Of a stretch of 64,000 nt of DNA, positions 1 through 64,000 are shown piece by piece. Numbering within the stretch: the first letter of the stretch is position 1; the number at the start of each line of letters is the position of its first letter. This stretch comes from Anaerovorax odorimutans (GTDB lineage Bacteria > Bacillota > Clostridia > Peptostreptococcales > JAAYPU01). Location of the stretch: the NCBI GenBank assembly GCA_016841185.1, contig JAENZQ010000001.1, forward strand, positions 10,364-74,363. The letters are read 5' to 3'. A program made the translations under genes and the position numbers. Below the pieces are notes generated by a model, which searched no databases, was not told where the DNA came from, and worked only from the letters and a program-made list of their open reading frames with translations.

Positions 1-263
1 ACAATCCTGCCGTTTTCCTTTTTCTGAGTCCGGATGCTCCCGTCGCTCATGAATTTCCATATCCGTCCATCCGGTGCAATAACCTTTTGGGTATCGTAAT
101 AATCTCCGCTGGATTCAACCCTCCCTCCAAGAAAAGCTGCTGCAGTTTTTGCCGCTTGTTTTCTTGTAATCCCCGTCAATTCTACCTCGATTCCAAATCT
201 CGTTGTAAGCATTGCGCTTTTTCCTCGCTTTCTCTGTGTTTTTTGCCCTTTGGCAGTGTACAT
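1..263 (-). CDS. Amidoligase-like protein, N-terminal part only (gene runs off the left edge)
   Basis: My own minus-strand translation from ATG at 263 (alternative ATG at 212): MYTAKGQKTQRKRGKSAMLTTRFGIEVELTGITRKQAAKTAAAFLGGRVESSGDYYDTQKVIAPDGRIWKFMSDGSI. The FGIEVE..G motif and following pattern resemble the Amidoligase_2 family common in Firmicutes mobile elements. Not in the ORF track because it is incomplete. Confidence 0.45.
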   Translation of the reverse strand, partial: MYTAKGQKTQRKRGKSAMLTTRFGIEVELTGITRKQAAKTAAAFLGGRVESSGDYYDTQKVIAPDGRIWKFMSDGSIRTQKKENGRI

Positions 264-353
264 TAGGCCATTGAAAACACAGGATAGCAAGGCAATTCTG
301 CGTGAGTTTTCACTGGATTTTGAACAATTTTACACATCTTGAATTGTGTACAT

Positions 354-584
354 TTACAGCTTTCTGATCACATCTATACCATAGGCTACACCCAAAGAAG
401 AACCGCAGTCCCAGTTGATATGAACAGTTCCGATATCATCCACGAAAGATACTGTTCCTTGGTCTCCCGGTTTCAGCTTAGAATACGGATCATCCATGCA
501 GATAAGCTCAACACGTGTTCCCGGCGGATACTGCTCTTTAATGCGAAGGACTGTTTCTTTTGAAGGGAAGCCTCTTGCACTCAT
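354..584 (-). CDS. DUF4314-like small protein
   Basis: 76-aa ORF (..PPGTRVELICMDDPYSKLKPGDQGTVSFVDDIGTVHINWDCGSSLGV..) matches my memory of the DUF4314 family seen in Clostridial ICEs/phages. Its ATG overlaps the upstream stop (ATGA). Confidence 0.55.
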   Translation of the reverse strand: MSARGFPSKETVLRIKEQYPPGTRVELICMDDPYSKLKPGDQGTVSFVDDIGTVHINWDCGSSLGVAYGIDVIRKL

Positions 585-916
585 AGTTCGTCCTCCTCTC
601 CAGGATAATATGCGGCATACTTTGGGTAATCTCTACCATCCGGCATTACCAACACTCCATCAGACCGTCCCCGCTGCTTAACCAGCAGGCAACGCCACAC
701 TCCATCCTCATTAACGTGACAAAGCCCTTTATTTTCCTCAATGAAAATGCGATCAACACATAGGTCGGCAACGAAGTTATCATAATCAATCTTTGATAGC
801 TCGATAGTTTTTACAACTACAAATCGTTTCCTCGTCTCATACCGATGCGGCACTTTTAAATCCTCTATTATAAACGGATGCTTGACAAAGAAGGCGGTGC
901 TATGAAAATCATTCAT
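581..916 (-). CDS. Hypothetical protein (111 aa from ATG at 916)
   Basis: ORF 581-1009 trimmed to the internal ATG at 916, which removes the 100-nt overlap with the upstream gene. No family recognised. Confidence 0.4.
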   Translation of the reverse strand: MNDFHSTAFFVKHPFIIEDLKVPHRYETRKRFVVVKTIELSKIDYDNFVADLCVDRIFIEENKGLCHVNEDGVWRCLLVKQRGRSDGVLVMPDGRDYPKYAAYYPGEEDEL

Positions 917-1601
917 TTTCGTCCACCGCCTTTGCTCTGCCTTTCCGATACGCCCCGTTACCGGACAGCCTTGAAAGTAACACCTTGCGTTCAGTTTTGA
1001 AGTTATCACCTATAAACCCCAACCTAAGCAGGAAACAGCGAAAAGCATATTTTTCATTATCTGTTGGTTTTTCTTTTCGTAGTACTCGCTTCTGTAATTT
1101 TGCCTGTTCTGCCATCTGCTTTGCCAGCGTTATATAGGTCTGCACTTCATCAGCATTTAAAGTCGCGTTCCAGAAAGGGAAGGAAATCTCATCATTTTCA
1201 GCTAAGACTACAAGTTCCCCCTCAATCAACATTGCCTTCTTTATCAATGTCTCTTTGCTGGCCAGCATATTATTTAGGTTTTCAAGGCTAATCGCGCTAA
1301 AGCCCTCCAACGAAAGAGTAATTGTCATGGTCCCCTCTGCTGAAAAGCCCTCCACATTCAACGTGTCAATAACTGAACGGATGGTTTTTATTTCATTGAG
1401 ACTGATTTTCGGTGAGTGAACCACACTGTCCCTGTCAATCGTCCAACTGCCAGCAGATTTTTCGTCTTTAATCTCATACAAAAACTCCGGTGCTCCGGCA
1501 TAGCGCACCTGGCCTTCAAGGGCTTCAGCTATGACCGAGGCAATGGCTTTTCTCTCCTGACCGACAATCTTCTGTGAAAAGCGAAAGCTGTTATTGCTCA
1601 T
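909..1601 (-). CDS. Hypothetical mobile-element protein (230 aa)
   Basis: ORF 909-1610 trimmed to ATG at 1601, which has a GGAGG 8 nt upstream. The C-terminal ..FRCFLLRLGFIGDNFKTERKVLL.. looks familiar from ICE/phage accessory proteins, but I cannot name a family. Confidence 0.5.
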   Translation of the reverse strand: MSNNSFRFSQKIVGQERKAIASVIAEALEGQVRYAGAPEFLYEIKDEKSAGSWTIDRDSVVHSPKISLNEIKTIRSVIDTLNVEGFSAEGTMTITLSLEGFSAISLENLNNMLASKETLIKKAMLIEGELVVLAENDEISFPFWNATLNADEVQTYITLAKQMAEQAKLQKRVLRKEKPTDNEKYAFRCFLLRLGFIGDNFKTERKVLLSRLSGNGAYRKGRAKAVDENE

Positions 1602-1717
1602 GCCATACACCTCCCCTCAAATAAGCTAAAACATTTTTGATTCCCATAAAAAATCCCACCTTTCCTTTTTGGTGGAGTACATTAACGCTCTGTTTTGAGG
1701 GGAAAGCAAGGACATTT

Positions 1718-2971
1718 TTAATCAATCTGTGTTTCCGCGTAAGGTATTTTTTCACTACCTGTTACCAAGAATACTGAATCTGCGCCAAATTGTGAAACAT
1801 AGCGCTTTACAATCACATCGCAGTATTTCGAGTCAAGCTCCATCATAAAACAAACCCGCCCGGTCTGCTGTGCCGCAATCATTGTCGTACCAGAACCACC
1901 GAACAGGTCAAGAGTTAAATCTCCAATATGGGAACTATTGAGCATTGCCTTTGCTACAAGCGATACCGGCTTCATGGTAGGGTGTTCCTCCGATACTTTA
2001 GGACGGGGTATCTCCCAAACATCTGACTGTTTACGGTCTTTAAGCGGGCAAAGTCGTGTTCCTTCAAGCCAACCATACCAGATCGGCTCGTACTGGGTAT
2101 GATAGTCCTTTCTTGATAGTACCAAGCTGTCTTTTTTCCATATAATTGTACTCGACCAGTGATACCCTACCTCCCGCATGACGTTCATCAAACTGCCCCA
2201 TTCCTGAGCACTCATTACTACATAGGTCATGCATCCGGCTTCGGAAACCTCTTTCATGCATTTAAAAGCGCGCAATAAAAAAGCGCCGAATTCTTCGGTG
2301 CTCATATTGTCATTTAGAATTTGTCTTGGCTTCCAGCTTGGATGCCTGGTATCTGAACCGTAATCAACATTCCAGGGTGGGTCGGTGAAAGCAAATCTCG
2401 CCTTTTGTCCGTTCATCAGCTTTTGCACATCTGAAAGCATGGTGCTATCACCGCACATCAGACGGTGGCTGCCAAGTACCCATATGTCGCCCTTTTTGGT
2501 AACCGGAATTTTAATCTCTGCAATTGCCTTTTCTGTATCGAAATTATCCTCTTTGACATTAGCGGTTGATTTATCACGGAACAACTCATCAATTTCCGCA
2601 GCATCAAACCCGGTAAGAGAAACGTCAAAACCATCTTCATTTAAATCCATAAGCAGATCGGTCAAAAGCGGAATATCAAACTCGCCACTGATTTTATTCA
2701 GTGCAACATTGAGCGCCTTTTCCCGCTGTTCATCCAAATCAACTACAACACAGTCGATCTCCTTATACCCCAAAGCTGTAAGTACTTTATAACGCTGATG
2801 TCCGCCGACAATATTCCCGGTGCGTTTATTCCATATGACCGGCTCTACATATCCAAACTCTTCAATGGATCGGCGGAGTTTCTCGTATTCAGGATCGCCC
2901 GGTTTTAAGTCCTTCCGCGGGTTATATTTCGAAGGTTTTAATTTTTCTGCTGGTATTTTCAGTATATCCAT
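1718..2971 (-). CDS. ParB-like N-terminal domain fused to beta-class DNA methyltransferase (DPPW motif, probably N6-adenine)
   Basis: N-terminal ParB/Srx-like region with GGHQR. Catalytic motif IV FTDPPW and C-terminal motif I LDLFGGSGTT (order IV then I = beta class). Confidence 0.85.
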   Translation of the reverse strand: MDILKIPAEKLKPSKYNPRKDLKPGDPEYEKLRRSIEEFGYVEPVIWNKRTGNIVGGHQRYKVLTALGYKEIDCVVVDLDEQREKALNVALNKISGEFDIPLLTDLLMDLNEDGFDVSLTGFDAAEIDELFRDKSTANVKEDNFDTEKAIAEIKIPVTKKGDIWVLGSHRLMCGDSTMLSDVQKLMNGQKARFAFTDPPWNVDYGSDTRHPSWKPRQILNDNMSTEEFGAFLLRAFKCMKEVSEAGCMTYVVMSAQEWGSLMNVMREVGYHWSSTIIWKKDSLVLSRKDYHTQYEPIWYGWLEGTRLCPLKDRKQSDVWEIPRPKVSEEHPTMKPVSLVAKAMLNSSHIGDLTLDLFGGSGTTMIAAQQTGRVCFMMELDSKYCDVIVKRYVSQFGADSVFLVTGSEKIPYAETQID

Positions 2972-2976
2972 AAATC

Positions 2977-4275
2977 TTAACCCTCCAGTTTGACGGCTTT
3001 TTCGCCGGTGAATTCCTCCCAGCGCTTAACAGCTAAATCACAGTAAACAGGGGATAACTCCATTGCGTAGCATTTACGCTCGGTCTGTTCAGCCGCAATT
3101 ATAGTGGTGCCGCTGCCTGAAAACGGCTCAAGCACAATGCCGCCTTTGTCGCTGTGCATTTTGATGCACCGCCATGGAAGCTCTACAGGGAACATTGCAG
3201 GATGCTCCTTGTTTGCCCGGACAGTGGTCATCTCCCATATCCCAGCATAGCCCCATTTCTTGCGTTCTTCCTTTGTAAGCCGTTTCACAAATTTATAACT
3301 GTGTCCCGCAAAGGCTGAAAGCCATACATATTCCTGATCGTTATATTCCTCAGTCTCTCCTTTATTGCTGAAGGCTGAAATATACTCATATTGCTGAACC
3401 GGCTTGTTTGAAACAAGATGATAAGGTCCTACGCCGAAATTTTGCCCTTGTTTCTTCCAAATGCGGATCCAGATAGGGCGGTAACCGTTGGCCAAAAACA
3501 TATTCACACTGTAAACACTGGTGGGTTCAATAAACTGAGAGCCGGTGGCATAGAGATCACCTAAGTTCCAGCAGACAATATCTACATACCTGCACAAGTT
3601 TCTAATCACTGGGCGTACTGTCTCGAACCATGGTTCAATCCCGGCCTTTTCATATTCTTTGCCTACCCCATATGGAGGGGAAGTCACTGCCATCTGTGCG
3701 TGACACCCTTCCATCAACTTCTCAAAATCCTCATCCTTAGTAGAGTCGCCGCACATCAAGCGATGATTCCCGAGAAGCCAGATATCGCCCCGCTTTGATA
3801 TTGGTTCGCGCTGAATAATTTCATCATGCGCCTTGTCTATGTCAAAGCTGTCCTGCACCGCTTCCTTGGAGTACCAGCGGTTGAGCAGCTCGTCAATTTC
3901 AGAAGCGTCAAACCCTGTAAGCGAAACATCAAATGCACCTGCGTCCAACTCAGCCATCAGTTCAGCCAGTTTATTCTCGTCCCACTCTCCCTGAATCTTA
4001 TTAAGAGCAAGATTAAGCGCTTTTTCTCTCTGCGGGTCAAGATCCACTACAACGCAGTCTATCTCAGTCTGTCCCAAGTCCAGCAAAACCTTTAAGCGTT
4101 GATGCCCGCCTACCACATTACCTGTTTTTTGGTTCCAGATAACAGGCTCCACATAGCCAAATTCCTCTATTGACCGTTTTAGCTTTTCATATTCCTTATC
4201 GCCAGGTTTTAAATTCTTGCGTGGGTTGTATGCTGCTGGATTAAGTTTTTCAACAGATATTTTTTGTATGTTCAT
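2977..4275 (-). CDS. ParB-like N-terminal domain fused to beta-class DNA methyltransferase (SPPY motif, N4-C or N6-A)
   Basis: N-terminal region highly similar to the neighbouring paralogue (GGHQR). Motif IV TSPPYG and motif I LEPFSGSGTT. Confidence 0.85.
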   Translation of the reverse strand: MNIQKISVEKLNPAAYNPRKNLKPGDKEYEKLKRSIEEFGYVEPVIWNQKTGNVVGGHQRLKVLLDLGQTEIDCVVVDLDPQREKALNLALNKIQGEWDENKLAELMAELDAGAFDVSLTGFDASEIDELLNRWYSKEAVQDSFDIDKAHDEIIQREPISKRGDIWLLGNHRLMCGDSTKDEDFEKLMEGCHAQMAVTSPPYGVGKEYEKAGIEPWFETVRPVIRNLCRYVDIVCWNLGDLYATGSQFIEPTSVYSVNMFLANGYRPIWIRIWKKQGQNFGVGPYHLVSNKPVQQYEYISAFSNKGETEEYNDQEYVWLSAFAGHSYKFVKRLTKEERKKWGYAGIWEMTTVRANKEHPAMFPVELPWRCIKMHSDKGGIVLEPFSGSGTTIIAAEQTERKCYAMELSPVYCDLAVKRWEEFTGEKAVKLEG

Positions 4276-4432
4276 CTTGCATTCTCCTGTTCAATATTTT
4301 CTTAAGACCCTTTTTAGCACCCTCACAATCTCCGTTTATTACTTGTCCCCGCAGAGTCTTAAACTGCTGCTTCGTTAAATGGTCTTCATATTTTCTTAGT
4401 TCCCTAAGAAAGATTGAATTTGCTTTATGCAT
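4250..4432 (-). CDS. Small hypothetical protein (60 aa)
   Basis: Internal ATG at 4432 of ORF 4250-4543, preceded by AGGAGG and overlapping the terminase stop (TGATG). The longer 97-aa version would overlap the terminase gene by about 110 nt. Confidence 0.35.
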   Translation of the reverse strand: MHKANSIFLRELRKYEDHLTKQQFKTLRGQVINGDCEGAKKGLKKILNRRMQDEHTKNIC

Positions 4433-4983
4433 CAGCCACCCCTCCTGGCTGTCAGTAGTTTTTCCATCACATCGTCGTGGGGAGTGGCCCCCTTGTATTC
4501 GGTAGCACAGTTTTCCCGCACGACTTGATAAATTTGATACCACAGGTTATTGGCCTGTTTCATGAAGCTTTGACTCATAGCCACATAAGGTGACGGGATG
4601 GCATTGCCAGTTGTCGGATGCTTAGCAAGAAAGCCAAATTCAGTGATACATTCCTCGCACTGGATCCACCGCGCCACACTCTGGGCATATTGCTCTATAA
4701 GCTGCGCAGGGATAAGGTGAACACACCTGCGTTCCTTAAGCCACTGCCATGTTTTTTCGTATATTTCCACCGCCAGTGTTGTTTTTCCGTTCTTCTGCTT
4801 TGCAGCAAGATAATCCCTCGGTAGCGGCATGCTCTCGCCTTCCAGTTCCTCAGCATCCGTAAACTCCATTACCATGAGCTTTCGTCTGCCGGGATTTCCT
4901 TCCAAAATCTTATCCGCCAGAGGCTTTTTCTTCTGTCCTGCACCGATACGTGCCCCGCCGCGGTTGGTACCGTCCTTTGCCAT
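4432..4983 (-). CDS. Phage terminase small subunit, P27 family
   Basis: N-terminus ..GGARIGAGQKKKPLADKILEGNPGRRKL.. is typical of P27-family small terminases. It lies directly downstream of an HNH gene. Start set to ATG at 4983 (GAGGTG 6 nt upstream); 4989 or 4992 are also possible. Confidence 0.75.
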   Translation of the reverse strand: MAKDGTNRGGARIGAGQKKKPLADKILEGNPGRRKLMVMEFTDAEELEGESMPLPRDYLAAKQKNGKTTLAVEIYEKTWQWLKERRCVHLIPAQLIEQYAQSVARWIQCEECITEFGFLAKHPTTGNAIPSPYVAMSQSFMKQANNLWYQIYQVVRENCATEYKGATPHDDVMEKLLTARRGG

Positions 4984-5103
4984 ACACATCACCTCGATTC
5001 ATGTAAAAATAAACAGGGGATATACCCCGTTTGAAACTGCGATTTTTCGCGCGTGACCCCCCGCCCGTTGCACGAAACATATCCACCGGAGATTTTGACC
5101 CCC

Positions 5104-5463
5104 CTACCGTCTTGCCCATCGCTCTCCTTCACGAGCAGTGATCGAAGAGTGGCATCTCGTACACAGGCTCATGAGGTTGCCGTCCTCGTTGGTTCCGCCT
5201 TTGGATAAAGGGATAATATGATGCACCTCTTCGGCCGGAGTGAGCCTTCCGGCCTTTTGACATTCCTCGCAAAGCGGATGCTCTGAGATATATCTGTCCC
5301 TGATGCGTTTCCATCTCCGGCCATAGCGTTTTCTTGTTTGGGGATCTCGTTCGTATTTGTTGTAATAAGCATCCATTTGCCTTTGATGCATGTCACAGTA
5401 CCTTCCGTCCGTCAGTTCAGGACAGCCAGGAAAGGAGCAAGTCCTTTTTGGTTTTCTTGGCAT
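5104..5463 (-). CDS. Phage HNH endonuclease (terminase-associated type)
   Basis: Cys-rich N-terminus (CSFPGCP..YCDMH) and HNH core (CEECQK..EVHHIIPLSKGG..NLMSLCTRCH). RBS GGAGG upstream. Confidence 0.85.
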   Translation of the reverse strand: MPRKPKRTCSFPGCPELTDGRYCDMHQRQMDAYYNKYERDPQTRKRYGRRWKRIRDRYISEHPLCEECQKAGRLTPAEEVHHIIPLSKGGTNEDGNLMSLCTRCHSSITAREGERWARR

Positions 5464-5486
5464 CTGGCCACCTCCTTTACAGGTAT

Positions 5487-5522
5487 AAAAAAAGCCCTCA
5501 CAGGTTCATCCCATGAAGGCTT
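5487..5522 (-). terminator. Intrinsic terminator-like hairpin plus U-run located between a promoter-like element and the HNH RBS
   Basis: Minus-strand RNA: AAGCCUUCA-13 nt loop-UGAGGGCUU followed by UUUUUUU. The single non-Watson-Crick position is a U-G wobble on the minus strand but a C-A mismatch on the plus strand. Confidence 0.5.
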
Positions 5523-5544
5523 ATCCATAACTTTTCACAATACC

Positions 5545-5589
5545 ATTATATTTGGTTTTTTACTGAATTTCATCTCATAAAAATCTCAT
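5545..5589 (-). promoter_or_regulatory. Promoter-like TATAAT with a conserved 19-nt direct-repeat element (ATGAGAT-TTTT-ATGAGAT-G) exactly 20 nt upstream
   Basis: Minus-strand TATAAT = plus 5545-5550. 19-mer = plus 5571-5589. An identical 19-mer with identical spacing recurs at 5932-5950/5906-5911. Confidence 0.45.
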
Positions 5590-5597
5590 CTGGAATA

Positions 5598-5828
5598 CTA
5601 AACAGAACATTTACTTTTTGCCCATGGCATCCTGCCGTTATAATACTTATCGGAGATATACCGCTGCATATCGGGTGGTAAAGCTGCAAGCAAAAGATAA
5701 GCCTTTTTTCTATCTTCCTCTAACTCTTGGGTGCTTTTATAGAAGGAACATTTATCTTGCTGACACTTGTGTACAGTCAGGATATTACAGCCATTCCTTC
5801 CGTTACTGCCAAAACAATTATCGTACAT
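5598..5828 (-). CDS. Small cysteine-rich protein (possibly Cys-rich VLP-like)
   Basis: 76-aa ORF with several Cys (CFGSNGRNGCN..HKCQQDKCSFYKS) and RBS GGAGTGAGG. The family assignment is from memory only. Confidence 0.5.
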   Translation of the reverse strand: MYDNCFGSNGRNGCNILTVHKCQQDKCSFYKSTQELEEDRKKAYLLLAALPPDMQRYISDKYYNGRMPWAKSKCSV

Positions 5829-5854
5829 CTTTCCTCACTCCTGTTTTATTGCAT

Positions 5855-5874
5855 AAAAAAGCCCCGAAGGGCTT
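5855..5874 (-). terminator. Intrinsic terminator-like hairpin (AAGCCC-UUCG-GGGCUU + U-run) between a promoter-like element and the RBS of the 76-aa gene
   Basis: Perfect 6-bp GC-rich stem with a UUCG loop, followed on the minus strand by UUUUUU. Confidence 0.55.
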
Positions 5875-5905
5875 ATGCGTTTTAATGTCATTTTTTCACG
5901 ATATC

Positions 5906-5950
5906 ATTATATATGGGATACCTGTGTTTTACATCTCATAAAAATCTCAT
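5906..5950 (-). promoter_or_regulatory. Second copy of TATAAT plus the 19-nt ATGAGAT direct-repeat element (same 20-nt spacing)
   Basis: Minus-strand TATAAT = plus 5906-5911. 19-mer = plus 5932-5950, identical to 5571-5589. Confidence 0.45.
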
Positions 5951-6025
5951 GCATAATTGACTTCTTTCTATGCACACTATAAAATATTTATATAATCAAA
6001 TTCTTTGAAAGCATTTCGCAAAGTA

Positions 6026-6057
6026 TTGACAAATCATGTGCCATGGTGTAATATAAT
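6026..6057 (+). promoter_or_regulatory. Sigma-70-type promoter for the Abi gene
   Basis: TTGACA at 6026-6031, 17-nt spacer, TAATAT at 6049-6054 (overlapping TATAAT at 6052-6057), about 75 nt upstream of the ATG. Confidence 0.5.
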
Positions 6058-6129
6058 ACTAACAAATCCCACAGGCCTCTGTCGTTGACATGCACACTTA
6101 GTGGGCTTTTTGCATTTAAGGAGAAAAAT

Positions 6130-7047
6130 ATGGATACCGTAAAACCATTCTTATCAATTGATGATCAGATAAAGTTATTGAAAAAGAGGAAACTGACTAT
6201 TAACGATGATCAATATGAAAAAGCGAAAGAGTTTCTGTTAAACAACAACTATTATCGAATAAGCGGATACTCTTTAACGCTACGTCAAAACGATACTTTT
6301 TTTGAGAGTGCTTCATTAGAAACATTGATACAAATATATGAAGCCGATCGACGTATGCGACATATAATGTTATCGGTTATTGAAGCAGTTGAAGTTCGAA
6401 TAAAATCAATGATTGCTTACTTCCATAGCGAAAAATATGGCCCTTTAGGTTATCTAGATATAAATAATTTCTGCTGTACTAATAACGGTAAAATCGATCT
6501 ACCGATAATTGAAAATTACCTTTACATAGCGAGAAAAGCTGATAATCAAAAAAATGCAATGACTGAATCAGAATTGTTTCTAAAACATCATAAAGAAAAT
6601 AAAAATGATATTCTACCATTTTGGGTTTATGTCGAGGTTCTCACTATATCTGATGCCTCTAAACTATATACGATTTTAGACGAAGAATTGCGAAAAACTA
6701 TAGCTCTCCATTTGGGCTTTACATCGAATAATAGACATAAGATAGTTGAAAATTTATTACATTGTATTACCATTCTGAGAAATATTTGTGCGCACGGTGG
6801 ACGCTTGTACAACCGTCTATTTACTAGAAAACCTTGGCTTTCAAAAAAGGAAAAAAACCTTCTCCGAGTCGAAAACGGTCATAAAGTTTACGATAAATTG
6901 TTTTCATACATATTAGTACTTAAATCAATCACTCTTCCTCAAGACTTTAAGCTTGTTGTTGAACACATAACTCAGATAAAAGAACAATATCCTTTGGTTG
7001 ACTTTAAGCATTATGGATTCCCCGAAAATTGGCAAGAAATACTGTAA
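6130..7047 (+). CDS. Abi_2 family abortive-infection protein (AbiD/AbiF-like)
   Basis: ATG at 6130 with AAGGAG 7 nt upstream; the track start at 6085 is a TTG. Sequence features typical of Abi_2: ..LNNNYYRISGY.., ..LRNICAHGGRLYNR... Opposite strand and visibly lower GC than the flanking phage genes. Confidence 0.8.
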   Translation: MDTVKPFLSIDDQIKLLKKRKLTINDDQYEKAKEFLLNNNYYRISGYSLTLRQNDTFFESASLETLIQIYEADRRMRHIMLSVIEAVEVRIKSMIAYFHSEKYGPLGYLDINNFCCTNNGKIDLPIIENYLYIARKADNQKNAMTESELFLKHHKENKNDILPFWVYVEVLTISDASKLYTILDEELRKTIALHLGFTSNNRHKIVENLLHCITILRNICAHGGRLYNRLFTRKPWLSKKEKNLLRVENGHKVYDKLFSYILVLKSITLPQDFKLVVEHITQIKEQYPLVDFKHYGFPENWQEIL

Positions 7048-7130
7048 TAAATTCATACTAACAAAGCATATTAATAAATAATAGATCCTACGAGCTTATT
7101 TTAAGCGCAATACAGTAGGCCATTAAAAAT

Positions 7131-7164
7131 ACCCACTTAGGTAGTTCGTTCTATCTAAGTGGGT
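7131..7164. terminator. Bidirectional terminator-like hairpin between the convergent Abi and regulator genes
   Basis: ACCCACTTAG-14 nt-CTAAGTGGGT (10-bp perfect stem), A-rich on the left and T-rich on the right. Confidence 0.5.
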
Positions 7165-7198
7165 TTCCTATTTAACATGCAGCTAATGTTATCTTAAA

Positions 7199-7654
7199 CT
7201 ACTTCCCGTATAAAAGCAGTGCCAGATGATTAAGTGCCTTGTCCTTCCTGCGGTACACCTGTGCTCTTTCAAGAAACAGCTTCTCTCCGATGTTTGCTAC
7301 AGCTTCTGTCTTGCTCACATCATTAACAAAAAATTCTGTCAGTATAAACTGTTCTTCCTCCGACAGGGCTTCCCAAGCAGGCTTGAACCACTCCATATAT
7401 TCTAATGCCCGTCTGTAACGTTCTTTCAACACATCAATCTCGTCAAGGCAAGCAGCAAGGCGTTCTTCGCCGCTTTTGGGATTGTGTTTGCCCGGAACTC
7501 CGGTATTCTTTGCACTATGAGGGCTTGTCATACGGGTTTCAATTTCATATATATCCTCATCACTGTGTTCGATAATGTACTGCATGCTGCTGTAATCTTT
7601 CAAAGCTTCAACAGCAGCCGCTTTTTTATCTAAATACTGCCATGCAATCAGCAT
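7199..7654 (-). CDS. Phage transcriptional regulator, sigma-70 region-4-like / RinA-ArpU-like
   Basis: Start set to ATG at 7654 (GGAGG upstream). The C-terminus ..LSEEEQFILTEFFVNDVSKTEAVANIGEKLFLERAQVYRRKDKALNHL.. has the pattern of a sigma region-4 HTH. Its position just upstream of the HNH/terminase genes is typical for late activators. Confidence 0.6.
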   Translation of the reverse strand: MLIAWQYLDKKAAAVEALKDYSSMQYIIEHSDEDIYEIETRMTSPHSAKNTGVPGKHNPKSGEERLAACLDEIDVLKERYRRALEYMEWFKPAWEALSEEEQFILTEFFVNDVSKTEAVANIGEKLFLERAQVYRRKDKALNHLALLLYGK

Positions 7655-7760
7655 ATCGCACCTCCAAAAAATCAAGATAAAAAACCTTGATCTTTGAAGC
7701 AGTGTGCTTTTTTGCGTTGCTTTGCAGTGCTTGTTTCCTTGTTCGTTATGTCTTCGTTCT

Positions 7761-8048
7761 TTATAGAAGGCCATGCTTTTCCAGAATAACCTTCACCTCA
7801 TCTACCGAATGGACAACCGCTGCCACTCCTCCTGCATTGAGGATTTTCCTTATAGTTGCTTCCTGCAGTTTTGTTGTCTTTCCCGATGGGGTTTTTATTT
7901 CAAAAGCTATAAACCGTCCATTTACACAGGCAATAATGTCTGGTATCCCCGCTGTCCCGTACATACCACCATGTTCCTTCCAACAGAAACACCCCGGTAC
8001 TGTCTTTAAGTACCGCAGTACTTTAGTCACAATACTTCTTTCAGACAT
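7761..8048 (-). CDS. VRR-NUC domain nuclease
   Basis: 95 aa. ..GIPDIIACVNGRFIAFEIKTPSGK..Q.. matches the PD..ExK core of VRR-NUC proteins. Confidence 0.8.
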   Translation of the reverse strand: MSERSIVTKVLRYLKTVPGCFCWKEHGGMYGTAGIPDIIACVNGRFIAFEIKTPSGKTTKLQEATIRKILNAGGVAAVVHSVDEVKVILEKHGLL

Positions 8049-8151
8049 AACCGCTCATCCTCCAAAAATGTTACCTTTTTCCCTTTTATAACCTCGTAAT
8101 ATCCAAGAAGGGCATCTCATAAATCCGCTTTCCAAGCGCTTTTCAGGATTC

Positions 8152-8338
8152 TGTTACCTTGTTACCTCTTTTTGGGGTAGGTGTATACACAAATATTTTT
8201 ATTTTTATATTTTTTAGTCTTAAAAAAGCAATGGTACTTTCGCGCGTATATATAAAGTTTAGGTAACAAAGGTAACATCGGTAACAAGTGGCTATTCATC
8301 AGCGTTTCTAGCGTTACCTTTTTGTTACCTTGTTACCT
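8152..8338. repeat. Iteron-like array: eight GTTACC/GGTAAC hexamers (2 + 3 inverted + 3) flanking an AT-rich core
   Basis: GTTACC at 8153, 8161, 8313, 8324, 8332. GGTAAC at 8262, 8271, 8280. Perfect 16-nt direct repeat TGTTACCTTGTTACCT at 8152-8167 and 8323-8338. AT-rich stretch at about 8191-8228. Confidence 0.6.
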
Positions 8339-8347
8339 TTTTCAATA

Positions 8348-10903
8348 CTAAAGAGGCTCAATATCTGTGATTTCAAAGCCGCTCACATCGCATCGCTCTT
8401 TCAGTATCGAGAAATCAAGAGCCCACGCTTTTTTTGTTTCATTCTCGAAACGCATCGTTTTATTGCTCTCTATAAAAAAGTCACTTTGCCTCAATTGCTT
8501 CAAAAACTGGTTATATGGAAGACATTCACCAGTGATTGCATAATCGCGTCTGTACTTGGTATAGCGGTCATATACATCACAGAAACGAATCCCGATAACC
8601 TTGCCATCTTTATCAAAAGTGTAGTCTTGATTCGGAGCCAGTTTCATCCGGGCCATGATTTCCAGGGTCTGTTCTACAATGCTCTTGTTATTGCTGCCGC
8701 CATCCAGCAAGTACTCCTGCACACCGTTTTGAAGATATCGAATACATGTCCCTTTGTTAATGGGAAATACTTCAGCCCACGTTACATTAAGGAATTCACA
8801 CAGTTTGTTTACTAGGCTCAGTCCGGCATAGCAACAGGCGAGATTATTGACGATACGAGATGGAAACTCATCAGATATCTCTGACTTTGCTTCCTCATAC
8901 CACTTCTCTGCCTCAGCAACCGATACTCTGAGTGCTATATCCAGCAGGCTCCGACCGAAGCTGCCAAGCAGATCCGCTTTTGCACACAGCTTATAAAATG
9001 CTTGTCTGTGGCTGGCTGGTTTTAAGTCCTTCTTGCTGAATAGCAATTCTATGCTCCGTTCTCTGATGGCCGCTTCATCCGGCGATTCCTCACCAGCTAC
9101 AATAATAGGTGCCAACAGTTCATAAGTAACAGCACTTTGATCCGCCCTACCGCGGACACCTTCATGGCCGTCATATGCATCTCGAAGATGGTTGTATAAG
9201 GCATTTAGCCTTAACTTATCTATCTTTGAAGGCTTGAACTCATCCATCAACTGCGGTATCAGATTCGATGATGCAGATTCCTTCATCAGCGTAAATGCAG
9301 TAACCTGTGTAGCCGCGCGGATTTTACTGCATGAAAATACCGGCAGAATAACCCGCTCCAATGTATTACTTTTTCCGCTGCCTTGTTCTCCGACAAGCAA
9401 TAAATGAGGAAACTTGATACCTGATTTTTTTAGATGCGGTTTGATAAAGCACCCGGCCACCCAGGCCATTACTGATACCGTTTTTATGGGTTCGTTATAG
9501 CTGAGAAGCCATTCACCAAGCATAATAAGCTGTTCCTTTGTCAATGGTTCATAGGTTAGGATATCGGTTGTTATGCTTTTATACTTATCAAGCTGCACGA
9601 TATCTTCGACAATGTTGCCTCCGGCTTCAATGGCACCATCCGTTGAAACATATACCATCCGCCCGCCATGCTCATAAATTCCAAGAGCCTTGACCCCTGT
9701 TTTCCTTACCCACTCCATTTCAGATATATAACCTTTCAGCAGTTCCAAATCTCCTTCTGAGCCAAAATAGCCTAAGGATATTGTCCGGCGGTTCAAGATA
9801 TTTTTAAACTTTTGGATGTTATTGAAGTCGGTAGTCATAAATGTCTGGCGGTATATTTCATCGCGGATTGTAATAAGATCAGCAGTCATCTGCGTTTCAT
9901 CTTCTGATACAATCATCTCCACCGGCTGAATGATAAAGTTTGTTATAGGATACACACTTTCGCCTCTGGTGCGGTAATACCTGCCCTCATGTTCAAAGAT
10001 AACTGACTCGCTTTCGCGGCTGTATACGTTCTCTGTGACTTCAATGGCCTTATCCAGTGTCTCCTGCCCATATGTTGCGCCGCTAGCATGATGTACCGTA
10101 TCCCACTTTTCCCGGAATAACCCGGAATTTCTAAACAGCCTGTCCATCTGCTCTTTGTTTTTGCCTGACCAGAAAGCCAGCATACAGCAAAGAGCAAGGT
10201 CGGCTTCGGACTGGCTCGGATACCCTGCTTCCTGCCATTTTCCTTCCCATAGCAGATTAAATTCCTTATGGTTTTCGGCTGTCTGGGCTTTCTCCAGAAT
10301 TTCTTCATCTGTAAGCGGCTCTAGCTTAACCCCCTTACGGTCTTTCTTGCTTTTCCCTCTCCGCTTTTTACTTTTGATATAATTCTCATGTATCCAGGCC
10401 AGTGCCCCGTTATCTTCAGTAATGTAATCAGGAGTCCTTGGCAGTCGCTCGCCAGTCATTGTGAAGTATCTGCTGTGGGCATACATTTCAACACCGGTTT
10501 TAGTGTTTTTATTGCCCTTGGCAGGCATCTCCCCTTTATAGAAAATATGAAGCCCAGTTCCTGAAGGGCTGATTTCCGTATATGACGGAAACCGCTCAAG
10601 GATATCCTTGGCGGTATCGTTTAATTCCCCAGTGTATTTGTCGCGGCAGTGATCTATGTCTATCCCTACTAAGCCTCCGCTTTTTGCGAATACAAAACCC
10701 AATCCGGTATAGAGATATTGTTCTTTTGCCGCAATCGCATCGTCAAGGGTCGACCAGTCGTTTGGGTTAGTGCTTGAGGCTTTTCTTCCGGTTAAGGGAT
10801 TGTATGGGATTTTACTGTCTTTCCCGTCCTTTGTGTTTGGTTCCAGGCGCCAGCAGATCCATTGCTTCTGGTCAGCCAGTTCTTTAGGAAATGAGATGCT
10901 CAT
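8348..10903 (-). CDS. Phage/plasmid primase-helicase (N-terminal Prim-Pol domain plus P-loop NTPase)
   Basis: N-terminal ..GLGFVFAKSGGLVGIDIDHC..SPSGTGLHIFY.. (bifunctional primase-polymerase motifs). Walker A ..LLLVGEQGSGKSN... 851 aa. Confidence 0.85.
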   Translation of the reverse strand: MSISFPKELADQKQWICWRLEPNTKDGKDSKIPYNPLTGRKASSTNPNDWSTLDDAIAAKEQYLYTGLGFVFAKSGGLVGIDIDHCRDKYTGELNDTAKDILERFPSYTEISPSGTGLHIFYKGEMPAKGNKNTKTGVEMYAHSRYFTMTGERLPRTPDYITEDNGALAWIHENYIKSKKRRGKSKKDRKGVKLEPLTDEEILEKAQTAENHKEFNLLWEGKWQEAGYPSQSEADLALCCMLAFWSGKNKEQMDRLFRNSGLFREKWDTVHHASGATYGQETLDKAIEVTENVYSRESESVIFEHEGRYYRTRGESVYPITNFIIQPVEMIVSEDETQMTADLITIRDEIYRQTFMTTDFNNIQKFKNILNRRTISLGYFGSEGDLELLKGYISEMEWVRKTGVKALGIYEHGGRMVYVSTDGAIEAGGNIVEDIVQLDKYKSITTDILTYEPLTKEQLIMLGEWLLSYNEPIKTVSVMAWVAGCFIKPHLKKSGIKFPHLLLVGEQGSGKSNTLERVILPVFSCSKIRAATQVTAFTLMKESASSNLIPQLMDEFKPSKIDKLRLNALYNHLRDAYDGHEGVRGRADQSAVTYELLAPIIVAGEESPDEAAIRERSIELLFSKKDLKPASHRQAFYKLCAKADLLGSFGRSLLDIALRVSVAEAEKWYEEAKSEISDEFPSRIVNNLACCYAGLSLVNKLCEFLNVTWAEVFPINKGTCIRYLQNGVQEYLLDGGSNNKSIVEQTLEIMARMKLAPNQDYTFDKDGKVIGIRFCDVYDRYTKYRRDYAITGECLPYNQFLKQLRQSDFFIESNKTMRFENETKKAWALDFSILKERCDVSGFEITDIEPL

Positions 10904-11325
10904 TTACACCGCACCTCCTCGCATCGTTCATTAAAATACCGGATCGGAATGCTGCGCTGCTTTGCCTTTTCAATCTCAATGGACATCCCTTTAGTAATTT
11001 TTCTGCCAAATACCCACACTTCTGAGCACTTTGACATCAATACCATGCCAAAGAACAAGCCCAGATTTCGCATTTGTTCATCATCGTCGTCCATAAACTG
11101 CGGAAACAAGAGGTGCGGAGCAATAGGTATGCAATTCCTGCTCACTGCAAATCGGCAGTACCCCTGAGCCTTACGGATATTACGTTCTATATCACCAGCA
11201 TATGGGCTGCAGATAAATACCATTGGTCTGTAAGGCGCTTTCCTGGCCTCCCGTTCAATCCGGAGCAGTGCTTCATAAGGTGTGGGGTCGTAATATCCTT
11301 CCGCGTTAAACTTGCTGATACTCAT
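10900..11325 (-). CDS. DUF4406 / nucleoside 2-deoxyribosyltransferase-like protein
   Basis: 141 aa. The pattern ..VFICSPYAG..(helix)..IAPHLLF..CSEVWVFG..ITKGMSIEIEKA.. resembles the DUF4406/NDT-like fold family. Assignment from memory. Confidence 0.4.
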   Translation of the reverse strand: MSISKFNAEGYYDPTPYEALLRIEREARKAPYRPMVFICSPYAGDIERNIRKAQGYCRFAVSRNCIPIAPHLLFPQFMDDDDEQMRNLGLFFGMVLMSKCSEVWVFGRKITKGMSIEIEKAKQRSIPIRYFNERCEEVRCK

Positions 11326-11340
11326 GGTATTACCCCCTGC

Positions 11341-12162
11341 CTATGCACTTTTTTGTTCACGTTCGATTACAGGCAATATACCTTTCTTGTTTTTAAGAAG
11401 GTCATAGATAAATAGCCTTCCTTTTTGTGTCCAATATGTGTGCATTACGCTTCTTTCTGCATCAATAGCATGGGTCTTGGACTGCGTGTATCCTTGATCG
11501 GCGTACTCCTGATATAAAAGCCAGCAATTTCCCATTTTGTACTGTACTCCGAGCTCATGAAGCAGCTTATTGAAAGCGCGGCCAGACATTCCGTAATCCT
11601 TGGCAATCTTGCTGATCGGCACAAGGCTTTTATTTTGCAATATGAGATCATAATAGCTCGCTTTGGGCTTCAACTCACTGATAATCTGTTTATTCTTTGC
11701 ATTCTCTATTTCTAAAGCTTTCCGTCTGTCGCGTTCTGCCTTCAGTTCAGAGAAAATCCTGATACCATACTCCGGATTGGAAATCATCTCTTCGATAACT
11801 TTATCTGTAGCATAAACTCCATATTTTCTGATCGTGGGCAGCACTTCATCAAAGACCCATCTTTCAAAGCGTTCAGCAGCAGGAAGTTTGCTACGTATAA
11901 TGAGACGATATAGATTTCCTTCTGTAATATAAGTCCGTTCAACATGCTGTTCAGTCGAGACACCATATTGATTTGTAGTTAAGGTGACCCCGTCGTGTTT
12001 CACGACCCCGTCTGGTTTGCAATGGCGTTGTATCGCATCACGAGGGTTACTATATCCAAGCATCCTCGCACAATCTGTCGCAGGAAAGTATTCCTTTCCA
12101 TCAATAACGAGTACTTTAAGTTCTCCAAATTCTGTATTCTTAAAAACCTGTAAGTTATTCAT
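11341..12162 (-). CDS. Phage antirepressor (Bro-N domain plus KilAC domain)
   Basis: N-terminus MNNLQVFKNTEFGELKVLVIDGKEYFPATDCARMLGY (Bro-N). C-terminus ..ISKIAKDYGMSGRAFNKLLHELGVQY.. (KilAC/ANT-like). Confidence 0.8.
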   Translation of the reverse strand: MNNLQVFKNTEFGELKVLVIDGKEYFPATDCARMLGYSNPRDAIQRHCKPDGVVKHDGVTLTTNQYGVSTEQHVERTYITEGNLYRLIIRSKLPAAERFERWVFDEVLPTIRKYGVYATDKVIEEMISNPEYGIRIFSELKAERDRRKALEIENAKNKQIISELKPKASYYDLILQNKSLVPISKIAKDYGMSGRAFNKLLHELGVQYKMGNCWLLYQEYADQGYTQSKTHAIDAERSVMHTYWTQKGRLFIYDLLKNKKGILPVIEREQKSA

Positions 12163-12166
12163 AACA

Positions 12167-14089
12167 TCAATCCTCCATTTCTTTCATTTCTCCAAAATTT
12201 CTTCCTACCGAGGCTTCTGCCACGATAGGTACATCAAATTCAGGGAAGGGTTGTGTTTCCATACACTCTTTTATAAAGGCAACTGCTTCGTCCACCTTGT
12301 CTTCCGGTAATTCAAAAACCAGCTCGTCATGTATCTGCAGTATAGGTTTCACCCAAAGCCTTTCGGAAAGTCCACTGATGATGCGCCCACAGGCAAGCTT
12401 TAGAATATCTGCCGCTGTACCTTGAATAGGTGTATTTAATGCGCACCGCTCGGCAAACGACTTCTTGCCCCAATCTGATGACCGAATTCCCAGAAGGTAT
12501 CTTCGCCTGCCCAGCCATGTTTCTGTATAGCAGCTTACAGCAGCCCGCTTTTTAACCTCATCCTGCCATTTGGCAAGACCGGGGTATCCGGCCTTCAAGT
12601 TTTGAATGATGGTCTCACATTCGGACAAAGTTGGGTTCAGGCCTGCTTTAAATTTAAGTGTCCTCTGTAAGCCAGTAGGAAACAGACCATAGAACACACC
12701 GAAATTGCAGTTCTTTGCAATGGTCCTGCGCTCTTTATAATGCGGAGCATTTTTGTCTGCTGCCTCTTCAAAAGGAATGCAGTAAATAACAGAAGTGGTC
12801 TGAGCATGGATATCACCGCCAGTACGATAGGTTTCCAGCATACGTTTGTCCCTGCAATAAAATGCTCCGACACGTAGTTCTATCTGTGAAAAGTCAAGGG
12901 ATAAAATAACCTTTCCGTCCGGTGCAATGATAAATTTCCGTACGCCTATTGGGTCATTGTCTTTCTGCGGGCAATTCTGCATATTCGGGTTTCTTGACGC
13001 AAATCTGCCTGTCTCTGTCCCCAGCGGTATAAGGTCCGGATGAATCCTGCCGGTATCCTTATCAATAAATCGAAGATACCCGTCTATATAGGTGGATTTG
13101 AGTTTTCCCCACTTGCGGTATTCCTGCACCAGTTCAAATAAGCGAACAAGTTCAGGCCTGTTGGATTTACACCATTCTTTTAACAGAATCATGGTTTCAT
13201 CATCGGCCGCTTCCTGATGTTTTGCGGTCGTTTTCATAACCGGAAGACCGAGATCAGTAAAAAGATATTTTTTAAATGCTGAAGTTGAAGCATTTGCCCC
13301 TATTTCTATGTTGCCGATAATTACGGCAATCTCTTTTCTGATACTGACAATCTTTTCTGCGGCTTCCGCTTGTTTCTTCAGCATGGCTGACTTGTCCACC
13401 AATATGCCGTTATACTTCATTATCCCGACATACACTGATGTATGCGATTCTACCTCTTCCACAATAGTTCTGTGTTTGGATAAGAATCTATCAAACCACT
13501 GATTGAAAACATGATACAAGCGAAGAGTGTAGTCGCTGTCTGCACAAGCGTAGCGGATAGTCTTCTCATCCTGAGGGTTCAATTCATCGAAAAACCGACC
13601 GTCAGTAACCGTTGAGAATTCTATCATTTCCGCCTTGCATAGTGCGGGTGCAAGTGTTTTAAGTCCGCTGTCAGCAAGGCTTCTGAACTCCCACTTGCTT
13701 TTTAATGTAAGCTGTGATGCTGCAATAGTGTCATAACAAGGCTTTTGAAGGACGATACCTCTTGCGTAAAGGAACATAGACTCAAAAGCCAGGTTATGAG
13801 CAACCTTTATTACATCTTTTGATTCGAATAGTAATTTCAGATAATCCCATATAGCCGCCTGGTTATCTGCATTTTGCCCGCTGCGATGTTTAAGTGGAAC
13901 ATATATAGCAGTCCCTTCTGATACTGAAAAACTGATCCCTGTAATATCTGCTCTATGAGCATCCAGAGCCGCACTTTTATCGTTCCTCCATTTATCGCGG
14001 GGTGACGTTTCAAAGTCGAAAGCAAATAAGACAGTGTTTTTCAGATACTCTTTTATTTCAGACAGCTTATAAACACATTTGTATCCCAT
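12167..14089 (-). CDS. Family A DNA polymerase (Pol I-like, with 3'-5' exonuclease-like N-terminus)
   Basis: Motif A ..LSLDFSQIELR.., motif B ..RRTIAKNCNFGVFYG.., motif C ..QIHDELVFE... 640 aa. Confidence 0.9.
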   Translation of the reverse strand: MGYKCVYKLSEIKEYLKNTVLFAFDFETSPRDKWRNDKSAALDAHRADITGISFSVSEGTAIYVPLKHRSGQNADNQAAIWDYLKLLFESKDVIKVAHNLAFESMFLYARGIVLQKPCYDTIAASQLTLKSKWEFRSLADSGLKTLAPALCKAEMIEFSTVTDGRFFDELNPQDEKTIRYACADSDYTLRLYHVFNQWFDRFLSKHRTIVEEVESHTSVYVGIMKYNGILVDKSAMLKKQAEAAEKIVSIRKEIAVIIGNIEIGANASTSAFKKYLFTDLGLPVMKTTAKHQEAADDETMILLKEWCKSNRPELVRLFELVQEYRKWGKLKSTYIDGYLRFIDKDTGRIHPDLIPLGTETGRFASRNPNMQNCPQKDNDPIGVRKFIIAPDGKVILSLDFSQIELRVGAFYCRDKRMLETYRTGGDIHAQTTSVIYCIPFEEAADKNAPHYKERRTIAKNCNFGVFYGLFPTGLQRTLKFKAGLNPTLSECETIIQNLKAGYPGLAKWQDEVKKRAAVSCYTETWLGRRRYLLGIRSSDWGKKSFAERCALNTPIQGTAADILKLACGRIISGLSERLWVKPILQIHDELVFELPEDKVDEAVAFIKECMETQPFPEFDVPIVAEASVGRNFGEMKEMED

Positions 14090-14147
14090 GCGGTTCTCCT
14101 TTCCGCCCTATCGGAGATAGATAATCCATCACCGATAGGGCATTTGA

Positions 14148-14900
14148 TCACTTAAGCGGCTCAGTAATTTCACCTGATTCAGGGTCTACATTTATTACCT
14201 CTTCACCGGCAGGTTCAGTATCATGGCCGACTCGGGTACTGAATGCTTTGACCTGCTCAGAAAGCTTGGATATCAACACATATTCGTCAGCGGTCAGATC
14301 CCGATCTACAGCAAACTGAGCCTGTGAATAGGTGATACCGCTTGAATTGGTCGCCTTTTTCAATGAAAAGCGGGTAACTACGCTGTTCGATTTTTTACCT
14401 TTAGAAAGCAGCCTTTTGATGTAGCGGGAAAACTCTTTCAACGATCCTGTTGGCAATGAGAGTATCAACGGGAAAATCTCCCCTTCACGCAGTACATATA
14501 TCCTGCGGCGGTTCTTGCAAGCTTTGCTGCCGTTTTCCCCCGAACCGAACTGATTATATGGGCATTTGGCACAGCTTCCTCCGGGGTCTCCTTCGCCGGT
14601 TATACCATCAAAGCTTCCGCAATCCGGTGGGTTACTGCCTCCGGTATACTTGTCCTTGTAGTATGCATAAAGTGGATGATGATAAAGAATTACCGCTGAG
14701 AATTCCTTGACAGTATCAGGTTCTCCGGGATTTTCCCCGGGCACTTCGAATACTGTGCTGCCTGCGGACGGGATTTTTATGCGTTCAAAAGTCATGTCAA
14801 GACCGTCAAGTTCTGATGCCATTGCCTCGTCAAGATTGAAATTAGCGAGCTGAAGAAAACCTGTATTTTCGTTAATAGTTACGAGTTCATTGTTTTTCAT
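14148..14900 (-). CDS. Hypothetical replication-module protein with Cys cluster
   Basis: 250 aa, GGAGG RBS, ..PPDCGSFDG..GGSCAKCPYNQFG..SKACKNRRR.. (possible zinc-binding). No family named. Confidence 0.5.
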   Translation of the reverse strand: MKNNELVTINENTGFLQLANFNLDEAMASELDGLDMTFERIKIPSAGSTVFEVPGENPGEPDTVKEFSAVILYHHPLYAYYKDKYTGGSNPPDCGSFDGITGEGDPGGSCAKCPYNQFGSGENGSKACKNRRRIYVLREGEIFPLILSLPTGSLKEFSRYIKRLLSKGKKSNSVVTRFSLKKATNSSGITYSQAQFAVDRDLTADEYVLISKLSEQVKAFSTRVGHDTEPAGEEVINVDPESGEITEPLK

Positions 14901-15006
14901 GCTTTTATACCTCCGTAATTATGAATTTGGAATGTAATCTATATCATTGTTCTTTGAAACTTTGATCTTAGAACCGTATTTCGTGTACATTGCACTCTGA
15001 ACTTAT

Positions 15007-15423
15007 TTACCTTGCTGCTTTCCGCACAGTTACTGTTGTTTTTTCGAAGACATTCACAAGGCCTTTCAACCAGTCCGGAAGCTCGTCCCCATTCTCCGCA
15101 ATCTGTTCTTTAACAAATGCCGACAGAGAGTTTGCATTGACTGTTTCATAGATGAGTTCTCCGAAGCCTTTACTGCGCAGAGTATCAAACAGTTCTTCCT
15201 TCATGCCTGCGGCAGCACTGGCTCTTGTTGTCGTTGAAAGGCAGAACATTGTTCCTGCTCTTGTGAAGTTTTGCGTCTCACTGCTGATCATCAGCTCAGA
15301 CAGGCGGTATTCAACATCGTCAATCTCCGCATTTATGCTTTTCAGTTCCTCTTCAACAGCCTTCTTTGCCTCGCGCAGCTCCTTAAGGTGGTCAGCAAGT
15401 TCAAACATCGCATTATTGCTCAT
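15007..15423 (-). CDS. Coiled-coil phage protein (possibly Sipho_Gp157-like)
   Basis: Start set to ATG at 15423 (GGAGG 7 nt upstream). N-terminal coiled-coil ..LKELREAKKAVEEELKSINAEIDDVEYRL... Weak family guess. Confidence 0.4.
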   Translation of the reverse strand: MSNNAMFELADHLKELREAKKAVEEELKSINAEIDDVEYRLSELMISSETQNFTRAGTMFCLSTTTRASAAAGMKEELFDTLRSKGFGELIYETVNANSLSAFVKEQIAENGDELPDWLKGLVNVFEKTTVTVRKAAR

Positions 15424-16920
15424 AGCTTTCACCTCCTTCTGGAGCAAAGGGGTTTGTTCCTTTGCGGTAGTCGTCTATTAGCATTTTTGCAAGATCTGCC
15501 TTATTGCGCAGAGCTGTCAGAATTTTTGAGTCTACGGTACCCTTGGCGATAAGGTAGATATATGTGCAGCCGTTCTTCTGTCCAACTCTATGGATGCGGG
15601 CTTTTGTCTGCTCAAAATTCGACATGGAGTAATCAAGGGAGTAAAATACCATTGTGCTTGCAGCGGTTAGTGTAATACCAAGTCCAGCAGTTGCAATCTG
15701 GCCTACAAACACCATGCAGTCAGTATCATATTGAAACCGGTGGATTTGCTCTTGGCGGTCCTTAGTTGCACCATAAATACACGCATAGCCGATGTCCTTC
15801 TTCTCCAGCATCCTGCATATGGCATGGATTTCAGGAATAAACCTTGCTATGACAACCAGCTTATGTCCTTCTTGAATACTGCTTTCAAGGATATCTTCAA
15901 GAGCATTTAACTTGGCATCACTGACTTGCTCGATTTTCCCACCGTCATCGCTTCCGATGAAGCCCCCGGTTAATTGCGAAAGGCGAAGCAAGCGTGTTAG
16001 TATGTTTGTTGCTGTTACTTCTCCTGCTGACAGCTCAGTATAGCTTTGTTTGACAAGCTCTTTATATTTTTTCAAAGTTACAGGTTCAAGCTCAATATAG
16101 CGAATAATATCGGTGGTTTCCGGCAAATCCAGGCACTCCGCTTTGGTCGCCCGAAACGCAATGCTGTGAATCCTTTTCATCAAATCCTGTTCCATTGATT
16201 TTTTCAGCACCGGTGTATGGTTGCCATAGCCAACCATGTTGAAATACCGGTTTCGGAATGCATAAAAACTGTTACCAAAGACACGAGGATCAAGAAACTT
16301 ATACTGGCTGAATACATCTATGGCTTTGTTAGTTATAACCGTTCCTGTCAGTAGGAGCCGATACCGTGCAAGCAAGCCCAATCGGTGCATTGCTTTTGAA
16401 ACCGCCGTATTATGAGTTTTAATTTTGTGTCCTTCATCGGCAACGATAATGTCAGGATGCCAGTTTGCCAGTTCCTTTTCCATTCGCCATGCAGATTCGT
16501 AGTTGATTACCACTACATGGACACCTTCGCCAGTTAAAAATCTTAGTTGTTGGATTTTCTTTTGAATCGTGCCATTAAGGACTATAAGCTGATATGGGAA
16601 ATTTGCGAACCGTTTAAACTCGTCTTCCCACACTCCCAGAATGGAAAGCGGCGCAACTATTAGCACACGTTTTATTCTTCCTGCAGCAAGCAATGCTCCT
16701 ATAATGGCGATTGAGACAAGAGTTTTCCCAGTGCTGGTCAGCCCATTTCCATCAGGAGCGCTGCACCCCATCCGGAAATGGCAGAAACACCACCACCCTT
16801 CAGAAGTTCGAATAGACTGCAGATGAAATTGAAAGCACGAATCTGATGCTTGTATGGTCTGCCCTTTATGGGCATTGGAATTATTTGCTGCACTTTTGCA
16901 TTGCTCATTGAGGCTTGCAT
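15413..16920 (-). pseudogene. SNF2-family helicase interrupted by a 1-nt frameshift inside motif I
   Basis: Upstream ORF (start ATG at 16920, GGAGG RBS) reads ..RPYKHQIRAFNF..GAALLMEMG then stops (16738). The downstream ORF in the -1 frame continues LTSTGKTLV..., and joining them restores the SNF2 motif I (xLLxxEMGLGKT-like). Later motifs are present: DEGH (..IVADEGHKIK..) and the helicase C-terminal motif (..QTKARIHRVGQ..). Confidence 0.75.
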
Positions 16921-17023
16921 CTTATATCCTCCATCCTTCAATTTTGAGGGTTGGCCAACTCTCTGACTCAATGCTACTCGAATTGTTAAAGCCTGTCTGG
17001 ACATCTAAAGTCCATGTTTTGGG

Positions 17024-17092
17024 CAAAAAAATAGCCATTATGCAGTAAGGTTTTTGCGCCTTTTTTGCATAATGGCTTAAAATCTCATTATA
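17024..17092 (-). promoter_or_regulatory. TATAAT element followed by a long terminator-like hairpin plus U-run, upstream of the SNF2 operon
   Basis: Minus-strand TATAAT = plus 17087-17092, immediately followed by ATGAGATTTT (half of the 19-mer seen at 5571/5932). Hairpin GCCATTATGCA (17034-17044) / TGCATAATGGC (17067-17077), followed on the minus strand by UAUUUUUUU. Confidence 0.4.
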
Positions 17093-17110
17093 ATAGCCGG
17101 TTTAAAATAT

Positions 17111-17136
17111 AAAAAGTTGGACTTCCGAAGTCCAAC
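17111..17136 (-). terminator. Intrinsic terminator of the ImmA-like gene
   Basis: GTTGGACTT-CCG-AAGTCCAAC perfect 9-bp stem immediately after the stop codon, followed on the minus strand by UUUUU. T-run on the other side as well (bidirectional). Confidence 0.7.
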
Positions 17137-17142
17137 AATTTT

Positions 17143-19062
17143 TTAACTTATCATTTCTTTATATGCCTTCGCACAAAGAGGGGAAAGTCCCAAGGCTTCC
17201 AAAACTTCATTGCATTCATATATTGAATGCCCTCTATACGAATGGATAAGCTTTTTATACGCCAATTGCTGTGGAGTGTTATTGAGAGTATATCCGGCAA
17301 GCTTTAATATCTCTTCACTGTATGTAGGGCTTAGCTCCAATCCTATGCAGATTGCCACAACGGTTTCTAAAGTTGGATTGTTAAGTTCATTATTTTTTAT
17401 TCTGTCATATGTTTTTCCTGAAAGCAAAGTCTTTTCTATAAAAACAACCTTATTGTAGCCTTTTCTTTTGATATGTCCACATACCGCTTGGGAAAATGTC
17501 TGGGTTGTGCGGCTCAAATGCTGACCTTCTTCGACGAATTCTTCGTGAAATTTCTTTAGCTCTTCTGAACGATTAAATACCTCCATATTATGCTTGTCCG
17601 GATTAAATGTCGGCACTCTGTTATAATCCGGTGTAGCTTTACGGAACATTATAGAATCGAGGTATACTACAATGTCCATTTTGGAGGCTTTATTTAACTT
17701 TAAATCAAACAGAAGGCAACATTCATCTACATGCAGTTTTGCATAGTCTGTAAGATCAAGGCTTCCATTTTCTAATCTTTTAATATACTTGGAGTCATTA
17801 ATTACATAATGACCGTCAACATAAATAAAATTGCCGCTGTCTATGATCTTTGCAAATTCCGGATTTGCATAGTATTCAAAAAAGGAATCGCTTAGGCTAA
17901 TACTGTATGTTTGGTTATTTTGCAATGAGTCTGCCTTAAATGAATAATTGCTGATAAAGTGGTCATTAACGTATGTATATACGCCTTCAGCTTCCTTATA
18001 TCCAAGGTCAAGCATCCTTATTTTGGCTGCTATCCTTGACACCTGGAAGAAGTCAGCTAATTCATACAAGACATTTTCCATTATATTTAACCTGTCGTGA
18101 GTACCAAAAAGGAGCTCATTCTTTTTAATTAGCTCCTCAATCTTTTTGATAGTCGTTGATTTAGGCATAAGGATGCGAGGTGCGATTCCGTTAGCATGCC
18201 ATTCCATCCAGTCTTCTGGCGTCCATTGCTTTTTGTATTTAGTTGTTTCGTTTACTCTACAGCTTATGAGCAAAGCATCGCTGTTATATGTCTTAACTAA
18301 CTCATGGTATTTTCTATGCTTATACCAGTGAACACATTCATGAATAATGGTATTGTTCATGCACCCTACGTTTCGCATGAAATAAACATTAGGATCCACG
18401 AGAATAGTTCCTCTTGAAACTTCCAAAGGCTTATATGTTCTTTCATTTCTGTCGTAATATTCTATCGTACAATCTCCAAAAACTATTTGACCAAATATAG
18501 TGAAATGCTTTGTTAACTGGATTTCCTTAACCTTAAGCCCCATTCTTTTCGCTACTTCATCTACCGGAATAGGCACAGGAGTACTTAATGCTTCTGGGAA
18601 AAATTCACTTAGAAACTCGGTAGCAACATCGTCAAACTGTTCCTTTTCTATAATTGGCACTAAATACTCAGACAGTCGGCCTAATTTGCTTTCTCTGTAC
18701 TTGTTGTATATTGAAACAGAGTTGATTTGAAAATTCTGAATTCCGTCATCAAGATCAGCCTTACAGGAGATACGGAACCATTGTTCTATACCGTCATTTT
18801 CGCGATTCCTTCGCACTGTTTCTGCTATTTCAACTTCGGCTGAAACAATTACATCAAATAAAATACTATTGCCTGGTGAATCGGTTATGTCAATCGTTAT
18901 AATGTCAAAATCGGATAAAGCCGCTTCATCCGGTGATTGCACGCGGTATGAGTTGGATTCCAGCTTATCCGGGTTGTCCTCAATATACTCGGACAATTCG
19001 TCAAAGAGTTCATTGTAATACATATTTGCAATAACATCTCTGAACGAGCTGACGCTTGCCAT
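17143..19062 (-). CDS. Large ImmA/IrrE-family (M78-like) zinc metallopeptidase domain protein, 639 aa
   Basis: Start set to ATG at 19062 (GGGAGG 6 nt upstream; the track start is a TTG). HExxH motif ..NTIIHECVHWYKH.. in the middle of the protein, with about 230 aa N-terminal and about 340 aa C-terminal regions that I cannot assign. Divergent from an XRE HTH gene. Confidence 0.7.
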   Translation of the reverse strand: MASVSSFRDVIANMYYNELFDELSEYIEDNPDKLESNSYRVQSPDEAALSDFDIITIDITDSPGNSILFDVIVSAEVEIAETVRRNRENDGIEQWFRISCKADLDDGIQNFQINSVSIYNKYRESKLGRLSEYLVPIIEKEQFDDVATEFLSEFFPEALSTPVPIPVDEVAKRMGLKVKEIQLTKHFTIFGQIVFGDCTIEYYDRNERTYKPLEVSRGTILVDPNVYFMRNVGCMNNTIIHECVHWYKHRKYHELVKTYNSDALLISCRVNETTKYKKQWTPEDWMEWHANGIAPRILMPKSTTIKKIEELIKKNELLFGTHDRLNIMENVLYELADFFQVSRIAAKIRMLDLGYKEAEGVYTYVNDHFISNYSFKADSLQNNQTYSISLSDSFFEYYANPEFAKIIDSGNFIYVDGHYVINDSKYIKRLENGSLDLTDYAKLHVDECCLLFDLKLNKASKMDIVVYLDSIMFRKATPDYNRVPTFNPDKHNMEVFNRSEELKKFHEEFVEEGQHLSRTTQTFSQAVCGHIKRKGYNKVVFIEKTLLSGKTYDRIKNNELNNPTLETVVAICIGLELSPTYSEEILKLAGYTLNNTPQQLAYKKLIHSYRGHSIYECNEVLEALGLSPLCAKAYKEMIS

Positions 19063-19226
19063 ACCGTACCTCCCTAATAACATTTCATCATGCAGACCAG
19101 ATATTTCCTTATGTAAATTATAGCATAAATTGCGAAAAACACAATAATTAATTTGCGAACTCAAATTTTTGTTGTGTTTTAACCAGCTTTATGATATTCT
19201 TTATATTACAAGGCGAGGTGACAATT

Positions 19227-19442
19227 ATGGCCGTTAGCTATAAAAAACTATGGAAACTCTTAATTGATAAAGATATGAAAAAGAAAGATTTAAGAGAAGC
19301 GGCTGGTATTAGTACATCTTCTATGGCAAAACTCGGCAAAAACGAAAACGTAACTACTGATGTGCTTGTGAAGATTTGTAAGGCCTTAAAGTGTGATATT
19401 TCAGATATTATGGAGATTGAGCCGGATGACAAAGATAAATAG
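19227..19442 (+). CDS. Small XRE-family helix-turn-helix protein (71 aa)
   Basis: ATG at 19227 with GAGGTG 6 nt upstream. MAVSYKKLWKLLIDKDMKKKDLREAAGISTSSMAKLGKNENVTTDVLVKICKALKCDISDIMEI is a canonical Cro/C1-type HTH. Confidence 0.85.
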   Translation: MAVSYKKLWKLLIDKDMKKKDLREAAGISTSSMAKLGKNENVTTDVLVKICKALKCDISDIMEIEPDDKDK

Positions 19443-19479
19443 AGCTATGCTTATGTAAATACATAAAGGAGTGCGTATT

Positions 19480-22400
19480 ATGACTGCAAATCAGAAAAAA
19501 CTAATTAACCTGTTAAAAGAAATGTTCCAGTTCGATCAGGCTGACCTCGATTTTGGAATTTACCGCATCATGCGGATGAAACGGGAAGAGATCAGTCGTT
19601 TTATTGAAGAAGACCTTCCCGCGCAAATAACCAATGAGCTACGCGAACTTGTTTCGGTATCCGCCGAAGTTGATATGGCAGAAATTGACAAGCAGGTAAC
19701 AGACGCAAAATCTTTGAATATAAGCGAGACTGCAAAAGCTTCCATTATTGCTGAGCTTGAAGCAAAGAAAAAAGCTCTTGCAGAAAAGATTGACATATCA
19801 TCAGTAGAGGCAGATGTATACAACCATCTGACAAATTTCTTTTCCCGTTATTATGATGAAGGCGATTTTATCTCCCAGCGCCGCTACAAGGACGGTGCTT
19901 ATGCCATCCCTTATGAGGGCGAGGAAGTAAAGCTATACTGGGCAAACGCTGACCAGTATTATATAAAAACAAGCGAGTATTTCAAGGATTATACATTTAA
20001 GACCGCTTATGGGGATACTGTGCGCTTTAAACTGGTTGAAGCCGAAACTGAACAGGACAACAACAAGGCGAATGAAAAAAGGTTCTTTCAGCTCCATACA
20101 GAAAAACCGTTTGAATTAGTCGACGGAATTTTTACGATTTACATGGAATATAAAAACGGTGGAAAGAAAAATCAAGATGAATGCATCGGCGAAATCGTCA
20201 AGGCTTTTTCCGAGGCACAGGCTCGATATACACAGTTCTCCGCATTGTTAGCGACAAGTGATGGCAAAACGCTGCTTGAGCGGCAACTCAAACGGTATAC
20301 TGCGCGCAACACATTTGATTATTTCATCCATAAGGATTTGGGTAAATTCCTGCGTCGAGAACTGGACTTTTATATAAAAAACGATGTTATTTTCCTTGAC
20401 GATATTGATGAACAAGACGAAGCTAAGACAAAAGAGTATCTGACCAAGGCTAAAGTTATCCGCAAGATTGCTCACAAGATAATAGCTTTCCTTGCCCAGA
20501 TTGAGAATTTTCAAAAGAAGCTGTACCTGAAAAAGAAATTTGTGGTTGAAACAAATTACTGCATTACGCTTGACCGCATCCCGGAGGAATTGTATCCCGA
20601 AATTGCCGCAAACGACGATCAGCGTGAGGAATGGGTGCGCCTTTTTGCCATTGACGAAATCGAAGGCGATTTAACCCAGCCCACATACTCTGTGCCGCTG
20701 ACCGTAGAATTTTTAAAGGCAAACCCTTACCTTGTGCTGGATACGGCATTTTTCAGTGCGGAGTTTAAAGATAAACTTATCGCAGGCGTAGACAATTTGG
20801 ATGAAAACCTTGATGGGTTATTAATACATAGTGAGAATTTTCAAGCCCTTCAATTATTACAGACAAGGTATAAAGGACAAATCAAATGCATTTATATCGA
20901 TCCGCCTTATAACGCAAAATCAAGTGAGATATTATATAAAAATAATTATAAGCATTCCTCTTGGTTAAGTCTTATGTCAGACAGAATAAAAGCCTCTCAA
21001 ACACTTTTTAACGATAAACCTGTTTTTATTTGTGCAATTGATGAGGTTGAACAAGAACGTTTAGGTATATTACTTTCCCAATTATTCAATGAAAATTATT
21101 TTGGCAAAACCGCTGTAAGCATAGTTCATAATCCATCAGGACAGCAGGGAGATAATTTTTCTTATACCCACGAATTTGCATACTTCATTTATAATATTCC
21201 AGGAAGAAGCATTGCTGAGCAACTTAGGGAAGATCCAAATGAATGGGATAAGAGAAATTTTAGAGACGTTACGGGCGACGAATCCTTGCGAACAGCAGCT
21301 AAAACCTGTTTTTATCCTATCTTAATCAAAGATGGGACTATCATCGGTTTTGGGGATGTTTGTAATGATGATTATCATCCAGAAGTTAATGTATTTAGAG
21401 ATGATGGAGTTATCGAAGTATATCCGATTGATCCTCAAGGTATAGAAAGGAAATGGAGATTTGGAAGAGATACCGTAGAAACAATTAAAGATCAACTATT
21501 AGTCAACTATATAAACAATCGTAAAGTTTATGATATCCAGCGTTTAAAGAAGACGTTTAATTATAAATCATGTTGGCATGCCTCCATCTATTCGGCTAAC
21601 AATTATGGAACTCAACCATTAAATCAAATGTTTGGATATCAACCATTTTCATATCCAAAGTCAATATTCACTGTTAAAGATTGTATTTACGCTGGCCTTA
21701 ACGAGCAAAAAGCAGCCACAGTTTTAGATTTTTTCGCCGGCTCCGGCACCACTGCTCATGCAGTTATCAATCTTAACCGAGAAGATGGCGGAAGACGTAA
21801 ATATCTCCTTGTAGAAATGGGTGAATACTTTGACACCGTAACAAAACCACGTATTCAAAAAGTAATTTATTCTATGGATACCGAAACACAAAAAGGCTGG
21901 CGTGATGGTAAACCTGTTTCCCGCAAAGGTTCATCCCACGCATTCAAGTACCTGCGTCTCGAGTCTTATGAGGATACATTGAACAATATCGTACTCAGAG
22001 GCGGACAATACGATATGCTGGGCAGTGCCCGGGAGGGTTATCTCCTTTCCTATATGCTTGACGCTGAAGCTGAAGGAAGCAGCTGCCTGCTAAATATTGA
22101 CAAACTGGACAAGCCCTTTGACTATAAAATGAACATTACTCGTAATCTGGAGAGCCGCGAGCAGCCAGTCGACCTTGTTGAGACCTTTAACTACCTGATA
22201 GGGCTTACTGTTGCACGCAGCTATGCTCTCACAACCTTTGACGCCGAATTCATCATAGGCGAGTACGGTTCAGTTTCCGCTACCCTTAAAAATGGCAACA
22301 CCTATAAATTCAAGTCGGTTGAGGGCACTCTTCCGAACGGTGACAAAGCGCTTGTTATATGGCGCGAAATGACCGGCGATACTGTTAAAGACAACGCAGT

Positions 22401-22566
22401 TTTAGACGCATACTTCCGGCAGACGTTTGCCGATGCGCGTAGTTACAAGAAAATCTTTGTTAATTGCGACAATAACCTTCAGAACCTGCGCACAGAAAAC
22501 GAAAATTGGCGTGTTATCCTCATCGATGAGGAAATGAAAAAGCGCATATTTGAATACAGTGAGTAA
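19480..22566 (+). CDS. Type III Mod-like beta-class N6/N4 DNA methyltransferase with a long N-terminal extension (1028 aa)
   Basis: ATG at 19480 (AAAGGAG upstream). Motif IV IYIDPPYN (DPPY at 20899-20910) preceded by ..LLIHSENFQALQLL.., as in EcoP1I-type Mod. Motif I FAGSGTT at 21733-21753. About 470 residues precede DPPY. Confidence 0.85.
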   Translation: MTANQKKLINLLKEMFQFDQADLDFGIYRIMRMKREEISRFIEEDLPAQITNELRELVSVSAEVDMAEIDKQVTDAKSLNISETAKASIIAELEAKKKALAEKIDISSVEADVYNHLTNFFSRYYDEGDFISQRRYKDGAYAIPYEGEEVKLYWANADQYYIKTSEYFKDYTFKTAYGDTVRFKLVEAETEQDNNKANEKRFFQLHTEKPFELVDGIFTIYMEYKNGGKKNQDECIGEIVKAFSEAQARYTQFSALLATSDGKTLLERQLKRYTARNTFDYFIHKDLGKFLRRELDFYIKNDVIFLDDIDEQDEAKTKEYLTKAKVIRKIAHKIIAFLAQIENFQKKLYLKKKFVVETNYCITLDRIPEELYPEIAANDDQREEWVRLFAIDEIEGDLTQPTYSVPLTVEFLKANPYLVLDTAFFSAEFKDKLIAGVDNLDENLDGLLIHSENFQALQLLQTRYKGQIKCIYIDPPYNAKSSEILYKNNYKHSSWLSLMSDRIKASQTLFNDKPVFICAIDEVEQERLGILLSQLFNENYFGKTAVSIVHNPSGQQGDNFSYTHEFAYFIYNIPGRSIAEQLREDPNEWDKRNFRDVTGDESLRTAAKTCFYPILIKDGTIIGFGDVCNDDYHPEVNVFRDDGVIEVYPIDPQGIERKWRFGRDTVETIKDQLLVNYINNRKVYDIQRLKKTFNYKSCWHASIYSANNYGTQPLNQMFGYQPFSYPKSIFTVKDCIYAGLNEQKAATVLDFFAGSGTTAHAVINLNREDGGRRKYLLVEMGEYFDTVTKPRIQKVIYSMDTETQKGWRDGKPVSRKGSSHAFKYLRLESYEDTLNNIVLRGGQYDMLGSAREGYLLSYMLDAEAEGSSCLLNIDKLDKPFDYKMNITRNLESREQPVDLVETFNYLIGLTVARSYALTTFDAEFIIGEYGSVSATLKNGNTYKFKSVEGTLPNGDKALVIWREMTGDTVKDNAVLDAYFRQTFADARSYKKIFVNCDNNLQNLRTENENWRVILIDEEMKKRIFEYSE

Positions 22567-22578
22567 GGAGGCAGCATT

Positions 22579-25500
22579 ATGGCAAGAAGAAATAGGCAAC
22601 GTGCTAATGAGCCGCAATTAAAATTTTATCAAAAACTTCTGCTGAACCGCTACCTGCTCAGTCAGTTTAGTGTATCAAGTTTTAAAGAATTGGCTGCAGA
22701 ACTTAAGAAACCTGCCTTTGAAGAAATTGATAACGAAAGCGTTACCGGTTTTTACAAACAAATCGTTTCTCAACTCGGCACGAAATGCAAAATCCCTCAG
22801 GAAAAGCTGGCGGAATATGATTTGAATATAGTGGCCCATTTAAAGAAGATTAATGAAAGGCGGGATGAACCGCTTTCCCTCAAATACTTTCAATACCTCT
22901 CGCTGCTTTTTGTTGAGTACTACCTTGACAACTACTTCAATAACCGGCAAGGCTTACTTGACGGTCTAAATGAGCTTGTTGCCGATTTCAACGAGCAGTA
23001 CCTCAATGATGCAGTTGAGTTGTATGAAGAAAGTGACTTGAACAAAATTGCAATCTGGAACGCCACCGGTAGCGGCAAAACCCTGATAATGCACATTAAC
23101 TACCATCAGTACATTCATTATTCAAACTGTAAATTGCCGGACGGCGCTACATATATCCTTCTAACGCCAAAGGAAGGCTTATCCCTCCAGCATATTGAGG
23201 AATTTGAGGTATCTGGAATACCAGCTAAAATATATGATAAGTCAGCAAGCCGCTGGATGCGTTATGAAGGCGAAATTAGCGTTCTCGAGAATACAAAACT
23301 GGGAGAAAAGGATCAAGATACAATTGTATCTGTTAAGCGGTTTGGAAACCAGAATGTTGTTTTTGTGGATGAAGGCCACAGGGGGTCATCATCCGGTAAG
23401 GAAGGAAAATGGCAGAAATTTCGCGATGAGCTTTGCTCAGACGGTTTTTCGTTCGAATATTCCGCAACCTTTGGGCAGGCTATAGCTGCTTCCTCAGACA
23501 AATCACTTGCCAAACGTTACCAGAAGTGCATTATTTTTGATTATTCATACAAATACTTTTATCAAGACGGATATGGCAAAGACTATAACATCCTTAACCT
23601 TGCCAACGACAGCGATGAAGCAAAACGAAAGCTTTATCTGACAGCTTGCCTAATTGCGTTTTATCAACAAAAAAAGATATATTTGACATGCAAAAACGAA
23701 TTTGAACGCTTCAATATTGAAAATCCGCTGTTTGTTTTTGTCGGAGCTAGTGTAAATGCCGTCCGTACTGAGCGTGGACGCAAAGTTTCCGACGTTGTGG
23801 ATATCCTGCTGTTTTTCAAGGATTTTATTTCTAATACCAGTGAATCGGTTGCAAATATACAACAGTTACTATCCGGAAACACAGGATTGCTTGACAATCA
23901 TAATCGCGACATTTTTAGAAATGCTTTCCCATACTTGGAAAGCGAAGGGTTGTCCGCCGCTGATCTTTATAATGATGTTTTGAAAACAGTATTTAACTGT
24001 ACTTCCATTGGATCCATGCTCCATGTTGAGAATCTGCGCGGAATTAGCGGTGAAATTAGTTTACGTCTTGGCGAGAACGAACCCTTTGGTGTTATTAATG
24101 TCGGGGATGACAGTGCTTTATTAAAGCTATGTTCAGAAAACGGCTTCCATACAGATACCATATCATTCTCAGAGTCGCTGTTTCATAAAATCACAAAGCC
24201 GGATTCCACAATCAATATATTGATTGGCTCAAAAAAATTCACCGAGGGCTGGAACTGCTGGCGTGTATCGACAATGGGGCTTATGAATGTTGGCCGTAGC
24301 GAGGGAAGCGAAATTATTCAGCTTTTTGGACGAGGCGTACGTCTGAAAGGCTATTCACTGTCGCTGAAACGCAGCGCTTTTTATAAAAAGGAAAATCCAG
24401 AAATTTCTGTACCGAAGTATATAAGCATTTTGGAAACACTGAATATTTTCGGCGTCCGCGCTGATTATATGCATCAGTTTAAGGAATTCCTTGAAGCCGA
24501 AGGTGTTCCGCCCGAAAAAGGCCAACCGATAGTATTAACAATGCCGGTTATCCGGAACAAACTCTATAAAAAAGATAACCTGTACACATTGCGTGTCAAG
24601 GGCGGGCTTGATTATAGAAAGCATGCTAAAAAACCTTTTTTGAGATATGTTGAGGGTATCGTTGTTACGCTGGATTGTTATGCAAAGGTGCAGTTTGAAA
24701 CATCAAAAACACATTCATCAAGTGAGGTGACAAAAAATCAAACGACACTCAAACCCGAACATTTAGCTTTCCTAAACTATAATCGCATCTATTTCGAAAT
24801 ACTGCAGTATAAGAATAAAAAAGCGAGATACAATTTTAATATTAATAAAAATGATATATATGATTTGCTGAACAATCCTGAATATAACACCTCATGGTAC
24901 AAATTGCTCATTCCTGAAGATGAGCTGAAAATACGTAACTATGAAGACTACAGACGGTTTGAAAAGATAGCTGTTGCCTTGCTAATAAAATATTTCGACA
25001 GGCTCTATTACTTGGAGCGCAATCGCTGGGAATCGATGGTTGTTGGTTATGAGCTTGTCGCTATGAGTGATGAGGGTGATAATTTCCTGAACGAAGAAAA
25101 GGACGAATATACCATAAGCATCAGCAATACTGATGAAAATGAAGCCATGATTACCTGGCTTAAACGAATAATAGAAAAAGTAAATGAGGCGAAAGCGAAA
25201 AAACAAATCCTGGACTTTATTGAACAACGTGCTGACATGGAAGTTATCGGATTTCCAGCTCACTTATATGATCCTCTGCTTTATCTGGCAAAGAATAATG
25301 TGGAAATCGTTGTATCACCGGTGGCTTTAAACGAAAGCGAAGCAAAATTCATAAAAGATTTACGCCAACACCTTAAAGACAATGAAGCATTGTTTTCAGA
25401 TAAAGAACTTTACATTATCCGAAACAGGAGCAAAAAAGGAATTGGATTTTTTGAAGATAGCGGTTTTTATCCGGATTTCATTATGTGGCTTATTGTCAAT

Positions 25501-25779
25501 GGAAAACAATATATAACATTCATTGACCCACATGGTCTTAGGCAAGAAAGCATTACTTCAAGCAAAATCAGGCTGCACAAAAGCATTAAAACCAGTATTC
25601 AAAGCAAGCTTGCAGAACCATCGGTAGTGCTTAATTCCTTTATTTTGTCACCTACAAAATATGCAGAACTTCCGGACAGAAGTACCCCTAAAGCAGAGTG
25701 GATAGAAAATAATGTTCTTTTTATGGAGGACGTCAATTACATTCAGAGACTTTTTGACACAATTAAAAAACAAGCTTAG
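22579..25779 (+). CDS. Res-like SF2 helicase (ResIII/DEAH type) with C-terminal PD-(D/E)xK-like region (1066 aa)
   Basis: GGAGG RBS, 12 nt after the methyltransferase stop. Walker A ..NATGSGKT.. (23068-23082), motif II ..VFVDEGHRGSS.. (23368-23379), motif III SATFG, motif VI ..QLFGRGVRL... C-terminal ..GFYPDFIMW..(17 aa)..FIDPHG... Confidence 0.8.
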   Translation: MARRNRQRANEPQLKFYQKLLLNRYLLSQFSVSSFKELAAELKKPAFEEIDNESVTGFYKQIVSQLGTKCKIPQEKLAEYDLNIVAHLKKINERRDEPLSLKYFQYLSLLFVEYYLDNYFNNRQGLLDGLNELVADFNEQYLNDAVELYEESDLNKIAIWNATGSGKTLIMHINYHQYIHYSNCKLPDGATYILLTPKEGLSLQHIEEFEVSGIPAKIYDKSASRWMRYEGEISVLENTKLGEKDQDTIVSVKRFGNQNVVFVDEGHRGSSSGKEGKWQKFRDELCSDGFSFEYSATFGQAIAASSDKSLAKRYQKCIIFDYSYKYFYQDGYGKDYNILNLANDSDEAKRKLYLTACLIAFYQQKKIYLTCKNEFERFNIENPLFVFVGASVNAVRTERGRKVSDVVDILLFFKDFISNTSESVANIQQLLSGNTGLLDNHNRDIFRNAFPYLESEGLSAADLYNDVLKTVFNCTSIGSMLHVENLRGISGEISLRLGENEPFGVINVGDDSALLKLCSENGFHTDTISFSESLFHKITKPDSTINILIGSKKFTEGWNCWRVSTMGLMNVGRSEGSEIIQLFGRGVRLKGYSLSLKRSAFYKKENPEISVPKYISILETLNIFGVRADYMHQFKEFLEAEGVPPEKGQPIVLTMPVIRNKLYKKDNLYTLRVKGGLDYRKHAKKPFLRYVEGIVVTLDCYAKVQFETSKTHSSSEVTKNQTTLKPEHLAFLNYNRIYFEILQYKNKKARYNFNINKNDIYDLLNNPEYNTSWYKLLIPEDELKIRNYEDYRRFEKIAVALLIKYFDRLYYLERNRWESMVVGYELVAMSDEGDNFLNEEKDEYTISISNTDENEAMITWLKRIIEKVNEAKAKKQILDFIEQRADMEVIGFPAHLYDPLLYLAKNNVEIVVSPVALNESEAKFIKDLRQHLKDNEALFSDKELYIIRNRSKKGIGFFEDSGFYPDFIMWLIVNGKQYITFIDPHGLRQESITSSKIRLHKSIKTSIQSKLAEPSVVLNSFILSPTKYAELPDRSTPKAEWIENNVLFMEDVNYIQRLFDTIKKQA

Positions 25780-25781
25780 AA

Positions 25782-25826
25782 AGGCAGGCTGCTCATATAA
25801 TCATTTAGCTTGTCTTTGTTTTTCTG
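25782..25826 (+). terminator. Weak terminator-like hairpin after the helicase gene
   Basis: AGGCAGGCU-16 nt-AGCUUGUCU (9 bp including two G-U pairs that only work on the plus-strand RNA), followed by UUGUUUUUCUG. The long loop lowers confidence. Confidence 0.35.
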
Positions 25827-25891
25827 TATTAGGCTGTTGTTAATTTTTTTAACGGCTAAGTCTCTGCTAAATGATAGAAGGGGGGGTTATT

Positions 25892-27106
25892 ATGTATCAG
25901 TTAACAATTGAAGACATAGAGCGCAGTAATAGCCTTGCACTTCAACCGGGTCGAACTGCTTTTATTGATGAGTGCGGGAACTTCGGATTTGACTTTGAAG
26001 CTAAGGGAACTTCTGAAGCAGGTGGCCCTTCGCTCTATTATATTGTTTGCGCCGTTGTTGTAAAAAACGAGAATATTAGTGCTCTTGAAATTGAAGCTAA
26101 TAAAATTCGCCAAAATAATGGTTTTCAAACCGGAGAAATGAAATCTAGCTTAATAGGCAATAACCATAAGCGTAGAATAAAGATACTCACTGAATTGCTA
26201 AATCTTGATTTTTCACTGGTTATGCTTATTGCAGATAAACAAAAATTTTATAGGGATTCGCCTCTTACTAATTATAGGGAGTCATTCATAAAGTACCTTC
26301 ATCAAAAACTGTATAATGAAATGTACGCGGCATATCCAAAACTTAAAATCGTTGAGGATGAATATGGATTATCAGAGTTTCAAAAGGGGTATCGTGAATA
26401 TGTTTGTGCTAACAGACCACAACTAAACCTACTTAACGAATATGATTTTGATTATGTCAACAGTAAACATAGTCCGATAGTACAAATTGCAGATATTATT
26501 GCAGGTTCAACCATGCAGCACCTTTTAGACAATAAGGCTCCAAATGTCTTGAAAATATTCCAAGGCAAAATTAGGGGGCTTGTCAATTTTCCAAGCACAT
26601 ATTCTTCCTTCCTTGCAGGAATTAAGGCAGATAAAAGCTTTGACGAAAATATATATGTGTTAGCCGACCATTGTGCAACTCAATATATAGACTCTCATAT
26701 AGATACCGATGAAACAGATACAAGGATGCGTGTTTTGTTCTTAAAGCATTTGCTATGGGTAGTTCGTAATATTAATCCCCGTAAATATATTTCATCGGGC
26801 GAAATTATCAAGGTTCTATCCGACCTTTCTGATAGTAAGGTTCGTCGTGACTATTTATACCGAAGAATAATTGCTCCTTTGCGCGATGCTGGCGTAATTA
26901 TAGCCAGTTGTTCTCATGGCTATAAAATACCTACGTGTATTGATGATATCTATACGTATGTAAACCAAACAAATGGCATTGTTGGCCCTATGCTCAATCG
27001 TGTTGAAAAATGCAGACAACTTATTCTTTCTCAAACTGACGGTTCTCTTGATATTTTTGACGATCCTGCCCTAAAAAAATACAAGCGTTATTTCGGAGAT
27101 TATTAA
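25892..27106 (+). CDS. DUF3800 domain protein with winged-helix-like C-terminal region (404 aa)
   Basis: ATG at 25892 (GGGGGG 7 nt upstream). N-terminal ..TAFIDECGNFGF.. and later ..VQIADIIAGS.. match the two conserved DUF3800 motifs as I remember them. The C-terminus ..SSGEIIKVLSDLSDSKVRRDYLYRRIIAPLRDAGVIIASCSHGYKIP.. looks like a wHTH. Confidence 0.7.
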   Translation: MYQLTIEDIERSNSLALQPGRTAFIDECGNFGFDFEAKGTSEAGGPSLYYIVCAVVVKNENISALEIEANKIRQNNGFQTGEMKSSLIGNNHKRRIKILTELLNLDFSLVMLIADKQKFYRDSPLTNYRESFIKYLHQKLYNEMYAAYPKLKIVEDEYGLSEFQKGYREYVCANRPQLNLLNEYDFDYVNSKHSPIVQIADIIAGSTMQHLLDNKAPNVLKIFQGKIRGLVNFPSTYSSFLAGIKADKSFDENIYVLADHCATQYIDSHIDTDETDTRMRVLFLKHLLWVVRNINPRKYISSGEIIKVLSDLSDSKVRRDYLYRRIIAPLRDAGVIIASCSHGYKIPTCIDDIYTYVNQTNGIVGPMLNRVEKCRQLILSQTDGSLDIFDDPALKKYKRYFGDY

Positions 27107-27414
27107 CGGAACTTGCTGGACAATTTTTCTATTGTTTTTTATCATTTTTGCCTTATAATGAAGGAAAATGTCTAGCCGCTAAAATAAATACTATGAATTT
27201 TTTCTTCCAGGTAACACACATCTATCCTGTATTCTCAACCCCCCGTAAAAAAGGCGGTTATCTAATCTGGTAACTCAACTATAAATTTTCAAGGTTTTTG
27301 ATATGTTCCCACAAACAATAAAATAAAGGCTTCCTGACATTACCACAACTGGTAGATCGATTTTGAGAAAAGTTAAATGTCTGGAAACCCTTTATTTACA
27401 AGCTTTTTAGTTCT

Positions 27415-28779
27415 TCATTTCTTAACCCTTGACATCAATACTACCGTCTCCACGTGCACCGTATACGGAAACATATCCACCGGCTGTACTTCTTTTGTCA
27501 TATATCCATTTGCTTCAAGGTATTTCAGGTCGCGGGCAAGGGTAGAGGGGTTGCAGGAGACATAGACGATCCTTTCCGGCTGCATTTCAGTCATGGTAGT
27601 CAAAAGTTTTTCATCGCAGCCTTTTCGGGGCGGGTCTACTACTACCACGTCTGCTTTATAACCTTTTTTATATAGTTCCGGAACGACTTCTTCAGCTTTT
27701 CCAACGTGAAATTCGGTATTCTCGATATGATTAATCTCTGCATTTCTTTGAGCATCTTCCACTGCCTGCTGCACGGTTTCTACTCCTATGACTTTTTCGG
27801 CCTTCTTGGCAAGAAATAAGGAAATGGTGCCGATGCCGCAGTATAAATCAAATACGGTTTCATTGCCTGAAAGTTGTGCGTATTCCAAGGCTTTGTTATA
27901 AAGCTGTTCCATTTGTACAGGATTCACCTGATAGAATGATAACGGTGATATTTGAAATCGAACATCGGCGATACTGTCTATTATGTAACCTTTGCCGTGT
28001 AGCGTTATGTTTTTATCCCCCAGTATCACATTTGATTTCTTTGTATTGATGTTCTGCACCAATGTTGTGATTTCAGGCAGTTTTTTATTTATATTTTCAA
28101 TCATTTCATCTTTATTAGGTAGATGAGTTCCGTTAACAACAAGGATGAGCATGAATTCTTTGCTGTTTACACCTATTCTTGTGACGATATGTCTTAATAA
28201 TCCTTTTCCTGTCTTTTCGTTATATATAGAGAGCTTGAATTTCTTTATAATATGTTTTATTTCTTTAATAATCTTATCGTTTATCTCATGCTGAATCATA
28301 CAGGTATCGCATTGTATGATGTCGTGGCTTTTCTTCCGATAAAAGCCTATTTCTATTTGTCCATTTTTATCTGTCAGGGGAAATTGGGCTTTATTGCGGT
28401 ATCTTTCAGGAGAGTCCATTCCAATGACATCATGGATTTGTACCTCATGCAGGCCGCCGATTCGCCGGAGGTTGTCCGATACTATTTTTTTCTTTATTTC
28501 CAGTTGTTTTTTATAAGAAATGTTTTGTATCTGGCAACCGCCGCATTGATTGAATATCGTACATTGGGGATTGACTCTGAAAGGAGAATATTCAAGATAT
28601 TCCACTACTTTTCCTATGCCATAATTTTTCTTTAAAGTTATGACTTCAATCTTTACTTTATCGCCGATAACCGTTTCTTCCACAAATATTGTGAATCCGT
28701 CTATTTTTCCGATTCCTTCTCCGCTGTGTCCCATGTCGATGATTTCTATTTCGTATGTTTGATTAAACTTTATGTCCAT
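27415..28779 (-). CDS. rlmD: 23S rRNA (uracil-C5)-methyltransferase, RumA/RlmD (TrmA) family
   Basis: Start set to ATG at 28779 (AGGAG RBS). N-terminal TRAM-like domain, Fe-S Cys cluster ..CTIFNQCGGCQIQN.., SAM motif ..VFDLYCGIGTISL.., C-terminal ..YVSCNPSTLARDL... Confidence 0.9.
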   Translation of the reverse strand: MDIKFNQTYEIEIIDMGHSGEGIGKIDGFTIFVEETVIGDKVKIEVITLKKNYGIGKVVEYLEYSPFRVNPQCTIFNQCGGCQIQNISYKKQLEIKKKIVSDNLRRIGGLHEVQIHDVIGMDSPERYRNKAQFPLTDKNGQIEIGFYRKKSHDIIQCDTCMIQHEINDKIIKEIKHIIKKFKLSIYNEKTGKGLLRHIVTRIGVNSKEFMLILVVNGTHLPNKDEMIENINKKLPEITTLVQNINTKKSNVILGDKNITLHGKGYIIDSIADVRFQISPLSFYQVNPVQMEQLYNKALEYAQLSGNETVFDLYCGIGTISLFLAKKAEKVIGVETVQQAVEDAQRNAEINHIENTEFHVGKAEEVVPELYKKGYKADVVVVDPPRKGCDEKLLTTMTEMQPERIVYVSCNPSTLARDLKYLEANGYMTKEVQPVDMFPYTVHVETVVLMSRVKK

Positions 28780-28955
28780 TTTATTCTCCTGTTCAGTTAT
28801 TGGTTTCCGGTGACTACAGGTTGCTCTGCTGCGCTCATAAAGACAAGAAAACAAATCGCCGCGTCGGGAGGTTTTCGCGATGACAAGCAAATGATTTCTG
28901 CTCTGCGTTCGCAATGGCAACGAAAAAGATCATGGGCAGGCACAGAGACCGCCCC

Positions 28956-29702
28956 CTACAGATCGAATATTTCTCTTAGATTGACGCTTAGCCCTTCAAA
29001 ATAATAAGACTGGAGTGTATCATGCCCCTTGTAGGTAGAAAATTCTTCGATTTTACGATCCTCAAATTTGTAAACGAGCATTATCTTTTTCTGGCGATCG
29101 GCAATCCAGAATTCTTTGACACCTGATAACATATAGGTATTTAATTTGTCCACCATGTCTTTGGATCTTGTACTGGGTGATAGAATCTCTACAACAAGAG
29201 TAGGCGTCCCCATATAACGTCCTTTTTCGTTGACTGTACCCTCTGTATCGCAGGCAATTAGCAAATCAGGCTGCATGACATCCGGATCTTTAAAGTCCGG
29301 CTTAAAAAAATGTACATCGAAGGGGGCATAAAAGACTTTGCACTTTTTGTCTTTCAAATATTCTGCAAAGATTAAGTGGAGCTTTCCAGAAATCTCCTGA
29401 TGGAAAGTACTTGGGGAAGACAAAAGGATAATTTCTCCATTGATGTATTCCATTCTTAACTCGGTTTTTTCATATATTTCCATGAACTCTTCATAGGATA
29501 CCTTTTTGCCTTGGTATTGATAGTCCAGCGCCTCCTCTTTGACTGTTAAATATCGTTCAATATCTGTTATGTATGGCGAAAGTCTTACAGCCTTTTTTCC
29601 GTTCTTTGTTATGACCACTTCATGGTTGTCAATGACGTAGTCCAGGTACTTACCCAAATTTTTCTTGAATTCCGTAGCTGTAATGGTTTTCTTTAAATTC
29701 AT
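28956..29702 (-). CDS. Fusion protein: Phd/YefM-type antitoxin-like N-terminal domain plus Uma2 (DUF820) PD-(D/E)xK endonuclease-like domain
   Basis: N-terminus MNLKKTITATEFKKNLGKYLDYVIDNHEVVITKNGKKAVRLSPY (Phd/YefM pattern). C-terminal part ..EYINGEIILLSSPSTFHQEISG..QPDLLIACD..LVVEILSPSTRSKD..EFWIAD.. (Uma2 pattern). Confidence 0.65.
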   Translation of the reverse strand: MNLKKTITATEFKKNLGKYLDYVIDNHEVVITKNGKKAVRLSPYITDIERYLTVKEEALDYQYQGKKVSYEEFMEIYEKTELRMEYINGEIILLSSPSTFHQEISGKLHLIFAEYLKDKKCKVFYAPFDVHFFKPDFKDPDVMQPDLLIACDTEGTVNEKGRYMGTPTLVVEILSPSTRSKDMVDKLNTYMLSGVKEFWIADRQKKIMLVYKFEDRKIEEFSTYKGHDTLQSYYFEGLSVNLREIFDL

Positions 29703-29820
29703 TATTCATCACCTCGTACGATCATTGTACCATATCGAACGATATTTTACCAAAAAAATATTTTCGTACGATTGAATTGAAAAACTTCTTGTGATGATAT
29801 AGAACCTCTGACCCCGCTTA

Positions 29821-32577
29821 CTAACCTTCCGTTCCTACTCTTCTTTTTTGTCTTTTAAAATACTTAATGGTTTCATGGGAAATCAAGAATATGAATGCAG
29901 CGCCCAAAACATAAAGCCAGTCCGTTGCATCAAGGGGACCGAAGCCAATAAAAGCATTAAAAAACGGAACATATATAACCAATAGTATCATGATAATCGA
30001 CAGTAATATGGAAAGCAAAAGTTTCTTATTGGTCATAATAGTTCTGCTGAAGAAAGTCTCATAAGTATAACGCCTCGATAAGATGTTGATAAACTGACAA
30101 ACAGCAATAGTCGCATAAGTGACGGTGGTCGCGCGAGGGTATAAAGGATGAATATCGGTCAAATCTATACCAACTCTTGTTTCAAAAAGACCAAAATTCA
30201 CAAATGCCAAAAGACCCATGAAAAATCCTAAAAAGAGGATTTCTATGGTTCTGCTCTTATTCAATATGTGATCTTCCCGTTTTCTTGGCGGCGATGTCAT
30301 GATGTCTTTAGTACTCGGGTCATATGTCAATGCGGTAAGGGGCAGTATTTCCGCCAGCAAATCTATTGACAGGATCTGAATCGCTAAAATCGGGATGGGC
30401 CATTGAAATAATGCCACTCCCAAAAGACCAAGCAACACGACGCTTAATTCTGCCCCATTAGTAGTCATTGAAGCTAATATGGTCTTTTTGAGATTATTAT
30501 ATATGACCCTTCCTTCCCTAATGGCAAAAACCAATGTTGAATAACTGTCATCCAGTATAATCAGCTCCGCGGCTTCTTTTGACACATCTGTTCCGATGCC
30601 GCCCATGGCCACACCGATATGAGCGCTTTTCAGAGCCGGTGCATCATTGACACCGTCTCCGGTAACCGAAACGATCTTATCCTGTTCCTTCAGATTCTTT
30701 ACGATACGCAGTTTATTTTCAGGCGAAACCCTTGAAAAAATCAATGATTCACTTTTATCCATGATCTCTTTAAGTTTTTCATCCGGCATTTTGTCCAGTT
30801 CTTTTCCGGTGATGACTTCCACCGGATCTCCACCCTTTGACAGGGATATCTGCTCACCTATTGCCTGAGCGGTAATAGCATGGTCGCCGGTCATGATGAA
30901 AGTGCGTATATGTGCTTCATGGGCTTTCTCTATAGCCTCCCGCACACCCTCCTTCGGCGGATCGCTCATGACCATAAGCCCTAAAAAGATGACATCTCTT
31001 TCAATGTCCTCCATGACATAATCGGTTTCATCTTCTCTTAATTCTCTGTAAGCAAAGGACAGGACCCTCATGGCTTTCTTTGAATACTGAAGGTTCAACT
31101 CCTCCAGCTGCTTTTTATCTTCTTCGGTTATTTCTGCAGGGCGGCCATCTCTATATATATGTTTACTGATGGACAAAACACTATCCATAGCACCCTTCAT
31201 GGTCAGGAATTTTCGATTGTCAAATTGACGGATGGAGCTCATTCTTTTACGGACTGAATCAAAACTGAATTCATGGAGCTCAGGATTTTCTTTGTCCTCA
31301 TTTGGAGAATGAGTGCCCAGTTTTCTGGATGCTGTTATCAGGGCTGCTTCCGTAGGATCTCCGATAGCATACCAGCCGGAATGATTCTCATCCGGCTCAT
31401 GGATTTTTGCATTGGATGCCATAGTGGCAGCATCTAACATGATCTCGATTTTTTTGATCTGCTCCTCTGAAAGCTCTTTTTTATTTTTATCCAATATGCT
31501 TCCTTCAGGTTCATATCCGATACCGGTCAGTTCATATTCTTCTCCGTCAAACCAGAGGTATTTTACAGTCATTTCATTCTTTGTCAATGTTCCTGTTTTA
31601 TCGGTTGCAATGACATTTGTGGACCCAAGAGTTTCAACGGAAGACAATTTTTTGATAACGGCATTCTTCTTTGCAAGTCTGCCCACACCATTGGATAAGG
31701 CAACGGTCACCTGCATGGGCAGCGCCTGCGGAACAACTGCTACTGCTATTCCCAATCCGTATAGCAATGCAAAATTAACCCCAAGACCCTGCTTGACACT
31801 TATCACAAATAGCGCAGCACCTATCAGAACTGCAAAAATTGCTATTCGGTTTGCAAATACCTGCATTTCCTGCTGGAGGGGTGATTTTGATGTTTTCTCT
31901 TCTTCAGTCATATCTGCGATTCGGCCTAATTCTGTTTCCATGCCGGTTGCTACCACTATCCCTTTCGCATTACCGGTTGCCACAGTCGTTCCCAAATAAG
32001 CCATATTGGTCCTATCTGCCAAGGTCACTTCTTCCTGTATGGCTTTGGATTGCTTCTCCTGAGGCATGGATTCTCCTGTCAGAGAAAAATCATTTGTTCT
32101 GAAATTGAAAGCTTCTATGATGCGTATATCTGCCGGGACTTTGTCGCCTTCCTCCAGATAGATTACATCTCCCGGGACCAGGTCAAATTGACTGACTTCC
32201 TGCAATTCTTTATTTCTGAATGCCTTAGATGGTGATTGTACCAGTTTTTTCAGAGAATCCATAATGTTCTCGGCCTTATTCTCCTGCAGGTATCCAATGA
32301 CAGCATTTATAATAACAATTATCATCATAATAATGGCATCATTGATATTTCCAATCAATAAAGACATGCCTGCCGCTACGATGAGAAGGATGACCAGTAC
32401 ATCTTTTAATTGTGCTAAAAACCTCAGCCATTTCGGCGTCCTCAATTTGGTTTTCAACTCATTTTTTCCATACTGACCAATTCTTCTTTGCGCCTCATCC
32501 TGGCTTAGCCCTGTCTCATCAATTTTCAAGTCCTGCATAACTTCATTGATATTCATCCGATAGTATTGAACCGGCAT
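29821..32577 (-). CDS. Cation-transporting P-type ATPase (Ca2+/P2-type-like)
   Basis: Phosphorylation motif ..ATDKTGTLTKNEM.., TGES (..LTGESMPQEK..), hinge ..VTGDGVNDAPALK... Start uncertain; ATG at 32577 was chosen to avoid overlapping the upstream gene (the ORF extends to 32733). Confidence 0.9.
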   Translation of the reverse strand: MPVQYYRMNINEVMQDLKIDETGLSQDEAQRRIGQYGKNELKTKLRTPKWLRFLAQLKDVLVILLIVAAGMSLLIGNINDAIIMMIIVIINAVIGYLQENKAENIMDSLKKLVQSPSKAFRNKELQEVSQFDLVPGDVIYLEEGDKVPADIRIIEAFNFRTNDFSLTGESMPQEKQSKAIQEEVTLADRTNMAYLGTTVATGNAKGIVVATGMETELGRIADMTEEEKTSKSPLQQEMQVFANRIAIFAVLIGAALFVISVKQGLGVNFALLYGLGIAVAVVPQALPMQVTVALSNGVGRLAKKNAVIKKLSSVETLGSTNVIATDKTGTLTKNEMTVKYLWFDGEEYELTGIGYEPEGSILDKNKKELSEEQIKKIEIMLDAATMASNAKIHEPDENHSGWYAIGDPTEAALITASRKLGTHSPNEDKENPELHEFSFDSVRKRMSSIRQFDNRKFLTMKGAMDSVLSISKHIYRDGRPAEITEEDKKQLEELNLQYSKKAMRVLSFAYRELREDETDYVMEDIERDVIFLGLMVMSDPPKEGVREAIEKAHEAHIRTFIMTGDHAITAQAIGEQISLSKGGDPVEVITGKELDKMPDEKLKEIMDKSESLIFSRVSPENKLRIVKNLKEQDKIVSVTGDGVNDAPALKSAHIGVAMGGIGTDVSKEAAELIILDDSYSTLVFAIREGRVIYNNLKKTILASMTTNGAELSVVLLGLLGVALFQWPIPILAIQILSIDLLAEILPLTALTYDPSTKDIMTSPPRKREDHILNKSRTIEILFLGFFMGLLAFVNFGLFETRVGIDLTDIHPLYPRATTVTYATIAVCQFINILSRRYTYETFFSRTIMTNKKLLLSILLSIIMILLVIYVPFFNAFIGFGPLDATDWLYVLGAAFIFLISHETIKYFKRQKRRVGTEG

Positions 32578-32686
32578 CTGTTCTTTCATCTCCTTCATTC
32601 TTATAAGAATAAAAACATTTTTTAATATCATTATCTTAAAATCAGTACCACCCCATAACAGGTGGCACTGAATTCTGTAATATTTT

Positions 32687-33073
32687 TTATATTCGTCTCT
32701 TATTTTTAAATTCTTTTTCGAACTCTTCAACACATTCTTTCAGCAGAGTCACCATATAAGTCCATGCCATCTCCCCTCCACAGGCAACGGCAACAAATCC
32801 TGCCTCCATTATTTCCTCCTTAGTCGCATCTGCTTCAAATGCTTTGTAAGTATGATAGGCAACGCCATATTCGCTTCTCGCATATGTTGAAATGGCGACA
32901 CAAATCAGTGCTTTTGTCTTGATATCCAATTGCTTTTTTTTATATATTCCTTCCAGCATGTTCACAAAGCCGGTGGTCTCTTTATTATATACCCTTGCTA
33001 AATCATCCTTCCCTTCGGAAAAAGATTTCAGCATATCTCTTATAACTGTATTCAATTGATAACCTCCTTGCAT
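32687..33073 (-). CDS. Carboxymuconolactone decarboxylase (AhpD-like) family protein
   Basis: 128 aa. ..LDIKTKALICVAISTYARSEYGVAYHTYKAFEADATKEEIMEA.. fits the CMD-family pattern. Confidence 0.7.
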   Translation of the reverse strand: MQGGYQLNTVIRDMLKSFSEGKDDLARVYNKETTGFVNMLEGIYKKKQLDIKTKALICVAISTYARSEYGVAYHTYKAFEADATKEEIMEAGFVAVACGGEMAWTYMVTLLKECVEEFEKEFKNKRRI

Positions 33074-33112
33074 CTTGTCTTAGTTTTGACGTAAGGAGAC
33101 AGTTTTATGTAA

Positions 33113-33526
33113 TCAAATACAGTCCTGAAGCGCGGCCCACAGCTCAGGATTTTCTTTTTTCAACTTTACCGGTTTTAGCTTTTTATCCGTTATGGCATGT
33201 TTTGTAAAACCTGTTACCAAAAGCTCTTCCGTTTCTTTTCGAATGACTTCATAACACATGGTGACACTTGCACCTTTCAATTCGCTGACAGATGTTTGAA
33301 CGATAATTTCATCATCATATTGAGCACCCTTTTTATATTTAGCACTGCATTCCACTACCGGCAACATGATTCCTTCTTTTTCCAATCTTGAATAAGGATA
33401 CCCCAGTGCCCGCAAATATTCTGTTCTTCCGGTTTCAAACCACACAAAGTAGTTGGAATGATAAACAACACCCATCTTATCAGTTTCTGCATATCTGACT
33501 CTTAATTCCGTATTCGTTATATACAT
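33113..33526 (-). CDS. Acyl-CoA thioesterase, YbgC/4HBT hotdog family
   Basis: ..RVRYAETDKMGVVYHSNYFVWFETGRTEYLR.. is the canonical 4HBT N-terminal motif. Confidence 0.8.
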   Translation of the reverse strand: MYITNTELRVRYAETDKMGVVYHSNYFVWFETGRTEYLRALGYPYSRLEKEGIMLPVVECSAKYKKGAQYDDEIIVQTSVSELKGASVTMCYEVIRKETEELLVTGFTKHAITDKKLKPVKLKKENPELWAALQDCI

Positions 33527-33636
33527 TTATATACCCCCATTATTAAAAGTTATATATTACTATCAAGTGATATTATACCAGAAAAACTCTTCAAGATATT
33601 CTCCGCAATTACATATCACCTTTTTCTTTAGATTTC

Positions 33637-33663
33637 AAAAGAAGCACCGGCTTTCGGTGCTTC
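33637..33663 (-). terminator. Intrinsic (bidirectional) terminator after the acyl-CoA ligase gene
   Basis: GAAGCACCG-GCTTT-CGGTGCTTC perfect 9-bp stem, flanked by AAAA on the left and TTTT on the right. Confidence 0.75.
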
Positions 33664-33665
33664 TT

Positions 33666-35159
33666 TTAAGCGGTTACAGTTTGCTGTTCTCTAAGTATTC
33701 TTTTGAGTATTTTTCCGGTACTGTTTTTAGGAAGTTCCGAAATAAATTCTACTTTGCGTGGTATTTTATAACCGGCAATGTGTTTTTTCAGGTAATCAAA
33801 TATTTCCTTGGATGTACATTCCTCACCATCTTTGATGACAATAAACGCTTTAGCATATTCCCCTCTCAACTTATCGTCTATCCCTACGACTGCAGCTTCT
33901 TTTACTTTGGGGTGGCGATATATGGCTTCCTCGACTTCCCTTGGATATACATTAAGGCCTCCTACAATAATCAGGTCTTTCTTCCTGTCAACAATATATA
34001 GGTATCCGTCTTCGTCCTTTTTTGCCAAATCACCGGTATACAACCATCCGTTCTTTAATGTTTCTTTTGTCGCTTTCTCCGACTTGAAATATCCTAACAT
34101 AACATTCTCACCACGTACGATAAGTTCTCCTACTTCTCCAACAGGCAATTCTACACCATTTTCATTGACAATTTTACAGTCAACATTTGAAACCGGAAGC
34201 CCGATAGAACCTTCTTTCTTTACTCCGTCTAAAGGGTTAAAGGAAACTATTGGAGATGCTTCCGTCAAGCCGTATCCTTCAACTATGGAGAGGTTTAAAT
34301 TGTTTTTAGCTTTCCGTAGTATTTCTACAGGAAGTGCAGCCCCACCTGAAACAGCCAACCGTAGCTTAGGAAATTTTATGTCGTTCTTGCATGCTTCTAA
34401 TAATATTACATACATAGTCGGAACACCCATAAAAACCGTAATGCCGTCCTGTATTAAAGATTCTATCACTTCTTTAGGCTGAAATTTTTCTAATATTGTG
34501 ATTGTAGCACCGCTTAGAAGCGGGGCCAGAACACAAGTTGTAAATGCAAAAACATGAAACATTGGAAGTACACACATAACATTGTCACTTGCAGTCATTT
34601 GGAATGCAATCCTGCCCTGTTCAGCATTAACAACAAGATTTTTATGCGTCAACATGGCAGCTTTTTGTTTTCCTGTAGTTCCTGAAGTATATAAAAATGT
34701 AGATATTCCATTCTCATCTTTAAATTCTTCAGATACTTCTATCGGCATATTCGAAATAGCTTTCCGGAACTCATCTTCAAGAACAATAACCTTAATGCCT
34801 GTAAGTTCTTGAATTGATTCTCTTGAAAGTTCCATTTTCTGAATAATTGCAGGGTGAATAATCATATGGCTTGCTTCTGAATCCTTTACCAGATAGATAA
34901 TCTCTTCCATCGTAAGCTGCAAATTGATTGGTATTATCACCGCAGCATTTTTCACCACGCCCAGATAGGAATAAATAAACTCAGGAGAATTTGGGCAGCT
35001 TAATATCACTCGTTTACCTGTCTTAATCCCTAATTTTTTTAAATACTTCGCATATCGGTTGACATTTTCATCAAACTGTTGATAAGTAATGCTGTCTTTC
35101 TTAAACTTTATTGCAATAGAATCTGCATCAAAAGACTTTTTGTAAATATTGCCTACCAT
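33666..35159 (-). CDS. AMP-dependent acyl-CoA synthetase/ligase (long-chain-fatty-acid-CoA ligase-like)
   Basis: ATG at 35159 (GGAGG 5 nt upstream). AMP-binding motif ..LYTSGTTGKQKAAMLTH.., ..YGLTEAS.., ..GDLAKKDEDGYLYIVDRKKD... Confidence 0.85.
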   Translation of the reverse strand: MVGNIYKKSFDADSIAIKFKKDSITYQQFDENVNRYAKYLKKLGIKTGKRVILSCPNSPEFIYSYLGVVKNAAVIIPINLQLTMEEIIYLVKDSEASHMIIHPAIIQKMELSRESIQELTGIKVIVLEDEFRKAISNMPIEVSEEFKDENGISTFLYTSGTTGKQKAAMLTHKNLVVNAEQGRIAFQMTASDNVMCVLPMFHVFAFTTCVLAPLLSGATITILEKFQPKEVIESLIQDGITVFMGVPTMYVILLEACKNDIKFPKLRLAVSGGAALPVEILRKAKNNLNLSIVEGYGLTEASPIVSFNPLDGVKKEGSIGLPVSNVDCKIVNENGVELPVGEVGELIVRGENVMLGYFKSEKATKETLKNGWLYTGDLAKKDEDGYLYIVDRKKDLIIVGGLNVYPREVEEAIYRHPKVKEAAVVGIDDKLRGEYAKAFIVIKDGEECTSKEIFDYLKKHIAGYKIPRKVEFISELPKNSTGKILKRILREQQTVTA

Positions 35160-35374
35160 ATTTACCTCCAAAATCATCCATATTTATTTGTTTTAGGTTT
35201 GATTTGCTTTTTCTTCTTTGATTGTACCATAATTTGTATATATTGGTACAAAAAAATAACTGTATATCCAAAAATACACAGCTATTTTCATATTAACAAT
35301 ATATTATTTACCATACTCTTTAATAAATACTTTGATGTAAGCAGTTTGCCTAATGCTTAATCCTTATATTCAAA

Positions 35375-37228
35375 CTATCTAACCAAAAACGATTTTATTC
35401 TAACAATCCTTTTTACAATATCTTCAATGGGATTTATTTTAACAAAATTAAAAATGGCATCTCCATCTGCTCTATTCTTACAAGACAATAAAACTGATAA
35501 TTTATCACTTTTTGCTTCTTTCTTGTATCTCATAAAATCATCCGAATAATATCTTTTATACCGCCAGGAAACAACTATTTTATTTTCAGGTTGTATATAT
35601 ATATTATTGGATAACTCTAAATTCTCAAATCCATTCCATCTGGGTGATAAGTAAAAACTCATTTCCTCAGCATTTAAAAAAATATTATTTCTAATTACTA
35701 TTTTTGATGATATTTCCGACGTGCTGTCAAAAAGACATAAGTGTATTCCTCCTGTATCGTCTGTTCTCTGCTCACTTCCCCATCCAAATCCTGCATTTTT
35801 ACAGGTATTACCTTCAAAATATATTTTGCCCATAATAGAAGTTTCGTTATGCAGCCAAAATTCAAAGGACCACTGTGAATTCCATATCTGGTTATTCCTG
35901 AAGGAAATATTATATTGTTTGTTATTATTTCCAATGCCTTGTATGGTTACTGCACTGTCATATATTTGCCATATATAGCAACCTTCCACCAAGTTATCAT
36001 GTGCATTATTCCAAAACTCTATGCCATTTCCATATCTTGTTTGCTCTCTAAGTTTTCCCCCTCCAATAAAACTTATATCACAGTTAAGAATATTTATGTG
36101 GTGTGTATTCCCTCCGCCTATTCCATGAGCACTGCCATATTTCAATGCCAATCCATCGTAAGTAATATAGGCTCTGTCTATTTGCTGGATAATATTTTTA
36201 GTTAAGGCACATTCGATTGTAGAATACAGTTTTCCCGGATTGTCTAAAGAATACATTCGAACATTATGACTTTCTTCATCATAATAAAACTCATTCTGCT
36301 CATCCAATTCTTCGGGACTAAAAATCTTAGTTCCAAATATTTCTCCGTCGTTAAATATTATGTTCCCAACATCCTCATATACCTCCAGAGGATCCGCTTC
36401 AAAAAAACGTATGTGATCTATGTATAATTCTGCCCCTGATGGTAGATCCTTGCCTAAATACATTGTAACCCGAGCATTATCATCACTGACATTTGCTTGA
36501 TATGACACCCTGTAATAAGACCATTCCGTTGAAATTACAGGAAATGCATCCGTATAAGTTGAAGAACAGTCAGTCCATGGAAAATTGTCCTTCATCAAAA
36601 TAACAAAAGGGATTTTAAAAGTTATGTTGGATTTCGCTCTGAAAGAAAAAGTATAATTTTTCCCGTTTTTGATTTTAAGTCCTTTCAAAGACACCATAAT
36701 ATCATAGATAGATTCACCTGCATTATCACATTTTATCCTGATACATTTTTTTCCCTGTTCATTATTTAACACATTATAACTTGAATCAACACCTTCTTCT
36801 TTCCAAAAAGAAACATTATCCGCCGGAATGGTTGGAATGCTCCATAAATCATATTCTTTAGTGGAAAATGACCATATGTTATGGCCGACTTCTTTCCAAT
36901 GATCAACATAACTTCGATCAACAGACCCCAAAAAAAGTGGTTTATTGCCAAAACCATATGATGTATAGGTAATGCTTCCATTTTCATTCCCACTCCTTGG
37001 AACCAGCTGCTCTCTCCATACATCTCCTTTTTTAAAGTGAATAACATCACCTGGTTTAAAATTAAAATTATTTACCTTGGATATTGTCCGCCAAGGTGAA
37101 TATTCAGATAGGCCCGAATTATTATCATCTCCTGAATTGCTTACATAATAATCCTGAGCATATATGACCATTGTGTTTATTAAAAGGAATAGAAATACTG
37201 CTAGAAAAGAGAAAAAGAATTTTTTCAT
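35375..37228 (-). CDS. Secreted right-handed beta-helix (pectate-lyase-fold) protein with inserted carbohydrate-binding-like module (617 aa)
   Basis: ATG at 37228 (AAGGAG upstream) gives a signal peptide MKKFFFSFLAVFLFLLINTMVIYA. YYVSNSGDDNNSG..PW..PGDVIHFKKGDVW is typical of beta-helix proteins. Paralogous to 38514-39845 but with an extra roughly 170-aa segment (..FSFRAKSN..VTMYLGKDLPSGAELYIDHIRFFEA..) resembling a CBM4/9-type module. Confidence 0.6.
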   Translation of the reverse strand: MKKFFFSFLAVFLFLLINTMVIYAQDYYVSNSGDDNNSGLSEYSPWRTISKVNNFNFKPGDVIHFKKGDVWREQLVPRSGNENGSITYTSYGFGNKPLFLGSVDRSYVDHWKEVGHNIWSFSTKEYDLWSIPTIPADNVSFWKEEGVDSSYNVLNNEQGKKCIRIKCDNAGESIYDIMVSLKGLKIKNGKNYTFSFRAKSNITFKIPFVILMKDNFPWTDCSSTYTDAFPVISTEWSYYRVSYQANVSDDNARVTMYLGKDLPSGAELYIDHIRFFEADPLEVYEDVGNIIFNDGEIFGTKIFSPEELDEQNEFYYDEESHNVRMYSLDNPGKLYSTIECALTKNIIQQIDRAYITYDGLALKYGSAHGIGGGNTHHINILNCDISFIGGGKLREQTRYGNGIEFWNNAHDNLVEGCYIWQIYDSAVTIQGIGNNNKQYNISFRNNQIWNSQWSFEFWLHNETSIMGKIYFEGNTCKNAGFGWGSEQRTDDTGGIHLCLFDSTSEISSKIVIRNNIFLNAEEMSFYLSPRWNGFENLELSNNIYIQPENKIVVSWRYKRYYSDDFMRYKKEAKSDKLSVLLSCKNRADGDAIFNFVKINPIEDIVKRIVRIKSFLVR

Positions 37229-37403
37229 CAATAATTTCTCCTTATTGTAAAAATAACAGAAAAATAACTGGGCTATTAGTTTGATTCTATCAGTTCTTAT
37301 TGATCTTATCAACTATAGGTATTAAAAGAAGCTTGATAAGTTATAAACTTATTGATACCATAATGGTAGTATAAATTTCAATGTGATTAAAGGAAAAACA
37401 AGT

Positions 37404-38453
37404 ATGTCAATTAATAAAAAGATTTTAAAATTTTTAATTTTGAAAATTATTGGCTCTTTATTATTTTTCTCTGGCTTATATTTTATCCTAAACAAATTAT
37501 TTACGAATAAAGGAATATATATTTTAATGTATCACAGAATACAGGATAAAGGTGATGATTTTTATTATCAGGATATTGCTGTTAAACGAAAGGAATTCGA
37601 GAAGCAGCTTTCTTATTTTACAAATAATTATTGTTGCATTACTATGTCCGAAGCTTTATCTATCCTTTCAAAAAATACTGAACTCGATAAGGATTATATC
37701 GTTTTTACCTTTGACGACGGTTATAAAGATAATTTGGACTATGGTCAATATTTTTTCAGAAAATACCACATATGTCCTGTTTTATATCTAACTGCGGGAA
37801 AAATAGACAGCCGTCTGCCCATCTGGACAGAAATTTTTGATGAAATTATTGCGAATTCCAACAGTTTACAATTGGAAATAGCTATAAAAGACAGCATGAT
37901 CAAATGCCACTCCAACAGTATTAGAAAAAGAACAGAATTCGCAGAAGAAGTTAAATCTGCTTTAAAAGAAATGCCTCAACAATATATAATGAATTGCCTC
38001 AATGATTTTGCAAAAAAATATCATATCGATACCAATAAAATCAATACAACGTTGCTATCCTGGTCCGATATTATGGAACTCAGTAAATCCGGCTGCGAAT
38101 TAGGAAGCCATACAATGAATCATGTCAATCTTGCCGCCGAACCAATGTCAACTGTAGCAGAAGAACTTGAAAAATCATGTGCTCTTATAGAAGAAAAAAC
38201 CTATTATAAATCAGTACATTTCGCTTATCCTTTTGGAAAACCAAATCATTATAATGATTTGGCAGTAAAAAAAGTTCAGGATTATTACAAATCAGCAGTA
38301 ACTACAACAGAAGGCTTAAACAAATGCAAAGACAATGTATATCTTCTTCGTAGGATTATGATAGCAAATCACCATAGTCTGATCGATATCAGAATAAAGC
38401 TTCTACGTATAAAGATACTGGACTTCTTAAATGGAAATAACAAGCATGCATAA
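37404..38453 (+). CDS. Polysaccharide deacetylase (NodB homology domain) with N-terminal membrane anchor
   Basis: ..YIVFTFDDGYKDN.. (NodB motif 1) and ..GSHTMNHVNL.. (His motif). Start at ATG 37404, or the GTG at 37383 given in the track. Confidence 0.8.
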   Translation: MSINKKILKFLILKIIGSLLFFSGLYFILNKLFTNKGIYILMYHRIQDKGDDFYYQDIAVKRKEFEKQLSYFTNNYCCITMSEALSILSKNTELDKDYIVFTFDDGYKDNLDYGQYFFRKYHICPVLYLTAGKIDSRLPIWTEIFDEIIANSNSLQLEIAIKDSMIKCHSNSIRKRTEFAEEVKSALKEMPQQYIMNCLNDFAKKYHIDTNKINTTLLSWSDIMELSKSGCELGSHTMNHVNLAAEPMSTVAEELEKSCALIEEKTYYKSVHFAYPFGKPNHYNDLAVKKVQDYYKSAVTTTEGLNKCKDNVYLLRRIMIANHHSLIDIRIKLLRIKILDFLNGNNKHA

Positions 38454-38457
38454 AAAA

Positions 38458-38485
38458 CGCATAAACTGAATTAACAGTTTATGCG
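38458..38485 (-). terminator. Intrinsic terminator of the riboswitch-controlled beta-helix gene
   Basis: CGCATAAACTG-AATTAA-CAGTTTATGCG 11-bp stem. A-run on the plus side (38452-57) gives a U-run on the minus transcript. Confidence 0.6.
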
Positions 38486-38513
38486 CTATCTCTCTATAAA
38501 AATGTCTAAAAAA

Positions 38514-39845
38514 TTATTTCATGGCCACAACAACATCTGAACTTCTGTATTGCATTTCCGAATCACTATCTTTTCCTGTTTCGCTTTTATATTTATCAAA
38601 TTCATAAGAAAAATACAATTCACCATCGACATAACTGAAAAACTTATCTTTTTGCTGTACATATGTATTATTTTCAAGAATCAAATTTTCCGAGTCATTC
38701 CAGTTATCGGATAAAAAGAATATTCCTTCTGTTGCATTATCGAAAGTATTATTGGAAATATATATATCGGATGCCTTTGCCAAACTGCTGAAAAAACTCA
38801 AATGTCTTCCGCCAACTTGATCTGTCCTTTGATTGCTTCCCCATCCCAAGCCGGCATTTCTGCAAACATTGTTTTCAAAATATATATCTCTTAAAGCCGC
38901 ATTTTCATTTTGATACCAGAGCTCGAAAGACCATTGTGCATTCCATATTTTATTGTTTCTATAGACAATATTATATTGATCAAACCCGGAGCGTGCACCT
39001 TGATTCGTTAAAGCCGTATCGTATATTTCCCAAATGTTGCAACCTTCTACTAAAATATCATGAGCATCACTCCAAAATTCTATGCCATTGCCATATCGGT
39101 CAATTTCACCATTAAAGATGAATTTTCCTCCTCCTATGTAATTTACATCACAATTCAATACTTTTATATGATGTGTGCTGTCACCGCCGATACCATGTGC
39201 TCCGCCATATTTTATTTCCAATCCGTCATAAATAACGTAAGATTTATCATTTTGATTGATTATATGTTGAGACAATGCACATTCAATTTCATCATATATT
39301 TCAGCCGGATTTTTTAAGGAATATATCTTCAGAATTTTGTTACTTTCGTCATACCAAAAATCATTCTGCTTTCTGAGTTCAGATTCATTAAATACTTTAA
39401 CACCGCAGATATCTCCATCAAATATGATATTTCCTACATCCTCTGGAAATTTAAACGGTTTATTAATTTCGGCTTCATAGACCATCCAAATATTTTTTTC
39501 CTGCTGCACCCAATTATTTACATTATTCATACTGACCGAACCCAGTATTTGAGGTTTTCTTCCCTCTCCATAAGAAGTATATGTAACAAACCCGCTTTCA
39601 TCTCCACTTGACGGAATTAACTGCCCTCTCCAAAGATCGCCTTTATTAAAATGGATCGTATCGCCTGGTTCAAAATCTTTACTGTTTACTTTTTCAAGAG
39701 TCTTCCAGGGGCTATCCGGAGATGTTCCTGAATTTAGATCATCACCTGCATTACTGACATAATATTGGTCAGCATATGAATAATTAAAAGCTAAAATCAA
39801 AAAAAATGCAGATAATATTAAAGAAAACAAAAAAGTCCTTTTCAT
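38514..39845 (-). CDS. Secreted right-handed beta-helix (pectate-lyase-fold) protein, 443 aa
   Basis: Signal peptide MKRTFLFSLILSAFFLILAFNYSYA. ..YYVSNAGDDLNSG..PW..PGDTIHFNKGDLW.. and repeated N/G-rich beta-helix turns. Preceded by riboswitch-like aptamers. Confidence 0.6.
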   Translation of the reverse strand: MKRTFLFSLILSAFFLILAFNYSYADQYYVSNAGDDLNSGTSPDSPWKTLEKVNSKDFEPGDTIHFNKGDLWRGQLIPSSGDESGFVTYTSYGEGRKPQILGSVSMNNVNNWVQQEKNIWMVYEAEINKPFKFPEDVGNIIFDGDICGVKVFNESELRKQNDFWYDESNKILKIYSLKNPAEIYDEIECALSQHIINQNDKSYVIYDGLEIKYGGAHGIGGDSTHHIKVLNCDVNYIGGGKFIFNGEIDRYGNGIEFWSDAHDILVEGCNIWEIYDTALTNQGARSGFDQYNIVYRNNKIWNAQWSFELWYQNENAALRDIYFENNVCRNAGLGWGSNQRTDQVGGRHLSFFSSLAKASDIYISNNTFDNATEGIFFLSDNWNDSENLILENNTYVQQKDKFFSYVDGELYFSYEFDKYKSETGKDSDSEMQYRSSDVVVAMK

Positions 39846-39859
39846 TTTAATTTACTCTC

Positions 39860-39945
39860 CTTCGATGGCTGGCTACCTTAGCTGATCGCCTTAGGCCCTT
39901 TAGCTTTGCGCCCTTACCTTTCGGCAAGTTTGCCTTTATCGTGAG
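39860..39945 (-). promoter_or_regulatory. c-di-GMP-I (GEMM-I) riboswitch-like aptamer, copy A (its 3' end abuts the RBS of the 443-aa gene)
   Basis: Minus-strand RNA: CGAUAAAGGCAAACUUGCCGAAAGGUAAGGGCGCAAAGCUAAAGGGCCUAAGGCGAUCAGCUAAGGUAGCCAGCCAUCGAAGGAGAG. It shares the GGCAAAC / GNRA-capped hairpin / G(A/G)CGCAAAGC / GGCCUAA / GGUAGCC signature with the Vc2 and Clostridial GEMM-I aptamers I remember. Confidence 0.8.
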
Positions 39946-39981
39946 ATATTAATTGAAAGACTTTCTACAAATAAACTTTCC

Positions 39982-40071
39982 CTTCGGTTACTGGCTGCCT
40001 TAGCTTATCGCCTTAGGCCCTTTAGTTTTGCGCCCTTACCTTTCGATAAGTTTGCCTTTATCGGTAAAAAG
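39982..40071 (-). promoter_or_regulatory. c-di-GMP-I (GEMM-I) riboswitch-like aptamer, copy B
   Basis: Minus-strand RNA: ..ACCGAUAAAGGCAAACUUAUCGAAAGGUAAGGGCGCAAAACUAAAGGGCCUAAGGCGAUAAGCUAAGGCAGCCAGUAACCGAAG. The P1a hairpin is kept by changes relative to copy A (UUGCC/GGUAA versus UUAUC/GGUAA). Confidence 0.8.
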
Positions 40072-40129
40072 TTCTTACAATAATATCTACATATATCCTT
40101 GGTTGTCCTACAATCATTTATTACTTAAA

Positions 40130-40210
40130 TCAATGTGCATGTACAACAGTAAAGCTGAGTAATACAATAAATAGAAATAAGACACCAGATAATATTAAAT
40201 TTCTTTTCAT
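40130..40210 (-). CDS. 26-codon sORF encoding a signal-peptide-like peptide (MKRNLILSGVLFLFIVLLSFTVVHAH)
   Basis: My own translation. ATG at 40210 with GGAGG 8 nt upstream, TGA at 40130-40132. It lies between the two riboswitch pairs and resembles the signal peptides of the two beta-helix paralogues. Confidence 0.35.
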   Translation of the reverse strand: MKRNLILSGVLFLFIVLLSFTVVHAH

Positions 40211-40301
40211 TACAGATATCCTCCATATCCTTAATTGCTTATATTATCTATTTCTGCCTTATATTTTATGCTTTTGTTCATGTAAATATAAAAAATCTTT
40301 T

Positions 40302-40388
40302 CTTCAGCAACCGGCTGCCTTAGCATATGCTTTAGGCCCTTAGCTTTGCGTCCTTACTTTTCAGTAAGTTTGCCTTTATTGGTAAAAG
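40302..40388 (-). promoter_or_regulatory. c-di-GMP-I (GEMM-I) riboswitch-like aptamer, copy C
   Basis: Minus-strand RNA: CUUUUACCAAUAAAGGCAAACUUACUGAAAAGUAAGGACGCAAAGCUAAGGGCCUAAAGCAUAUGCUAAGGCAGCCGGUUGCUGAAG. Contains the GGACGCAAAGC core identical to the canonical consensus. Confidence 0.8.
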
Positions 40389-40413
40389 ATTTTAAGGATA
40401 AAAAAAACTTTTT

Positions 40414-40500
40414 CTTCGGTAGCCGGCTGCCCTGGCTTATGCTTTAGGCCCTTAGCTTTGCGCCCTTACTTTTCAGTAAGTTTGCCTTTATCGGTAAAAG
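40414..40500 (-). promoter_or_regulatory. c-di-GMP-I (GEMM-I) riboswitch-like aptamer, copy D (promoter-proximal)
   Basis: Minus-strand RNA: CUUUUACCGAUAAAGGCAAACUUACUGAAAAGUAAGGGCGCAAAGCUAAGGGCCUAAAGCAUAAGCCAGGGCAGCCGGCUACCGAAG. It starts about 10-20 nt downstream of the predicted promoter. Confidence 0.8.
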
Positions 40501-40518
40501 TATAGTATGTGTAGTAAT

Positions 40519-40547
40519 ATTATAGTACAAGTATACATCAATGACAA
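40519..40547 (-). promoter_or_regulatory. Strong sigma-70-type promoter driving the riboswitch array
   Basis: Minus strand: TTGTCA (plus 40542-40547), 17-nt spacer, TATAAT (plus 40519-40524). Confidence 0.6.
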
Positions 40548-40577
40548 GGGTTTTTTACATTTTTTTCATTTATTCTC

Positions 40578-41177
40578 TTATTTTTTTAGAAAATTAATAT
40601 CTACCAGTTGGGCTCCGGGGATAATAAACCCTTCGGAGCCTTCTGAACTGATTTTTTTTGCAGGATTACCAGCAATCGTAATGTTTTCTTCAATAAAAGA
40701 TTTAGTCACTATTGCACCTGTTCCGACTGCCGTTCCATCAGCAATCTTAATTGAGCCAAATAGTTTTGCCCCCGGCCCAATGTACACATTATCACCTATT
40801 ACAGGAGATTCATACGGGGGTTTTTTATCCGGTGCGATACTTACACATGAATGAATCCTGCAGTTTCTGCCGATCCGCACTTTCGGACCTATTATTATAG
40901 GTCCTCTGTGCGCAATGCTCAGGCCGGGACCGCATACATTAAAAGGTATTTCAAAGCCGAGCATAAGTGCATATTTATGAAATATAAAACGATATAAAAA
41001 ATATAATATCTTTGAACACAAACTCTTTTTACAGTTCATATAGTATTCTATTTTTCTTAATAATCTCTGATACTTCCATATTTCATCACCAAAAAATAAA
41101 GGTCTTTTCTTTTCTTTGCCAAGCGCAATTCTATCTGCTTCTAAATAAAACAAATAATCTTTATAGGATTTTATCAT
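40578..41177 (-). CDS. Hexapeptide-repeat O-acetyltransferase (serine acetyltransferase-like, EPS-modifying)
   Basis: 199 aa. Left-handed beta-helix repeats ..IGRNCRIHSCVSI..IGDNVYIGPGAKLFGSIKIADGTAVGTGAIV... Confidence 0.75.
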   Translation of the reverse strand: MIKSYKDYLFYLEADRIALGKEKKRPLFFGDEIWKYQRLLRKIEYYMNCKKSLCSKILYFLYRFIFHKYALMLGFEIPFNVCGPGLSIAHRGPIIIGPKVRIGRNCRIHSCVSIAPDKKPPYESPVIGDNVYIGPGAKLFGSIKIADGTAVGTGAIVTKSFIEENITIAGNPAKKISSEGSEGFIIPGAQLVDINFLKK

Positions 41178-41187
41178 ACAAACACCC

Positions 41188-42357
41188 TCACTTCATATGT
41201 TCATTGTGCTGCATATCTAAAAATAAGCTTTCATACTCTTTTGATACTTTTTCCCATCCATACTGTTCTTCTATTCTTTTTTTGCAGTTTGTTGAAAGCA
41301 TCATTATCTCTTCAGAATCAAGCTTCTCGGCTTTTTCTATTATTTCTCTGAGAGATCCTTCTTTTTTATTGAAATACAGAACTGCCTTTTTCCCAACTTC
41401 TTTATTAAAAACAACATCTAATAATATATTTATCTTTGTAGCCGCCATGGCTTCCAGTAAAGATGGGTTCGTACCGCCCACCTCATGCCCGTGAATATAG
41501 GCATAAGCTTCTTGTCTAATTTGCTTTAACAACGCTTTATCATATACTGTCCCTACAAATTTTATTCTCTTATCTTGTTTGAAATTTGTATGATCATATA
41601 AAAGTTTGTAAAAATTGTTTTTTTCTAAATTACATATAATCACCAGGTCTCTTTGTGTATCGGAAGCCATAAATTCTCGTATCATTATTTCATAATTATT
41701 TTCAGGAACAAAACGGCCAACTATAAGATAATAACTGTTTGGTAAAACAGAATGTGCTTCACACCATTTTCTATAATCAGCGGAAATACTCATATTATCA
41801 ATGTCTGCACCATAAGGAATAAATATCGTCTCAGGAGAATAGTAAAAATATTCTTCCTTTATATATGCCTCTATAGCATTTGAATCACAAATAAGAAGAT
41901 CTGAATGTTTGACCATTAACTTCTCAGAATATTTCCAATATCTTTGTATCCATTTATTCCATTTACTTCTTAGCCATTCATGTCCGTCCGGATTAACATA
42001 TACTTTTATATTTAGTGCTTTGATTTTATGACTGAATAAAAACATAAATGGCCCAATTCGGCAAGCCAGAACATAAATAATACTATTCTGCAATTTATGT
42101 TTTTCAATATATTTAATACATCTGCTTAAACTTTTAAGATCATAGAAAACAGCACGGGCACTTCCAATTTGGGGCACCTTTACATTAAAGCATCTATCAT
42201 TTTTATACCGAAATTCTGTGTTGTCATCTCCCAGACAAGCAATATGATATCTTATCATAGAGCTTTTCTTTTTTCTTACTAAACAGTCAACAAAAGTTTC
42301 AAATCCTCCATAGTTTGCAGGTATCCCTTTTGAACCAATAATAAAAATATCTACCAT
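41188..42357 (-). CDS. Glycosyltransferase with DUF1972-type N-terminus (Cps2T/WchF-like, possibly a rhamnosyltransferase)
   Basis: N-terminus MVDIFIIGSKGIPANYGGFETFVDCLV is characteristic of DUF1972 GT4 enzymes. C-terminus ..HGHEVGGTNPSLLEAMA... Confidence 0.7.
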   Translation of the reverse strand: MVDIFIIGSKGIPANYGGFETFVDCLVRKKKSSMIRYHIACLGDDNTEFRYKNDRCFNVKVPQIGSARAVFYDLKSLSRCIKYIEKHKLQNSIIYVLACRIGPFMFLFSHKIKALNIKVYVNPDGHEWLRSKWNKWIQRYWKYSEKLMVKHSDLLICDSNAIEAYIKEEYFYYSPETIFIPYGADIDNMSISADYRKWCEAHSVLPNSYYLIVGRFVPENNYEIMIREFMASDTQRDLVIICNLEKNNFYKLLYDHTNFKQDKRIKFVGTVYDKALLKQIRQEAYAYIHGHEVGGTNPSLLEAMAATKINILLDVVFNKEVGKKAVLYFNKKEGSLREIIEKAEKLDSEEIMMLSTNCKKRIEEQYGWEKVSKEYESLFLDMQHNEHMK

Positions 42358-42373
42358 ATTTATTCCTCTTCCG

Positions 42374-43606
42374 CTATTGTTTAACTAAACTTTTATATAT
42401 ATGATTTAATTTTTCGTAATGAACAGATGCATCGAATTCCGTTTCTAATTTTTTTCTTCCATTCATCCCATATTCAATCATGAGATCTTTATTGCCAAGT
42501 AGACCATTGATTTTTTGAGATAAGTCTTTGGAATTCCCCATCTCATAAGTCATTCCTGTTCGTAAATCATCAATTAATTCCGGTATGCCTCCGGTCCTTG
42601 CCCCTATAACAGGCTTACCATATGCCATCATCTCTAATACCGAATATGGTGCATTTTCATAACATTCAGAGGGCATTATCCCAAACATGGCATTTTTTAT
42701 ACACTCACTTAATTCCAATCCCCTTTTATGCCCTACCATTTCTATTCTATTATCCAGCTTATTCCTTTTAATCAATTGTTTTATTTCATTTTCCAAAGGA
42801 CCAGTTCCAACAATTCGTAATTCTGCAGAACCTTTTACATATTGCATCGCATCAATCAATGTAAGTATTCCCTTTTCTTCTGACAGTCGGCCTAAATAAA
42901 CAAAATAGTTTTCATGGTTGTAATTCGGCTCATAATCCGATGTATTTAAAAAATTTGCATTATAAATGATTTTTTTTGAGTCGAACCCATATTCAATAAG
43001 CTTTTTCATAAAAAATCGGCTCGGTACTATGAAGCAATCAATTAAATCATACACTTTCAGCCAGCTATGAATATACATTTCCAGAGTACTTACAAAACTT
43101 TTTAAAAAGGACTCTTTAACACATTTGTTCAATAAACAATTATAATATTTTGATTCCCTGCACGCTTCGCATATTTTACCATCATGGAGCATTTTATAAT
43201 TTGGGCACATCGATTTTAAATCGTGAACTGTATAGACAATAGGGATATTGTATTTCTTCAACTCATGCAAAATCGAAGGAGAAAGTTGATGCTGAAATAT
43301 ATTTAAATGTGCAATATCCGGCTTATAGTTCCTGATAAGCCTTCCGATCTTTTTTTTTGCTTCAACTGAATATATGATTTTACAAGACAATTTCACCTTT
43401 TTATACAGGTTAAGCCTTGTATTGTAATCAATATGATCAACAAAATATTCCTCATAAGGTGACTCATTATTCAAATCATGCTTCATTGAAAAATCGATTA
43501 CTTCATGCCCATTTTGGTTTAGCAGATCTCTTAATGAAAAATAATAAGTTTCCGATCCGCCTTTTATATAAAAAAACTTATTGACATTTAATACTTTAAT
43601 GTCCAT
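42374..43606 (-). CDS. Glycosyltransferase family 4 (GT-B, group 1)
   Basis: ..YLGRLSEEKG.. and the E-x7-E region ..PSECYENAPYSVLEMMAYGKPVIGARTGGIPELI... Confidence 0.8.
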   Translation of the reverse strand: MDIKVLNVNKFFYIKGGSETYYFSLRDLLNQNGHEVIDFSMKHDLNNESPYEEYFVDHIDYNTRLNLYKKVKLSCKIIYSVEAKKKIGRLIRNYKPDIAHLNIFQHQLSPSILHELKKYNIPIVYTVHDLKSMCPNYKMLHDGKICEACRESKYYNCLLNKCVKESFLKSFVSTLEMYIHSWLKVYDLIDCFIVPSRFFMKKLIEYGFDSKKIIYNANFLNTSDYEPNYNHENYFVYLGRLSEEKGILTLIDAMQYVKGSAELRIVGTGPLENEIKQLIKRNKLDNRIEMVGHKRGLELSECIKNAMFGIMPSECYENAPYSVLEMMAYGKPVIGARTGGIPELIDDLRTGMTYEMGNSKDLSQKINGLLGNKDLMIEYGMNGRKKLETEFDASVHYEKLNHIYKSLVKQ

Positions 43607-43615
43607 TCACCCCAC

Positions 43616-44782
43616 TCATTCACATTTCATCAGTTGTTGATACAGTCTCTGATAATTTCCAGCTATTACTTTTGTATCTAAAACTGTTTTAGCAAATTCA
43701 ATACATTTTTCTCTTTTTACTTGCTTTAGCTGTTGAAAATTACGGCTTTTATTTTTATAGATAATACCCTTTTCATTAATGATTTCACAGATGCCTTTCA
43801 TACTGTCATTAATGATAACCGGCAATCCACATGCCATATATTCTGAAAATTTGACCGGAAATGAAACCCTGTTGACAATATCATCTTTTCTGACTAATAA
43901 ACCTACATCACTTGCAGATAAATATTTATCCACATCCTTATTCGCCACATTCTTTACGATAATATCTTCGGGCTTCAGACCATAAGCCGAAAAATCCACC
44001 TCATTGTCCCTGGTCAGAATAATAAATAAAGTATTTTTAAAATGATTTTTTAGATCGGTATACATCTGAGAAATCTGATCAAAACTTTGCCATTTATCAA
44101 GAATGCTTCCATTGAACACCACGACATACTTTTCCTTGCAATTAAATTCTTCTCTTATACTTTGTCTCCATTTTTCAGAATAACCGAAATTATTCATATC
44201 CACACAATTATAAACTACTTTAACTTTCTCATGCATACATTGGTATTTGCTAATAACATATTCCTTGAAATATTTTGTAACGGTTACAATTGCATGGGAA
44301 TTTTTAACATTGTATGACTCAATAATACTCCATATAAAATATTCTATATAATTAATCGGCTTTTTCTTATTAATTTTACATTCATTTGGGTATACTCCCC
44401 GCATATCAAAAATAACTTTTTCTTTTTTACTACTCAAATTTGCTGCCAATGTCATTGCATACCCGCGGCAATGTATTATATCAGTCGGATTTTCTGACAA
44501 ATACTTTTTTACCCAATAATAGACCCTATTGAAACCCGTATATATGTTTTTTTCTTTTAAAGATAACGGAATAAAACGAATACCAAAACTCTGCAAATCT
44601 TTTTTATACAGTTCTATTTCCTCATGGGAGATATTCATTTGACTGTTATACACCATAATCCAAGTTATACTATTTTTATCTGACAATACTTTCAGCAGCT
44701 GTTCAACTTGAGTGATTATAATTGCCTTATTCCCTCTAAAAGGATTTTCTTGATATGTAAGATATAAAATATTATGCATCAT
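43616..44782 (-). CDS. Glycosyltransferase (group 1-like)
   Basis: 388 aa. C-terminal ..PVKFSEYMACGLPVIIND.. resembles the GT-B E-x7-E region. Lies within the EPS operon. Confidence 0.6.
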   Translation of the reverse strand: MMHNILYLTYQENPFRGNKAIIITQVEQLLKVLSDKNSITWIMVYNSQMNISHEEIELYKKDLQSFGIRFIPLSLKEKNIYTGFNRVYYWVKKYLSENPTDIIHCRGYAMTLAANLSSKKEKVIFDMRGVYPNECKINKKKPINYIEYFIWSIIESYNVKNSHAIVTVTKYFKEYVISKYQCMHEKVKVVYNCVDMNNFGYSEKWRQSIREEFNCKEKYVVVFNGSILDKWQSFDQISQMYTDLKNHFKNTLFIILTRDNEVDFSAYGLKPEDIIVKNVANKDVDKYLSASDVGLLVRKDDIVNRVSFPVKFSEYMACGLPVIINDSMKGICEIINEKGIIYKNKSRNFQQLKQVKREKCIEFAKTVLDTKVIAGNYQRLYQQLMKCE

Positions 44783-46249
44783 TTACTTCACCTTCTCCGA
44801 AACTTCTTCACTTTCCATAGGTATACGAAATATATTTTTTTTATATAAAACAGAATAATATTTTATTACCAATCCAGCAATAATCCAAAACACAGGTCCC
44901 ATATTTAAATTAAATAATACATGAGCAGAATTAAATAAGTAGAATATATAATAGACCAATAAATAGAAAAATGTTTTGTACCTTTGATCAATCTTCATAA
45001 TCCTTATTGATTTCATGAGTAAAATAATGTAGAAAACAATTAAAAGAATTGTGCCGAATACACCAAACTCAGGTAATATCTTTGCAATAAAGCTATCTGT
45101 AGTTGATAACCTTTCAAATTGTTTGATTCCGTACTTATTAAAAAGGTGATAGTTTTCGAGTTCATTGATCCACTGAGTTCCATAACGGTCAAATCCAATG
45201 CCGAAAAACGGATGATCTCTAAAAATATCAATACCATGAATAACATAGTAAATTCTGGGGGCCTTTTCAGGCATACTGTATTCTTCTATTGAATTTATGA
45301 TGTACTCGTTGATATTGATGCCCATTCCAAAGTTTATAAAAACATAAATTAATACCAATATCAGTGAATATCTCATAAGTTTTAATATTTTTTTAATGTT
45401 ATCAATGAATAATATTATTATTACTAATAAAAGCGCAAGTCTGGATTGTGAGAGTAATATATTAAGTATGCAGAAAAAACTGATCAAATAAAAAAAATTG
45501 TATTTTAAATGTTTTCCGGAAAAGTAATAAATAATAAAAAATAGACCACTGAATGCTCCAAGTTCCGTAGGCCAAGGAAATACACCAATACATCTGATCA
45601 AATCATTTCTAAAACTGTAAAAATATCCGCCCACAAACGGAGATAAGAAAGGGTCTCCAAAAATAAATTGCAAAATACAGATAACTGTATTAGATATAAT
45701 AAAAATAGAGAATAATTTAAGAATCTTAATAAAAACTTCATAATCGATTTTAGAAAAATAAATGATTAAGGAAATAACAAAATATCGCAAATAGAAATTT
45801 GTAGATAACAAATACACCTTGAATTCGTATTGGAATTGAAAATATGTTATTAAATTACCAATACATAGCATTATTATAATAACAGTTTCCGGAAGGATCC
45901 CTTTAATCTCTTTCTTCCGTTTAAGTAAAAAAACATTCATAATGAATAAGAGTGCTAAAAAGGCATTTTCCACATAAATCAACCGTGAGCCAAGGTTTTG
46001 TACAGCGACAAATTGGTTCTCTAAAATATAAATGATAATCGGTACAAATAAAAGATATCCAAGTGTAATATATTTTAAATCCAACAGAATTACTAATATG
46101 AATGCACATAATAGTACCATTAACACTACAGGAAATAAAAGTAATCTGTCTTTAAGCATAAAAAATGTTACAGCTGCGATTTCCAATATTATACCTGAAA
46201 TCACTACCATAAATACTTTAAATTTGTAGCTTCTAATCAACGCGCCCAT
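44783..46249 (-). CDS. Wzy-type polysaccharide polymerase / O-antigen ligase-like membrane protein
   Basis: 488 aa, highly hydrophobic with many predicted TM segments, in an EPS locus that also has Wzx, Wzz and CpsD. Confidence 0.65.
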   Translation of the reverse strand: MGALIRSYKFKVFMVVISGIILEIAAVTFFMLKDRLLLFPVVLMVLLCAFILVILLDLKYITLGYLLFVPIIIYILENQFVAVQNLGSRLIYVENAFLALLFIMNVFLLKRKKEIKGILPETVIIIMLCIGNLITYFQFQYEFKVYLLSTNFYLRYFVISLIIYFSKIDYEVFIKILKLFSIFIISNTVICILQFIFGDPFLSPFVGGYFYSFRNDLIRCIGVFPWPTELGAFSGLFFIIYYFSGKHLKYNFFYLISFFCILNILLSQSRLALLLVIIILFIDNIKKILKLMRYSLILVLIYVFINFGMGININEYIINSIEEYSMPEKAPRIYYVIHGIDIFRDHPFFGIGFDRYGTQWINELENYHLFNKYGIKQFERLSTTDSFIAKILPEFGVFGTILLIVFYIILLMKSIRIMKIDQRYKTFFYLLVYYIFYLFNSAHVLFNLNMGPVFWIIAGLVIKYYSVLYKKNIFRIPMESEEVSEKVK

Positions 46250-46280
46250 TTTCTTATCCCCTTAGAAACAATACTATTTC

Positions 46281-47438
46281 TCAATCCAGAAACTGATCAT
46301 AAATTTTTTCCTGAATAAGAATTTGATTTTTAATATTATAATTTTCCTCTATATGCCTTCTTCCTGCCTCACCCATTTTATTCCATATATCAGGGTTGTC
46401 TATTAAATATTTCATTCTTTCTGCTAACTCAGAAATATTCCGCTCTTCTGTCAGCAAGCCGGTTTCCCCTTCAATTAATACACTGGGAATATCACAATGC
46501 CAAGTAGAAATCACCGGCATGCCTGCAGCGCTCATTTCAATAATACTTACAGGGGCTCCTCCTTCATTATCGCCATCAAAAGCCTGTACACTGGGAGAAA
46601 CGAAAATATGATGATTTTCTGCTTCTTTTAACATGTCTTCATAAGACAGATACCCCATCATCCTTACAAAAGATTCTATTTTGTAATGCTTAATAATATC
46701 AATAATCTGTTGTTTAACAACTTTTTCTTTCTCTAAATTAGCGTCTCCAATAATCGTAAGTCTGTATTTGCAATAACTGCTATCACATAGTTTGGCAAAT
46801 GCTTCAACTGCATATGGAATTCCTTTCTTTTCTCTGAAAGTGCCGCAAATCAAAAATTTAATCAGGCCATCTTCATTAATATTCCTAGGAATATATCTTA
46901 CCTTTTCTAAATCAATTCCAAGATGATGCACTTGGATTTTTTCTTCCTTGCACCCTAAGTCCACCAAAGATTGCTTCATGTATTCTCCTTCCACAGTAAA
47001 TAAATCGCTTTTTTCAAATAGTACTTTATACTTTTTCCTCCAGCTCTTCTCTTTTGGCAACAGCGATATATCATATCCATAAAACGTTGTGATTTGAGGA
47101 ATATTCATCTTAGTTTTTGCAGGAATATCCTTCCATCCTATATTTCCAAAATGAGAATGGATCAAAGATACATTTTTTTCTCTTATTTTAGAAATTACAA
47201 AAGGAGAATAGTTATCATATATCTTATTATATACCTTTATACAAAACTTCTTAAGATCATTCAAATCATTAATGCAATATATATTTTCAAAAGGAAAAAT
47301 ATCCAAATTTTCTATGTTATCCGTAACAACAATTGAATCGTACTTCTTTATTCCCCTCAGTTGTGAATACAACCAGCTTCCGGTAATAAACAAATAAGGG
47401 TATATCGAATGCGCTATCACTTTCTTCATTTTCATCAC
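46281..47438 (-). CDS. Glycosyltransferase family 4 (WcaL-like)
   Basis: ..GTFREKKGIPYAVEAF.. and ..GDNEGGAPVSIIEMSAAGMPVISTWHCDIPSVLIEG.. (E-x7-E region). Confidence 0.75.
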   Translation of the reverse strand: MMKMKKVIAHSIYPYLFITGSWLYSQLRGIKKYDSIVVTDNIENLDIFPFENIYCINDLNDLKKFCIKVYNKIYDNYSPFVISKIREKNVSLIHSHFGNIGWKDIPAKTKMNIPQITTFYGYDISLLPKEKSWRKKYKVLFEKSDLFTVEGEYMKQSLVDLGCKEEKIQVHHLGIDLEKVRYIPRNINEDGLIKFLICGTFREKKGIPYAVEAFAKLCDSSYCKYRLTIIGDANLEKEKVVKQQIIDIIKHYKIESFVRMMGYLSYEDMLKEAENHHIFVSPSVQAFDGDNEGGAPVSIIEMSAAGMPVISTWHCDIPSVLIEGETGLLTEERNISELAERMKYLIDNPDIWNKMGEAGRRHIEENYNIKNQILIQEKIYDQFLD

Positions 47439-47447
47439 CCTGCTTAT

Positions 47448-49253
47448 TTATGCATCCTCCCACTTTTTATATTGATTATTGAAAACTTGCTGGAGCCATA
47501 TTTCAAAGGTAAGGTAGCGGCAAAGCATATCTGAACGATCTGTTCTATTCATTAACTGATTCCAATCATTTACCACCATTTCCTCATCTATATAATGTTT
47601 ATATAATGCCGACGGATTAAACAATAGCTTCTGATAAAACCTTCCGGCCGGTTCCTGTTTTATTAATTCAGGATAATTACAAATCCCTATTCCCAATGGA
47701 TGCTTATATCCAAAGCGGCACATTGTTTGATTTAATTTACGCTTTACCTTCTTCTGCATCTGAATACTGAATGCTAAAAATCCAGAACAACTTATCGGCA
47801 TCCCTGTATGGCTCCAAGCAATACGATCAAAATAATCCGGATATGTTTTCAAGAGAACTTTAAAATAAAAACTCCAATTATATTTCATTGCTTCAGGTAA
47901 TGCTAAAACAAACTCGACAAAATCATTATCAAAAAAAGGCATTCGATTGTGTACGAATGTTGAAGACAACCTTATACCTTCATTGGAAAATCTTCTGCTT
48001 TCATTCTCCAGAAAAAAATAATTATATTTGTTCAAATTTTCAAACTCACTGATATCACCCAATAGATCTTCGTCAACATGATAACATCTTGCTAAAAAAT
48101 TTTTCTTTATAGGTTTATCAAATTCTTTTCTTTTTTCTCCTAAATTGAATTCTGAAATATATGCATCTGATATCGTCGCACTTCCAATACCATTAAGCGC
48201 AATGTCAAATAACCCTTGCATTGCACTTTGTGCATCTATCAGATGCATATGATACATATTTTTAAGACCGTCTGTTCGCCATATTCCCTCTAAACGATTC
48301 TGAAGCCAATTCTCACTGTCAATGTAATATTCGTGGTGCTTTACGCCTTTAATTTTTGCCGCCTTTCTTGCAAGTAAAATATCGACACTGTCTCTTTGTC
48401 CAAAAGTTATTGTTTCTAACGGATACCCGCAATCCGGCATAGCAGCAAGAACAAATCTGGAATCCAGCCCTCCGCTCAACGGAATGCCGACCTTTCCCGG
48501 TCCTTTACATCTTTTTTTTACGGCATTTATAAAAAGTCTTCCGGCTTCTTCGGACAGTTCATTTTCATTTTCTTTTCCCGTATAAGGTGTGATTTTGTCC
48601 CACCACCAATACCGGAATACATCCTTCTTCTTTTCACGGATATCCCATGATAAAACTGTTCCTGTAGGTAGCAGCTCTACACCCTTAAACCATGTCCGAT
48701 TTCTAAGAATAAACCCTATATGAATAAATTCTTTTACGGCCTGCTCATCAATTTGGGGTTTGAAAAATGGCATTTCCAGCATGATCTTTAATTCCGATCC
48801 CCATACAAGACAGCCATTCTGAACAGACCAGAACAGATATCGATATCCATATCTGTCAGTTATCAAATGTACTTTCTTATTTATCGAATCATAAATCACA
48901 GCACTGTAAATACCGTCGATATCTTGTAAAAAATTGAAGTTTGAATTATTACAATAGCATTTAATAAGTATTTCCATATCTGTGTCTGCTTCTATTTTTT
49001 CTTTTGATATAATCTGTTCCTGATTATATAACTCGCCATCCAGCCATATATACAACCCATTATGAAGGAAAGGCTGCACTTCTTCGTTTATTACATTGCC
49101 GCATATTCTGCCGCAGGATACTTTTTCATCCAGAAACACGCCATTACTTGTATGTCGATCATTATAAGTTATTTGATCCATCATTTTTGATATAATTGAA
49201 TTTCTTGCCTCCGAATTGTATTCTAATCCTGCAAAACCAATAAGTCCGGGCAT
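47448..49253 (-). CDS. Asparagine synthetase B-like amidotransferase lacking the N-terminal Cys nucleophile
   Basis: ATG at 49253 (GGGGGAGG RBS; TAATG overlap with the wzx stop). The protein starts MPGLIGFAG (Pro where class II amidotransferases have Cys2). PP-loop ..GIPLSGGLDSR.. is present. Confidence 0.8.
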   Translation of the reverse strand: MPGLIGFAGLEYNSEARNSIISKMMDQITYNDRHTSNGVFLDEKVSCGRICGNVINEEVQPFLHNGLYIWLDGELYNQEQIISKEKIEADTDMEILIKCYCNNSNFNFLQDIDGIYSAVIYDSINKKVHLITDRYGYRYLFWSVQNGCLVWGSELKIMLEMPFFKPQIDEQAVKEFIHIGFILRNRTWFKGVELLPTGTVLSWDIREKKKDVFRYWWWDKITPYTGKENENELSEEAGRLFINAVKKRCKGPGKVGIPLSGGLDSRFVLAAMPDCGYPLETITFGQRDSVDILLARKAAKIKGVKHHEYYIDSENWLQNRLEGIWRTDGLKNMYHMHLIDAQSAMQGLFDIALNGIGSATISDAYISEFNLGEKRKEFDKPIKKNFLARCYHVDEDLLGDISEFENLNKYNYFFLENESRRFSNEGIRLSSTFVHNRMPFFDNDFVEFVLALPEAMKYNWSFYFKVLLKTYPDYFDRIAWSHTGMPISCSGFLAFSIQMQKKVKRKLNQTMCRFGYKHPLGIGICNYPELIKQEPAGRFYQKLLFNPSALYKHYIDEEMVVNDWNQLMNRTDRSDMLCRYLTFEIWLQQVFNNQYKKWEDA

Positions 49254-50725
49254 TAAATCCTCCCCCTTTTCGTAGTGATAATTCCCCACAATTCTTTACA
49301 ATATGATTTTTCAAACATAAAAATCAGGAGAAAATAGCAAACTCCTCCGGATATTATTAAGACAGTAAACATAAAAATACTGTTTATGTCTGATAATTCC
49401 AATAAGATATAAAGTATAAACGTCACGATACCCATGACAATGCTGTATTCCGCAGGCTTTATAATAGCCTTCAAATATTGCATTATTTTAAGGCCTGTTA
49501 AATATCTGATAATAAAAAGACCTATAACAAAGTTTGTAATACTCAATACGGTATATGATACGACTAATAAAATAACACCTGACTGAACTGCCAGATATAA
49601 AACAATAGCACTTATTACAAAAACGGTCATATTCCAGTAAAATCCAATATCTGCTCTGCCTTTTGCCAGCTCAATGGTTCCTACAGGGTTACAAAGCGCT
49701 TTAAAAATACCTAAAATTACCATGATCTGTATCAAAATGATCGTATTGGACCATTTCCCTCCAAATAACAGAGGTACTGCTACAGGCGATACTACTGCTA
49801 TACCTACTAAAGCAGGGATTATAATATGTGCTATCAACCTGCTTAACTCAATATAGCCTTTATTCAATACATGGTTCTCTGTCTGTTTTTTTGAAAACAC
49901 AGGAAAAGCAACTTTGGTCAATATTGGATTTATTTTTGTCAGAGGCATAAGAACCAGCTGATATGCAAAAAAATATTCTCCAAGAATCTTTGCCCCTAAA
50001 AATCTGCCAATTAGTATATAGTCGAGATTCCCGGCAAAATAATCAATACTTCTTTCTCCCATTTGAAACAGCCCAAATCTTAATATTTCTTTTAGATTAT
50101 TAAAACTCAGATATAATTTCGGTTTATATATATTCAACCCAATTACCAGAACAATGATCATTCTCACTGTTGTATTAATGATTTGCCCAATAATTAATGA
50201 AAACACGCCATAGCCTTGAAATGCAAAAATAATTGAACTTGCTGTCCCTATGATTACAGATATAATTTCGGCAAATGATAGTTTGTCGAAGATTAGCTCT
50301 TTTTCCAGAATCACTTGGAACTGCTGCCCGATAGCAGTGATTGGAAAAATAACACTGGTATATACCAGCAATTTAACTAATCGGCTTTCATTATAAAAAG
50401 AAGCCACTAAAGGAGCTATCCCTATTACAATTCCCATCATGATAATACTAACCAAAATATTGATCCAATACAGGCTTGAAAGCTGCTCACGACTGATATC
50501 CTGTTTATAAATAATGGCCTTGGAAATACCAATATCGGAAAAAACTAAAGCAAAATTAATGGCTACCATTATCATGCTCATTAATCCAAAATCAGAAGGC
50601 TCTAAAAGCCTGCCCAGAACGGTAATCCTGAGAAACAATAAAAAAGTAACAATTACATTTGATACTCCGACCCACTTAGCACCTGAAATTGCTTGCTGTT
50701 TTAAGTTTGGCGGCTGATTTTCCAT
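49253..50725 (-). CDS. Wzx-type polysaccharide flippase (MOP/PST family)
   Basis: 490 aa polytopic membrane protein. N-terminus ..QQAISGAKWVGVSNVIVTFLLFLRITVLGRLLEPSDFGL.. is typical of PST-family flippases. Confidence 0.8.
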   Translation of the reverse strand: MENQPPNLKQQAISGAKWVGVSNVIVTFLLFLRITVLGRLLEPSDFGLMSMIMVAINFALVFSDIGISKAIIYKQDISREQLSSLYWINILVSIIMMGIVIGIAPLVASFYNESRLVKLLVYTSVIFPITAIGQQFQVILEKELIFDKLSFAEIISVIIGTASSIIFAFQGYGVFSLIIGQIINTTVRMIIVLVIGLNIYKPKLYLSFNNLKEILRFGLFQMGERSIDYFAGNLDYILIGRFLGAKILGEYFFAYQLVLMPLTKINPILTKVAFPVFSKKQTENHVLNKGYIELSRLIAHIIIPALVGIAVVSPVAVPLLFGGKWSNTIILIQIMVILGIFKALCNPVGTIELAKGRADIGFYWNMTVFVISAIVLYLAVQSGVILLVVSYTVLSITNFVIGLFIIRYLTGLKIMQYLKAIIKPAEYSIVMGIVTFILYILLELSDINSIFMFTVLIISGGVCYFLLIFMFEKSYCKELWGIITTKRGRI

Positions 50726-50773
50726 AGAAAGATACTCCTTTTACCCGTACTATTCCAATTCTAATGATAGTTC

Positions 50774-51499
50774 TTATTCATGTTGAGAAGTCCTTTCCTT
50801 TTGTTCTACTTTAAATCTATTTCCAATTCTTTTCCCCGGATAGCCTTCAATAAGTGAATTCTCTTCATAAATCCCGGAAGCAACAGAATTAATCTTCAAC
50901 ATGGAATTTTTCCGTATTAGAGTACCGGGCAATACCATAGCATTTGTTGCAAGACTCGCATTATCTTCAAGGACCACAGCCCCTTCGATGATACACTGCT
51001 TTTCCTGAGGAACCATAGTCCCACCGGCAAAACCGGTATCTTTGCGATCCTTCATTGAACGATAGTGATGAGAAAAAGCATAGATTTTGCATCCTGATCC
51101 CATGCCATGATTATTTCCTATATAAACACCTGAAGAAATACCGCTGATTATGGATCCTACTCCAATATGCGCATTATCCCCAATAATAACTTCTGCTTTT
51201 TTAACCAAATCGCTCTTAAACCTTTGCACAAAGTGCTTTTCTCTGTTGGAATTATCTTCACCGGCCATTATAATTACATTTCTGTCAATCCAGCAGTGAT
51301 TCCCTATTGAAATAAATTCAGGGTTTTTGAACAGCACGCCTACATCAATCAATACATCTTTACCCAGATATTTTAATTTAGGGCGGTAATAATAATATCG
51401 AAGTTTGTATCCTAATTCTCCAGGCCAATATGTGATTATCATCAAATATAAATCACCAAATGCTTTAAAAAAATATTTTATTATTTTCAATATTTTCAT
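50774..51499 (-). CDS. Left-handed beta-helix acyl/acetyltransferase
   Basis: ATG at 51499 overlaps the upstream stop (ATGA). Hexapeptide-like repeats ..IGDNAHIGVGSIISG..VYIGNNHGMGSGCKIY... Confidence 0.65.
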   Translation of the reverse strand: MKILKIIKYFFKAFGDLYLMIITYWPGELGYKLRYYYYRPKLKYLGKDVLIDVGVLFKNPEFISIGNHCWIDRNVIIMAGEDNSNREKHFVQRFKSDLVKKAEVIIGDNAHIGVGSIISGISSGVYIGNNHGMGSGCKIYAFSHHYRSMKDRKDTGFAGGTMVPQEKQCIIEGAVVLEDNASLATNAMVLPGTLIRKNSMLKINSVASGIYEENSLIEGYPGKRIGNRFKVEQKERTSQHE

Positions 51500-52761
51500 C
51501 TGTATTTCCTCCTTAAAGTTGGAAAATTCACACAGCATTTTATTGCTTCAGAAGCATTTAAATAGTCACATGGAACCTTTTTGGGGTGCTCCATTGAAAC
51601 GAACCATACACCTAATTCAACACCCATTTTCCTTGCCCATAAATGATTTTGTTTCATTTCAGGTTTTACCAAAACCGGATATCTTAAATATGTCGGTTCA
51701 GAATAAGGAATGATCTTTAAAGTTCTATATCCGCTTTTTTTAATCCATTTTTCCCACTTCTCTGCTTCTTTTCTTCTTTCCCGTATAAGTGTTCCTAACT
51801 TATTTAATTGATTAATGCCGACTGTTGATAGGGCATTAGGCATCCTTTTAAAATAGCCTGCCGGCATTGATCCATCCATTTCCTGTTTCGTTGTTGATTC
51901 TCTGCTGAACTTACTGCTGTATTCTCTGATCCATGGATTTATCCACCAGCTGTACCGACTTCTATATTTTCTGTAATCCCACAGCAGCTCATTTAAAAAA
52001 AGGTTGATTTCACCGAGATTCGGAAAAGGTGCAGATAACTGTATCTGCTCTATTCTTTCTGTAATATAATCGTGTTTTGAAACAGCAAACCCACCCATTC
52101 TTGTTGAAATCACCTTGGATTGTTCCGTACTAAAAAAAGCGGCATCTCCGTAAGTGCCTACTTGTTTTCCTTTATACTTAGTCCCTAAAGCATGCGCACA
52201 ATCCTCTATAATAGCAATGTTCTTTTCGATTCCTAACTGAATAATCTTTTCATAGTCCCTGCAGACAATCCCAAATAAATGATGAATAATAATAGCTTTC
52301 GTTTTTTCTGTAATTGCTTTTCTGGTTTGTTCATAGTCCAGCCCTAAGGTATCCGTTTCAATATCAGCAAAAACAGGCTTGGCATGTCTGTATCTGACAG
52401 CATTAGGCACAACTACACAAGTATAAGCAGGTAAAATGACTTCGTCTTCTGAACCTATATCGAATGCTTCCAGAATTGAAGATAATGCAACTCTTCCGCC
52501 CAAAAAGCTAACAGCTCTGTCCACTCCGATATATTGGGCAAAAGCATTTTCATATTCTCGTATACTGTCTCCCTCAACCCAATCATTGGGATTCTTGAGT
52601 ATCTCTTTTATCAGTGAAGAATCATCCGCTTGTATTGTAGCCGCATTAAACCCTTCTACTCTTATGGGCATCCTGTAAACAGTTGATTTAACAATAGAGG
52701 CAGCCCATCTCAAAATATTATATATTGTTCTATAAAGTATTTTAAAAACATCAGTATTCAC
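51496..52761 (-). CDS. DegT/DnrJ/EryC1/StrS-family PLP-dependent sugar aminotransferase (second copy)
   Basis: ..FLGGRVALSSILEA..EVILPAYTCVVVPNAV..IIHHLFG..IIEDCAHALG..FFSTEQSKVIS... GTG start overlapping the upstream stop; start uncertain. Confidence 0.75.
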   Translation of the reverse strand: MNTDVFKILYRTIYNILRWAASIVKSTVYRMPIRVEGFNAATIQADDSSLIKEILKNPNDWVEGDSIREYENAFAQYIGVDRAVSFLGGRVALSSILEAFDIGSEDEVILPAYTCVVVPNAVRYRHAKPVFADIETDTLGLDYEQTRKAITEKTKAIIIHHLFGIVCRDYEKIIQLGIEKNIAIIEDCAHALGTKYKGKQVGTYGDAAFFSTEQSKVISTRMGGFAVSKHDYITERIEQIQLSAPFPNLGEINLFLNELLWDYRKYRSRYSWWINPWIREYSSKFSRESTTKQEMDGSMPAGYFKRMPNALSTVGINQLNKLGTLIRERRKEAEKWEKWIKKSGYRTLKIIPYSEPTYLRYPVLVKPEMKQNHLWARKMGVELGVWFVSMEHPKKVPCDYLNASEAIKCCVNFPTLRRKYR

Positions 52762-53921
52762 TTCAATACCTTCTTTACTGCTCTAATAACATCCTGAACA
52801 TCGCTGTCTGTGAGTTTGGGAGACAGAGGAAGCGATACCGTTCTGTCAGAAATATATTCTGCATTGGGAAAATCTCCTCTTTTATAACCATATCTGCTTC
52901 TATAATAAGGATGAAGATGAAGAGCAATATAATGGACACCTGTCCCTATATTTTCCTTATGCAATGCCATCAAAAACTCATCTCTTGACATATTTGCCTT
53001 TTCAATGTCAACAAACAAAGTATATAAATGCAGTGCATGCCTTGTGTTTTCTTCTTCTTCTGCCGGTATAGTAACCGGTAGATTTAAAAAAGCCTGGTTA
53101 TATTGATCCCAAATCTCTTTTCTCCTCTTTGAATATTTTTCGACTAGAGGAAATTGCTTTAGTCCAATTGCAGCCTGCAAATCCGTCATGTTATATTTGT
53201 ATCCGGGATATATAACCTGATAATGCTTATATCCGTCATCCGAAAATCTCTTCCATGCATCCTTACTCATTCCATGAAGACCTAATATTTTGATCTTTGT
53301 TGCATATTCGTCATTATCCGTAATAGCCATACCGCCTTCACCAGTAATGATATTCTTAGTAACATAAAAGCTGAAACAGCCAATGTCTCCAAATGTTCCT
53401 GCTTTTTTACCTTTGTAGGTCGTTTCTATCGCATGTGCACAATCCTCTATTACTTTCAACCTATGTCGTTCGGCTATTTTCATGATTGCATCCATATTAC
53501 AGGGACGGCCTGCAAAATGAACAGGAATAATTACCTTTGTTTTGTTAGTGATCTTTTTCTCAATCTCTTCAGGATCGATGTTCATAGTATCTTTTTCAAC
53601 ATCTGCAAAAACAGGGACACCACCGGCATGTACAATCGAATTTGCCGTCGCACAAAATGTCATGGGAGTTGTTATAACTTCATCACCTGGGTTGATTCCA
53701 ATAGCAAGTAACGCCAAATGCAATCCTGCAGTACAAGAATTAAGCGCCATGGCATGTTTTATATCTTTATATTCAGAAATCATATTTTCAAACTGATTGA
53801 CTCGCGGGCCCGTTCCTATCCAACAGGATTTGATTGTATCAACAACTTCCTCAATTACTTCATCTTCAATCAACGGACTGCCAAATACCAGATAATTCTC
53901 CCGTATTGGTTTCTTCTTCAT
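52758..53921 (-). CDS. DegT/DnrJ/EryC1/StrS-family PLP-dependent sugar aminotransferase
   Basis: ..NSCTAGLHLALLA..EVITTPMTFCATANS..VIPVHFAGRPC..VIEDCAHAIET..CFSFYVTKNIITGEGG.. (PLP lysine context). Confidence 0.85.
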   Translation of the reverse strand: MKKKPIRENYLVFGSPLIEDEVIEEVVDTIKSCWIGTGPRVNQFENMISEYKDIKHAMALNSCTAGLHLALLAIGINPGDEVITTPMTFCATANSIVHAGGVPVFADVEKDTMNIDPEEIEKKITNKTKVIIPVHFAGRPCNMDAIMKIAERHRLKVIEDCAHAIETTYKGKKAGTFGDIGCFSFYVTKNIITGEGGMAITDNDEYATKIKILGLHGMSKDAWKRFSDDGYKHYQVIYPGYKYNMTDLQAAIGLKQFPLVEKYSKRRKEIWDQYNQAFLNLPVTIPAEEEENTRHALHLYTLFVDIEKANMSRDEFLMALHKENIGTGVHYIALHLHPYYRSRYGYKRGDFPNAEYISDRTVSLPLSPKLTDSDVQDVIRAVKKVLK

Positions 53922-53935
53922 AATCTGAACTCCTT

Positions 53936-55198
53936 CTAATTCCCTAAAAGATAATATTTAAAACCAATTTTTTCCACATGATTTCTGTCGACAAAATTAC
54001 GTGTATCAAAAATATTCCTGTTTCTCATAAGTTTATATATCAAATCGAAATCTATTTCTTCAAACTCTTTATGATTGACACCCAATAATAGTAAATCGCT
54101 CTCTTTTACGGCAGATTCCAAATCATGAACAGGATAGGAATATTTCTTTGCTTGTGAATCAACTATCTTAAAATCATATTGAGGGTCTTTTTTTATCAAT
54201 TCAATCAAATGAACAATTGGGCTTTCTCTGATATCGTCGACATCCGGTTTATATGTCATCCCCAGAATCGTAACAGCTTTCTTTCCTTTTATATCCTTGA
54301 GTATATCTTTTATTGTTTCAAAAACATGCTGCGGCATGTCATTGTTTATTTCTCTGGCGTCCCGAATCAGTTTGGAGTCTTCATAAAACTTTTCTATGAT
54401 AAACCACGGATCCACTGCAATACAATGACCGCCTACCCCAGGCCCAGGCTGATGAATATTAACTCTTGGATGTTTATTGCATAATGCAATAACTTCCCAG
54501 GCATTCACACCACTTTTTTCACATATCATGGCCAACTCATTTGCAAGTGCAATATTAACATCTCTAAAGGTATTTTCCATCAATTTGCACATCTCAGCTG
54601 TCATGGCATCTGTAAGAAATATTTCTCCCCGGACAAAGGTCTTATATAAATCACTTACAATCTCTGCGGATTTTTTATTGATTCCCCCGACGATTCGATT
54701 ATTCTCTACCAACTCAATAAGTATTTTACCGGGTAATACACGTTCCGGAGAATGCGCAATAAAAATCTGTTCTCCTATAGTTAATCCGGATTTACTTAAT
54801 ATTGGGGCTATTACATTTTCAACTGTACCCGGAGGTGAAGTAGATTCAAGAATAACAACATTTCCTTCTTTAAGATAAGGCACAATTGCTTGAGTTGAAG
54901 AAATGACATAAGACAAATCTGCTTTTTTTTCCATAGTAATAGGTGTTGGTACCGCAATAATAAAAACATCGGCATTTTCCGGTTCTTTTTTTCCTATCAA
55001 ATTTCCTGATGAAACTGCAGCTTGAACAAGAATATCAAGATAGGGTTCATTAATTGTTATTTTCCCTTGGTTTAGAGCCGATAAAATCTCTTCTTTTACA
55101 TCTACTCCAATAATTTGATGTCCGTGGGTGGCAAACATTGCTGCAGTTGGCAGCCCAATGTATCCCAATCCAAAAATACATATTTTTTTTCTATTCAA
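53936..55198 (-). CDS. Nucleotide-sugar 6-dehydrogenase (UDP-N-acetyl-hexosamine dehydrogenase, WecC/Cap5O/WbpA family)
   Basis: Rossmann N-terminus ..KICIFGLGYIGLPTAAMFATHGHQIIGVDV.. and catalytic region ..PGPGVGGHCIAVDP... Confidence 0.85.
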   Translation of the reverse strand: MNRKKICIFGLGYIGLPTAAMFATHGHQIIGVDVKEEILSALNQGKITINEPYLDILVQAAVSSGNLIGKKEPENADVFIIAVPTPITMEKKADLSYVISSTQAIVPYLKEGNVVILESTSPPGTVENVIAPILSKSGLTIGEQIFIAHSPERVLPGKILIELVENNRIVGGINKKSAEIVSDLYKTFVRGEIFLTDAMTAEMCKLMENTFRDVNIALANELAMICEKSGVNAWEVIALCNKHPRVNIHQPGPGVGGHCIAVDPWFIIEKFYEDSKLIRDAREINNDMPQHVFETIKDILKDIKGKKAVTILGMTYKPDVDDIRESPIVHLIELIKKDPQYDFKIVDSQAKKYSYPVHDLESAVKESDLLLLGVNHKEFEEIDFDLIYKLMRNRNIFDTRNFVDRNHVEKIGFKYYLLGN

Positions 55199-55292
55199 CT
55201 CAAAACCCCCATATTATTTCAATTCAAACCAATTTGATTCTAAATATTTTTACGCAAGATATTATTCTTATTTTTTTCTTTGTATTTTCGAA

Positions 55293-56036
55293 TTAGTCAT
55301 TGCTTTTTACTTTTCCGCTGGTAATCCTGATTCCGGAATTCTTATATTCAAAAGAAGTTTTAAGACGGTCGTAATTATAATTCATAATATAATAGTCTTT
55401 ATACTCCGATTTTTCGACCTTATTTAGAATGATTCCGAGTACCTTAGCATTCAATTTATCCAATTGTGTTCTCACCCTCGATATGGCACGATAATGTGTA
55501 GATTTCCATTTTGCAAGTAAGATTACGCCATCTGCCTTTGATGCAATAACGCCTCCGTCAATGTAGCTTCCCATTGCCGGTGTATCAATAATGATAAAAT
55601 CAAATTCTTCTTTTGCCCGTTTAAGTATTTTGTCAAAAATGGGAGATGACAGGAATTCTGTCGGATATGGCGGCTTTGTTCCAGATGTAAGAATAAATAA
55701 ATTATCAATGTTTGTTCTTGATATTCCATCATCAAACTCTGCATGTCCGGCAATTATATCCGATAGGCCGATAACATCTTGATGGGCTAAATGCTTATAT
55801 TTCATCGGCTTTCTTAAATCTCCATCAATCAAAAGCACTTTTAGTCCTGAGTTTATCATGGATATTGCAAGATTAATACTTGTGGTGGTCTTGCCATCCA
55901 TATGATCCGTACTTACAATTGTAACGGTTTTTACATCTTTATCAAATGAACAATATTGAATATTAGTTTTTAATACTCTGTAAGCTTCTTTGGCAGGTTC
56001 ATTTAATTTCTCTTTTACATTAAACGCACTTGGCAT
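55293..56036 (-). CDS. BY-kinase catalytic subunit (CpsD/CapB/YwqD-type tyrosine kinase)
   Basis: Walker A-like ..VSTDHMDGKTTTSINLA.., Walker A'/B (..LLIDGDLRKP.., ..FIIIDTPA..), Tyr-rich C-terminus ..EYKDYYIMNYNYD..FEYKN... Confidence 0.85.
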   Translation of the reverse strand: MPSAFNVKEKLNEPAKEAYRVLKTNIQYCSFDKDVKTVTIVSTDHMDGKTTTSINLAISMINSGLKVLLIDGDLRKPMKYKHLAHQDVIGLSDIIAGHAEFDDGISRTNIDNLFILTSGTKPPYPTEFLSSPIFDKILKRAKEEFDFIIIDTPAMGSYIDGGVIASKADGVILLAKWKSTHYRAISRVRTQLDKLNAKVLGIILNKVEKSEYKDYYIMNYNYDRLKTSFEYKNSGIRITSGKVKSND

Positions 56037-56049
56037 TGTATATTACTCC

Positions 56050-56739
56050 TTACTTTATTTTTAAGTCCGGGATAATACCCAGGACCGAAAGTCCAAGTTT
56101 TCTTTCTAATTCCTCGGTGGATTTTATAGAATCATCTAAGTATTCAACAGCAAGTAAAGTAATAAAGGCTATTAAAAGTCCTCCAAAAGCAGCAAGAAAA
56201 ATATTCATTTTCACTCTTGGAAAAATGAAATCGTTGGGAAGGTTAGCAGAATCAATAATTTTTACGTTTCTGTCATTAAATAATTGAAATACCTTTTCCT
56301 CAAAAACTTCACTGACTTTATCCGCGATTTTTTGGGCTTCTTCCGGAGTTCTGCCTTTAACCCTTATTTCTATGATACTTGTTTCATTTTTAGATTCTAC
56401 AGTAATTTTTTTTGCTAATTCTGATGCTGTCATATCCGTCATCTTCAGCTCATTGATTACTTTATCGGTAACAGTTCTGCTTTTGATTATTTCTTCATAA
56501 TCCTTTACCAATTGTTTTCCTACTAATAAGTTATAATATTCCAATGCAGAATTATTCTCATCATCACTGGAAGGATCATTGACAACCATCAGGCTGACAT
56601 TGGATTCATATACAGGCACTAAAAAATATTCACTTAAATACCATGCAACTGTTATTGCAATGGAAGGAATAAGTATGATTATCCAAATCCTTTTCCAGAA
56701 TATTTTTATATACTTACGAAGTTCAGTTCTCATCATCAT
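56050..56739 (-). CDS. Wzz/CpsC/YwqC-type chain-length determinant (BY-kinase transmembrane modulator)
   Basis: Two TM segments flanking an extracytoplasmic domain, directly upstream of the kinase gene. Confidence 0.8.
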   Translation of the reverse strand: MMMRTELRKYIKIFWKRIWIIILIPSIAITVAWYLSEYFLVPVYESNVSLMVVNDPSSDDENNSALEYYNLLVGKQLVKDYEEIIKSRTVTDKVINELKMTDMTASELAKKITVESKNETSIIEIRVKGRTPEEAQKIADKVSEVFEEKVFQLFNDRNVKIIDSANLPNDFIFPRVKMNIFLAAFGGLLIAFITLLAVEYLDDSIKSTEELERKLGLSVLGIIPDLKIK

Positions 56740-56947
56740 TCCCCCGGTTTTTTAATATAAAGTAATAAAATAATTATATCCAACCAAATTCCCTTTGTAA
56801 AGGTAATTTCAATTTACTTCCATTCCATACTTCTATATACTTTTCTTCTTAAAGATTAATAAAATATGATATAATATTAAAGTTAACTTAAATATTTCAT
56901 TAAATTTTACGATAATATATATTACCTTATATTATAGGGGGAATACC

Positions 56948-58303
56948 ATGTATCGATCGAATAGACAAGTCAATTTAAATATATCGCAGTATATATATGA
57001 TATTGCCTGCATCATTATTTCCTATTATATTGCATATTATGTTGCCAAAAGGCTTACAACACTTTATGACATTCATTTTTATATGTGGATTTTGATCGTT
57101 GACATTCCCATATGGGTTTTTACTATGAGTGATCTGGGAATGTACGATACAACTACATTTAAATACAAAGACCGTTTATTGAAAAATATACTCTTTTCTT
57201 CTTTGGTAGCCGGAATAATTGTTGCTGCTATGATATTTTTTATTAAAGAAACACTATTCAGCAGAATTATGTATGCAAGTTTTATGATCATAAGCGTTAC
57301 AATACTGGTTATTGAACGCTTTCTGCTTACATATTATATTCAAAGACATGGAAGCAACGGATATAAGAAAATAATCATCGTCGGGGAAGAAAAAATAGCT
57401 GAAAAATTTATATACTATTTAGATAAGACCAATCTAAAGATCAAAGTAGTTGAATATATACCTGTAAGCAAAGTTAAAGAAGTTCTTGACTTGAAAGATA
57501 AGGTTGTAGATGAAATCATATTCGCCGTATCAAAAGAATATCTGAGCATGGTAGAAGAATATGCTTTGGATTGTGAAGAAATGGGAATCTCGGTAAGTAT
57601 GGTTTTAGAGCTTTATGATTTTAAAGTTGCTAAAACATGTCTGACAAGCATTGGCACACTTCCCATGCTTACATTTCATACTGTTAGTTTTAATAAATTG
57701 CAGTTGTCTATAAAAAGATTTATTGATATTATAGGGGCATTATCAGGTCTCTTTATTACCGCAGTTATTTCTGTTTTTATTATTCCTGCAATCAAATTGG
57801 ACTCTCCTGGACCCATTCTATTCTCGCAAGATAGGGTAGGAGTCAATGGACGTATCTTTAAGCTGTATAAATTCCGTTCAATGACAGTTGATGCAGAGTC
57901 TATGAAAAAGCAATTATTATCCTATAATGAAGTCAATAGTGAACTCATGTTTAAAATCAAAAATGATCCACGGATTACTAAAGTAGGAAAGTTCTTAAGG
58001 ACAACAAGCTTAGATGAATTTCCACAATTCATAAATGTATTAAAAGGAGAAATGAGTCTGGTAGGTACACGGCCTCCTACTATAGAAGAAGTAAATAAAT
58101 ATGAAAAGCATCATCGAAGGAGAATCAGCATAAAACCCGGTATAACAGGAATGTGGCAGGTTCATGGAAGAAGCCAGATTACCGATTTTAATGAAGTCGT
58201 CAAATTAGATACTCAATATATTGATAATTGGTCTGTTTTTCTGGATATCAAAATTATATTTCAAACTTTTATGGTATTGATTACAAGAAAAGGTGCCATG
58301 TAA
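56948..58303 (+). CDS. Polyprenyl-phosphate glycosyl-1-phosphate transferase (WbaP/CpsE/EpsL-type priming sugar transferase)
   Basis: C-terminal bacterial sugar transferase domain ..KRFIDIIGA..PGPILFSQDRVG..GRIFKLYKFRSM..DEFPQFINVLKGEMSLVGTRP... Confidence 0.85.
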   Translation: MYRSNRQVNLNISQYIYDIACIIISYYIAYYVAKRLTTLYDIHFYMWILIVDIPIWVFTMSDLGMYDTTTFKYKDRLLKNILFSSLVAGIIVAAMIFFIKETLFSRIMYASFMIISVTILVIERFLLTYYIQRHGSNGYKKIIIVGEEKIAEKFIYYLDKTNLKIKVVEYIPVSKVKEVLDLKDKVVDEIIFAVSKEYLSMVEEYALDCEEMGISVSMVLELYDFKVAKTCLTSIGTLPMLTFHTVSFNKLQLSIKRFIDIIGALSGLFITAVISVFIIPAIKLDSPGPILFSQDRVGVNGRIFKLYKFRSMTVDAESMKKQLLSYNEVNSELMFKIKNDPRITKVGKFLRTTSLDEFPQFINVLKGEMSLVGTRPPTIEEVNKYEKHHRRRISIKPGITGMWQVHGRSQITDFNEVVKLDTQYIDNWSVFLDIKIIFQTFMVLITRKGAM

Positions 58304-58356
58304 CAGTACGACACTTTGAAAAGTGTATAATTGATGAATAAGAATGGGGATCTGAA

Positions 58357-59349
58357 ATGAAAAATAAAATGTCTAAATTAGCTAAAACAGGTATCGTTTT
58401 GGGTATATTATTAATAGGTGGGTTTATATTTTTTAAATCCACATCCGGAATTATAGATTACAGCTCAATATTGTTTAATTTTTTTACTGATTCTACGGAC
58501 TACAAAGAAGAACTTGCCGTTGAAAAGGAAGAGATAATGCAGGAGCAAAAAACAGAAGAAACAGAAGATAACCTGGATTTCGATAAATCCTATATTATTA
58601 ATTTATTATTCTTAGGAATCGACAGGACAATAGAACGAGATACCGGAAAAGACGGGATATATCGCACTGATACACTATCATTAATAAGAATCGATTTAAA
58701 TACCAAGAGAATTAAAGTATTATCTATTCCAAGGGATACTTATACTTTTATCCCTATAGAAAATAAAAAAGATAAAATCAATCATGCATACGCCTACGGA
58801 CTGATTAATGATAAAGGAATAGAAGCCAGTATAGAAGCTGTTGACAGCCTCTTGAAATATGGAACCGTCGATTACTATTTTGCCCTTGATATCAAGCCTA
58901 TCCCTGAAATTGTTGATGCTGTAGGAGGTATTGAAATTGATGTGGAAATGGACATGAAAAACTGGGAAACCAACCTGTCTAAAGGGCTGCAGGTTTTAGA
59001 CGGTGAGAAAGCTTATCAATACATTCATTGGCGTTATTCAAGCGGCGGTGATATAGATAGAATTAAGCGGCAGCAAAAATTCATCAAAGCTCTTTATCAA
59101 AAACTAAAAGAATCAAACCAATTGGTAGAAATAGCAAAAATAGTTCTATCTTATAAGGAGAACGTAAAGACGGATTTATCCATTAAACAAATATTGGGAT
59201 TAGCTAAATTATCCGGAGAATTATCTGAAGACAATATCAGCTATTATATGATTCCAGGAGCACCTAAAACAATTGACGGTATTTCTTATTGGGTACCGGA
59301 TGAAACAGAATCTGATAAAATCCTGAAAAACTTTTTTTCTTCCGAATAG
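58357..59349 (+). CDS. LytR-CpsA-Psr (LCP) family protein
   Basis: N-terminal TM anchor, ..NLLFLGIDR..RTDTLSLIRID..ISIPRDTY.. and ..GGIEIDV.. motifs. Confidence 0.85.
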   Translation: MKNKMSKLAKTGIVLGILLIGGFIFFKSTSGIIDYSSILFNFFTDSTDYKEELAVEKEEIMQEQKTEETEDNLDFDKSYIINLLFLGIDRTIERDTGKDGIYRTDTLSLIRIDLNTKRIKVLSIPRDTYTFIPIENKKDKINHAYAYGLINDKGIEASIEAVDSLLKYGTVDYYFALDIKPIPEIVDAVGGIEIDVEMDMKNWETNLSKGLQVLDGEKAYQYIHWRYSSGGDIDRIKRQQKFIKALYQKLKESNQLVEIAKIVLSYKENVKTDLSIKQILGLAKLSGELSEDNISYYMIPGAPKTIDGISYWVPDETESDKILKNFFSSE

Positions 59350-59390
59350 CGAGAATTTCGTTCTAACAAATTTATATCTATTATTTAAAA

Positions 59391-59417
59391 AAGAAGCATC
59401 AATTATTGATGCTTCTT
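59391..59417. terminator. Bidirectional intrinsic terminator between the LCP gene and the convergent isomerase gene
   Basis: AAGAAGCATCAA-TTA-TTGATGCTTCTT perfect 12-bp stem, with an A-run on the left and T-rich sequence on the right. Confidence 0.7.
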
Positions 59418-59457
59418 TAATCAAAATATATAAAAATGGGAGAGAGATATCTAATGT

Positions 59458-60246
59458 CTATTTTTCAGGCCAAATCTTAACATCTTTCTCTAACAGCCAC
59501 TTGTGCTGATCCTCGTTATCCCGGCTGGTCCATGGGTTATCATCCAGATGCCGGATCATCCAACAGTAAAACATGGCATACCCCGGTGCCGCGGCCTGAG
59601 GATGAGATGGACCGCCCGGAATGCATAAAATGCTGTTATGATTGATCTTATAGGCTTTTTCTCCAATAAATCCTGCACCGAAACCCTGTTCCTTATTAAA
59701 TTTATAAAGGTAAACTTCCGGTTGGGGATGTCCGTGGGGAATATAGCTGGACCATTTCCCCGGGTAATTGATTACCTCTCCAATTACCAGATTGGAATAA
59801 GGGGCATTAGAGTAATCAATAACAGTCCGAACCACTCTTCTGGCCGTGTCATTCCAGACGTTTTCACCGAATATATCGCTCTGACAGTCTTTTTGTGTAT
59901 AGAACACCGGTTCAAATTTTTTATCATTTGTTGTTTTCTGAATCAGTACTTCCGATTCTGCCTTTGTATCAATAGTCACTTTTATTCCTTTTGGTACATG
60001 AAGTACAATAGGGTTTTCTTCAAATACAGAATCTCTTTTGGCTTCTTTCTCCTGACTATTCCAATTGAATGTAATGTTGCCTGTCAGAAGCAAGAACACC
60101 GTTTCCTTTTCCTGATCCAGAAATTCTTCATGATCACCATGCTTCATTTTTTGTATGCCAATATCCATGAGCATGTTCTCATGCTTGTTTTTCATGTTTG
60201 TTAACTCATTGTATCCATATGAAAAACTTACAAAATTTTCAAGCAT
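59458..60246 (-). CDS. KduI/IolB-family isomerase (5-deoxy-glucuronate isomerase-like)
   Basis: ..GKWSSYIPHGHPQPEVYLY.. resembles the ..NWSSYPPHKH.. core of B. subtilis IolB as I recall it. Confidence 0.65.
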   Translation of the reverse strand: MLENFVSFSYGYNELTNMKNKHENMLMDIGIQKMKHGDHEEFLDQEKETVFLLLTGNITFNWNSQEKEAKRDSVFEENPIVLHVPKGIKVTIDTKAESEVLIQKTTNDKKFEPVFYTQKDCQSDIFGENVWNDTARRVVRTVIDYSNAPYSNLVIGEVINYPGKWSSYIPHGHPQPEVYLYKFNKEQGFGAGFIGEKAYKINHNSILCIPGGPSHPQAAAPGYAMFYCWMIRHLDDNPWTSRDNEDQHKWLLEKDVKIWPEK

Positions 60247-60257
60247 AGATCTTCTCC

Positions 60258-61304
60258 TTAATACTGAATCATGAACTTTCTTATGATTTTTACCAAATCA
60301 TCATATCCGCCTGCAAACTGATCCAGTGTTTTATTGACGGCACCATAAGTATCAAACGCTTCGACAGGCATACCTTCGTATGCTTTCGCAAAATCCGGAA
60401 CCTGAAGGAGCTGATTGATATAGTCAGGATTAACTTCATTGTCCATCCTTGCTTTTACTTCAATATTGGATTCGTTAAACATCTTCTGATATTTATATGG
60501 TATGGTCATTAAAATATCTCCGCCGATAAACTCCGACCAGTGATGATGGTTTCTGTAAGCCGCTGTCAGCAGCTTTGTCTTGTATCCTTTTTCCTTATAT
60601 ATTTTATAAGCTTTCTTAAAACATGCGATTCCTGCAAAATCCAAAGCAGCTGGGTCTAGGACCATCTTATCTCTTGCAACCACATATTTAATCCAGTCAT
60701 CCGTGCGCCCAATCATGATGGTACATACCGGATTGATTTTTGAGTTATCCAATCCTTCGGCTTCTCTTCTCTTCAATCCTTTTTCAACTGCTTCTGCAAC
60801 CGCAAGGGCCTGTGGCACTGTAAATGAAACTGTCGCATTGATACTAACCCCTTGATAGGTTGATTCTTCAAATGCCTTTATCCCGGCGGAAGTTACCGGC
60901 ATTTTTACCTGCATGTTTGGTGCAAGTGTTGAAAAGTGAACAGCTTGTTTCGCCAGTTTTTCCGAATTGTTAAAATACTTTGTATTCGTCTGTATGGAAA
61001 TTCTTCCGGTCCCCTTTGAAGGGTCGAATACAGGCTCCAACAGTTTCGCACCGTCCATCGCCATTTTTTCTATGACCATCCATGCAATCTCATCTTCAGA
61101 AGAGGTAGGATTATCATCTACTAAGCCTTTGATATAATCTTTATAACTGTCCAATTCACTGTCTAAAACATTTTTTACAATAACCGGATTGGTTGTAGCC
61201 CCTGTCGCACCTCTTTCTATGGCATAAGTCAATTCTTTTACAGAACATGAATCATTCCAATATTGTGTCGGGTATTTTTGTGTCATTTCCAATAGTTTAT
61301 CCAT
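60258..61304 (-). CDS. tal: Transaldolase
   Basis: ..YWNDSCSVKELTYAIERGATGATTNPVIV.. and ..ISIQTN.., ..QVKMPVT.. (Schiff-base Lys context). Confidence 0.8.
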   Translation of the reverse strand: MDKLLEMTQKYPTQYWNDSCSVKELTYAIERGATGATTNPVIVKNVLDSELDSYKDYIKGLVDDNPTSSEDEIAWMVIEKMAMDGAKLLEPVFDPSKGTGRISIQTNTKYFNNSEKLAKQAVHFSTLAPNMQVKMPVTSAGIKAFEESTYQGVSINATVSFTVPQALAVAEAVEKGLKRREAEGLDNSKINPVCTIMIGRTDDWIKYVVARDKMVLDPAALDFAGIACFKKAYKIYKEKGYKTKLLTAAYRNHHHWSEFIGGDILMTIPYKYQKMFNESNIEVKARMDNEVNPDYINQLLQVPDFAKAYEGMPVEAFDTYGAVNKTLDQFAGGYDDLVKIIRKFMIQY

Positions 61305-61490
61305 TTTTTTCCTCCTATTCTATCTTCGTAATGAAAGTTAATTTATATAATCACTTTTCTCTCTACTTTTACTTTCATTTACAAAGTGGCTGTTTTATCA
61401 GGCTTGGAGACCTGGTTCTATTTTACAACTTTTTCTGACTCTAACCTCTGCCCTTAACCTTAATCTATCTATAATTTCTATTCTATCTAT

Positions 61491-62522
61491 CTATTTCTTC
61501 TTAGCATTCTTTCTCATATCGATAATAACGGCCACAATAATAATGACGCCTTCTACGATTTGCTGCCAGTAAGCCTGAACACCTAATAATGTCAAGCCAT
61601 TTCTTAGTACGCTTAAGATCAGCGCACCGACAACTGCGCCCCAAACAGTACCGATACCACCTGTATGGCTTGTTCCTCCAATGGTAGTGGCAGCGATGGC
61701 TGTTAATTCATAACCCAGTGCGGCGCCCGGGTGAACACTTCCGACGCGGCCTGCAAAAACCAGTGCCGCTACACCGCAAGTCAAACCTGCAAAGGCATAT
61801 ATCATCACCAGGTTTTTCTTCACATTAACGCCTGATACTTCAGCAGCTTTGATATTTCCGCCGATGGCATAAATATTTTTACCAAAGCTGGTATGATTCA
61901 AAAGTATCCAGGTAATAAAAATCATTAATCCATAAATGATAACCGGAATAGGTATTGGTCCTATTTTATCTCCCAGGAACTTAATTCCAGGGATCAATTG
62001 GCTTACCGGTTTTCCGCCTGTATACATAAGGGTAAAACCTCTTGCAATGGTCATCATACCCAAAGTAGCAATAAACGCAGGAATTCCTGTAAAAGCAATC
62101 AATCCTCCATTGACCGCTCCCAGTAATGCACCGATAATAAGGGCGGCGAGAATAGGAACTAATACAGGCAGTTCTCCAAGGCTCGGAAAATACTTGGTTG
62201 TTGCAGTGGATACCTGACCCAGACTTGCAGCAACGATCCCCGCAAAAGCAAGCAAAGATCCTACTGAAAGGTCGATGCCTTTTGAAATAATAACAAAGGT
62301 CAATCCCAAAGCCATGATACCGTAAATGGCACTCTGTGCCAGAACATTAAACAGATTTTTAGGTGAAAGGAACTTTGGTTCTGCAACAGATATAACAACA
62401 ACAAGCAATATTAAAGCAACGATGATTCCATATTTTTTAAGAAGCTCTATATATCTTTCTATTTTTTCGTCTCTTTCTGATTTTTCTTTATTGTCTTTTA
62501 TTTTTTTTGTATCCTCAGCCAT
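61491..62522 (-). CDS. Sugar ABC transporter permease (ribose/CUT2 family)
   Basis: Polytopic. ..ISKGIDLSVGS.. and ..TGGKPV.. motifs typical of RbsC-like permeases. Confidence 0.85.
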   Translation of the reverse strand: MAEDTKKIKDNKEKSERDEKIERYIELLKKYGIIVALILLVVVISVAEPKFLSPKNLFNVLAQSAIYGIMALGLTFVIISKGIDLSVGSLLAFAGIVAASLGQVSTATTKYFPSLGELPVLVPILAALIIGALLGAVNGGLIAFTGIPAFIATLGMMTIARGFTLMYTGGKPVSQLIPGIKFLGDKIGPIPIPVIIYGLMIFITWILLNHTSFGKNIYAIGGNIKAAEVSGVNVKKNLVMIYAFAGLTCGVAALVFAGRVGSVHPGAALGYELTAIAATTIGGTSHTGGIGTVWGAVVGALILSVLRNGLTLLGVQAYWQQIVEGVIIIVAVIIDMRKNAKKK

Positions 62523-62538
62523 TTATTTCTCACTCCCT

Positions 62539-64000
62539 TCAATTATTAGGCAAGCTTGTAGCTTGACCTGTAGCATAAAGCATTAATTCTTCCTGAGTTA
62601 AATCCTTATGATTATCTATAATACCGGTAACTTTTCCTTCGTGCATCACCATAATTCTATCACTCATGCCCATTATTTCAGGGAGCTCGGAGGAAATCAT
62701 AATAATACTTTTACCCTGACCTGCCAGAGTAGAAATAAGCCTGTGGATTTCAGCTTTTGCACCGACATCAATCCCTCTTGTGGGTTCATCCAGTATCAAA
62801 ATTTCAGGCTCTGTCATCAGCCACCGTGCTACCAAAACCTTCTGCTGATTTCCACCGCTGAGATTTTCTATTTTTTGATAAATGTTAGGTGTCTTTATTT
62901 TGATAATATCTACAAACTTATTGACATCTTCTGTTGCTTTCTTATGATCAAAAAGTTTTGATTTCTTAACATATTTATCGATGTTGGCCATAAAGGCATT
63001 CTGAAAAACCGTAAGCATAGGGAAAATCCCATTTAATCTTCTGTCTTCTGTAAGGAGTGCAATTTTATTCACCTTGGCATCCTGAGGTGAATTAATCATG
63101 ACTTCCTTTCCGTCTATTTTCACCTGTCCGGACATCCTGGTTCTGAGTCCAAACAGGGTTTCTATCACTTCAGTTCGTCCGGCTCCAACCAAGCCGGCTA
63201 CCCCTAATATTTCTCCTTTACGTACATTAAAGGATACATTTTTGAAATGGCTTCTGTCTGAAAGCTTACTAACTTCCAACTTTATGTCTCCAATGGGGCA
63301 TTCTACTTTGGGGAACATTTCATCTATATCTCTGCCAACCATCATTTTGATTAGTTTGGCTGTGTCCATCTTATCCGTATCTTCCGTACCGATATATTTA
63401 CCGTCACGGTAGACACTTACCTTGTCGCTGATTTCAAAGATTTCATCTAACTTGTGGGATATATAAATGATTGACTTGCCTTCTTCTTTCAATTTTCTCA
63501 TGATACTAAAAAGCTGTTTGATTTCTTTATTGGTTAAAGCAGATGTGGGTTCATCCATTATAATCAATTTGGCATTATACGAAATAGCTTTTGCAATTTC
63601 TATCATCTGCATTTTAGCTACTGTTAAATCCACCATTAGTTTTTTGGGATCTTCATTTAAGTCGATCTTTTTAAGTACTTCCTTCGTCATCTCATACATC
63701 TTCTTATGATCCACCAAACCCAGTTTGGTTTTGGGCTCTCTCCCCAGCCAGATATTTTCTGCAATTGACCTGAATTCCACAGGGTTCAATTCCTGATGTA
63801 TCATAGAGATTCCAATTTTAAGGGCTTCTGCAGTATTGTAATTTTCTATAAGTTTTCCTTCAAAATATATCTGTCCTGATGTCTGAGGATGTATTCCAAT
63901 CAAACATTTCATAAGAGTGGATTTTCCGGCACCATTCTCACCCATTACCGCATGAATCTCTCCATAGCCGATATTTAGATCGACACCTTTTAAAGCCTTT
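62539..64000 (-). CDS. Sugar ABC transporter ATP-binding protein (duplicated ATPase, RbsA/CUT2 type), 5' end beyond the window
   Basis: Walker A GENGAGKST. The reading frame stays open upstream to the window edge (..KALKGVDLNIGYGEIHAVMGENGAGKST). Signature ..LSGGNQQKV.. and a second NBD are present. Confidence 0.85.
   Translation of the reverse strand, partial: KALKGVDLNIGYGEIHAVMGENGAGKSTLMKCLIGIHPQTSGQIYFEGKLIENYNTAEALKIGISMIHQELNPVEFRSIAENIWLGREPKTKLGLVDHKKMYEMTKEVLKKIDLNEDPKKLMVDLTVAKMQMIEIAKAISYNAKLIIMDEPTSALTNKEIKQLFSIMRKLKEEGKSIIYISHKLDEIFEISDKVSVYRDGKYIGTEDTDKMDTAKLIKMMVGRDIDEMFPKVECPIGDIKLEVSKLSDRSHFKNVSFNVRKGEILGVAGLVGAGRTEVIETLFGLRTRMSGQVKIDGKEVMINSPQDAKVNKIALLTEDRRLNGIFPMLTVFQNAFMANIDKYVKKSKLFDHKKATEDVNKFVDIIKIKTPNIYQKIENLSGGNQQKVLVARWLMTEPEILILDEPTRGIDVGAKAEIHRLISTLAGQGKSIIMISSELPEIMGMSDRIMVMHEGKVTGIIDNHKDLTQEELMLYATGQATSLPNN

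What the first reader, a model, noticed from the sequence alone, without database searches (positions are those of the whole stretch)
19480..20890. Unassigned N-terminal domain of about 470 residues on the Mod-like methyltransferase
The recognisable methyltransferase core only begins around ..LLIHSENFQALQLL..IYIDPPYN (DPPY at 20899-20910, residue ~474). In EcoP1I/EcoP15I-type Mod proteins, as I recall, the equivalent segment lies much closer to the N-terminus. The preceding region has a conserved-looking start (..LLKEMFQFDQADLDFGIYRIMRMKREEISRFIEEDL..) and coiled-coil-like stretches, but no catalytic motif that I can identify. It could be a sensor, a docking domain for the helicase, or a DNA-reading domain.
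Basis: partly seen in the sequence, partly recalled or inferred. Interest (0 to 1): 0.6.

Follow-up and report, generated by a model that had tools for sequence, protein, structure and literature searches.

The report
Uncharacterised N-terminal module of long Mod
The first ~385 residues of this DNA methyltransferase form a real, strongly conserved module of unknown function and no recognisable fold; it marks a large, widespread branch of Type III-like restriction-modification systems and always travels with one particular large helicase-nuclease partner.

Summary
The ORF at 19480-22566 encodes a 1028-aa beta-class Mod, with DPPY at residues 474-477 (nt 20899-20910). Pfam, NCBIfam and PDB sequence searches assign nothing upstream of about residue 440. 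Solved and short Mods align only from about residue 388-446, so the true extension is about 350-385 residues rather than 470.

The module is the best-conserved part of the protein. It occurs in at least 3,400 50%-identity clusters across bacterial phyla and on an archaeal plasmid, always at the N-terminus of ~1000-aa Mods. PADLOC's REBASE-derived "MTase_III" model PDLC03646 covers it, so the family is catalogued but undescribed.

An AlphaFold2 model (pLDDT 86) has no Foldseek match in the PDB or BFVD.

The module is strictly linked to the long Res type in both directions: 58 of 59 Mod-anchored loci and 56 of 57 Res-anchored loci. DUF3800 is lineage-specific cargo (0 of 160 loci).

In 56 of 70 loci a ~970-aa DrmD-like SNF2 gene directly precedes Mod. 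The window lacks it.

Res carries its own PD-(D/E)xK motif.

Best reading (inferred, confidence about 0.4): a non-catalytic assembly and communication platform that replaces the short helical N-terminal domain of canonical Mods and docks Res. The function itself remains untested.

The parts
19227..19442 (+). 71-aa HTH_26 (Cro/C1-type) protein, probably the first, controller-like gene of the operon
   Evidence: Pfam PF13443, E=2.9e-22. Homologous HTH genes head the operon in L001, L003, L004, L008 and L082, and an annotated HTH regulator gene holds the same position in L091.
19480..22566 (+). Long Mod, a 1028-aa beta-class N6/N4 DNA methyltransferase of the Type III-like 'long Mod' clade
   Evidence: Hits PADLOC MTase_III PDLC03646 (E=3.5e-192) and PF01555 at residues 468-783. 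PDB Mods 7dsu, 6k0w and 4zcf align from residue 439 onward.
19480..19578 (+). ModN residues 1-33: N-terminal helix plus the near-invariant DLDFGIYRIM motif (residues 22-31)
   Evidence: L23, F25, G26 and R29 are invariant in 90 sequences. The model places helices at H3-15 and H26-33.
19582..19788 (+). ModN residues 35-103: long antiparallel helical hairpin, variable in sequence and shortened in some relatives
   Evidence: The model places helices at H35-78 and H83-103. Conservation is 0.43. Relatives P0176, P0242, P0243 and P0247, and PADLOC PDLC03638, lack most of it.
19792..19989 (+). ModN residues 105-170: acidic, aromatic-rich, highly conserved segment (FFxRYYxEGDF..RRYK..YAIPYEGEEVKLHWANxDQYYIKTSE)
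   Evidence: F120, F121, P144, E149, Q159, Y161 and K163 are invariant. 23% of residues are aromatic and pI is 4.5. It is the only part of the model with low pLDDT (46-65).
19990..20157 (+). ModN residues 171-226: small beta-sheet sub-domain
   Evidence: The model places strands at 171-174, 180-188, 201-205, 211-214 and 217-226. N194, K196, R201 and F203 are conserved.
20173..20532 (+). ModN residues 232-351: helical sub-domain carrying the NTFDYFIHKDLxxFLRRELDFYIKNE and FQKKLWLKKKF motifs; the only basic part of the module
   Evidence: D280, F282, H284, L287, F290, E294, E342 and K351 are invariant. pI is 9.3 for residues 271-365. pLDDT is mostly 81-95 in 10-residue blocks.
20560..20787 (+). 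Residues 361-436: small alpha/beta region that probably corresponds to the N-terminal domain of canonical short Mods
   Evidence: Short-Mod profiles begin to align at query residues 388-416, at their own positions 20-29. The EcoP15I Mod N-terminal domain is residues 14-60 (PMC4490356).
20899..20910 (+). Catalytic motif IV, DPPY (residues 474-477)
21733..21753 (+). SAM-binding motif I, FAGSGTT (residues 752-758). It lies after the variable TRD (~500-740), which gives the beta-class motif order.
21880..22566 (+). Conserved C-terminal extension of Mod (residues ~801-1028; KYxxLESYEDxL, ETFNxLxGL). It is also unassigned.
   Evidence: No Pfam hit. It is covered only by PADLOC PDLC03646, positions 844-1028. 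Conservation is 0.34-0.64.
22579..25779 (+). Long Res, 1066 aa: a conserved ~140-aa N-terminal extension, an SF2 ATPase (GSGKT 164-168, DEGH 264-267, SAT 295-297, QxxGRGxR 581-588) and a C-terminal PD-(D/E)xK nuclease motif (E921, P965-D966, D983-P-H985)
   Evidence: Hits PADLOC REase_III PDLC03654 (E=5e-204) and Pfam ResIII (E=1.1e-8). Motif conservation is shown. It follows a ModN-bearing Mod in 58 of 59 and 56 of 57 loci.
25871..27106 (+). DUF3800 protein, 411 aa: lineage-specific cargo attached to the cassette, not a family-wide partner
   Evidence: PF12686, E=1.4e-11. It is absent from 160 related loci. The identical protein follows Res in close relatives in different chromosomal contexts, and once stands alone beside an IS3 transposase.

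Best explanation
ModN (residues ~1-385) is a lineage-specific and probably non-catalytic assembly and communication platform. It sits where canonical Type III Mods have a short helical N-terminal domain (EcoP15I residues 14-60). In EcoP15I that domain intertwines in the Mod2 dimer and decides how Res can bind.

In this clade the position is expanded into four parts: a helical arm, an aromatic/acidic segment that probably orders only on binding, a small beta sub-domain and a basic helical sub-domain. I propose that this module helps build the Mod dimer and holds the cognate long Res on the methyltransferase. The likeliest contact on Res is its own clade-specific ~140-aa N-terminal extension. 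Site recognition by the TRD would then be coupled to the Res ATPase and its C-terminal PD-(D/E)xK nuclease. In most relatives the module may also contact the upstream SNF2 protein.

Shown here: the boundaries of the module, its conservation, its distribution, its obligate linkage to Res, the absence of any known fold or motif, and the presence of the nuclease motif in Res. Inferred: the dimerisation and docking roles and the identity of the contact surfaces.
For: 1. The module and the long Res are mutually obligate. Res follows Mod in 58 of 59 Mod-anchored genome loci with at least 3.5 kb downstream; the exception is a truncated Mod remnant. A ModN-bearing Mod precedes Res in 56 of 57 Res-anchored metagenome loci; the exception is cut by the contig end.
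2. ModN is as conserved as the SAM and catalytic motifs, or more so, and far more conserved than the TRD (0.72-0.78 against 0.26-0.40). This is expected of an interface with a conserved partner, not of a specificity or sensor element.
3. The most conserved stretch (residues 131-170) is the only region of an otherwise confident model (mean 86.3) with low pLDDT. It is acidic and 23% aromatic. That pattern is typical of segments that fold on a partner.
4. Positional analogy with EcoP15I. Its Mod N-terminal domain (residues 14-60) forms part of the dimer interface, and its conformation precludes a second Res. EcoP15I RecA1 starts at residue 7, whereas this Res has a conserved 140-aa extension before Walker A (PMC4490356).
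5. Res supplies the nuclease: E921, PD965-966 and D983-x-K/H985 are conserved in 59 sequences. Mod therefore need not carry one.
6. The core ModN motifs stay equally conserved in the 12 compared full-length Mods from loci without the SNF2 gene (window included). Their constraint therefore comes from Mod and Res, not from SNF2.
7. No catalytic family matches in Pfam, NCBIfam, PADLOC, PDB sequences or Foldseek.
Against: - No interaction was computed or measured. Multimer modelling was not available.
- Co-occurrence is expected for any two subunits of one enzyme and does not locate the interface. In EcoP15I, Res is contacted mainly by the MTase domain and C-terminal domain of ModA, not by the N-terminal domain.
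- The number of invariant polar residues (R29, E149, Q159, K163, D280, H284, E294, E342, K351) is high for a pure scaffold and would also suit an active site.
Confidence: 0.4

Rival explanations
1. ModN is mainly the docking platform for the DrmD-like SNF2 ATPase that precedes Mod in most family members. In the window, which has lost that gene, ModN would be a partly vestigial remnant.
For: An SNF2 ortholog (770-1200 bits) lies directly upstream of Mod, often overlapping it, in 56 of 70 loci with enough upstream DNA. The same arrangement occurs on E. coli and Klebsiella IncF plasmids. The hairpin (residues 34-104) is marginally less conserved in SNF2-less loci (ratio 0.66 against 0.73, uncorrected p=0.047).
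Against: The core motifs (residues 126-200, 271-365) are equally conserved with and without SNF2. Fourteen of 70 loci, including the window lineage, keep an intact ModN without SNF2. The p-value is marginal, and the sequences are not independent.
Confidence: 0.15
2. ModN is a sequence-independent DNA-binding or clamping element. It would grip flanking DNA, for example to load Res or to hold the complex during sliding.
For: A conserved basic helical sub-domain (residues 271-365, pI 9.3) carries invariant K351 and near-invariant K352 and K353, plus R293 and K300. A small beta sub-domain has conserved N194, K196 and R201.
Against: The module as a whole is acidic (pI 5.0; 80 D+E against 63 K+R). 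No HTH, OB or other DNA-binding family was detected.
Confidence: 0.2
3. ModN is an unrecognised enzyme, either a second nuclease or another catalytic or nucleotide-binding domain.
For: Many polar residues are invariant or nearly so (D129, E149, K163, D280, H284, E294, E342). E110...D129...E149-V-K151 superficially resembles a PD-(D/E)xK pattern.
Against: K151 is replaced by V, T or L in 13 of 90 sequences. The putative motif lies in the low-confidence, largely non-beta region of the model. No nuclease or other enzyme fold was found by Foldseek, Pfam or PADLOC. Res already carries a conserved nuclease motif. There is no Walker or HKD motif; H284-K285-D286 does not fit HxK(x)4D.
Confidence: 0.1
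4. ModN is a sensor of phage proteins or of infection state that switches the enzyme on.
For: It is a large accessory domain on a defence enzyme, and variable defence cargo clusters around the operon.
Against: It is the least variable part of the protein across phyla. Known invader-sensing modules diversify rapidly. No ligand-binding family was detected.
Confidence: 0.05

Closest known systems
The catalogued 'long' Type III family behind PADLOC models MTase_III PDLC03646 and REase_III PDLC03654. An example is WP_004197497.1 / WP_004197500.1 on E. coli plasmid pEC316_2 (NZ_CP018955.1) and on Klebsiella IncF plasmids.
   Same: The domain order is the same end to end: ModN, MTase with internal TRD and C-terminal extension in Mod; N-terminal extension, SF2 ATPase and PD-(D/E)xK motif in Res. 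The plasmid proteins match the two models over their full length, and the window proteins match the same two models.
   Different: The plasmid system and 56 of 70 family loci have a ~970-aa DrmD-like SNF2 gene between the HTH gene and mod; the window does not. The window adds a DUF3800 gene after res. Its Res has H in place of K in the D-x-K motif.
Canonical Type III R-M enzymes: EcoP15I (PDB 4zcf), EcoP1I, H. pylori Mod (6k0w) and Mbo45V (7dsu)
   Same: Shared features are a beta-class Mod with DPPY before FxGxG and an internal TRD, mod-res gene order, and a Res with SF2 motifs and a C-terminal PD-(D/E)xK motif. The Mod core aligns at E=8e-30 to 2e-17.
   Different: Canonical Mods are ~540-650 aa, with a 47-residue helical N-terminal domain and DPPY near residue 125-130. 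Here ~350-385 extra N-terminal and ~200 extra C-terminal residues are present. The Res profile finds no PDB chain, not even EcoP15I Res, at E<=0.1. Res also has a 140-aa N-terminal extension.
Class 1 DISARM (DrmD-DrmMI-DrmA-DrmB-DrmC)
   Same: In most family loci the gene order is SNF2, methyltransferase, helicase. The SNF2 protein scores 652 bits on a PADLOC DrmD model.
   Different: Neither the Pfam nor the PADLOC scans of the operon proteins returned DUF1998 (the DrmA/DrmB mark) or a PLD domain (the DrmC mark). Mod is PF01555 beta-class, and no DrmMI model appears among its reported PADLOC hits. The window lacks the SNF2 gene altogether.
Large methyltransferases with N-terminal accessory domains: BREX PglX/BrxX, Type IIL/IIG (MmeI, DrdV, BpuSI) and Type ISP (LlaGI/LlaBIII)
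   Same: All have a long N-terminal region ahead of an N6-adenine methyltransferase in a defence enzyme.
   Different: Those enzymes are gamma-class, and their N-terminal parts are nuclease, helicase or HsdM-like dimerisation domains (from my own knowledge and PMC12839542). No solved structure of any kind matched the ModN model (no match at E<=0.001; best E=0.065, TM<=0.15), and no PADLOC PglX or related model hits ModN.

Membership tests
Type III restriction-modification (EcoP1I/EcoP15I kind) | Mod is a beta-class amino-methyltransferase: motif IV (DPPY) precedes motif I (FxGxG), with the TRD between them | tested here: met
   DPPY is at 474-477, the variable region at ~500-740 and FAGSGTT at 752-758. 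PF01555 hits with E=3.2e-21.
Type III restriction-modification (EcoP1I/EcoP15I kind) | Mod is homologous to experimentally solved Type III Mods | tested here: met
   7dsu E=8e-30, 6k0w E=1.6e-27 and 4zcf (EcoP15I Mod) E=2e-17, all over the MTase core only.
Type III restriction-modification (EcoP1I/EcoP15I kind) | Res is an SF2 helicase-like ATPase with intact motifs, encoded directly downstream of mod | tested here: met
   GSGKT 164-168, DEGH 264-267, SAT 295-297 and QxxGRGxR 581-588 are invariant in alignment A4. Pfam ResIII hits with E=1.1e-8. The res start is 13 nt after the mod stop.
Type III restriction-modification (EcoP1I/EcoP15I kind) | A C-terminal PD-(D/E)xK endonuclease in Res | tested here: inconclusive
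   The motif is conserved: E921, P965-D966, D983-P-K985 (K in 51 of 59 sequences). The window has H985, as do 8 of 59 sequences. The fold of this region was not modelled.
Type III restriction-modification (EcoP1I/EcoP15I kind) | Res is recognisably homologous to EcoP15I/EcoP1I Res | tested here: not met
   The Res family profile finds no PDB chain at E<=0.1. Only the generic ResIII, DEAD and SNF2 Pfam ATPase models hit.
Type III restriction-modification (EcoP1I/EcoP15I kind) | ATP-dependent cleavage needing two inversely oriented unmethylated sites, with hemi-methylation by Mod2 | not testable with these tools
   This is a biochemical property.
'Long Mod / long Res' clade (PADLOC PDLC03646 + PDLC03654) | ModN module at the extreme N-terminus of a ~1000-aa Mod | tested here: met
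   PDLC03646 hits with E=3.5e-192. ModN alone scores 298 bits on it. The top 150 library representatives nearly all carry the module within their first ~25 residues.
'Long Mod / long Res' clade (PADLOC PDLC03646 + PDLC03654) | The cognate ~1060-1120-aa Res lies downstream | tested here: met
   PDLC03654 hits with E=5e-204. Linkage is 58 of 59 and 56 of 57 loci.
'Long Mod / long Res' clade (PADLOC PDLC03646 + PDLC03654) | A DrmD-like SNF2 gene directly upstream of mod (frequent but not universal) | tested here: not met
   It is present in 56 of 70 loci. In the window the HTH gene (19227-19442) abuts mod (19480). The only SNF2 gene in the window (15413-16771, minus strand, 452 aa) belongs to the neighbouring phage-like module.
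DISARM | DrmA/DrmB (helicase plus DUF1998) core and DrmC or DrmMI/MII | tested here: not met
   The PADLOC scan of Mod, Res, DUF3800 and HTH reported no DISARM model; Res hit only REase_III, and the Mod table (capped at its 25 best rows) held only MTase_III, MTase_II and PD-Lambda-5_B models. Pfam finds no DUF1998 or PLD domain.
BREX / Type IIL-IIG fused enzymes | A gamma-class PglX/MmeI-like methyltransferase with a known N-terminal nuclease or HsdM-like domain | tested here: not met
   The methyltransferase is beta-class PF01555. No PglX or MmeI Pfam or PADLOC hit was found. There is no Foldseek match to any PDB chain.

The most novel reading that the evidence does not exclude
ModN is a new fold with its own biochemical activity, either catalytic or an allosteric nucleotide or DNA-state switch. 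It would make the SNF2-Mod-Res operon a distinct class of ATP-dependent restriction system in which one methyltransferase scaffold coordinates two different motors. That would be more than a decorated Type III enzyme. The window would then be a naturally reduced two-component version that kept the switch.
Probability: 0.15. Interest if true: 0.75.

Novelty: new variant of a known kind. Interest (0 to 1): 0.45.

Why it matters
Type III enzymes are the least-understood classical restriction systems, and the mechanistic picture rests on EcoP1I and EcoP15I.

This analysis shows that a very large branch, currently annotated only as 'DNA methyltransferase' plus 'DEAD/DEAH helicase', differs from that paradigm in several ways:
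- It comprises at least 3,400 50%-identity clusters and is present in more than 580 species representatives, on Klebsiella and E. coli IncF plasmids, on a haloarchaeal plasmid and in prophage-like elements.
- It has a ~385-residue module of unknown fold at the position that controls dimerisation and Res stoichiometry in EcoP15I.
- Both subunits carry further extensions.
- A second ATPase (SNF2) is usually present.

Knowing what ModN does would show how recognition is coupled to the motor or motors in this branch. It would also give annotators a defining marker for it.

For the window itself the practical result is modest. The locus is an intact-looking, SNF2-less member of this branch, carried beside a phage-like element.

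Tried and rejected
- **PD-(D/E)xK nuclease in ModN** (E110...D129...E149-x-K151). Rejected as the leading idea. K151 is not conserved (77 of 90), the region is not predicted as the required beta-strands, no nuclease fold or family matches, and Res has its own conserved motif.
- **HKD/PLD motif at H284-K285-D286.** The spacing does not fit HxK(x)4D; judged from the sequence.
- **DUF3800 as a functional partner of ModN.** Rejected as a family feature (0 of 160 loci). It is lineage-specific cargo.
- **Internal duplication, or homology of ModN to Res, to the SNF2 protein or to the Mod C-terminal extension.** hhalign probabilities were below 1%.
- **ModN paralogues elsewhere in 80 loci.** None were found.
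- **Weak but recurrent Pfam hits across 28 family members.** None; at most 3 of 28, all chance helical families.
- **Phase-variable simple repeats in mod.** None.
- **Loss of ModN conservation in SNF2-less loci.** Only a marginal effect in the hairpin (p about 0.05, uncorrected). Not used as evidence.
- **Literature.** Six full-text searches (DUF3800, Type III N-terminal extension, DrmD/SNF2/Type III, Klebsiella plasmids, COG0553+COG2189, defence islands) found no description of this module or of the SNF2-Mod-Res operon. ARMADA and BREX-related systems were read and are different.
Full report
**1. The observation**

The ORF at 19480-22566 (+) encodes a 1028-aa protein. The real start is ATG 19480, behind an AAAGGAG ribosome-binding site at 19465-19471. 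The GTG at 19471 reported by the ORF lister lies inside that site, and all homologues begin at the Met.

Motif I (FAGSGTT) follows at residues 752-758, after a variable stretch, which gives the beta-class motif order.

Pfam recognises only PF01555 at residues 468-783. NCBIfam recognises nothing useful. At E<=10 no Pfam model touches residues 1-440, whether scanned whole, in three pieces, or in any consistent way across 28 family members.

Solved Type III Mods align only from query residue 439 (Mbo45V chain residue 92) or 446 (H. pylori Mod chain residue 96). Their DPPY therefore sits near residue 125-130. Profiles of short Mods begin to align at query residues 388-416, at their own positions 20-29.

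The segment is therefore real and unassigned. The part that is truly extra is about residues 1-385. Residues ~361-440 most likely correspond to the canonical Mod N-terminal region.

**2. What the module looks like**

The module is the best-conserved part of the protein. In 67 full-length homologues from many phyla, mean column identity is 0.72-0.78 over residues 1-50 and 100-450. The TRD scores 0.26-0.40 and the SAM motif region 0.77.

In a 90-sequence alignment the following residues are invariant: L23, F25, G26, R29, L46, F120, F121, P144, E149, Q159, Y161, K163, D280, F282, H284, L287, F290, E294, E342, K351 and Q381.

A first AlphaFold2 model from 28 sequences was mediocre (pLDDT 71). A second model from 90 more diverse sequences is good (mean pLDDT 86.3, pTM 0.67). 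It shows:
- an N-terminal helix;
- a long helical hairpin (residues 35-103), which is variable in sequence and shortened in some relatives;
- a helix at residues 106-124;
- an acidic, 23%-aromatic and highly conserved stretch (residues 131-170), the only low-confidence part of the model;
- a small beta-sheet (residues 171-226);
- a helical sub-domain (residues 232-351) that is the only basic part (pI 9.3);
- a small alpha/beta region (residues 361-436).

The module as a whole is acidic, with pI 5.0.

**3. Is it a known domain?**

No evidence says so.
- A family profile searched against all PDB sequences gives one chance hit (E=1.4).
- Foldseek of the good model against 350,542 PDB chains gives a best E of 0.065, with TM-scores of 0.15 or less. 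Helical proteins such as CorA and the GABA-B receptor were prominent among the top hits.
- The same search against predicted viral structures gives a best E of 0.04.
- Among 5,027 PADLOC models, only two contain the module, and both are labelled Type III methyltransferase. PDLC03646 is this family end to end. PDLC03638 is an 816-position model sharing residues 105-370.
- hhalign finds no relation to Res, to the SNF2 protein or to the Mod C-terminal extension.

**4. Distribution**

- The N-terminal query finds 3,528 90%-identity clusters among a capped candidate set.
- An exhaustive profile search of 1.84 billion 50%-identity representatives finds 3,461 proteins at E<=1e-3 and 1,294 at E<=1e-30. 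In nearly all of the 150 best, the module starts within the first ~25 residues of a protein that is ~1000 aa when complete.
They span Firmicutes, Planctomycetota, Bacteroidota, Proteobacteria, Nitrospirota, Chloroflexota, Elusimicrobia, anammox bacteria and others.
- The module is on 29 plasmids, including Klebsiella and E. coli IncF plasmids and a haloarchaeal plasmid.
- It is on 21 IMG/VR viral contigs.

RefSeq calls these proteins simply 'DNA methyltransferase' and 'DEAD/DEAH box helicase family protein'.

**5. Partners**

- Anchoring on Mod, 58 of 59 genome loci with at least 3.5 kb downstream carry the long Res homologue (730-1400 bits). The exception (L008) is a Mod truncated at about residue 320-360.
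- Res follows Mod directly, or overlaps it, in 36 of 63 loci. In the others it follows after 0.2-6 kb, and the larger gaps hold unrelated cargo such as an ATPase with a small companion ORF, a large PHP-like ATPase, or a Fic-like gene (functions judged from the translations, not scanned), much as is seen inside Type I operons.
- Anchoring independently on Res in metagenome contigs, 56 of 57 loci with at least 3.3 kb upstream carry a ModN-bearing Mod. The exception is cut by the contig end.

DUF3800 is absent from all 160 of these loci. However, the identical DUF3800 protein follows Res on many contigs of the window's close relatives in at least two chromosomal contexts. It once stands alone beside an IS3 transposase. 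It is therefore lineage-specific cargo.

An unexpected result concerns a ~970-aa SNF2 protein that scores 652 bits on a PADLOC DrmD model. It lies directly upstream of Mod in 56 of 70 loci with enough upstream DNA, and on the enterobacterial plasmids. The window and its nearest relatives (L001, L008, L082-L085) lack it. The slightly more distant L003 and L004, which share the window's flanking genes, have it. The core ModN motifs are equally conserved with and without SNF2.

**6. Res**

The SF2 motifs are invariant. The C-terminus carries a conserved E921...P965-D966...D983-P-K985 pattern, a PD-(D/E)xK signature. The window and 7 other loci have H at position 985. Res has a conserved ~140-residue extension before Walker A, whereas EcoP15I RecA1 starts at residue 7. 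The Res profile detects no PDB chain at E<=0.1. The helicase subunit is therefore only distantly 'Type III'.

**7. Mechanism**

In EcoP15I the 47-residue helical Mod N-terminal domain intertwines in the Mod2 dimer. Its asymmetric pose prevents a second Res from binding. Res itself is held by the MTase domain and C-terminal domain of ModA (PMC4490356).

ModN occupies the same position, is obligately linked to a Res that has its own clade-specific N-terminal extension, is invariant rather than diversifying, is acidic and aromatic, and contains a conserved stretch that the model cannot order on its own. The best-supported reading is that ModN is an enlarged assembly and communication platform: it contributes to the dimer interface, docks Res, and perhaps contacts SNF2 where that protein is present. 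I put this at about 0.4. It is inferred, not shown.

The rivals are an SNF2-specific dock (0.15), a non-specific DNA clamp using the basic 271-365 sub-domain (0.2), an unrecognised enzyme (0.1) and an infection sensor (0.05). An apparent PD-(D/E)xK pattern in ModN (D129...E149-x-K151) does not hold up, because K151 varies and the fold prediction does not fit.

**8. Classification and novelty**

The Mod meets the sequence-level criteria for Type III. Res meets the motif-level criteria but not recognisable homology to EcoP15I Res. The DISARM and BREX criteria are not met.

The locus is a member of a clade that REBASE-derived models already file under Type III. I found no description of that clade's extra modules or of its usual SNF2 partner in six full-text literature searches.

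I therefore rate it a new variant of a known kind, of moderate interest. The domain is real, very widespread and structurally unplaced. The window adds only one SNF2-less example, and no mechanism could be demonstrated here.

Noticed in passing
L091 5965-8928 (E. coli plasmid pEC316_2); L003 7111-9987; 56 of 70 genome loci. Absent from the window between 19442 and 19480.: A ~970-aa SNF2 ATPase directly precedes the long Mod in most family members, giving a three-gene SNF2-Mod-Res operon. It scores 652 bits on PADLOC DrmD model PDLC02619 and has ~400 C-terminal residues with no assignment. The window lineage has lost it. I found no literature describing this operon.
   Followed up: partly
window 25531-25539 (Res residues 983-985): The third position of the Res nuclease motif D-x-K is His in the window (D983-P-H985). 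It is Lys in 51 of 59 relatives. The His variant recurs in 8 loci from unrelated phyla (L003, L004, L044, L048, L051, L060, L069), so it is probably tolerated or functional.
   Followed up: partly
window 8348-19164 (minus strand); L003 1-6750; L008 163-5110: The R-M cassette abuts a phage-like replication module: NrS-1-type primase-polymerase, Bro-N/ANT antirepressor, family A DNA polymerase, a short 452-aa SNF2 and a 673-aa weak M78-like protein. The module is syntenic in Syntrophomonas zehnderi and Hespellia stercorisuis, and close relatives of ModN occur on IMG/VR viral contigs. The cassette appears to be cargo of a prophage-like element family.
   Followed up: partly
window 25871-27106; L081-L090: An identical 411-aa DUF3800 protein follows Res on many metagenome contigs in different chromosomal contexts. 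On L081 it stands alone next to IS3-family transposase genes, with Mod and Res gone. At 90% identity its cluster (51 members) and the Res cluster (48 members) are much larger than the Mod cluster (3 members), which fits rapid TRD turnover in Mod. The C-terminal ~200 residues of the DUF3800 protein have no Pfam hit.
   Followed up: partly
window 21880-22566 (Mod residues ~801-1028): Mod also has a conserved C-terminal extension of ~200 residues (KYxxLESYEDxL, ETFNxLxGL, WR) with no Pfam assignment. By analogy with the EcoP15I Mod C-terminal domain, it may be the Res-contacting part.
   Followed up: no
L005, L007, L016-L019, L031, L059, L064, L071, L080 (between mod and res): In about 40% of loci, 0.6-6 kb of unrelated defence-type cargo is inserted between mod and res. 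By eye from the translations (not scanned), these look like an ATPase with a small companion ORF, large PHP-like ATPases, a Fic-like protein and an ATP-dependent DNA-binding protein. This resembles the hitch-hiker genes inside Type I operons.
   Followed up: partly
window 28956-29702 (minus strand): A 248-aa fusion of a Phd/YefM antitoxin domain with a Uma2 (putative restriction endonuclease) domain lies just beyond the tRNA (uracil-5)-methyltransferase-family gene (PF05958) that flanks the cassette.
   Followed up: no
L020, L043, L052, L063, L075, L082, L162: In several relatives the long mod is split into two ORFs, usually within or before the TRD. These could be frameshifts, pseudogenes or assembly errors. 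No simple-sequence repeat that would suggest phase variation is present in the window's mod.
   Followed up: no

Follow-up and report, generated by a model that had tools for sequence, protein, structure and literature searches.

The DUF3800 gene of the window (the whole analysed stretch of 64,000 nt from Anaerovorax odorimutans) is a genuine protein-coding gene with a fixed architecture, a DUF3800 domain followed by a family-specific tail, and it moves independently of its neighbours as a horizontally mobile, self-contained module. With moderate confidence we read its product as an autonomous, mobile nuclease of conflict or defence that is accessory cargo here; the nuclease activity, the substrate and the defence phenotype are what we infer. 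The gene would be a passenger, the last in a type III restriction-modification (R-M) operon that is led by an HTH gene and lies within a variable hotspot. The region contains these features:

17143-19164, minus strand: M78-like protein of 673 aa (phrog_4031, E=1.4e-183; PADLOC capP, E=7e-9)
19191-19442, plus strand: HTH_26 (Cro/C1-type) regulator, first in the operon (Pfam, E=4.5e-22)
19471-22566, plus strand: type III R-M methyltransferase Mod (PADLOC MTase_III, E=3.5e-192)
22579-25779, plus strand: type III R-M helicase-nuclease Res (PADLOC REase_III, E=5e-204; Pfam ResIII)
25780-25891, plus strand: spacer of 112 nt between Res and the DUF3800 gene (sequence, fold)
25892-27106, plus strand: DUF3800-plus-tail gene, 404 aa (ORF, translation, RBS, homologues, omega)
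25958-26596, plus strand: DUF3800 domain, residues 23-235 (Pfam, Foldseek, residue conservation)
26624-27103, plus strand: family-specific tail, residues 245-404 (AF2, cluster survey, invariant residues)
27215-27410, no strand: conserved non-coding element of about 190 nt (motif search, alignments, breakpoints)
27415-28920, minus strand: trmA/rlmD-like RNA uracil-5 methyltransferase, convergent (Pfam tRNA_U5-meth_tr, E=7e-29)

The longest reading frame in the ORF listing (25871-27106) encodes 411 aa. The ATG at 25892, giving 404 aa, is the better start because the RBS-like AGGGGGGG precedes it with a gap of 6 nt and the aligned relatives begin with MYQL at this position, and the upstream ATG at 25871 is an unlikely start. 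Full-length homologues share 55-94% identity with the protein. Omega is 0.10-0.14 in both domains, in R-M-linked and solitary copies alike, and both domains are under purifying selection. The lower GC content than in the helicase gene, which the earlier note had pointed out, is borne out (0.361 vs 0.390 in Res) and is stronger at third codon positions (GC3 of 0.286 vs 0.393 in both Mod and Res). None of the PADLOC-DB v2 profiles matches the protein at E<=0.01.

Relatives of the gene sit in several kinds of surroundings. The type III layout of the window is found in L036-38 and in the near-identical L051-L065. In one of the latter, L058, Mod and Res are lost and the DUF3800 gene is intact, with only the part corresponding to 25858-27439 retained. 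Close relatives with 73-88% identity are the last gene of type I R-M operons, for example in L002, where the gene overlaps hsdS by 8 nt, and in L031, where it follows hsdS by 17 nt. Between type I loci with 78-88% identity and the window, homology begins 16-41 nt before the ATG and ends 4 nt after the stop codon. The four-gene unit is found at no fewer than four (at least 4) chromosomal sites, and solitary copies exist that are set among housekeeping genes. Among 29 other loci compared, a Res relative lies beside the gene only in the near-identical L001, and relatives of the Mod/Res pair adjoin it in none of the 28 remaining genome loci; L007 has a weak local Mod-like match (E=1.3e-7). No set of loci sharing one neighbour family is larger than 4. 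An obligate partnership with type III systems was rejected, since Mod/Res relatives are absent from these 28 loci and no neighbour cluster is held in common.

The contexts of the family are rich in genes of defence and mobile elements, which is a statement about individual loci and not a background-calibrated enrichment. Relatives lie in an island with HEPN and type II R-M genes, in a Tn7-like transposon beside Wadjet and in an integron-like cassette array with attC-like sites, and plasmid relatives occupy accessory regions with AbiEii, toxin-antitoxin and resolvase genes. Other neighbours of defence type are IetAS, helicase-DUF2726 and WGR/MoxR. L007 adjoins ResIII and methyltransferase genes. 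In L023 the gene directly follows a reverse transcriptase (RT) gene and adjoins an Eco57I-type methyltransferase gene, and an RT with a DRT4 match is among the family contexts. In 22 more distant genome loci, the neighbours are mostly housekeeping genes, and the defence association is therefore not universal.

The island itself is a variable R-M hotspot, framed by the M78-like and HTH genes on the left and by the conserved element of about 190 nt on the right. The M78-like gene, whose Peptidase_M78 match is weak, is divergent from the HTH gene and forms the left edge of the frame, with homologues in 14 hotspot loci and in L036. The HTH_26 regulator (68% identity in L031, L006 and L036) is the left bookend of both type I and type III versions and is present in 15 hotspot loci. 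Compared with near-identical systems, the central segment of Mod (about 20978-21939) is replaced, appearing as a homology gap in blastn, which is probably an exchange of the target-recognition domain. Of 74 hotspot loci, defined as metagenome loci with the 20-mer motif pair of the right-edge element, only 2 contain the DUF3800 gene, and the other 72 hold R-M cargo without it. A second DUF3800 Pfam match was observed among the hotspot cargo; by local HMMs it is outside the GYKIP-tail family, and it is absent from the ten "last gene" clusters scanned. The idea that the island is the end of a conserved prophage was rejected, as the phage-like genes of the left flank are missing from other hotspot loci, and for the same reason this flank is placed outside the hotspot frame.

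The right-edge element contains direct 20-mers at 27220-27239 and 27260-27279 (consensus ATCTAnyCTGnnnnCTCAAC; two matches vs 0.18 expected), an A-rich linker and a long hairpin at about 27313-27406. It is conserved in the type I loci too, and in most near-identical loci the right homology breakpoints fall at 27439-27456, across four other contexts. The trmA-like gene is the usual right neighbour, with a homologue about 200 nt past the motif pair in 22 hotspot loci. RNAalifold on 43 dereplicated copies of the element detected almost no covariation, and the element matches no Rfam family; for its long hairpin, the best reading is a putative terminator of the convergent trmA-like gene. The tandem 20-mers were also considered as a site or RNA specific to DUF3800, and this was rejected on the 72 of 74 motif-pair loci without the gene and the near absence of covariation.

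From the above, the proposal that the gene is a third component of the ResIII/methyltransferase pair was not supported, with 0 of 28 loci having the pair and 72 of 74 hotspot loci lacking the gene. The other option raised in the earlier note, a separately acquired or stand-alone module, agrees with the type I and solitary copies, with L058 and with the ORF-hugging breakpoints. Lack of enrichment in defence islands had been named as evidence against the idea, and many relatives were found to adjoin defence genes. The earlier note had also described a weak hairpin between Res and the DUF3800 gene. Such a hairpin exists at 25780-25817 (12 bp including G-U pairs and a 14-nt loop, followed by the T-run GTTTTTCTG), but its fold of -13.2 kcal/mol does not stand out from shuffled sequence (z=-0.99; 33 of 200 shuffles are as stable). 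A promoter and terminator scan of the spacer at 25780-25891 flagged nothing, and a TATAAT hexamer at 25796-25801 lies in the hairpin loop without a -35 partner. The hairpin is outside the mobile gene unit, because the block kept in L058 starts at 25858. By read-through of this weak hairpin, the DUF3800 gene would probably be co-transcribed with the R-M operon.

An unlikely alternative is that the protein serves as a general accessory of type I and type III R-M systems, which processes restriction products or stalled translocation complexes or acts as a PrrC-like back-up, and would then be a true third component in the lineage of the window. It would explain why a clade with at least 73% identity repeatedly ends HTH-led operons of two R-M types, the tight junctions with hsdS (overlap of 8 nt in L002, gap of 17 nt in L031), the joint travel of the four-gene unit to at least 4 chromosomal sites, and the distant members beside ResIII/methyltransferase genes (L007) and an Eco57I-type methyltransferase gene (L023). 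However, the differing R-M types offer no common homologous component for docking, the R-M cargo of 72 of 74 hotspot loci does without the gene, and the copy in L058 is intact despite the loss of R-M. Moreover, solitary copies show equal purifying selection, and R-M neighbours are missing in most of the family.

The assignment to DUF3800, made in the earlier note from two motifs, is supported by both motifs, FIDECGNFGF (residues 24-33) and QIADIIAGS (residues 198-206), and by a match to PF12686 well above the gathering cutoff of 21 bits (E=1.3e-11, 45.9 bits, residues 23-207, profile positions 2-146 of 149). The hallmarks of DUF3800, an N-terminal DE motif and a C-terminal QxxD motif (PMC7736814), correspond to D26-E27 in FIDECGN and to Q198..D201 in QIADIIAGS. 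The acidic set of the domain consists of D26-E27, D115(-K116), D156 and D201. D115-K116 is kept in at least 90% of family sequences, and the window protein and most family members retain the full set. In some sublineages, D26 and D201 are jointly lost with the tail intact (P0056/58/63 and P0134/139/143/150/157), and catalysis is therefore not always required.

The N-terminal domain has a predicted RNase HII-like fold. With the AF2 model of the protein (pLDDT 78), the top structural matches of the domain are 1eke, 2dfh and 3puf (E=5.8e-4 to 1e-2), RNase HII 1eke reaching E=5.8e-4, probability 1.00 and a TM-score of 0.50 on the target, and human RNase H2A is also among the Foldseek matches. The TM-scores to RNase HII/H2 are only 0.40-0.50 (0.45-0.50 on the target), which is a moderate likeness. 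A phage DUF3800 model was matched as well (E=9.7e-7). The IDECGN strand-end motif of the protein is similar to the DEAGRG motif of RNase HII. These enzymes are the best structural counterparts of the domain, but sequence homology to them is undetectable even with the family profile, and neither the single sequence nor the profile matches RNase H or any other solved structure in PDB. Unlike RNase HII and RNase H2A, the DUF3800-plus-tail family has an additional C-terminal domain, and its distribution is that of a patchy, mobile gene and not of a housekeeping one.

The tail domain is about 160 aa long (residues 245-404), longer than the roughly 130 residues suggested before. It was found in 739 clusters at 50% identity, always C-terminal, and essentially all full-length matches are about 370-430 aa. 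In the AF2 model of the isolated tail (pLDDT 87.5), residues 275-347 form a helix-helix-helix-beta-beta core. The winged helix proposed earlier is thus retained as a topology, a helix bundle with a beta-hairpin, but not as a significant match: Foldseek against PDB gave a best E of 1.3, with winged-helix domains (KAT6A WH, ORC2 WH, H1x, Fur, ScpB) only among the weak matches. A Pfam scan of the tail found nothing at E<=1, wHTH families included, and a sequence-profile search of PDB gave nothing significant (best E=0.32). From the modelled topology, a wHTH identity is plausible. R331, S339, G343, Y344, K345 and P347 are invariant in the family and all lie within the C-terminal wing (segment consensus LRDxGVIIASxxxGYKIP), and this modelled beta-hairpin wing most likely binds nucleic acid.

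That every invariant residue is in the wing, and that D26 and D201 are jointly lost in several sublineages with an intact tail, would also suit a nucleic-acid-binding regulator of the island, the operon or a mobile element, in which the RNase H-like domain is structural or a sensor and does not cut. We think this quite improbable. The acidic set is complete in the window protein and in most members, omega is no higher in the N-terminal domain (0.08-0.14) than in the tail, and the operon has its own HTH_26 regulator. In addition, no conserved DNA motif is specific to the gene, as the 20-mer pair occurs in 72 loci without it.

Movement as a single gene with ORF-hugging breakpoints, insertion between housekeeping genes and the integron-like cassette could indicate a selfish mobile nuclease, like a homing endonuclease or an unconventional transposase, that spreads itself with no benefit for the host. 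Flanking inverted repeats in L039/40 (52 nt, 90%-complementary) and L041-43 (27 nt, with a 20-nt core) point in the same direction. However, repeats exceed the controls in these two lineages only (L021 is borderline), and the window has none of this kind, its best score being 10.5 vs a control 95th percentile of 12.5; the median observed score across loci is 9.5. A transposon with terminal inverted repeats was rejected as a general feature by this control-calibrated flank test. No target-site duplications and no multiple copies per locus were seen, mobility is supplied by other machinery in the Tn7, integron and plasmid settings, and the fold fits RNase HII and not DDE transposases in Foldseek, so this explanation is very improbable. 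A phage origin was rejected too: no relatives were found in IMG/VR or in GenBank phages, and the traces on the phage side are a weak phrog_9243 match and the one phage DUF3800 model.

DUF3800 proteins are predicted to be RNase H-like and are tied to retrons and to Cas12a2/a3 and Cas13 loci (PMC7736814, PMC10910872, PMC12669027, PMC13594972). In type VII retrons, DUF3800 is fused to the RT in VII-A1 and separate in VII-A2 (DefenseFinder "Retron_VII_2 DUF3800"), with an N-terminal DE motif and a predicted RNase H2-like fold (PMC7736814). The window gene has the Pfam domain, the DE motif, the predicted fold and the defence context in common with them, and one GYKIP-tail relative (L023) likewise directly follows an RT gene. 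However, the retrons have an RT and an msr/msd RNA, neither of which turned up here: the 19 ORFs of the window that were scanned, among them all neighbours up to about 10 kb from the gene, lack an RVT domain, and a search of the whole window gave no retron RNA at the Rfam gathering threshold. The GYKIP tail, in turn, is restricted to proteins of about 400 aa with the architecture of the window gene.

The TPR-DUF3800 proteins of Cas12a2/Cas12a3 loci and Csx32 of the Cas13 CASK operon are, in the accessible text of the reports, predicted accessory nucleases of RNase H fold (PMC10910872, PMC13594972, PMC12669027, 10.64898/2026.08.25.746378), and Csx32 is described in the accessible part of the CASK study as not a kinase substrate, with no role given there (10.64898/2026.08.25.746378). 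They are likewise DUF3800 accessory genes in immune operons, but the window gene has another added domain and its partners are R-M, Wadjet, others or none. TPR and Cas domains are absent from the 19 window ORFs scanned, and a tandem-repeat search found no CRISPR-like array in the window. Eleven RNA motifs are associated with DUF3800 (DUF3800-I to -XI; Weinberg 2017); with the Rfam models, none matched at E<=10 in 18800-27600, and none reached the gathering threshold in the whole window or in 10 related loci.

PrrC and RloC are anticodon nucleases whose genes lie in type I R-M loci. L002 and L031 resemble them in having a putative nuclease gene that is lodged in an R-M operon, or closes it, and would be co-transcribed with the hsd genes, and by analogy a back-up role upon restriction failure is conceivable. 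However, the folds are unrelated, the DUF3800 protein has no ABC-ATPase domain or anticodon-nuclease motif, DUF3800 members are mostly not R-M-linked, and no sign of latency control by the R-M proteins was seen. "Moron" or accessory cargo is likewise single-gene cargo, as in the hotspot, the Tn7-like element and the attC-like array; this comparison concerns the carriers and not a protein family, and it suggests a portable, probably conflict-related gene.

Returning to the autonomous nuclease, its most likely role would be a second, R-M-independent layer of defence or of conflict between elements. The tail would serve to recognise nucleic acids whose structure is foreign or aberrant, plausibly RNA:DNA hybrids or replication intermediates, for cleavage by the RNase H-like domain with its candidate catalytic carboxylates D26-E27, D115, D156 and D201. 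More tentatively, the GYKIP-tail family might be an unrecognised single-gene immune nuclease against RNA:DNA hybrids, R-loops or replication intermediates of invaders, the invariant winged tail recognising these structures and the RNase H-like domain destroying them. It would form a portable second line of defence, with Tn7-like transposons, plasmids, integron cassettes and R-M operons as its carriers.

The accessible portions of the literature on type VII retrons, Cas12a2/a3 and the Cas13 CASK operon assign no activity or role to DUF3800. The DUF3800-plus-tail family offers an easily tested form in which a single gene seems to act alone, with D26, E27, D115, D156 and D201 as candidate catalytic residues and R331, S339, G343-Y344-K345 and P347 as a candidate separate binding surface. 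Natural comparisons are at hand, as the gene is found in type III R-M operons, in type I R-M operons and solitary, and the hotspot framed by the M78-like and HTH genes offers a handy natural set in which R-M systems of types I to IV are swapped. A phenotype would add one more single-gene system to the defence catalogue and aid the interpretation of DUF3800 proteins linked to CRISPR and retrons, and the immune-nuclease reading, if true, would be a first way into the function of the DUF3800 domains attached to retrons, Cas12a2/a3 and Cas13.

The DUF3800 gene lies behind a type III R-M operon, in the following arrangement (window positions):

1-19164, almost all minus strand: phage-like left flank, with two fusions of ParB to N6/N4 methyltransferases, Abi_2 (+), a primase-polymerase of the NrS-1 type, an Ant/Bro antirepressor, a family A DNA polymerase and a SNF2 helicase of 452 aa, which aligns with the C-terminal half of the ZorD/DpdE models only
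19191-19442: HTH_26 regulator gene
19471-22566: type III Mod (PADLOC E=3.5e-192)
22579-25779: type III Res (PADLOC E=5e-204)
25892-27106, plus strand: DUF3800 gene, 404 aa
27215-27410: conserved non-coding element of ~190 nt, made up of two 20-mers, an A-rich linker and a hairpin of ~90 nt

The ORF listing, which gives 25871..27106 (411 aa), confirms the DUF3800 reading frame as real. The start at 25892 is preferred over 25871, because AGGGGGGG precedes this ATG and relatives in other contexts share the start MYQL at the equivalent position. Both DUF3800 motifs quoted in the earlier note are found in the translation, and Pfam PF12686 covers residues 23-207 with E=1.3e-11, well over the gathering score. 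The GC content is lower than in the helicase gene, as had been noted (0.361 vs 0.390 for Res), and the gap widens at third codon positions (GC3 0.286 vs 0.393 for both Mod and Res). No PADLOC or NCBIfam model matches the protein, its PHROGs match is weak and to a family of unknown function, and a single-sequence search found no relative among solved structures. Close relatives, e.g. P0040 (66% identical), are labelled ‘DUF3800 domain-containing protein’ by NCBI.

The earlier note had proposed this gene as a third component of the type III pair or as a stand-alone effector. The first option is not supported by the 29 genome loci carrying a relative, where, near-identical L001 apart, no relative of this Mod/Res pair lies beside the gene; each neighbour family is common to at most 4 of these loci. 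The type III layout of the window recurs with the 81% identical relative P0005 (L036-38), and the gene is also the last one of HTH_26-HsdR-HsdM-HsdS type I operons, with P0017 (78%; L031-33) and in loci L006 (73%) and L002 (88%). At the nucleotide level, the window matches the type I loci only in the HTH gene and in 25851/25876-27110, a block whose edges fall 16-41 nt before the ATG and 4 nt past the stop. A role as a general accessory of R-M systems, which the place of the gene at the end of operons of both types would suit, appears rather unlikely.

Most DUF3800 copies have their own spacer. In type I loci the gene starts 17 nt downstream of hsdS (L031) or overlaps it by 8 nt (L002), and with so tight or overlapping an arrangement a common transcript with the R-M operon is likely there. 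In the window, the spacer from Res is 112 nt. The hairpin described there is present at 25780-25817 (-13.2 kcal/mol), followed by GTTTTTCTG, but it does not stand out from shuffled sequence (z=-0.99; 33 of 200 shuffles fold as well), and the terminator scan did not flag it. As the hairpin is weak and a scan of the spacer showed no promoter-like site, co-transcription is plausible in the window too. Separately, the central part of Mod (20978-21939) is unrelated or only 71% identical in systems that are otherwise 96-99% identical (L052-L056, L059, L062); apparently the target-recognition domain was swapped, and the specificity would differ as a result.

The full protein was modelled by AlphaFold with 40 homologues as input (pLDDT 78). 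The N-terminal domain is alpha/beta, and its top PDB match is Methanocaldococcus jannaschii RNase HII (1eke; E=5.8e-4, prob 1.00, TM 0.50 on target), with T. kodakarensis RNase HII and human RNase H2A among further top matches; among viral structures, a DUF3800 protein of a phage matches best (E=9.7e-7). RNase H was not detected by sequence, even with a family profile. An RNase H-like fold of DUF3800 was predicted earlier (PMC7736814, PMC10910872, PMC12669027), and the modelled fold agrees with these predictions. The C-terminal 160 residues, modelled separately (pLDDT 87.5), comprise two long helices, a helix-helix-beta-hairpin unit (residues 302-345, after helix 275-294) and a 30-residue helix. 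This topology fits the winged helix proposed for the tail, yet no Foldseek match is significant (best E=1.3; winged-helix domains of KAT6A, ORC2, H1, Fur and ScpB are among the weak matches only), Pfam gives no match at E<=1 and a PDB sequence-profile search nothing meaningful. Therefore the wHTH reading stays plausible but unproven.

A word-indexed search returned 398 relatives of the protein, and the best 120 of them are mostly ~400 aa, with near-full query coverage and 54-94% identity. With the tail alone as query, an exhaustive HMM search matched 739 clusters at 50% identity, 609 of them at E<=1e-10. Practically all full-length matches are ~370-430 aa with the tail at the C-terminus, and the tail is therefore specific to the DUF3800-plus-tail architecture. 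Among members at 25-49% identity, the sole invariant residues are P234, R331, S339, G343, Y344, K345 and P347, all except P234 within or adjoining the predicted wing. Pairwise omega is 0.10-0.14 overall and similar across both domains, independent of whether the partner copy is set in type III R-M, in type I R-M or alone.

In the DUF3800 domain, D115-K116 is kept in at least 90% of family sequences, and the window protein keeps the full set of candidate catalytic acidic residues. Several sublineages (P0056/58/63 and P0134/139/143/150/157; alignments A1, A5), probably catalytically inactive paralogues, have lost D26 along with D201 and keep the tail invariants. The putative binding by the tail thus looks like the core function, with the predicted catalysis dispensable in some lineages. 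That the protein is a regulator which only binds would suit these sublineages, and for the window protein, with its acidic residues complete, it is a distinctly improbable explanation. We favour a metal-dependent RNase H-like nuclease, which the putative nucleic-acid-binding tail would direct.

The gene has many other settings. Relatives at 70-79% identity stand alone within a resistance/IS region, adjoin a HEPN gene and type II R-M, or adjoin a helicase-DUF2726 gene and a WGR/MoxR pair. For example, in a Tn7-like transposon (L141:1-17194) with TnsA, TnsB, TniB/TnsC, TniQ/TnsD and TnsE-like genes, such a relative is the first cargo, ahead of two small ORFs and all four genes of a Wadjet system (JetA-D). 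At 67% identity or below, relatives are often solitary amid housekeeping genes, and others lie beside IetAS, an RT with a DRT4 match or a serine recombinase, or on plasmids, in accessory regions that also hold AbiEii, TA and resolvase genes. In a Clostridia MAG (L026:9140-21128), the gene is one cassette of an integron-like array, in which nine ~175-nt repeats on one strand follow almost every gene; the repeat ends fit the attC cores RYYYAAC ... GTTRRRY, and conservation ends at GTT. At 22 distant loci, metabolic and transport genes make up most of the neighbourhood and defence matches are scattered. Some solitary copies are flanked by lineage-specific inverted repeats with a small palindrome in each arm, of 52 nt with 90% complementarity (L039:6728-6779 / 8410-8461, also L040) and of 27 nt with 85% and a perfect 20-nt core (L041:6894-6920 / 8226-8252); these could be REP-like elements, terminators or carrier remnants. 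A selfish nuclease would suit the copies that are solitary amid housekeeping genes; we regard it as highly doubtful.

The HTH-Mod-Res-DUF3800 unit itself has moved between contexts. With identical or near-identical proteins (P0270, P0271) it stands beside differing genes (trmA-like; Rce1/IDH/aconitase; BlaR-like), and L050 has a truncated unit, a 696-aa Res remnant and the DUF3800 gene, beside SIR2/IS66. L058 and L059 share a common chromosomal site. L058 lacks the R-M genes, has IS3 upstream and keeps the block 25858-27439 with an intact DUF3800 ORF, direct evidence that the gene can persist without the R-M system. In most near-identical loci, spanning four other contexts, the right homology breakpoints fall at 27439-27456, so the gene is accompanied by ~330 nt of non-coding DNA when it moves.

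This DNA contains the conserved element, whose direct 20-mers (27220-27239 and 27260-27279; ATCTAnyCTGnnnnCTCAAC) start 40 nt apart (0.18 expected by chance) and are kept in type I loci too. A metagenome scan for the tandem motif gave 74 loci (L066-L139), 61 with at least 1.4 kb of upstream sequence. A convergent trmA-like gene lies ~200 nt from the pair in 22 loci, an M78-like gene and an HTH gene lie several kb upstream in 14 and 15 loci, and local HMMs found a DUF3800 gene in only two (L094 and L117). On the left, the frame begins with an M78-like gene of 673 aa (phrog_4031, weak CapP/ImmA-like match), divergent from the HTH_26 gene, and its right edge is the ~190-nt element, usually adjoining the trmA-like gene. 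Between the edges we found at least 20 different cargo sets, mostly R-M components of types I, II, IIG, III and IV (McrBC). Since the motif pair recurs with frame genes and varied cargo, window positions 17143-27456 form a variable R-M hotspot; now and then the DUF3800 gene rides along as its last cargo gene, and the 20-mers are part of the frame, not of DUF3800. By analogy with ImmA/ImmR or CapP/CapH, the M78/HTH pair may regulate the cargo.

The element sequence is strongly conserved in 43 dereplicated loci, with adjoining TrmA-like proteins 32-59% identical to that of the window; covariation is almost absent and Rfam gives no match. A U-rich tract follows the long hairpin on the minus strand, which would most simply make it the terminator of the trmA-like gene, and the whole element could be an att/recombination site, a protein-binding site or a terminator. 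In L001 (4246-5588), an IS256-family (Transposase_mut) element lies 2 nt before the first 20-mer, and the 7-nt overlap of homology blocks (window 27212-27218) suggests a target-site duplication.

The phage-like genes of the left flank are not common to the other hotspot loci. To the right, a 248-aa protein (28956-29702, minus strand) has a Phd/YefM antitoxin part at its N-terminus, fused to a Uma2 domain (putative restriction endonuclease), and strongly matches the PADLOC candidate system PDC-S03 (E=8.6e-58). At 39861-40496 (minus strand), directly upstream of a gene of 443 aa (38514-39845) without a Pfam match at E<=1e-5, four c-di-GMP-I riboswitch aptamers (70-79 bits each) are arranged in two tandem pairs.

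In summary, the gene encodes a two-domain protein of fixed architecture, under selection and portable as a single gene, often, not always, among defence and mobile-element genes, and the predicted tail-directed nuclease may serve, as a layer of its own, in defence or in conflict between elements. The DUF3800 domain is already known, and a defence-linked RNase H-fold nuclease role had been suspected before. In the literature searched, we found no description of the tail specific to this family and the invariant GYKIP wing in it, of the fixed architecture across ~740 clusters, or of carriage by two R-M operon types, a Tn7-like element and an integron-like array. Mechanistically nothing is surprising yet, and the DUF3800-plus-tail gene is a good experimental way into DUF3800 biology.

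Follow-up and report, generated by a model that had tools for sequence, protein, structure and literature searches.

Tandem riboswitches are the standard natural example of RNA alone sharpening a dose-response. The riboswitch class with the most tandem cases is c-di-GMP-I (PMC9481103), and tandem copies give more digital control (PMC4759541; PMC9481103). The triple tandem Bc3-5 of Bacillus thuringiensis (Zhou et al. 2016, PMC4759541), correctly cited in a preliminary description of the DNA analyzed here, consists of three similar, complete class I units in series in one 5' UTR; each unit has its own terminator hairpin in competition with P1 and P3, in an ON design. The tandems described as 'pseudo-cooperative' by Sherlock et al. 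2022 (PMC9481103) were catalogued for the same class as 347 doublets and 12 triplets, with no quadruplet. In C. difficile, class I riboswitches (Cd1/Cdi-1-3) are OFF switches (PMC6200980) with individual thresholds (PMC6200980, PMC9262584), of which Cd1 is a single aptamer with a classical antiterminator/terminator platform downstream.

The window considered here, a stretch of 64,000 nucleotides from Anaerovorax odorimutans analyzed as a whole, holds a locus that shares features with each of these systems. As in Bc3-5, several similar class I units precede a gene for a secreted protein (secreted/surface-protein genes in the case of Bc3-5) and more stringent, digital control would be expected; however, there are four units rather than three, a pseudogene stub splits the array, the last unit is predicted to act on the ribosome-binding site (RBS), and a closing helix that adjoins a U-run, with predicted OFF polarity, takes the place of the separate terminator hairpins. 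The array would mix termination (three units) with translation (one unit), whereas the 'bi-mechanism' of PMC9481103 is given for SAM-II/SAM-V and not for c-di-GMP-I. With the C. difficile riboswitches the locus has a Clostridia-type host in common, but its units are without a platform of the Cd1 kind.

Identity and Placement of the Four Aptamers

A scan of the whole window with cmscan at gathering thresholds yielded four matches, all to RF01051 (c-di-GMP-I), all on the minus strand and each spanning model positions 1-87, with scores of 70-79 bits against a gathering score of 35 bits (Table 1). These strong matches fall at the very places where the preliminary description had claimed four GEMM-I aptamers, and a laxer scan revealed no extra or degenerate c-di-GMP-I copy in 35000-41500. 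The promoter and the start codon flank a single-strand array in which all four aptamers fit into 636 nt, with the tiny ORF as the only one among them, and the layout that had been reported is borne out: the promoter is followed by aptamers 1 and 2, a tiny ORF of 26 codons, and aptamers 3 and 4, which adjoin the gene for a 443-aa protein.

Alignment to the model places a GAAA loop on P2 and P3 elements of the CCUAA...UAAGG type in all four aptamers, and the four units are direct repeats, 77-90% identical. Two of the signature motifs quoted beforehand are not universal, since aptamer 3 reads CGCAAAAC and aptamer 2 ends in CUGAAG. The P2 hairpin is held by differing base pairs, just as had been noted (CUUACU/AGUAAG, CUUAUC/GGUAAG and CUUGCC/GGUAAG), and the structure is kept by compensatory changes, three of which are complete among the four copies: U-A to C-G at pair 6 of P2, G-C to A-U in the P1 core of aptamer 2, and G-C to A-U in P3 of aptamer 3. 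Across the window copies and their relatives, compensatory changes are found in P1, P2 and P3.

The four aptamers all carry G at G20 and A at A47, reading CGCAAA and AAAGGCAAAC, and RF01051 outscores RF03167 at each of the four sites. The GGC variant (RF03167, c-di-GMP-I-GGC) is marked by G in place of A47 (CGCGAA), and the cGAMP type (GEMM-Ib) by A in place of G20, a substitution that marks cGAMP preference (PMC9481103); both types are excluded for the window aptamers because all four have G20 and A47. By their sequence, these are four genuine, complete c-di-GMP-I aptamers in a single leader, for which binding of the ligand is predicted.

Table 1. Positions of the promoter, aptamers, predicted riboswitch units and coding regions in the window
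Feature	Positions	Strand	Details
Promoter-like site	40519..40547	minus	-35 TTGTCA (40547-40542), 17-nt spacer, -10 TATAAT (40524-40519); 11/12 matches
Riboswitch 1, putative terminator type	40400..40501	minus	ACUUUU (40501-40496) pairs with AAAAGU (40412-40407), then U8 (40407-40400)
Aptamer 1	40496-40415	minus	RF01051, 76.5 bits, E 2.8e-13
Riboswitch 2, putative terminator type	40284..40393	minus	10-bp AAAAUCUUUU (40393-40384) / AAAAGAUUUU (40301-40292), then U-rich tail UUAUAUUU
Aptamer 2	40384-40303	minus	RF01051, 79.4 bits, E 5.6e-14
RBS and 26-codon ORF MKRNLILSGVLFLFIVLLSFTVVHAH	RBS GGAGG 40224-40220; ORF 40210-40130	minus	GGAGG 9 nt upstream of ATG
Riboswitch 3, putative terminator type	39969..40073	minus	AACUUUUU (40073-40066) / GGGAAAGUU (39982-39974), then UUUAUUU (39975-39969)
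Aptamer 3	40066-39983	minus	RF01051, 70.3 bits, E 9.6e-12
Riboswitch 4, putative RBS-masking type	39843..39946	minus	anti-SD UCUC (39946-39943) pairs with GAGA (39859-39856) in SD GGAGAG (39860-39855); start codon 39845-39843
Aptamer 4	39944-39861	minus	RF01051, 69.7 bits, E 1.3e-11
443-aa secreted right-handed beta-helix gene	38514..39845	minus	ORF list; AlphaFold2; Foldseek

Promoter and Transcript

The site TTGTCA-17-TATAAT is the best and the sole strong promoter-like site in 39500-40900, and a transcript start is expected near 40512. The upstream hexapeptide-transferase gene, whose stop codon is at 40578, is not followed by a terminator-like site before this promoter, which makes read-through from the polysaccharide operon possible as well. 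A weak promoter-like site (AGGACA-18-TATTAT, 9/12, at 40109..40080) precedes aptamer 3; six sites were found against 4.0 +/- 2.2 expected, a number that does not exceed chance. Duplication of the promoter to a place before aptamer 3 was also considered and is not supported, the regions upstream of aptamers 1 and 3 being without promoter homology. The terminator scan detected no terminator between the stub and aptamer 3 and no separate terminator hairpin on the minus strand. The near-consensus promoter described earlier stands, and that it is the single one is plausible, but the missing terminator after the upstream gene and the weak site before aptamer 3 qualify the claim.

A Closing Helix that Runs into a U-run

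In the first three units, an extension of P1 closes the aptamer and runs into a U-run, and such an extension is part of the minimum free energy (MFE) structure of all units in the window. In unit 1, whose ligand contacts are G20/A47/C92-like, the extension is absent from the centroid structure, and its 6-bp helix is matched by 290 of 1000 shuffles. In unit 2, where the P1 core has swapped G-C for A-U (CCAAU ... CUGAAG; pair 18/96, GC to AU), the closing helix is present in both MFE and centroid structures, forms a perfect 10 bp and is matched by 9 of 1000 shuffles, while that of unit 3, likewise present in both structures, is matched by 51 of 1000. The extensions are A/U-rich, and taken singly neither that of aptamer 1 nor that of aptamer 4 (319 of 1000 shuffles as good) rises above composition-matched shuffles. 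Since the per-unit test is significant for aptamer 2 alone, and borderline for aptamer 3, support for the P1 extension comes from the cross-genome alignment: RNAalifold, applied to seven terminator-type units from five genomes, predicts the extension independently, with double changes at four of its eight pairs. In addition, at least five U follow directly after the helix in all 11 of the non-terminal or terminator-type units examined (window aptamers 1-3; L127_a, L124_a, L125_a, L084_b, L049_a and three units in L014, from other contigs).

The gap between aptamer and U-run is 6-10 nt, a purine-rich stretch whose only complementary partner lies on the 5' side of the aptamer. The platform of units 1-3 seems to be a closing helix with a U-run and not a classical terminator, a putative arrangement in which the aptamer itself would serve as the terminator loop, a role for which no published c-di-GMP-I example was found. 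A comparable merger of aptamer and intrinsic terminator in one compact structure is offered by the HMP-PP (thiS) riboswitch, reportedly described by Atilho et al. in 2019 as a 'terminator-embedded aptamer', in which a tiny aptamer is said to lie in the terminator stem and the ligand to prevent termination. In the window, in contrast, a full-size three-way-junction aptamer would be the terminator 'loop', and the ligand is predicted to promote termination.

A Predicted Clamp on the Ribosome-Binding Site and an Altered Ligand Contact

The 3' end of the last aptamer runs into the RBS, as had been observed previously, with GGAGAG followed by ATG 11 nt on. The MFE structure of riboswitch 4 pairs UCUC with GAGA and CGAU with AUCG, and duplex predictions place an anti-SD/SD clamp around the gene-proximal aptamer not only in the window but also in L127, L124, L125, L084 and L049, with clamp sequences that differ (UCUC/GAGA, AUAUCUUC/GGGAGAUAU, AUCUC/GGGAU, UAUUC/GAAUA). 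The anti-SD/SD helix is missing from the RNAalifold prediction for the six gene-proximal units, since its register differs between lineages.

The ligand contacts G20/A47/C92 read G/A/C in aptamers 1-3 and G/A/U in aptamer 4, where U39865 sits at the ligand-pairing C92 position (model position 83, at which the model has C). This position was assigned via C87 of Cd1, the class I riboswitch of C. difficile in which the ligand is paired by the leading C of the 3' CC (PMC6200980, PMC9262584). In Vc2, the C92U change weakens binding and does not abolish it (bioRxiv 10.1101/617340). The U at the C92 position suggests that aptamer 4 probably has a weaker or shifted threshold with respect to the others.

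Relatives and Other Arrays

In three metagenomic contigs (L124, L125 and L127), homologues of the gene with 50% identity are likewise preceded by a doublet in which a terminator-type aptamer is combined with one of the RBS-masking type. There the doublet would also gate deacetylase and glycosyltransferase genes, and the same pairing occurs in Acetobacterium. The gene-proximal aptamers of these relatives vary at the contacts (A20/C92 in L127_b, A20/U92 in L124_b), whereas the distal ones all keep G20/C92; L127_b and L124_b are 94% identical, and hence not independent.

Genome contigs were also scanned for the pattern AAAGGCAAAC-N(95-125)-AAAGGCAAAC, a search that supplies existence proofs and no frequency. 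Among the 120 matches listed, many represent an unrelated conserved Collinsella sequence and the window's own genome is absent; true arrays occur at about 10 loci among the matches listed, including L118, L084, L027, L011, L052 and L014. A metagenome scan with a specific aptamer pattern gave three single aptamers, all with classical terminators.

The L118 locus (Acholeplasmataceae MAG, JAIOQX010000003) likewise has four RF01051 aptamers in one leader, consecutive, of 57-65 bits and approximately 125 nt apart, behind a promoter-like TTGACA and before matrix-type genes. Its array is uninterrupted and of ON design, with classic terminators that overlap the 3' strands of P3 and P1, whereas that of the window is split and predicted to be OFF; it controls TasA/camelysin-like proteins and a SipW-like peptidase, as opposed to a beta-helix gene. 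Read by eye from the sequence, the L118 aptamers appear to have U at the C92 position. Four aptamers in one leader had been called unusual, which holds in that published surveys stop at triplets (PMC9481103), but the arrangement is not unique, given the four in a row of L118 and the 3+1 array of L084.

Tiny ORF and Origin of the Array

The ORF that had been described as splitting the array 2+2 is indeed present, but it is best read as a pseudogene stub and not as a designed spacer. Its 26-aa product aligns to the signal peptide of the 443-aa protein with an ungapped score of 45, against 27.8 +/- 3.8 for shuffled sequences, none of 300 of which reaches 45, and it is 46% identical over 24 aa (E 2e-06) to a 51-aa stub (MKKNIILS...DDYYMSS) in L127. 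At the DNA level, homology to the 5' ends of full-length genes continues beyond the stop codon, with a 2-nt frame shift. On these comparisons, the ORF is best read as the signal-peptide remnant of a paralogue of the 443-aa gene that has decayed. In L127, decay of the same layout has gone further, and a degenerate aptamer and the 51-aa stub are followed there by an intact doublet with its gene.

The gene family would originally have been controlled by a doublet, with one aptamer of the terminator type and one of the RBS type, and the additional upstream pair would once have served a neighboring paralogue whose coding region decayed to the 26-codon stub. With the tiny ORF read as such a stub, the quadruplet can be understood as a conserved doublet joined by the intact sensors of a lost gene; the array probably arose, in other words, by decay of an upstream gene copy that left its sensors behind.

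A decayed third aptamer was considered for the spacer of 80 nt that separates aptamer 2 from the stub (AAAGCAUAAAAUAUAAGGCAG) and rejected, since the spacer is no better than shuffles and draws no Rfam match at E up to 5. The DNA of the spacer bears a marginal resemblance, set aside as evidence, to the YYVSNSGD-coding part of a 645-aa paralogue (14 of 500 shuffles as good), before which a laxer Rfam scan found no riboswitch remnant.

The Downstream Gene and its Locus

The 443-aa protein has no Pfam match. Its AlphaFold2 model is a beta-helix (pLDDT 93.4, pTM 0.90) for which Foldseek matches, with E down to 2e-11, include GH120, GH136 and GH110 enzymes, BT_1002, rhamnogalacturonan lyase and capsule depolymerases, and its N-terminal 75 aa resemble GH136 lacto-N-biosidases. 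The gene lies at the 3' end of a Wzx/Wzy polysaccharide locus, and its homologues sit in polysaccharide clusters; judging by the modelled fold, the protein is probably a glycoside hydrolase or polysaccharide lyase that acts on the polysaccharide of the locus. The gene is monocistronic, since the next gene converges on it. Apart from an identical protein (P0001), the best matches in the collection searched are 50-54% identical, with no close orthologue. Elsewhere in the window, a PolA-like gene belongs to a promiscuous mobile element, and an RlmD-like gene has 57-60% identity to Peptostreptococcales, a loose placement of the window.

Proposed Mechanism and Alternative Readings

Binding of c-di-GMP would stabilize P1 and hence its extension, so that in units 1-3 the ligand-bound aptamer as a whole would be the hairpin of an intrinsic terminator, while in unit 4 the ligand-stabilized helix would clamp the RBS. 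The leader would comprise a series of four OFF switches, of which three would act on transcription and one on translation. The gene would be made only at low c-di-GMP, and its repression would exceed in tightness and steepness what one or two switches can achieve. We infer OFF polarity because the closing helix runs into the U-run (units 1-3) or includes the SD (unit 4), and because the ligand stabilizes P1. Switching would have to be kinetic, since thermodynamic folding forms the extension without a ligand term. A serial stack of four OFF aptamers, made up of a doublet and the leftover pair of a decayed paralogue, is the best explanation as a whole, with a probability of roughly 0.6.

The same four aptamers could in principle have the opposite polarity, with c-di-GMP turning the gene ON and an unrecognized ligand-free fold that terminates or masks the RBS. 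c-di-GMP is usually expected to turn matrix production on, and the doublet in the relatives heads polysaccharide-synthesis genes, for which repression by c-di-GMP would be contrary to the usual. The characterized triple Bc3-5 (PMC4759541) is ON, and so is the design of the L118 quadruplet with its classic terminators, which also speaks against the OFF reading. However, the 6-10 nt before the U-run leave neither room nor sequence for a separate terminator, the minus-strand terminator scan was empty, and a ligand-stabilized P1 can favor only the closing helix and the anti-SD/SD clamp, so that ON polarity is an unlikely, if respectable, contender.

A reading to be given similar weight, and similarly doubtful, is that aptamers 3 and 4 alone matter, with aptamers 1 and 2 and the stub being a leftover that lowers basal read-through, or a separate short unit, and with the gene transcribed mainly from a promoter before aptamer 3. 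In its favor, what L124, L125 and L127 conserve is the doublet alone, the two pairs are separated by the ORF of a pseudogene stub, the corresponding upstream aptamer of L127 is visibly degenerate, and the 9/12 site lies at 40109..40080. That site is, however, at chance level, the regions upstream of aptamers 1 and 3 share no promoter homology, and no terminator separates the stub from aptamer 3. Furthermore, it is aptamers 1 and 2 that score best (76.5 and 79.4 bits), and aptamer 2 combines a compensatory G-C to A-U change in P1 with a closing helix of 10 bp without a mismatch, as would be expected under continued selection.

It is improbable that the array is a multi-ligand or multi-threshold device in which aptamers 1-3 are high-affinity c-di-GMP sensors and aptamer 4 (G20, A47, U92) senses another cyclic dinucleotide, such as 3'3'-cGAMP, or much higher c-di-GMP. 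The replacement of the ligand-pairing C by U39865 and the variation at the contacts among gene-proximal aptamers of the relatives, whose distal aptamers keep G20/C92, point in this direction, as do the cGAMP preference marked by A at G20 (PMC9481103) and the binding of c-di-AMP by the engineered G20A/C92U Vc2 (PMC7288161). Against this, C92U Vc2 still responds to c-di-GMP under cyclase overexpression (bioRxiv 10.1101/617340), a G-U wobble can stand in for G-C, the apparent U at this position in the L118 aptamers would suggest a common, tolerated variant, and L127_b and L124_b, being nearly identical, are not independent. It would be equally improbable, on present evidence, to see in three kinetic, high-affinity terminator-type aptamers and a retuned RBS-clamping one (U at C92; A at G20 in relatives) a natural two-input/two-threshold Clostridia gate on an undescribed 'aptamer as own terminator loop' platform. 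Finally, that the units are a repeat family or chance matches and not riboswitches, as their similarity as direct repeats might suggest, is refuted by the RF01051 scores (E 1e-11 to 6e-14 over the full model, with all matches on one strand of a 5' leader), by covariation, and by homologous doublets that precede homologous genes elsewhere.

Implications

The array is a rare, larger form of the known tandem arrangement, and leaves the established picture of c-di-GMP riboswitches unchanged. As a natural four-copy array whose units appear to differ in mechanism (termination in three, translation in one) and probably in threshold, it lends itself to a direct test of the extent to which switches in series make a response steeper or staged. 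The window and its relatives also point to a compact platform in which the aptamer's closing helix, together with a U-run, seems to be the terminator, and they suggest how higher-order arrays can arise, namely by stacking of sensor leaders once one of two tandem paralogues has decayed. If the polarity is OFF, low c-di-GMP would be linked to a secreted beta-helix carbohydrate-active enzyme, which would fit matrix or capsule remodelling in dispersal.

Four c-di-GMP-I aptamers in one leader

A search of the whole 64 kb with Rfam 15 at gathering thresholds yields exactly four matches, each of which is RF01051 (c-di-GMP-I), lies on the minus strand and covers the full model, with E-values of 1e-11 to 6e-14 (gathering score, 35). 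A laxer Rfam scan of 35000-41500 found no further aptamer. The preliminary description, which placed four tandem GEMM-I aptamers behind a near-consensus promoter, two on either side of a tiny ORF and the last two directly before the gene for a 443-aa beta-helix protein, is right in all essentials: the promoter-like site has 11 matches in 12 positions and no strong rival in the region, and the aptamers, numbered 1 to 4 from this site, follow each other at 112, 318 and 122 nt, start to start.

Coordinates of the array, its surroundings and related loci (window positions unless a locus is named)
Feature	Positions	Strand	Details
Promoter-like site	40547..40519	minus	TTGTCA-17-TATAAT
Aptamer 1	40496-40415	minus	RF01051, 76.5 bits; closing helix ACUUUU/AAAAGU, 3' strand straight into U8
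Aptamer 2	40384-40303	minus	RF01051, 79.4 bits; closing helix AAAAUCUUUU/AAAAGAUUUU, 3' strand straight into U6AUAUUU
26-codon ORF	40210-40130	minus	GGAGG RBS
Aptamer 3	40066-39983	minus	RF01051, 70.3 bits; closing helix AACUUUUU/GGGAAAGUU, 3' strand straight into U3AU3
Aptamer 4	39944-39861	minus	RF01051, 69.7 bits; closing helix UCUC/GAGA (plus CGAU/AUCG), 3' strand is the Shine-Dalgarno GGAGAG
443-aa ORF	39845-38514	minus	ATG 16 nt past the end of aptamer 4
Polysaccharide deacetylase	37383-38453	plus	between the two paralogues
645-aa paralogue	35375-37312	minus	inserted CBM_4_9 carbohydrate-binding domain
Wzx/Wzy polysaccharide locus	roughly 40.6-56.7 kb	minus	443-aa gene at its 3' end
Mobile-element-like island	8348-27106	both	
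NrS-1-type primase-polymerase	8348-10903		island gene
PolA-like exonuclease/polymerase	12167-14089		island gene
SNF2 helicase	15413-16771		island gene
N6/N4 DNA methylase	19471-22566		island gene
ResIII/SNF2 helicase	22579-25779		island gene
DUF3800 protein			island gene
L118 quadruplet	3425-3876	plus	Acholeplasmataceae MAG JAIOQX010000003, four consecutive RF01051 ~125 nt apart
L084 3+1 series	783-2704	minus	Acetobacterium wieringae, before another secreted beta-helix protein
L027 2+2 series	1234-1453 and 3360-3577	plus	Anaerolineales MAG
L127_b, gene-proximal	L127 1-535	plus	JGI 3300004761 Ga0068270_10027
L127 decayed aptamer and stub	L127 1-244	plus	
L124_b, gene-proximal	L124 76-160	plus	

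All four aptamers possess the GAAA-capped P2, the P3 receptor elements, G at G20 and A at A47 (Vc2 numbering); the last two features rule out both the cGAMP type and the RF03167 'GGC' variant (consensus CGCGAA). Identity among the copies is 77-90%, and their differences within helices are compensatory: pair 6 of P2 is U-A in the first two aptamers and C-G in the last two, so that this hairpin is indeed kept by differing pairs, as had been described, while a P1 core pair is A-U in aptamer 2 (CCAAU...CUGAAG) and G-C elsewhere, and one P3 pair is A-U in aptamer 3 and G-C in the other three. The two upstream aptamers score highest, and on this evidence are not decaying.

The sole departure among the ligand contacts is a U (39865) in aptamer 4 at model position 83, the first C of the 3' CC, which is the Watson-Crick partner of the ligand in Cd1 (C87) and Vc2 (C92); the Vc2 C92U change strongly weakens the response, which is still present (bioRxiv 10.1101/617340). 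Among metagenomic relatives, the gene-proximal aptamer L127_b has A at G20, and L124_b combines A at G20 with U at C92, the combination that confers c-di-AMP binding on engineered Vc2 (PMC7288161). Every terminator-type partner of the relatives' gene-proximal aptamers retains the G and C contacts. The changed contacts in these relatives may represent natural specificity or threshold variants.

Expression platforms and polarity

A simple terminator scan found no hairpin followed by a U-run on the minus strand, and space for one is also absent. Instead, a helix that extends P1 closes each of the four aptamers and is part of the MFE fold of every unit; in aptamer 4 its 3' strand is the Shine-Dalgarno (SD) sequence, which bears out the earlier claim that the last aptamer runs into the RBS. 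Taken singly, the A/U-rich closing helices are only partly beyond chance: shuffled sequences did as well in 9 of 1000 cases for aptamer 2 and 51 of 1000 for aptamer 3, and the helices of aptamers 1 and 4 were not significant (1000 shuffles each).

Support for the closing helix comes from comparison across genomes. RNAalifold independently predicts the same helix in an alignment of seven units of the terminator type, drawn from five genomes (three from the window, the others from L127, L125 and the Acetobacterium loci L084 and L049), with double changes in 4 of 8 closing-helix pairs, a G-C to A-U change in the P1 core, and a U-run starting in the column next to the helix in every sequence. A U-run directly follows the helix in 11/11 comparable units examined, including an Erysipelotrichaceae triplet with quite different helix sequences (AGAAC/GUUCU and GAACA/UGUUC). 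In the gene-proximal aptamers of L127, L124, L125, L084 and L049, a 5' anti-SD pairs with the 3' SD, again with differing sequences.

P1 in the c-di-GMP-I class is stabilised by ligand binding, and the only structure that such stabilisation could favour here is the closing helix; units 1-3 would thus terminate transcription when c-di-GMP is bound, each aptamer acting as the loop of its own terminator, while in unit 4 bound ligand would mask the RBS. The sum would be four OFF switches in series, whose read-through fractions would multiply, so that repression would become deeper and steeper with each added copy. This copy-number logic has been shown experimentally for tandem riboswitches (PMC9481103, PMC4759541), and C. 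difficile is documented to have class I riboswitches that act as OFF switches, each at its own threshold (PMC6200980).

We give OFF polarity a probability of about 0.6, and it is the weakest step of the mechanism. The closing helix is predicted in folds that include no ligand, so that the switch would have to be kinetic; we know of no published c-di-GMP-I example of a terminator platform that encloses its aptamer; and in relatives the doublet also lies upstream of deacetylase and glycosyltransferase genes, for which induction by c-di-GMP might be expected. ON polarity is judged unlikely, given that ligand-stabilised P1 would favour the closing helix.

How the 2+2 layout probably arose

Three ~50%-identical homologues of the 443-aa gene (L125, L127 and L124, the last cut by a contig end) likewise have a c-di-GMP-I doublet before them, in which a terminator-type aptamer comes first and an RBS-masking one second; this argues that aptamers 3 and 4 are the ancestral control unit of the gene family. 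The 26-codon ORF encodes a bare signal peptide (KR, a hydrophobic core, VHA, one residue, stop). Its ungapped alignment to the 443-aa protein's signal peptide scores 45 vs 27.8 +/- 3.8 for shuffles, and its DNA and the 5' ends of full-length genes are collinear past the stop codon, with a 2-nt frame shift. It also shares 46% identity (E 2e-06) with a stub of 51 codons in L127, which comprises a signal peptide plus DDYYMSS..., with which the mature beta-helix protein begins, and is preceded by a degenerate RBS-type aptamer (score 53 vs 15.4 +/- 2.3).

The simplest explanation of the quadruplet is a stacking of two leaders, in which an adjacent paralogue would have lost its coding region and left its two aptamers upstream of the next gene's doublet. 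In L127 the decayed aptamer and stub are followed by an intact doublet and full-length gene, the same stacked layout, further decayed. In the window, aptamers 1 and 2 are intact while their L127 counterpart has decayed, which suggests that the two are still under selection here.

Other multi-aptamer arrays

That four aptamers in one leader are unusual holds in part. A systematic survey of c-di-GMP-I (Sherlock et al., PMC9481103) counts 347 doublets and 12 triplets and lists no quadruplet, doubles and triples are the only arrays mentioned in a 2025 survey, and the Bc3-5 triplet is the only higher-order case characterised (PMC4759541). However, a pattern scan of genome contigs, whose listed matches are mostly noise, contains among these at least one uninterrupted quadruplet, one 3+1 series, one 2+2 series and three triplets. 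Four-aptamer arrays are thus present in public genomes and appear to be undescribed.

The uninterrupted quadruplet (L118), not mentioned in either tandem survey, has a classic terminator overlapping the 3' strands of each aptamer (an ON design) and stands before the genes of TasA/camelysin-like proteins and of a SipW-like signal peptidase. L084 and L049 (Acetobacterium sp.) present a tandem array built like the window's, in which closing helix and U-run are followed by an RBS-masking aptamer; the first aptamer of this array is degenerate (40 bits). It precedes the gene for a secreted protein of 528 aa, which combines a Thr/Pro-rich linker with a pectate-lyase-3-like beta-helix and belongs to a second beta-helix family, unrelated to the first but with control of the same type. 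In L027, aptamers ~12 nt apart share one terminator, after the second, and the pair recurs 2 kb downstream; it may be a dual-aptamer design with a single expression platform, unlike the independent units elsewhere. The window array stands apart in its predicted OFF polarity, the mixture of termination and translation control that it would exert, and its probable composite origin.

In dozens of Collinsella genomes (most of L002-L120, among the matches listed), the scan also picked up the pattern AAAGGCAAAC-N-AAAGGCAAAC, which always spans 142 nt. The GEMM-I core motif is absent from these loci, so that the pattern is presumably a conserved gene or repeat unconnected with riboswitches.

Other features of the window

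The PolA-like protein of the mobile-element-like island shares 96-98% identity with proteins annotated in Defluviitalea, Desulforamulus, Acetivibrio, Christensenellales, Bacteroidales and even Methanobacterium; by implication, its spread among phyla, and possibly between domains, was very recent. An RlmD-like gene product shows 57-60% identity to named Peptostreptococcales and 92% to a metagenomic protein, and the window is placed, loosely, in a Clostridia-type lineage.

The predicted target gene and its significance

The 443-aa protein, which bears a signal peptide, matches nothing in Pfam or NCBIfam. Its structural model is a high-confidence right-handed beta-helix (pLDDT 93.4, pTM 0.90) that resembles beta-helix glycoside hydrolases and polysaccharide lyases/depolymerases (GH120 XylC, BT_1002, GH136, GH110, rhamnogalacturonan lyase and Klebsiella capsule depolymerases), and residues 1-75 match GH136 enzymes by sequence. 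The polysaccharide locus at whose 3' end the gene lies has genes for a flippase, a Wzy-like polymerase, several GT4 enzymes, a DUF1972 glycosyltransferase, an aminotransferase, a UDP-sugar dehydrogenase and a hexapeptide acyltransferase, and homologues of the 443-aa gene occur in similar clusters elsewhere. The gene downstream is convergent, so that the array would control only the 443-aa gene here; the 645-aa paralogue is without a riboswitch in the laxer scan of 35000-41500. The deacetylase gene lies on the opposite strand from both paralogues, and in relatives it is found downstream of the beta-helix gene and in the same orientation.

The four-aptamer array is real, and its identification was correct: it is a tandem c-di-GMP-I riboswitch of four units, with a predicted mixed mechanism and a probable composite origin. 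To a specialist the array is neat more than very surprising, and the more interesting points are the terminator platform that encloses its aptamer, the polarity, and the altered ligand-contact nucleotides of gene-proximal aptamers. It would be biologically sensible for the cell to make and secrete an enzyme that trims or degrades its own polysaccharide only when c-di-GMP is low.
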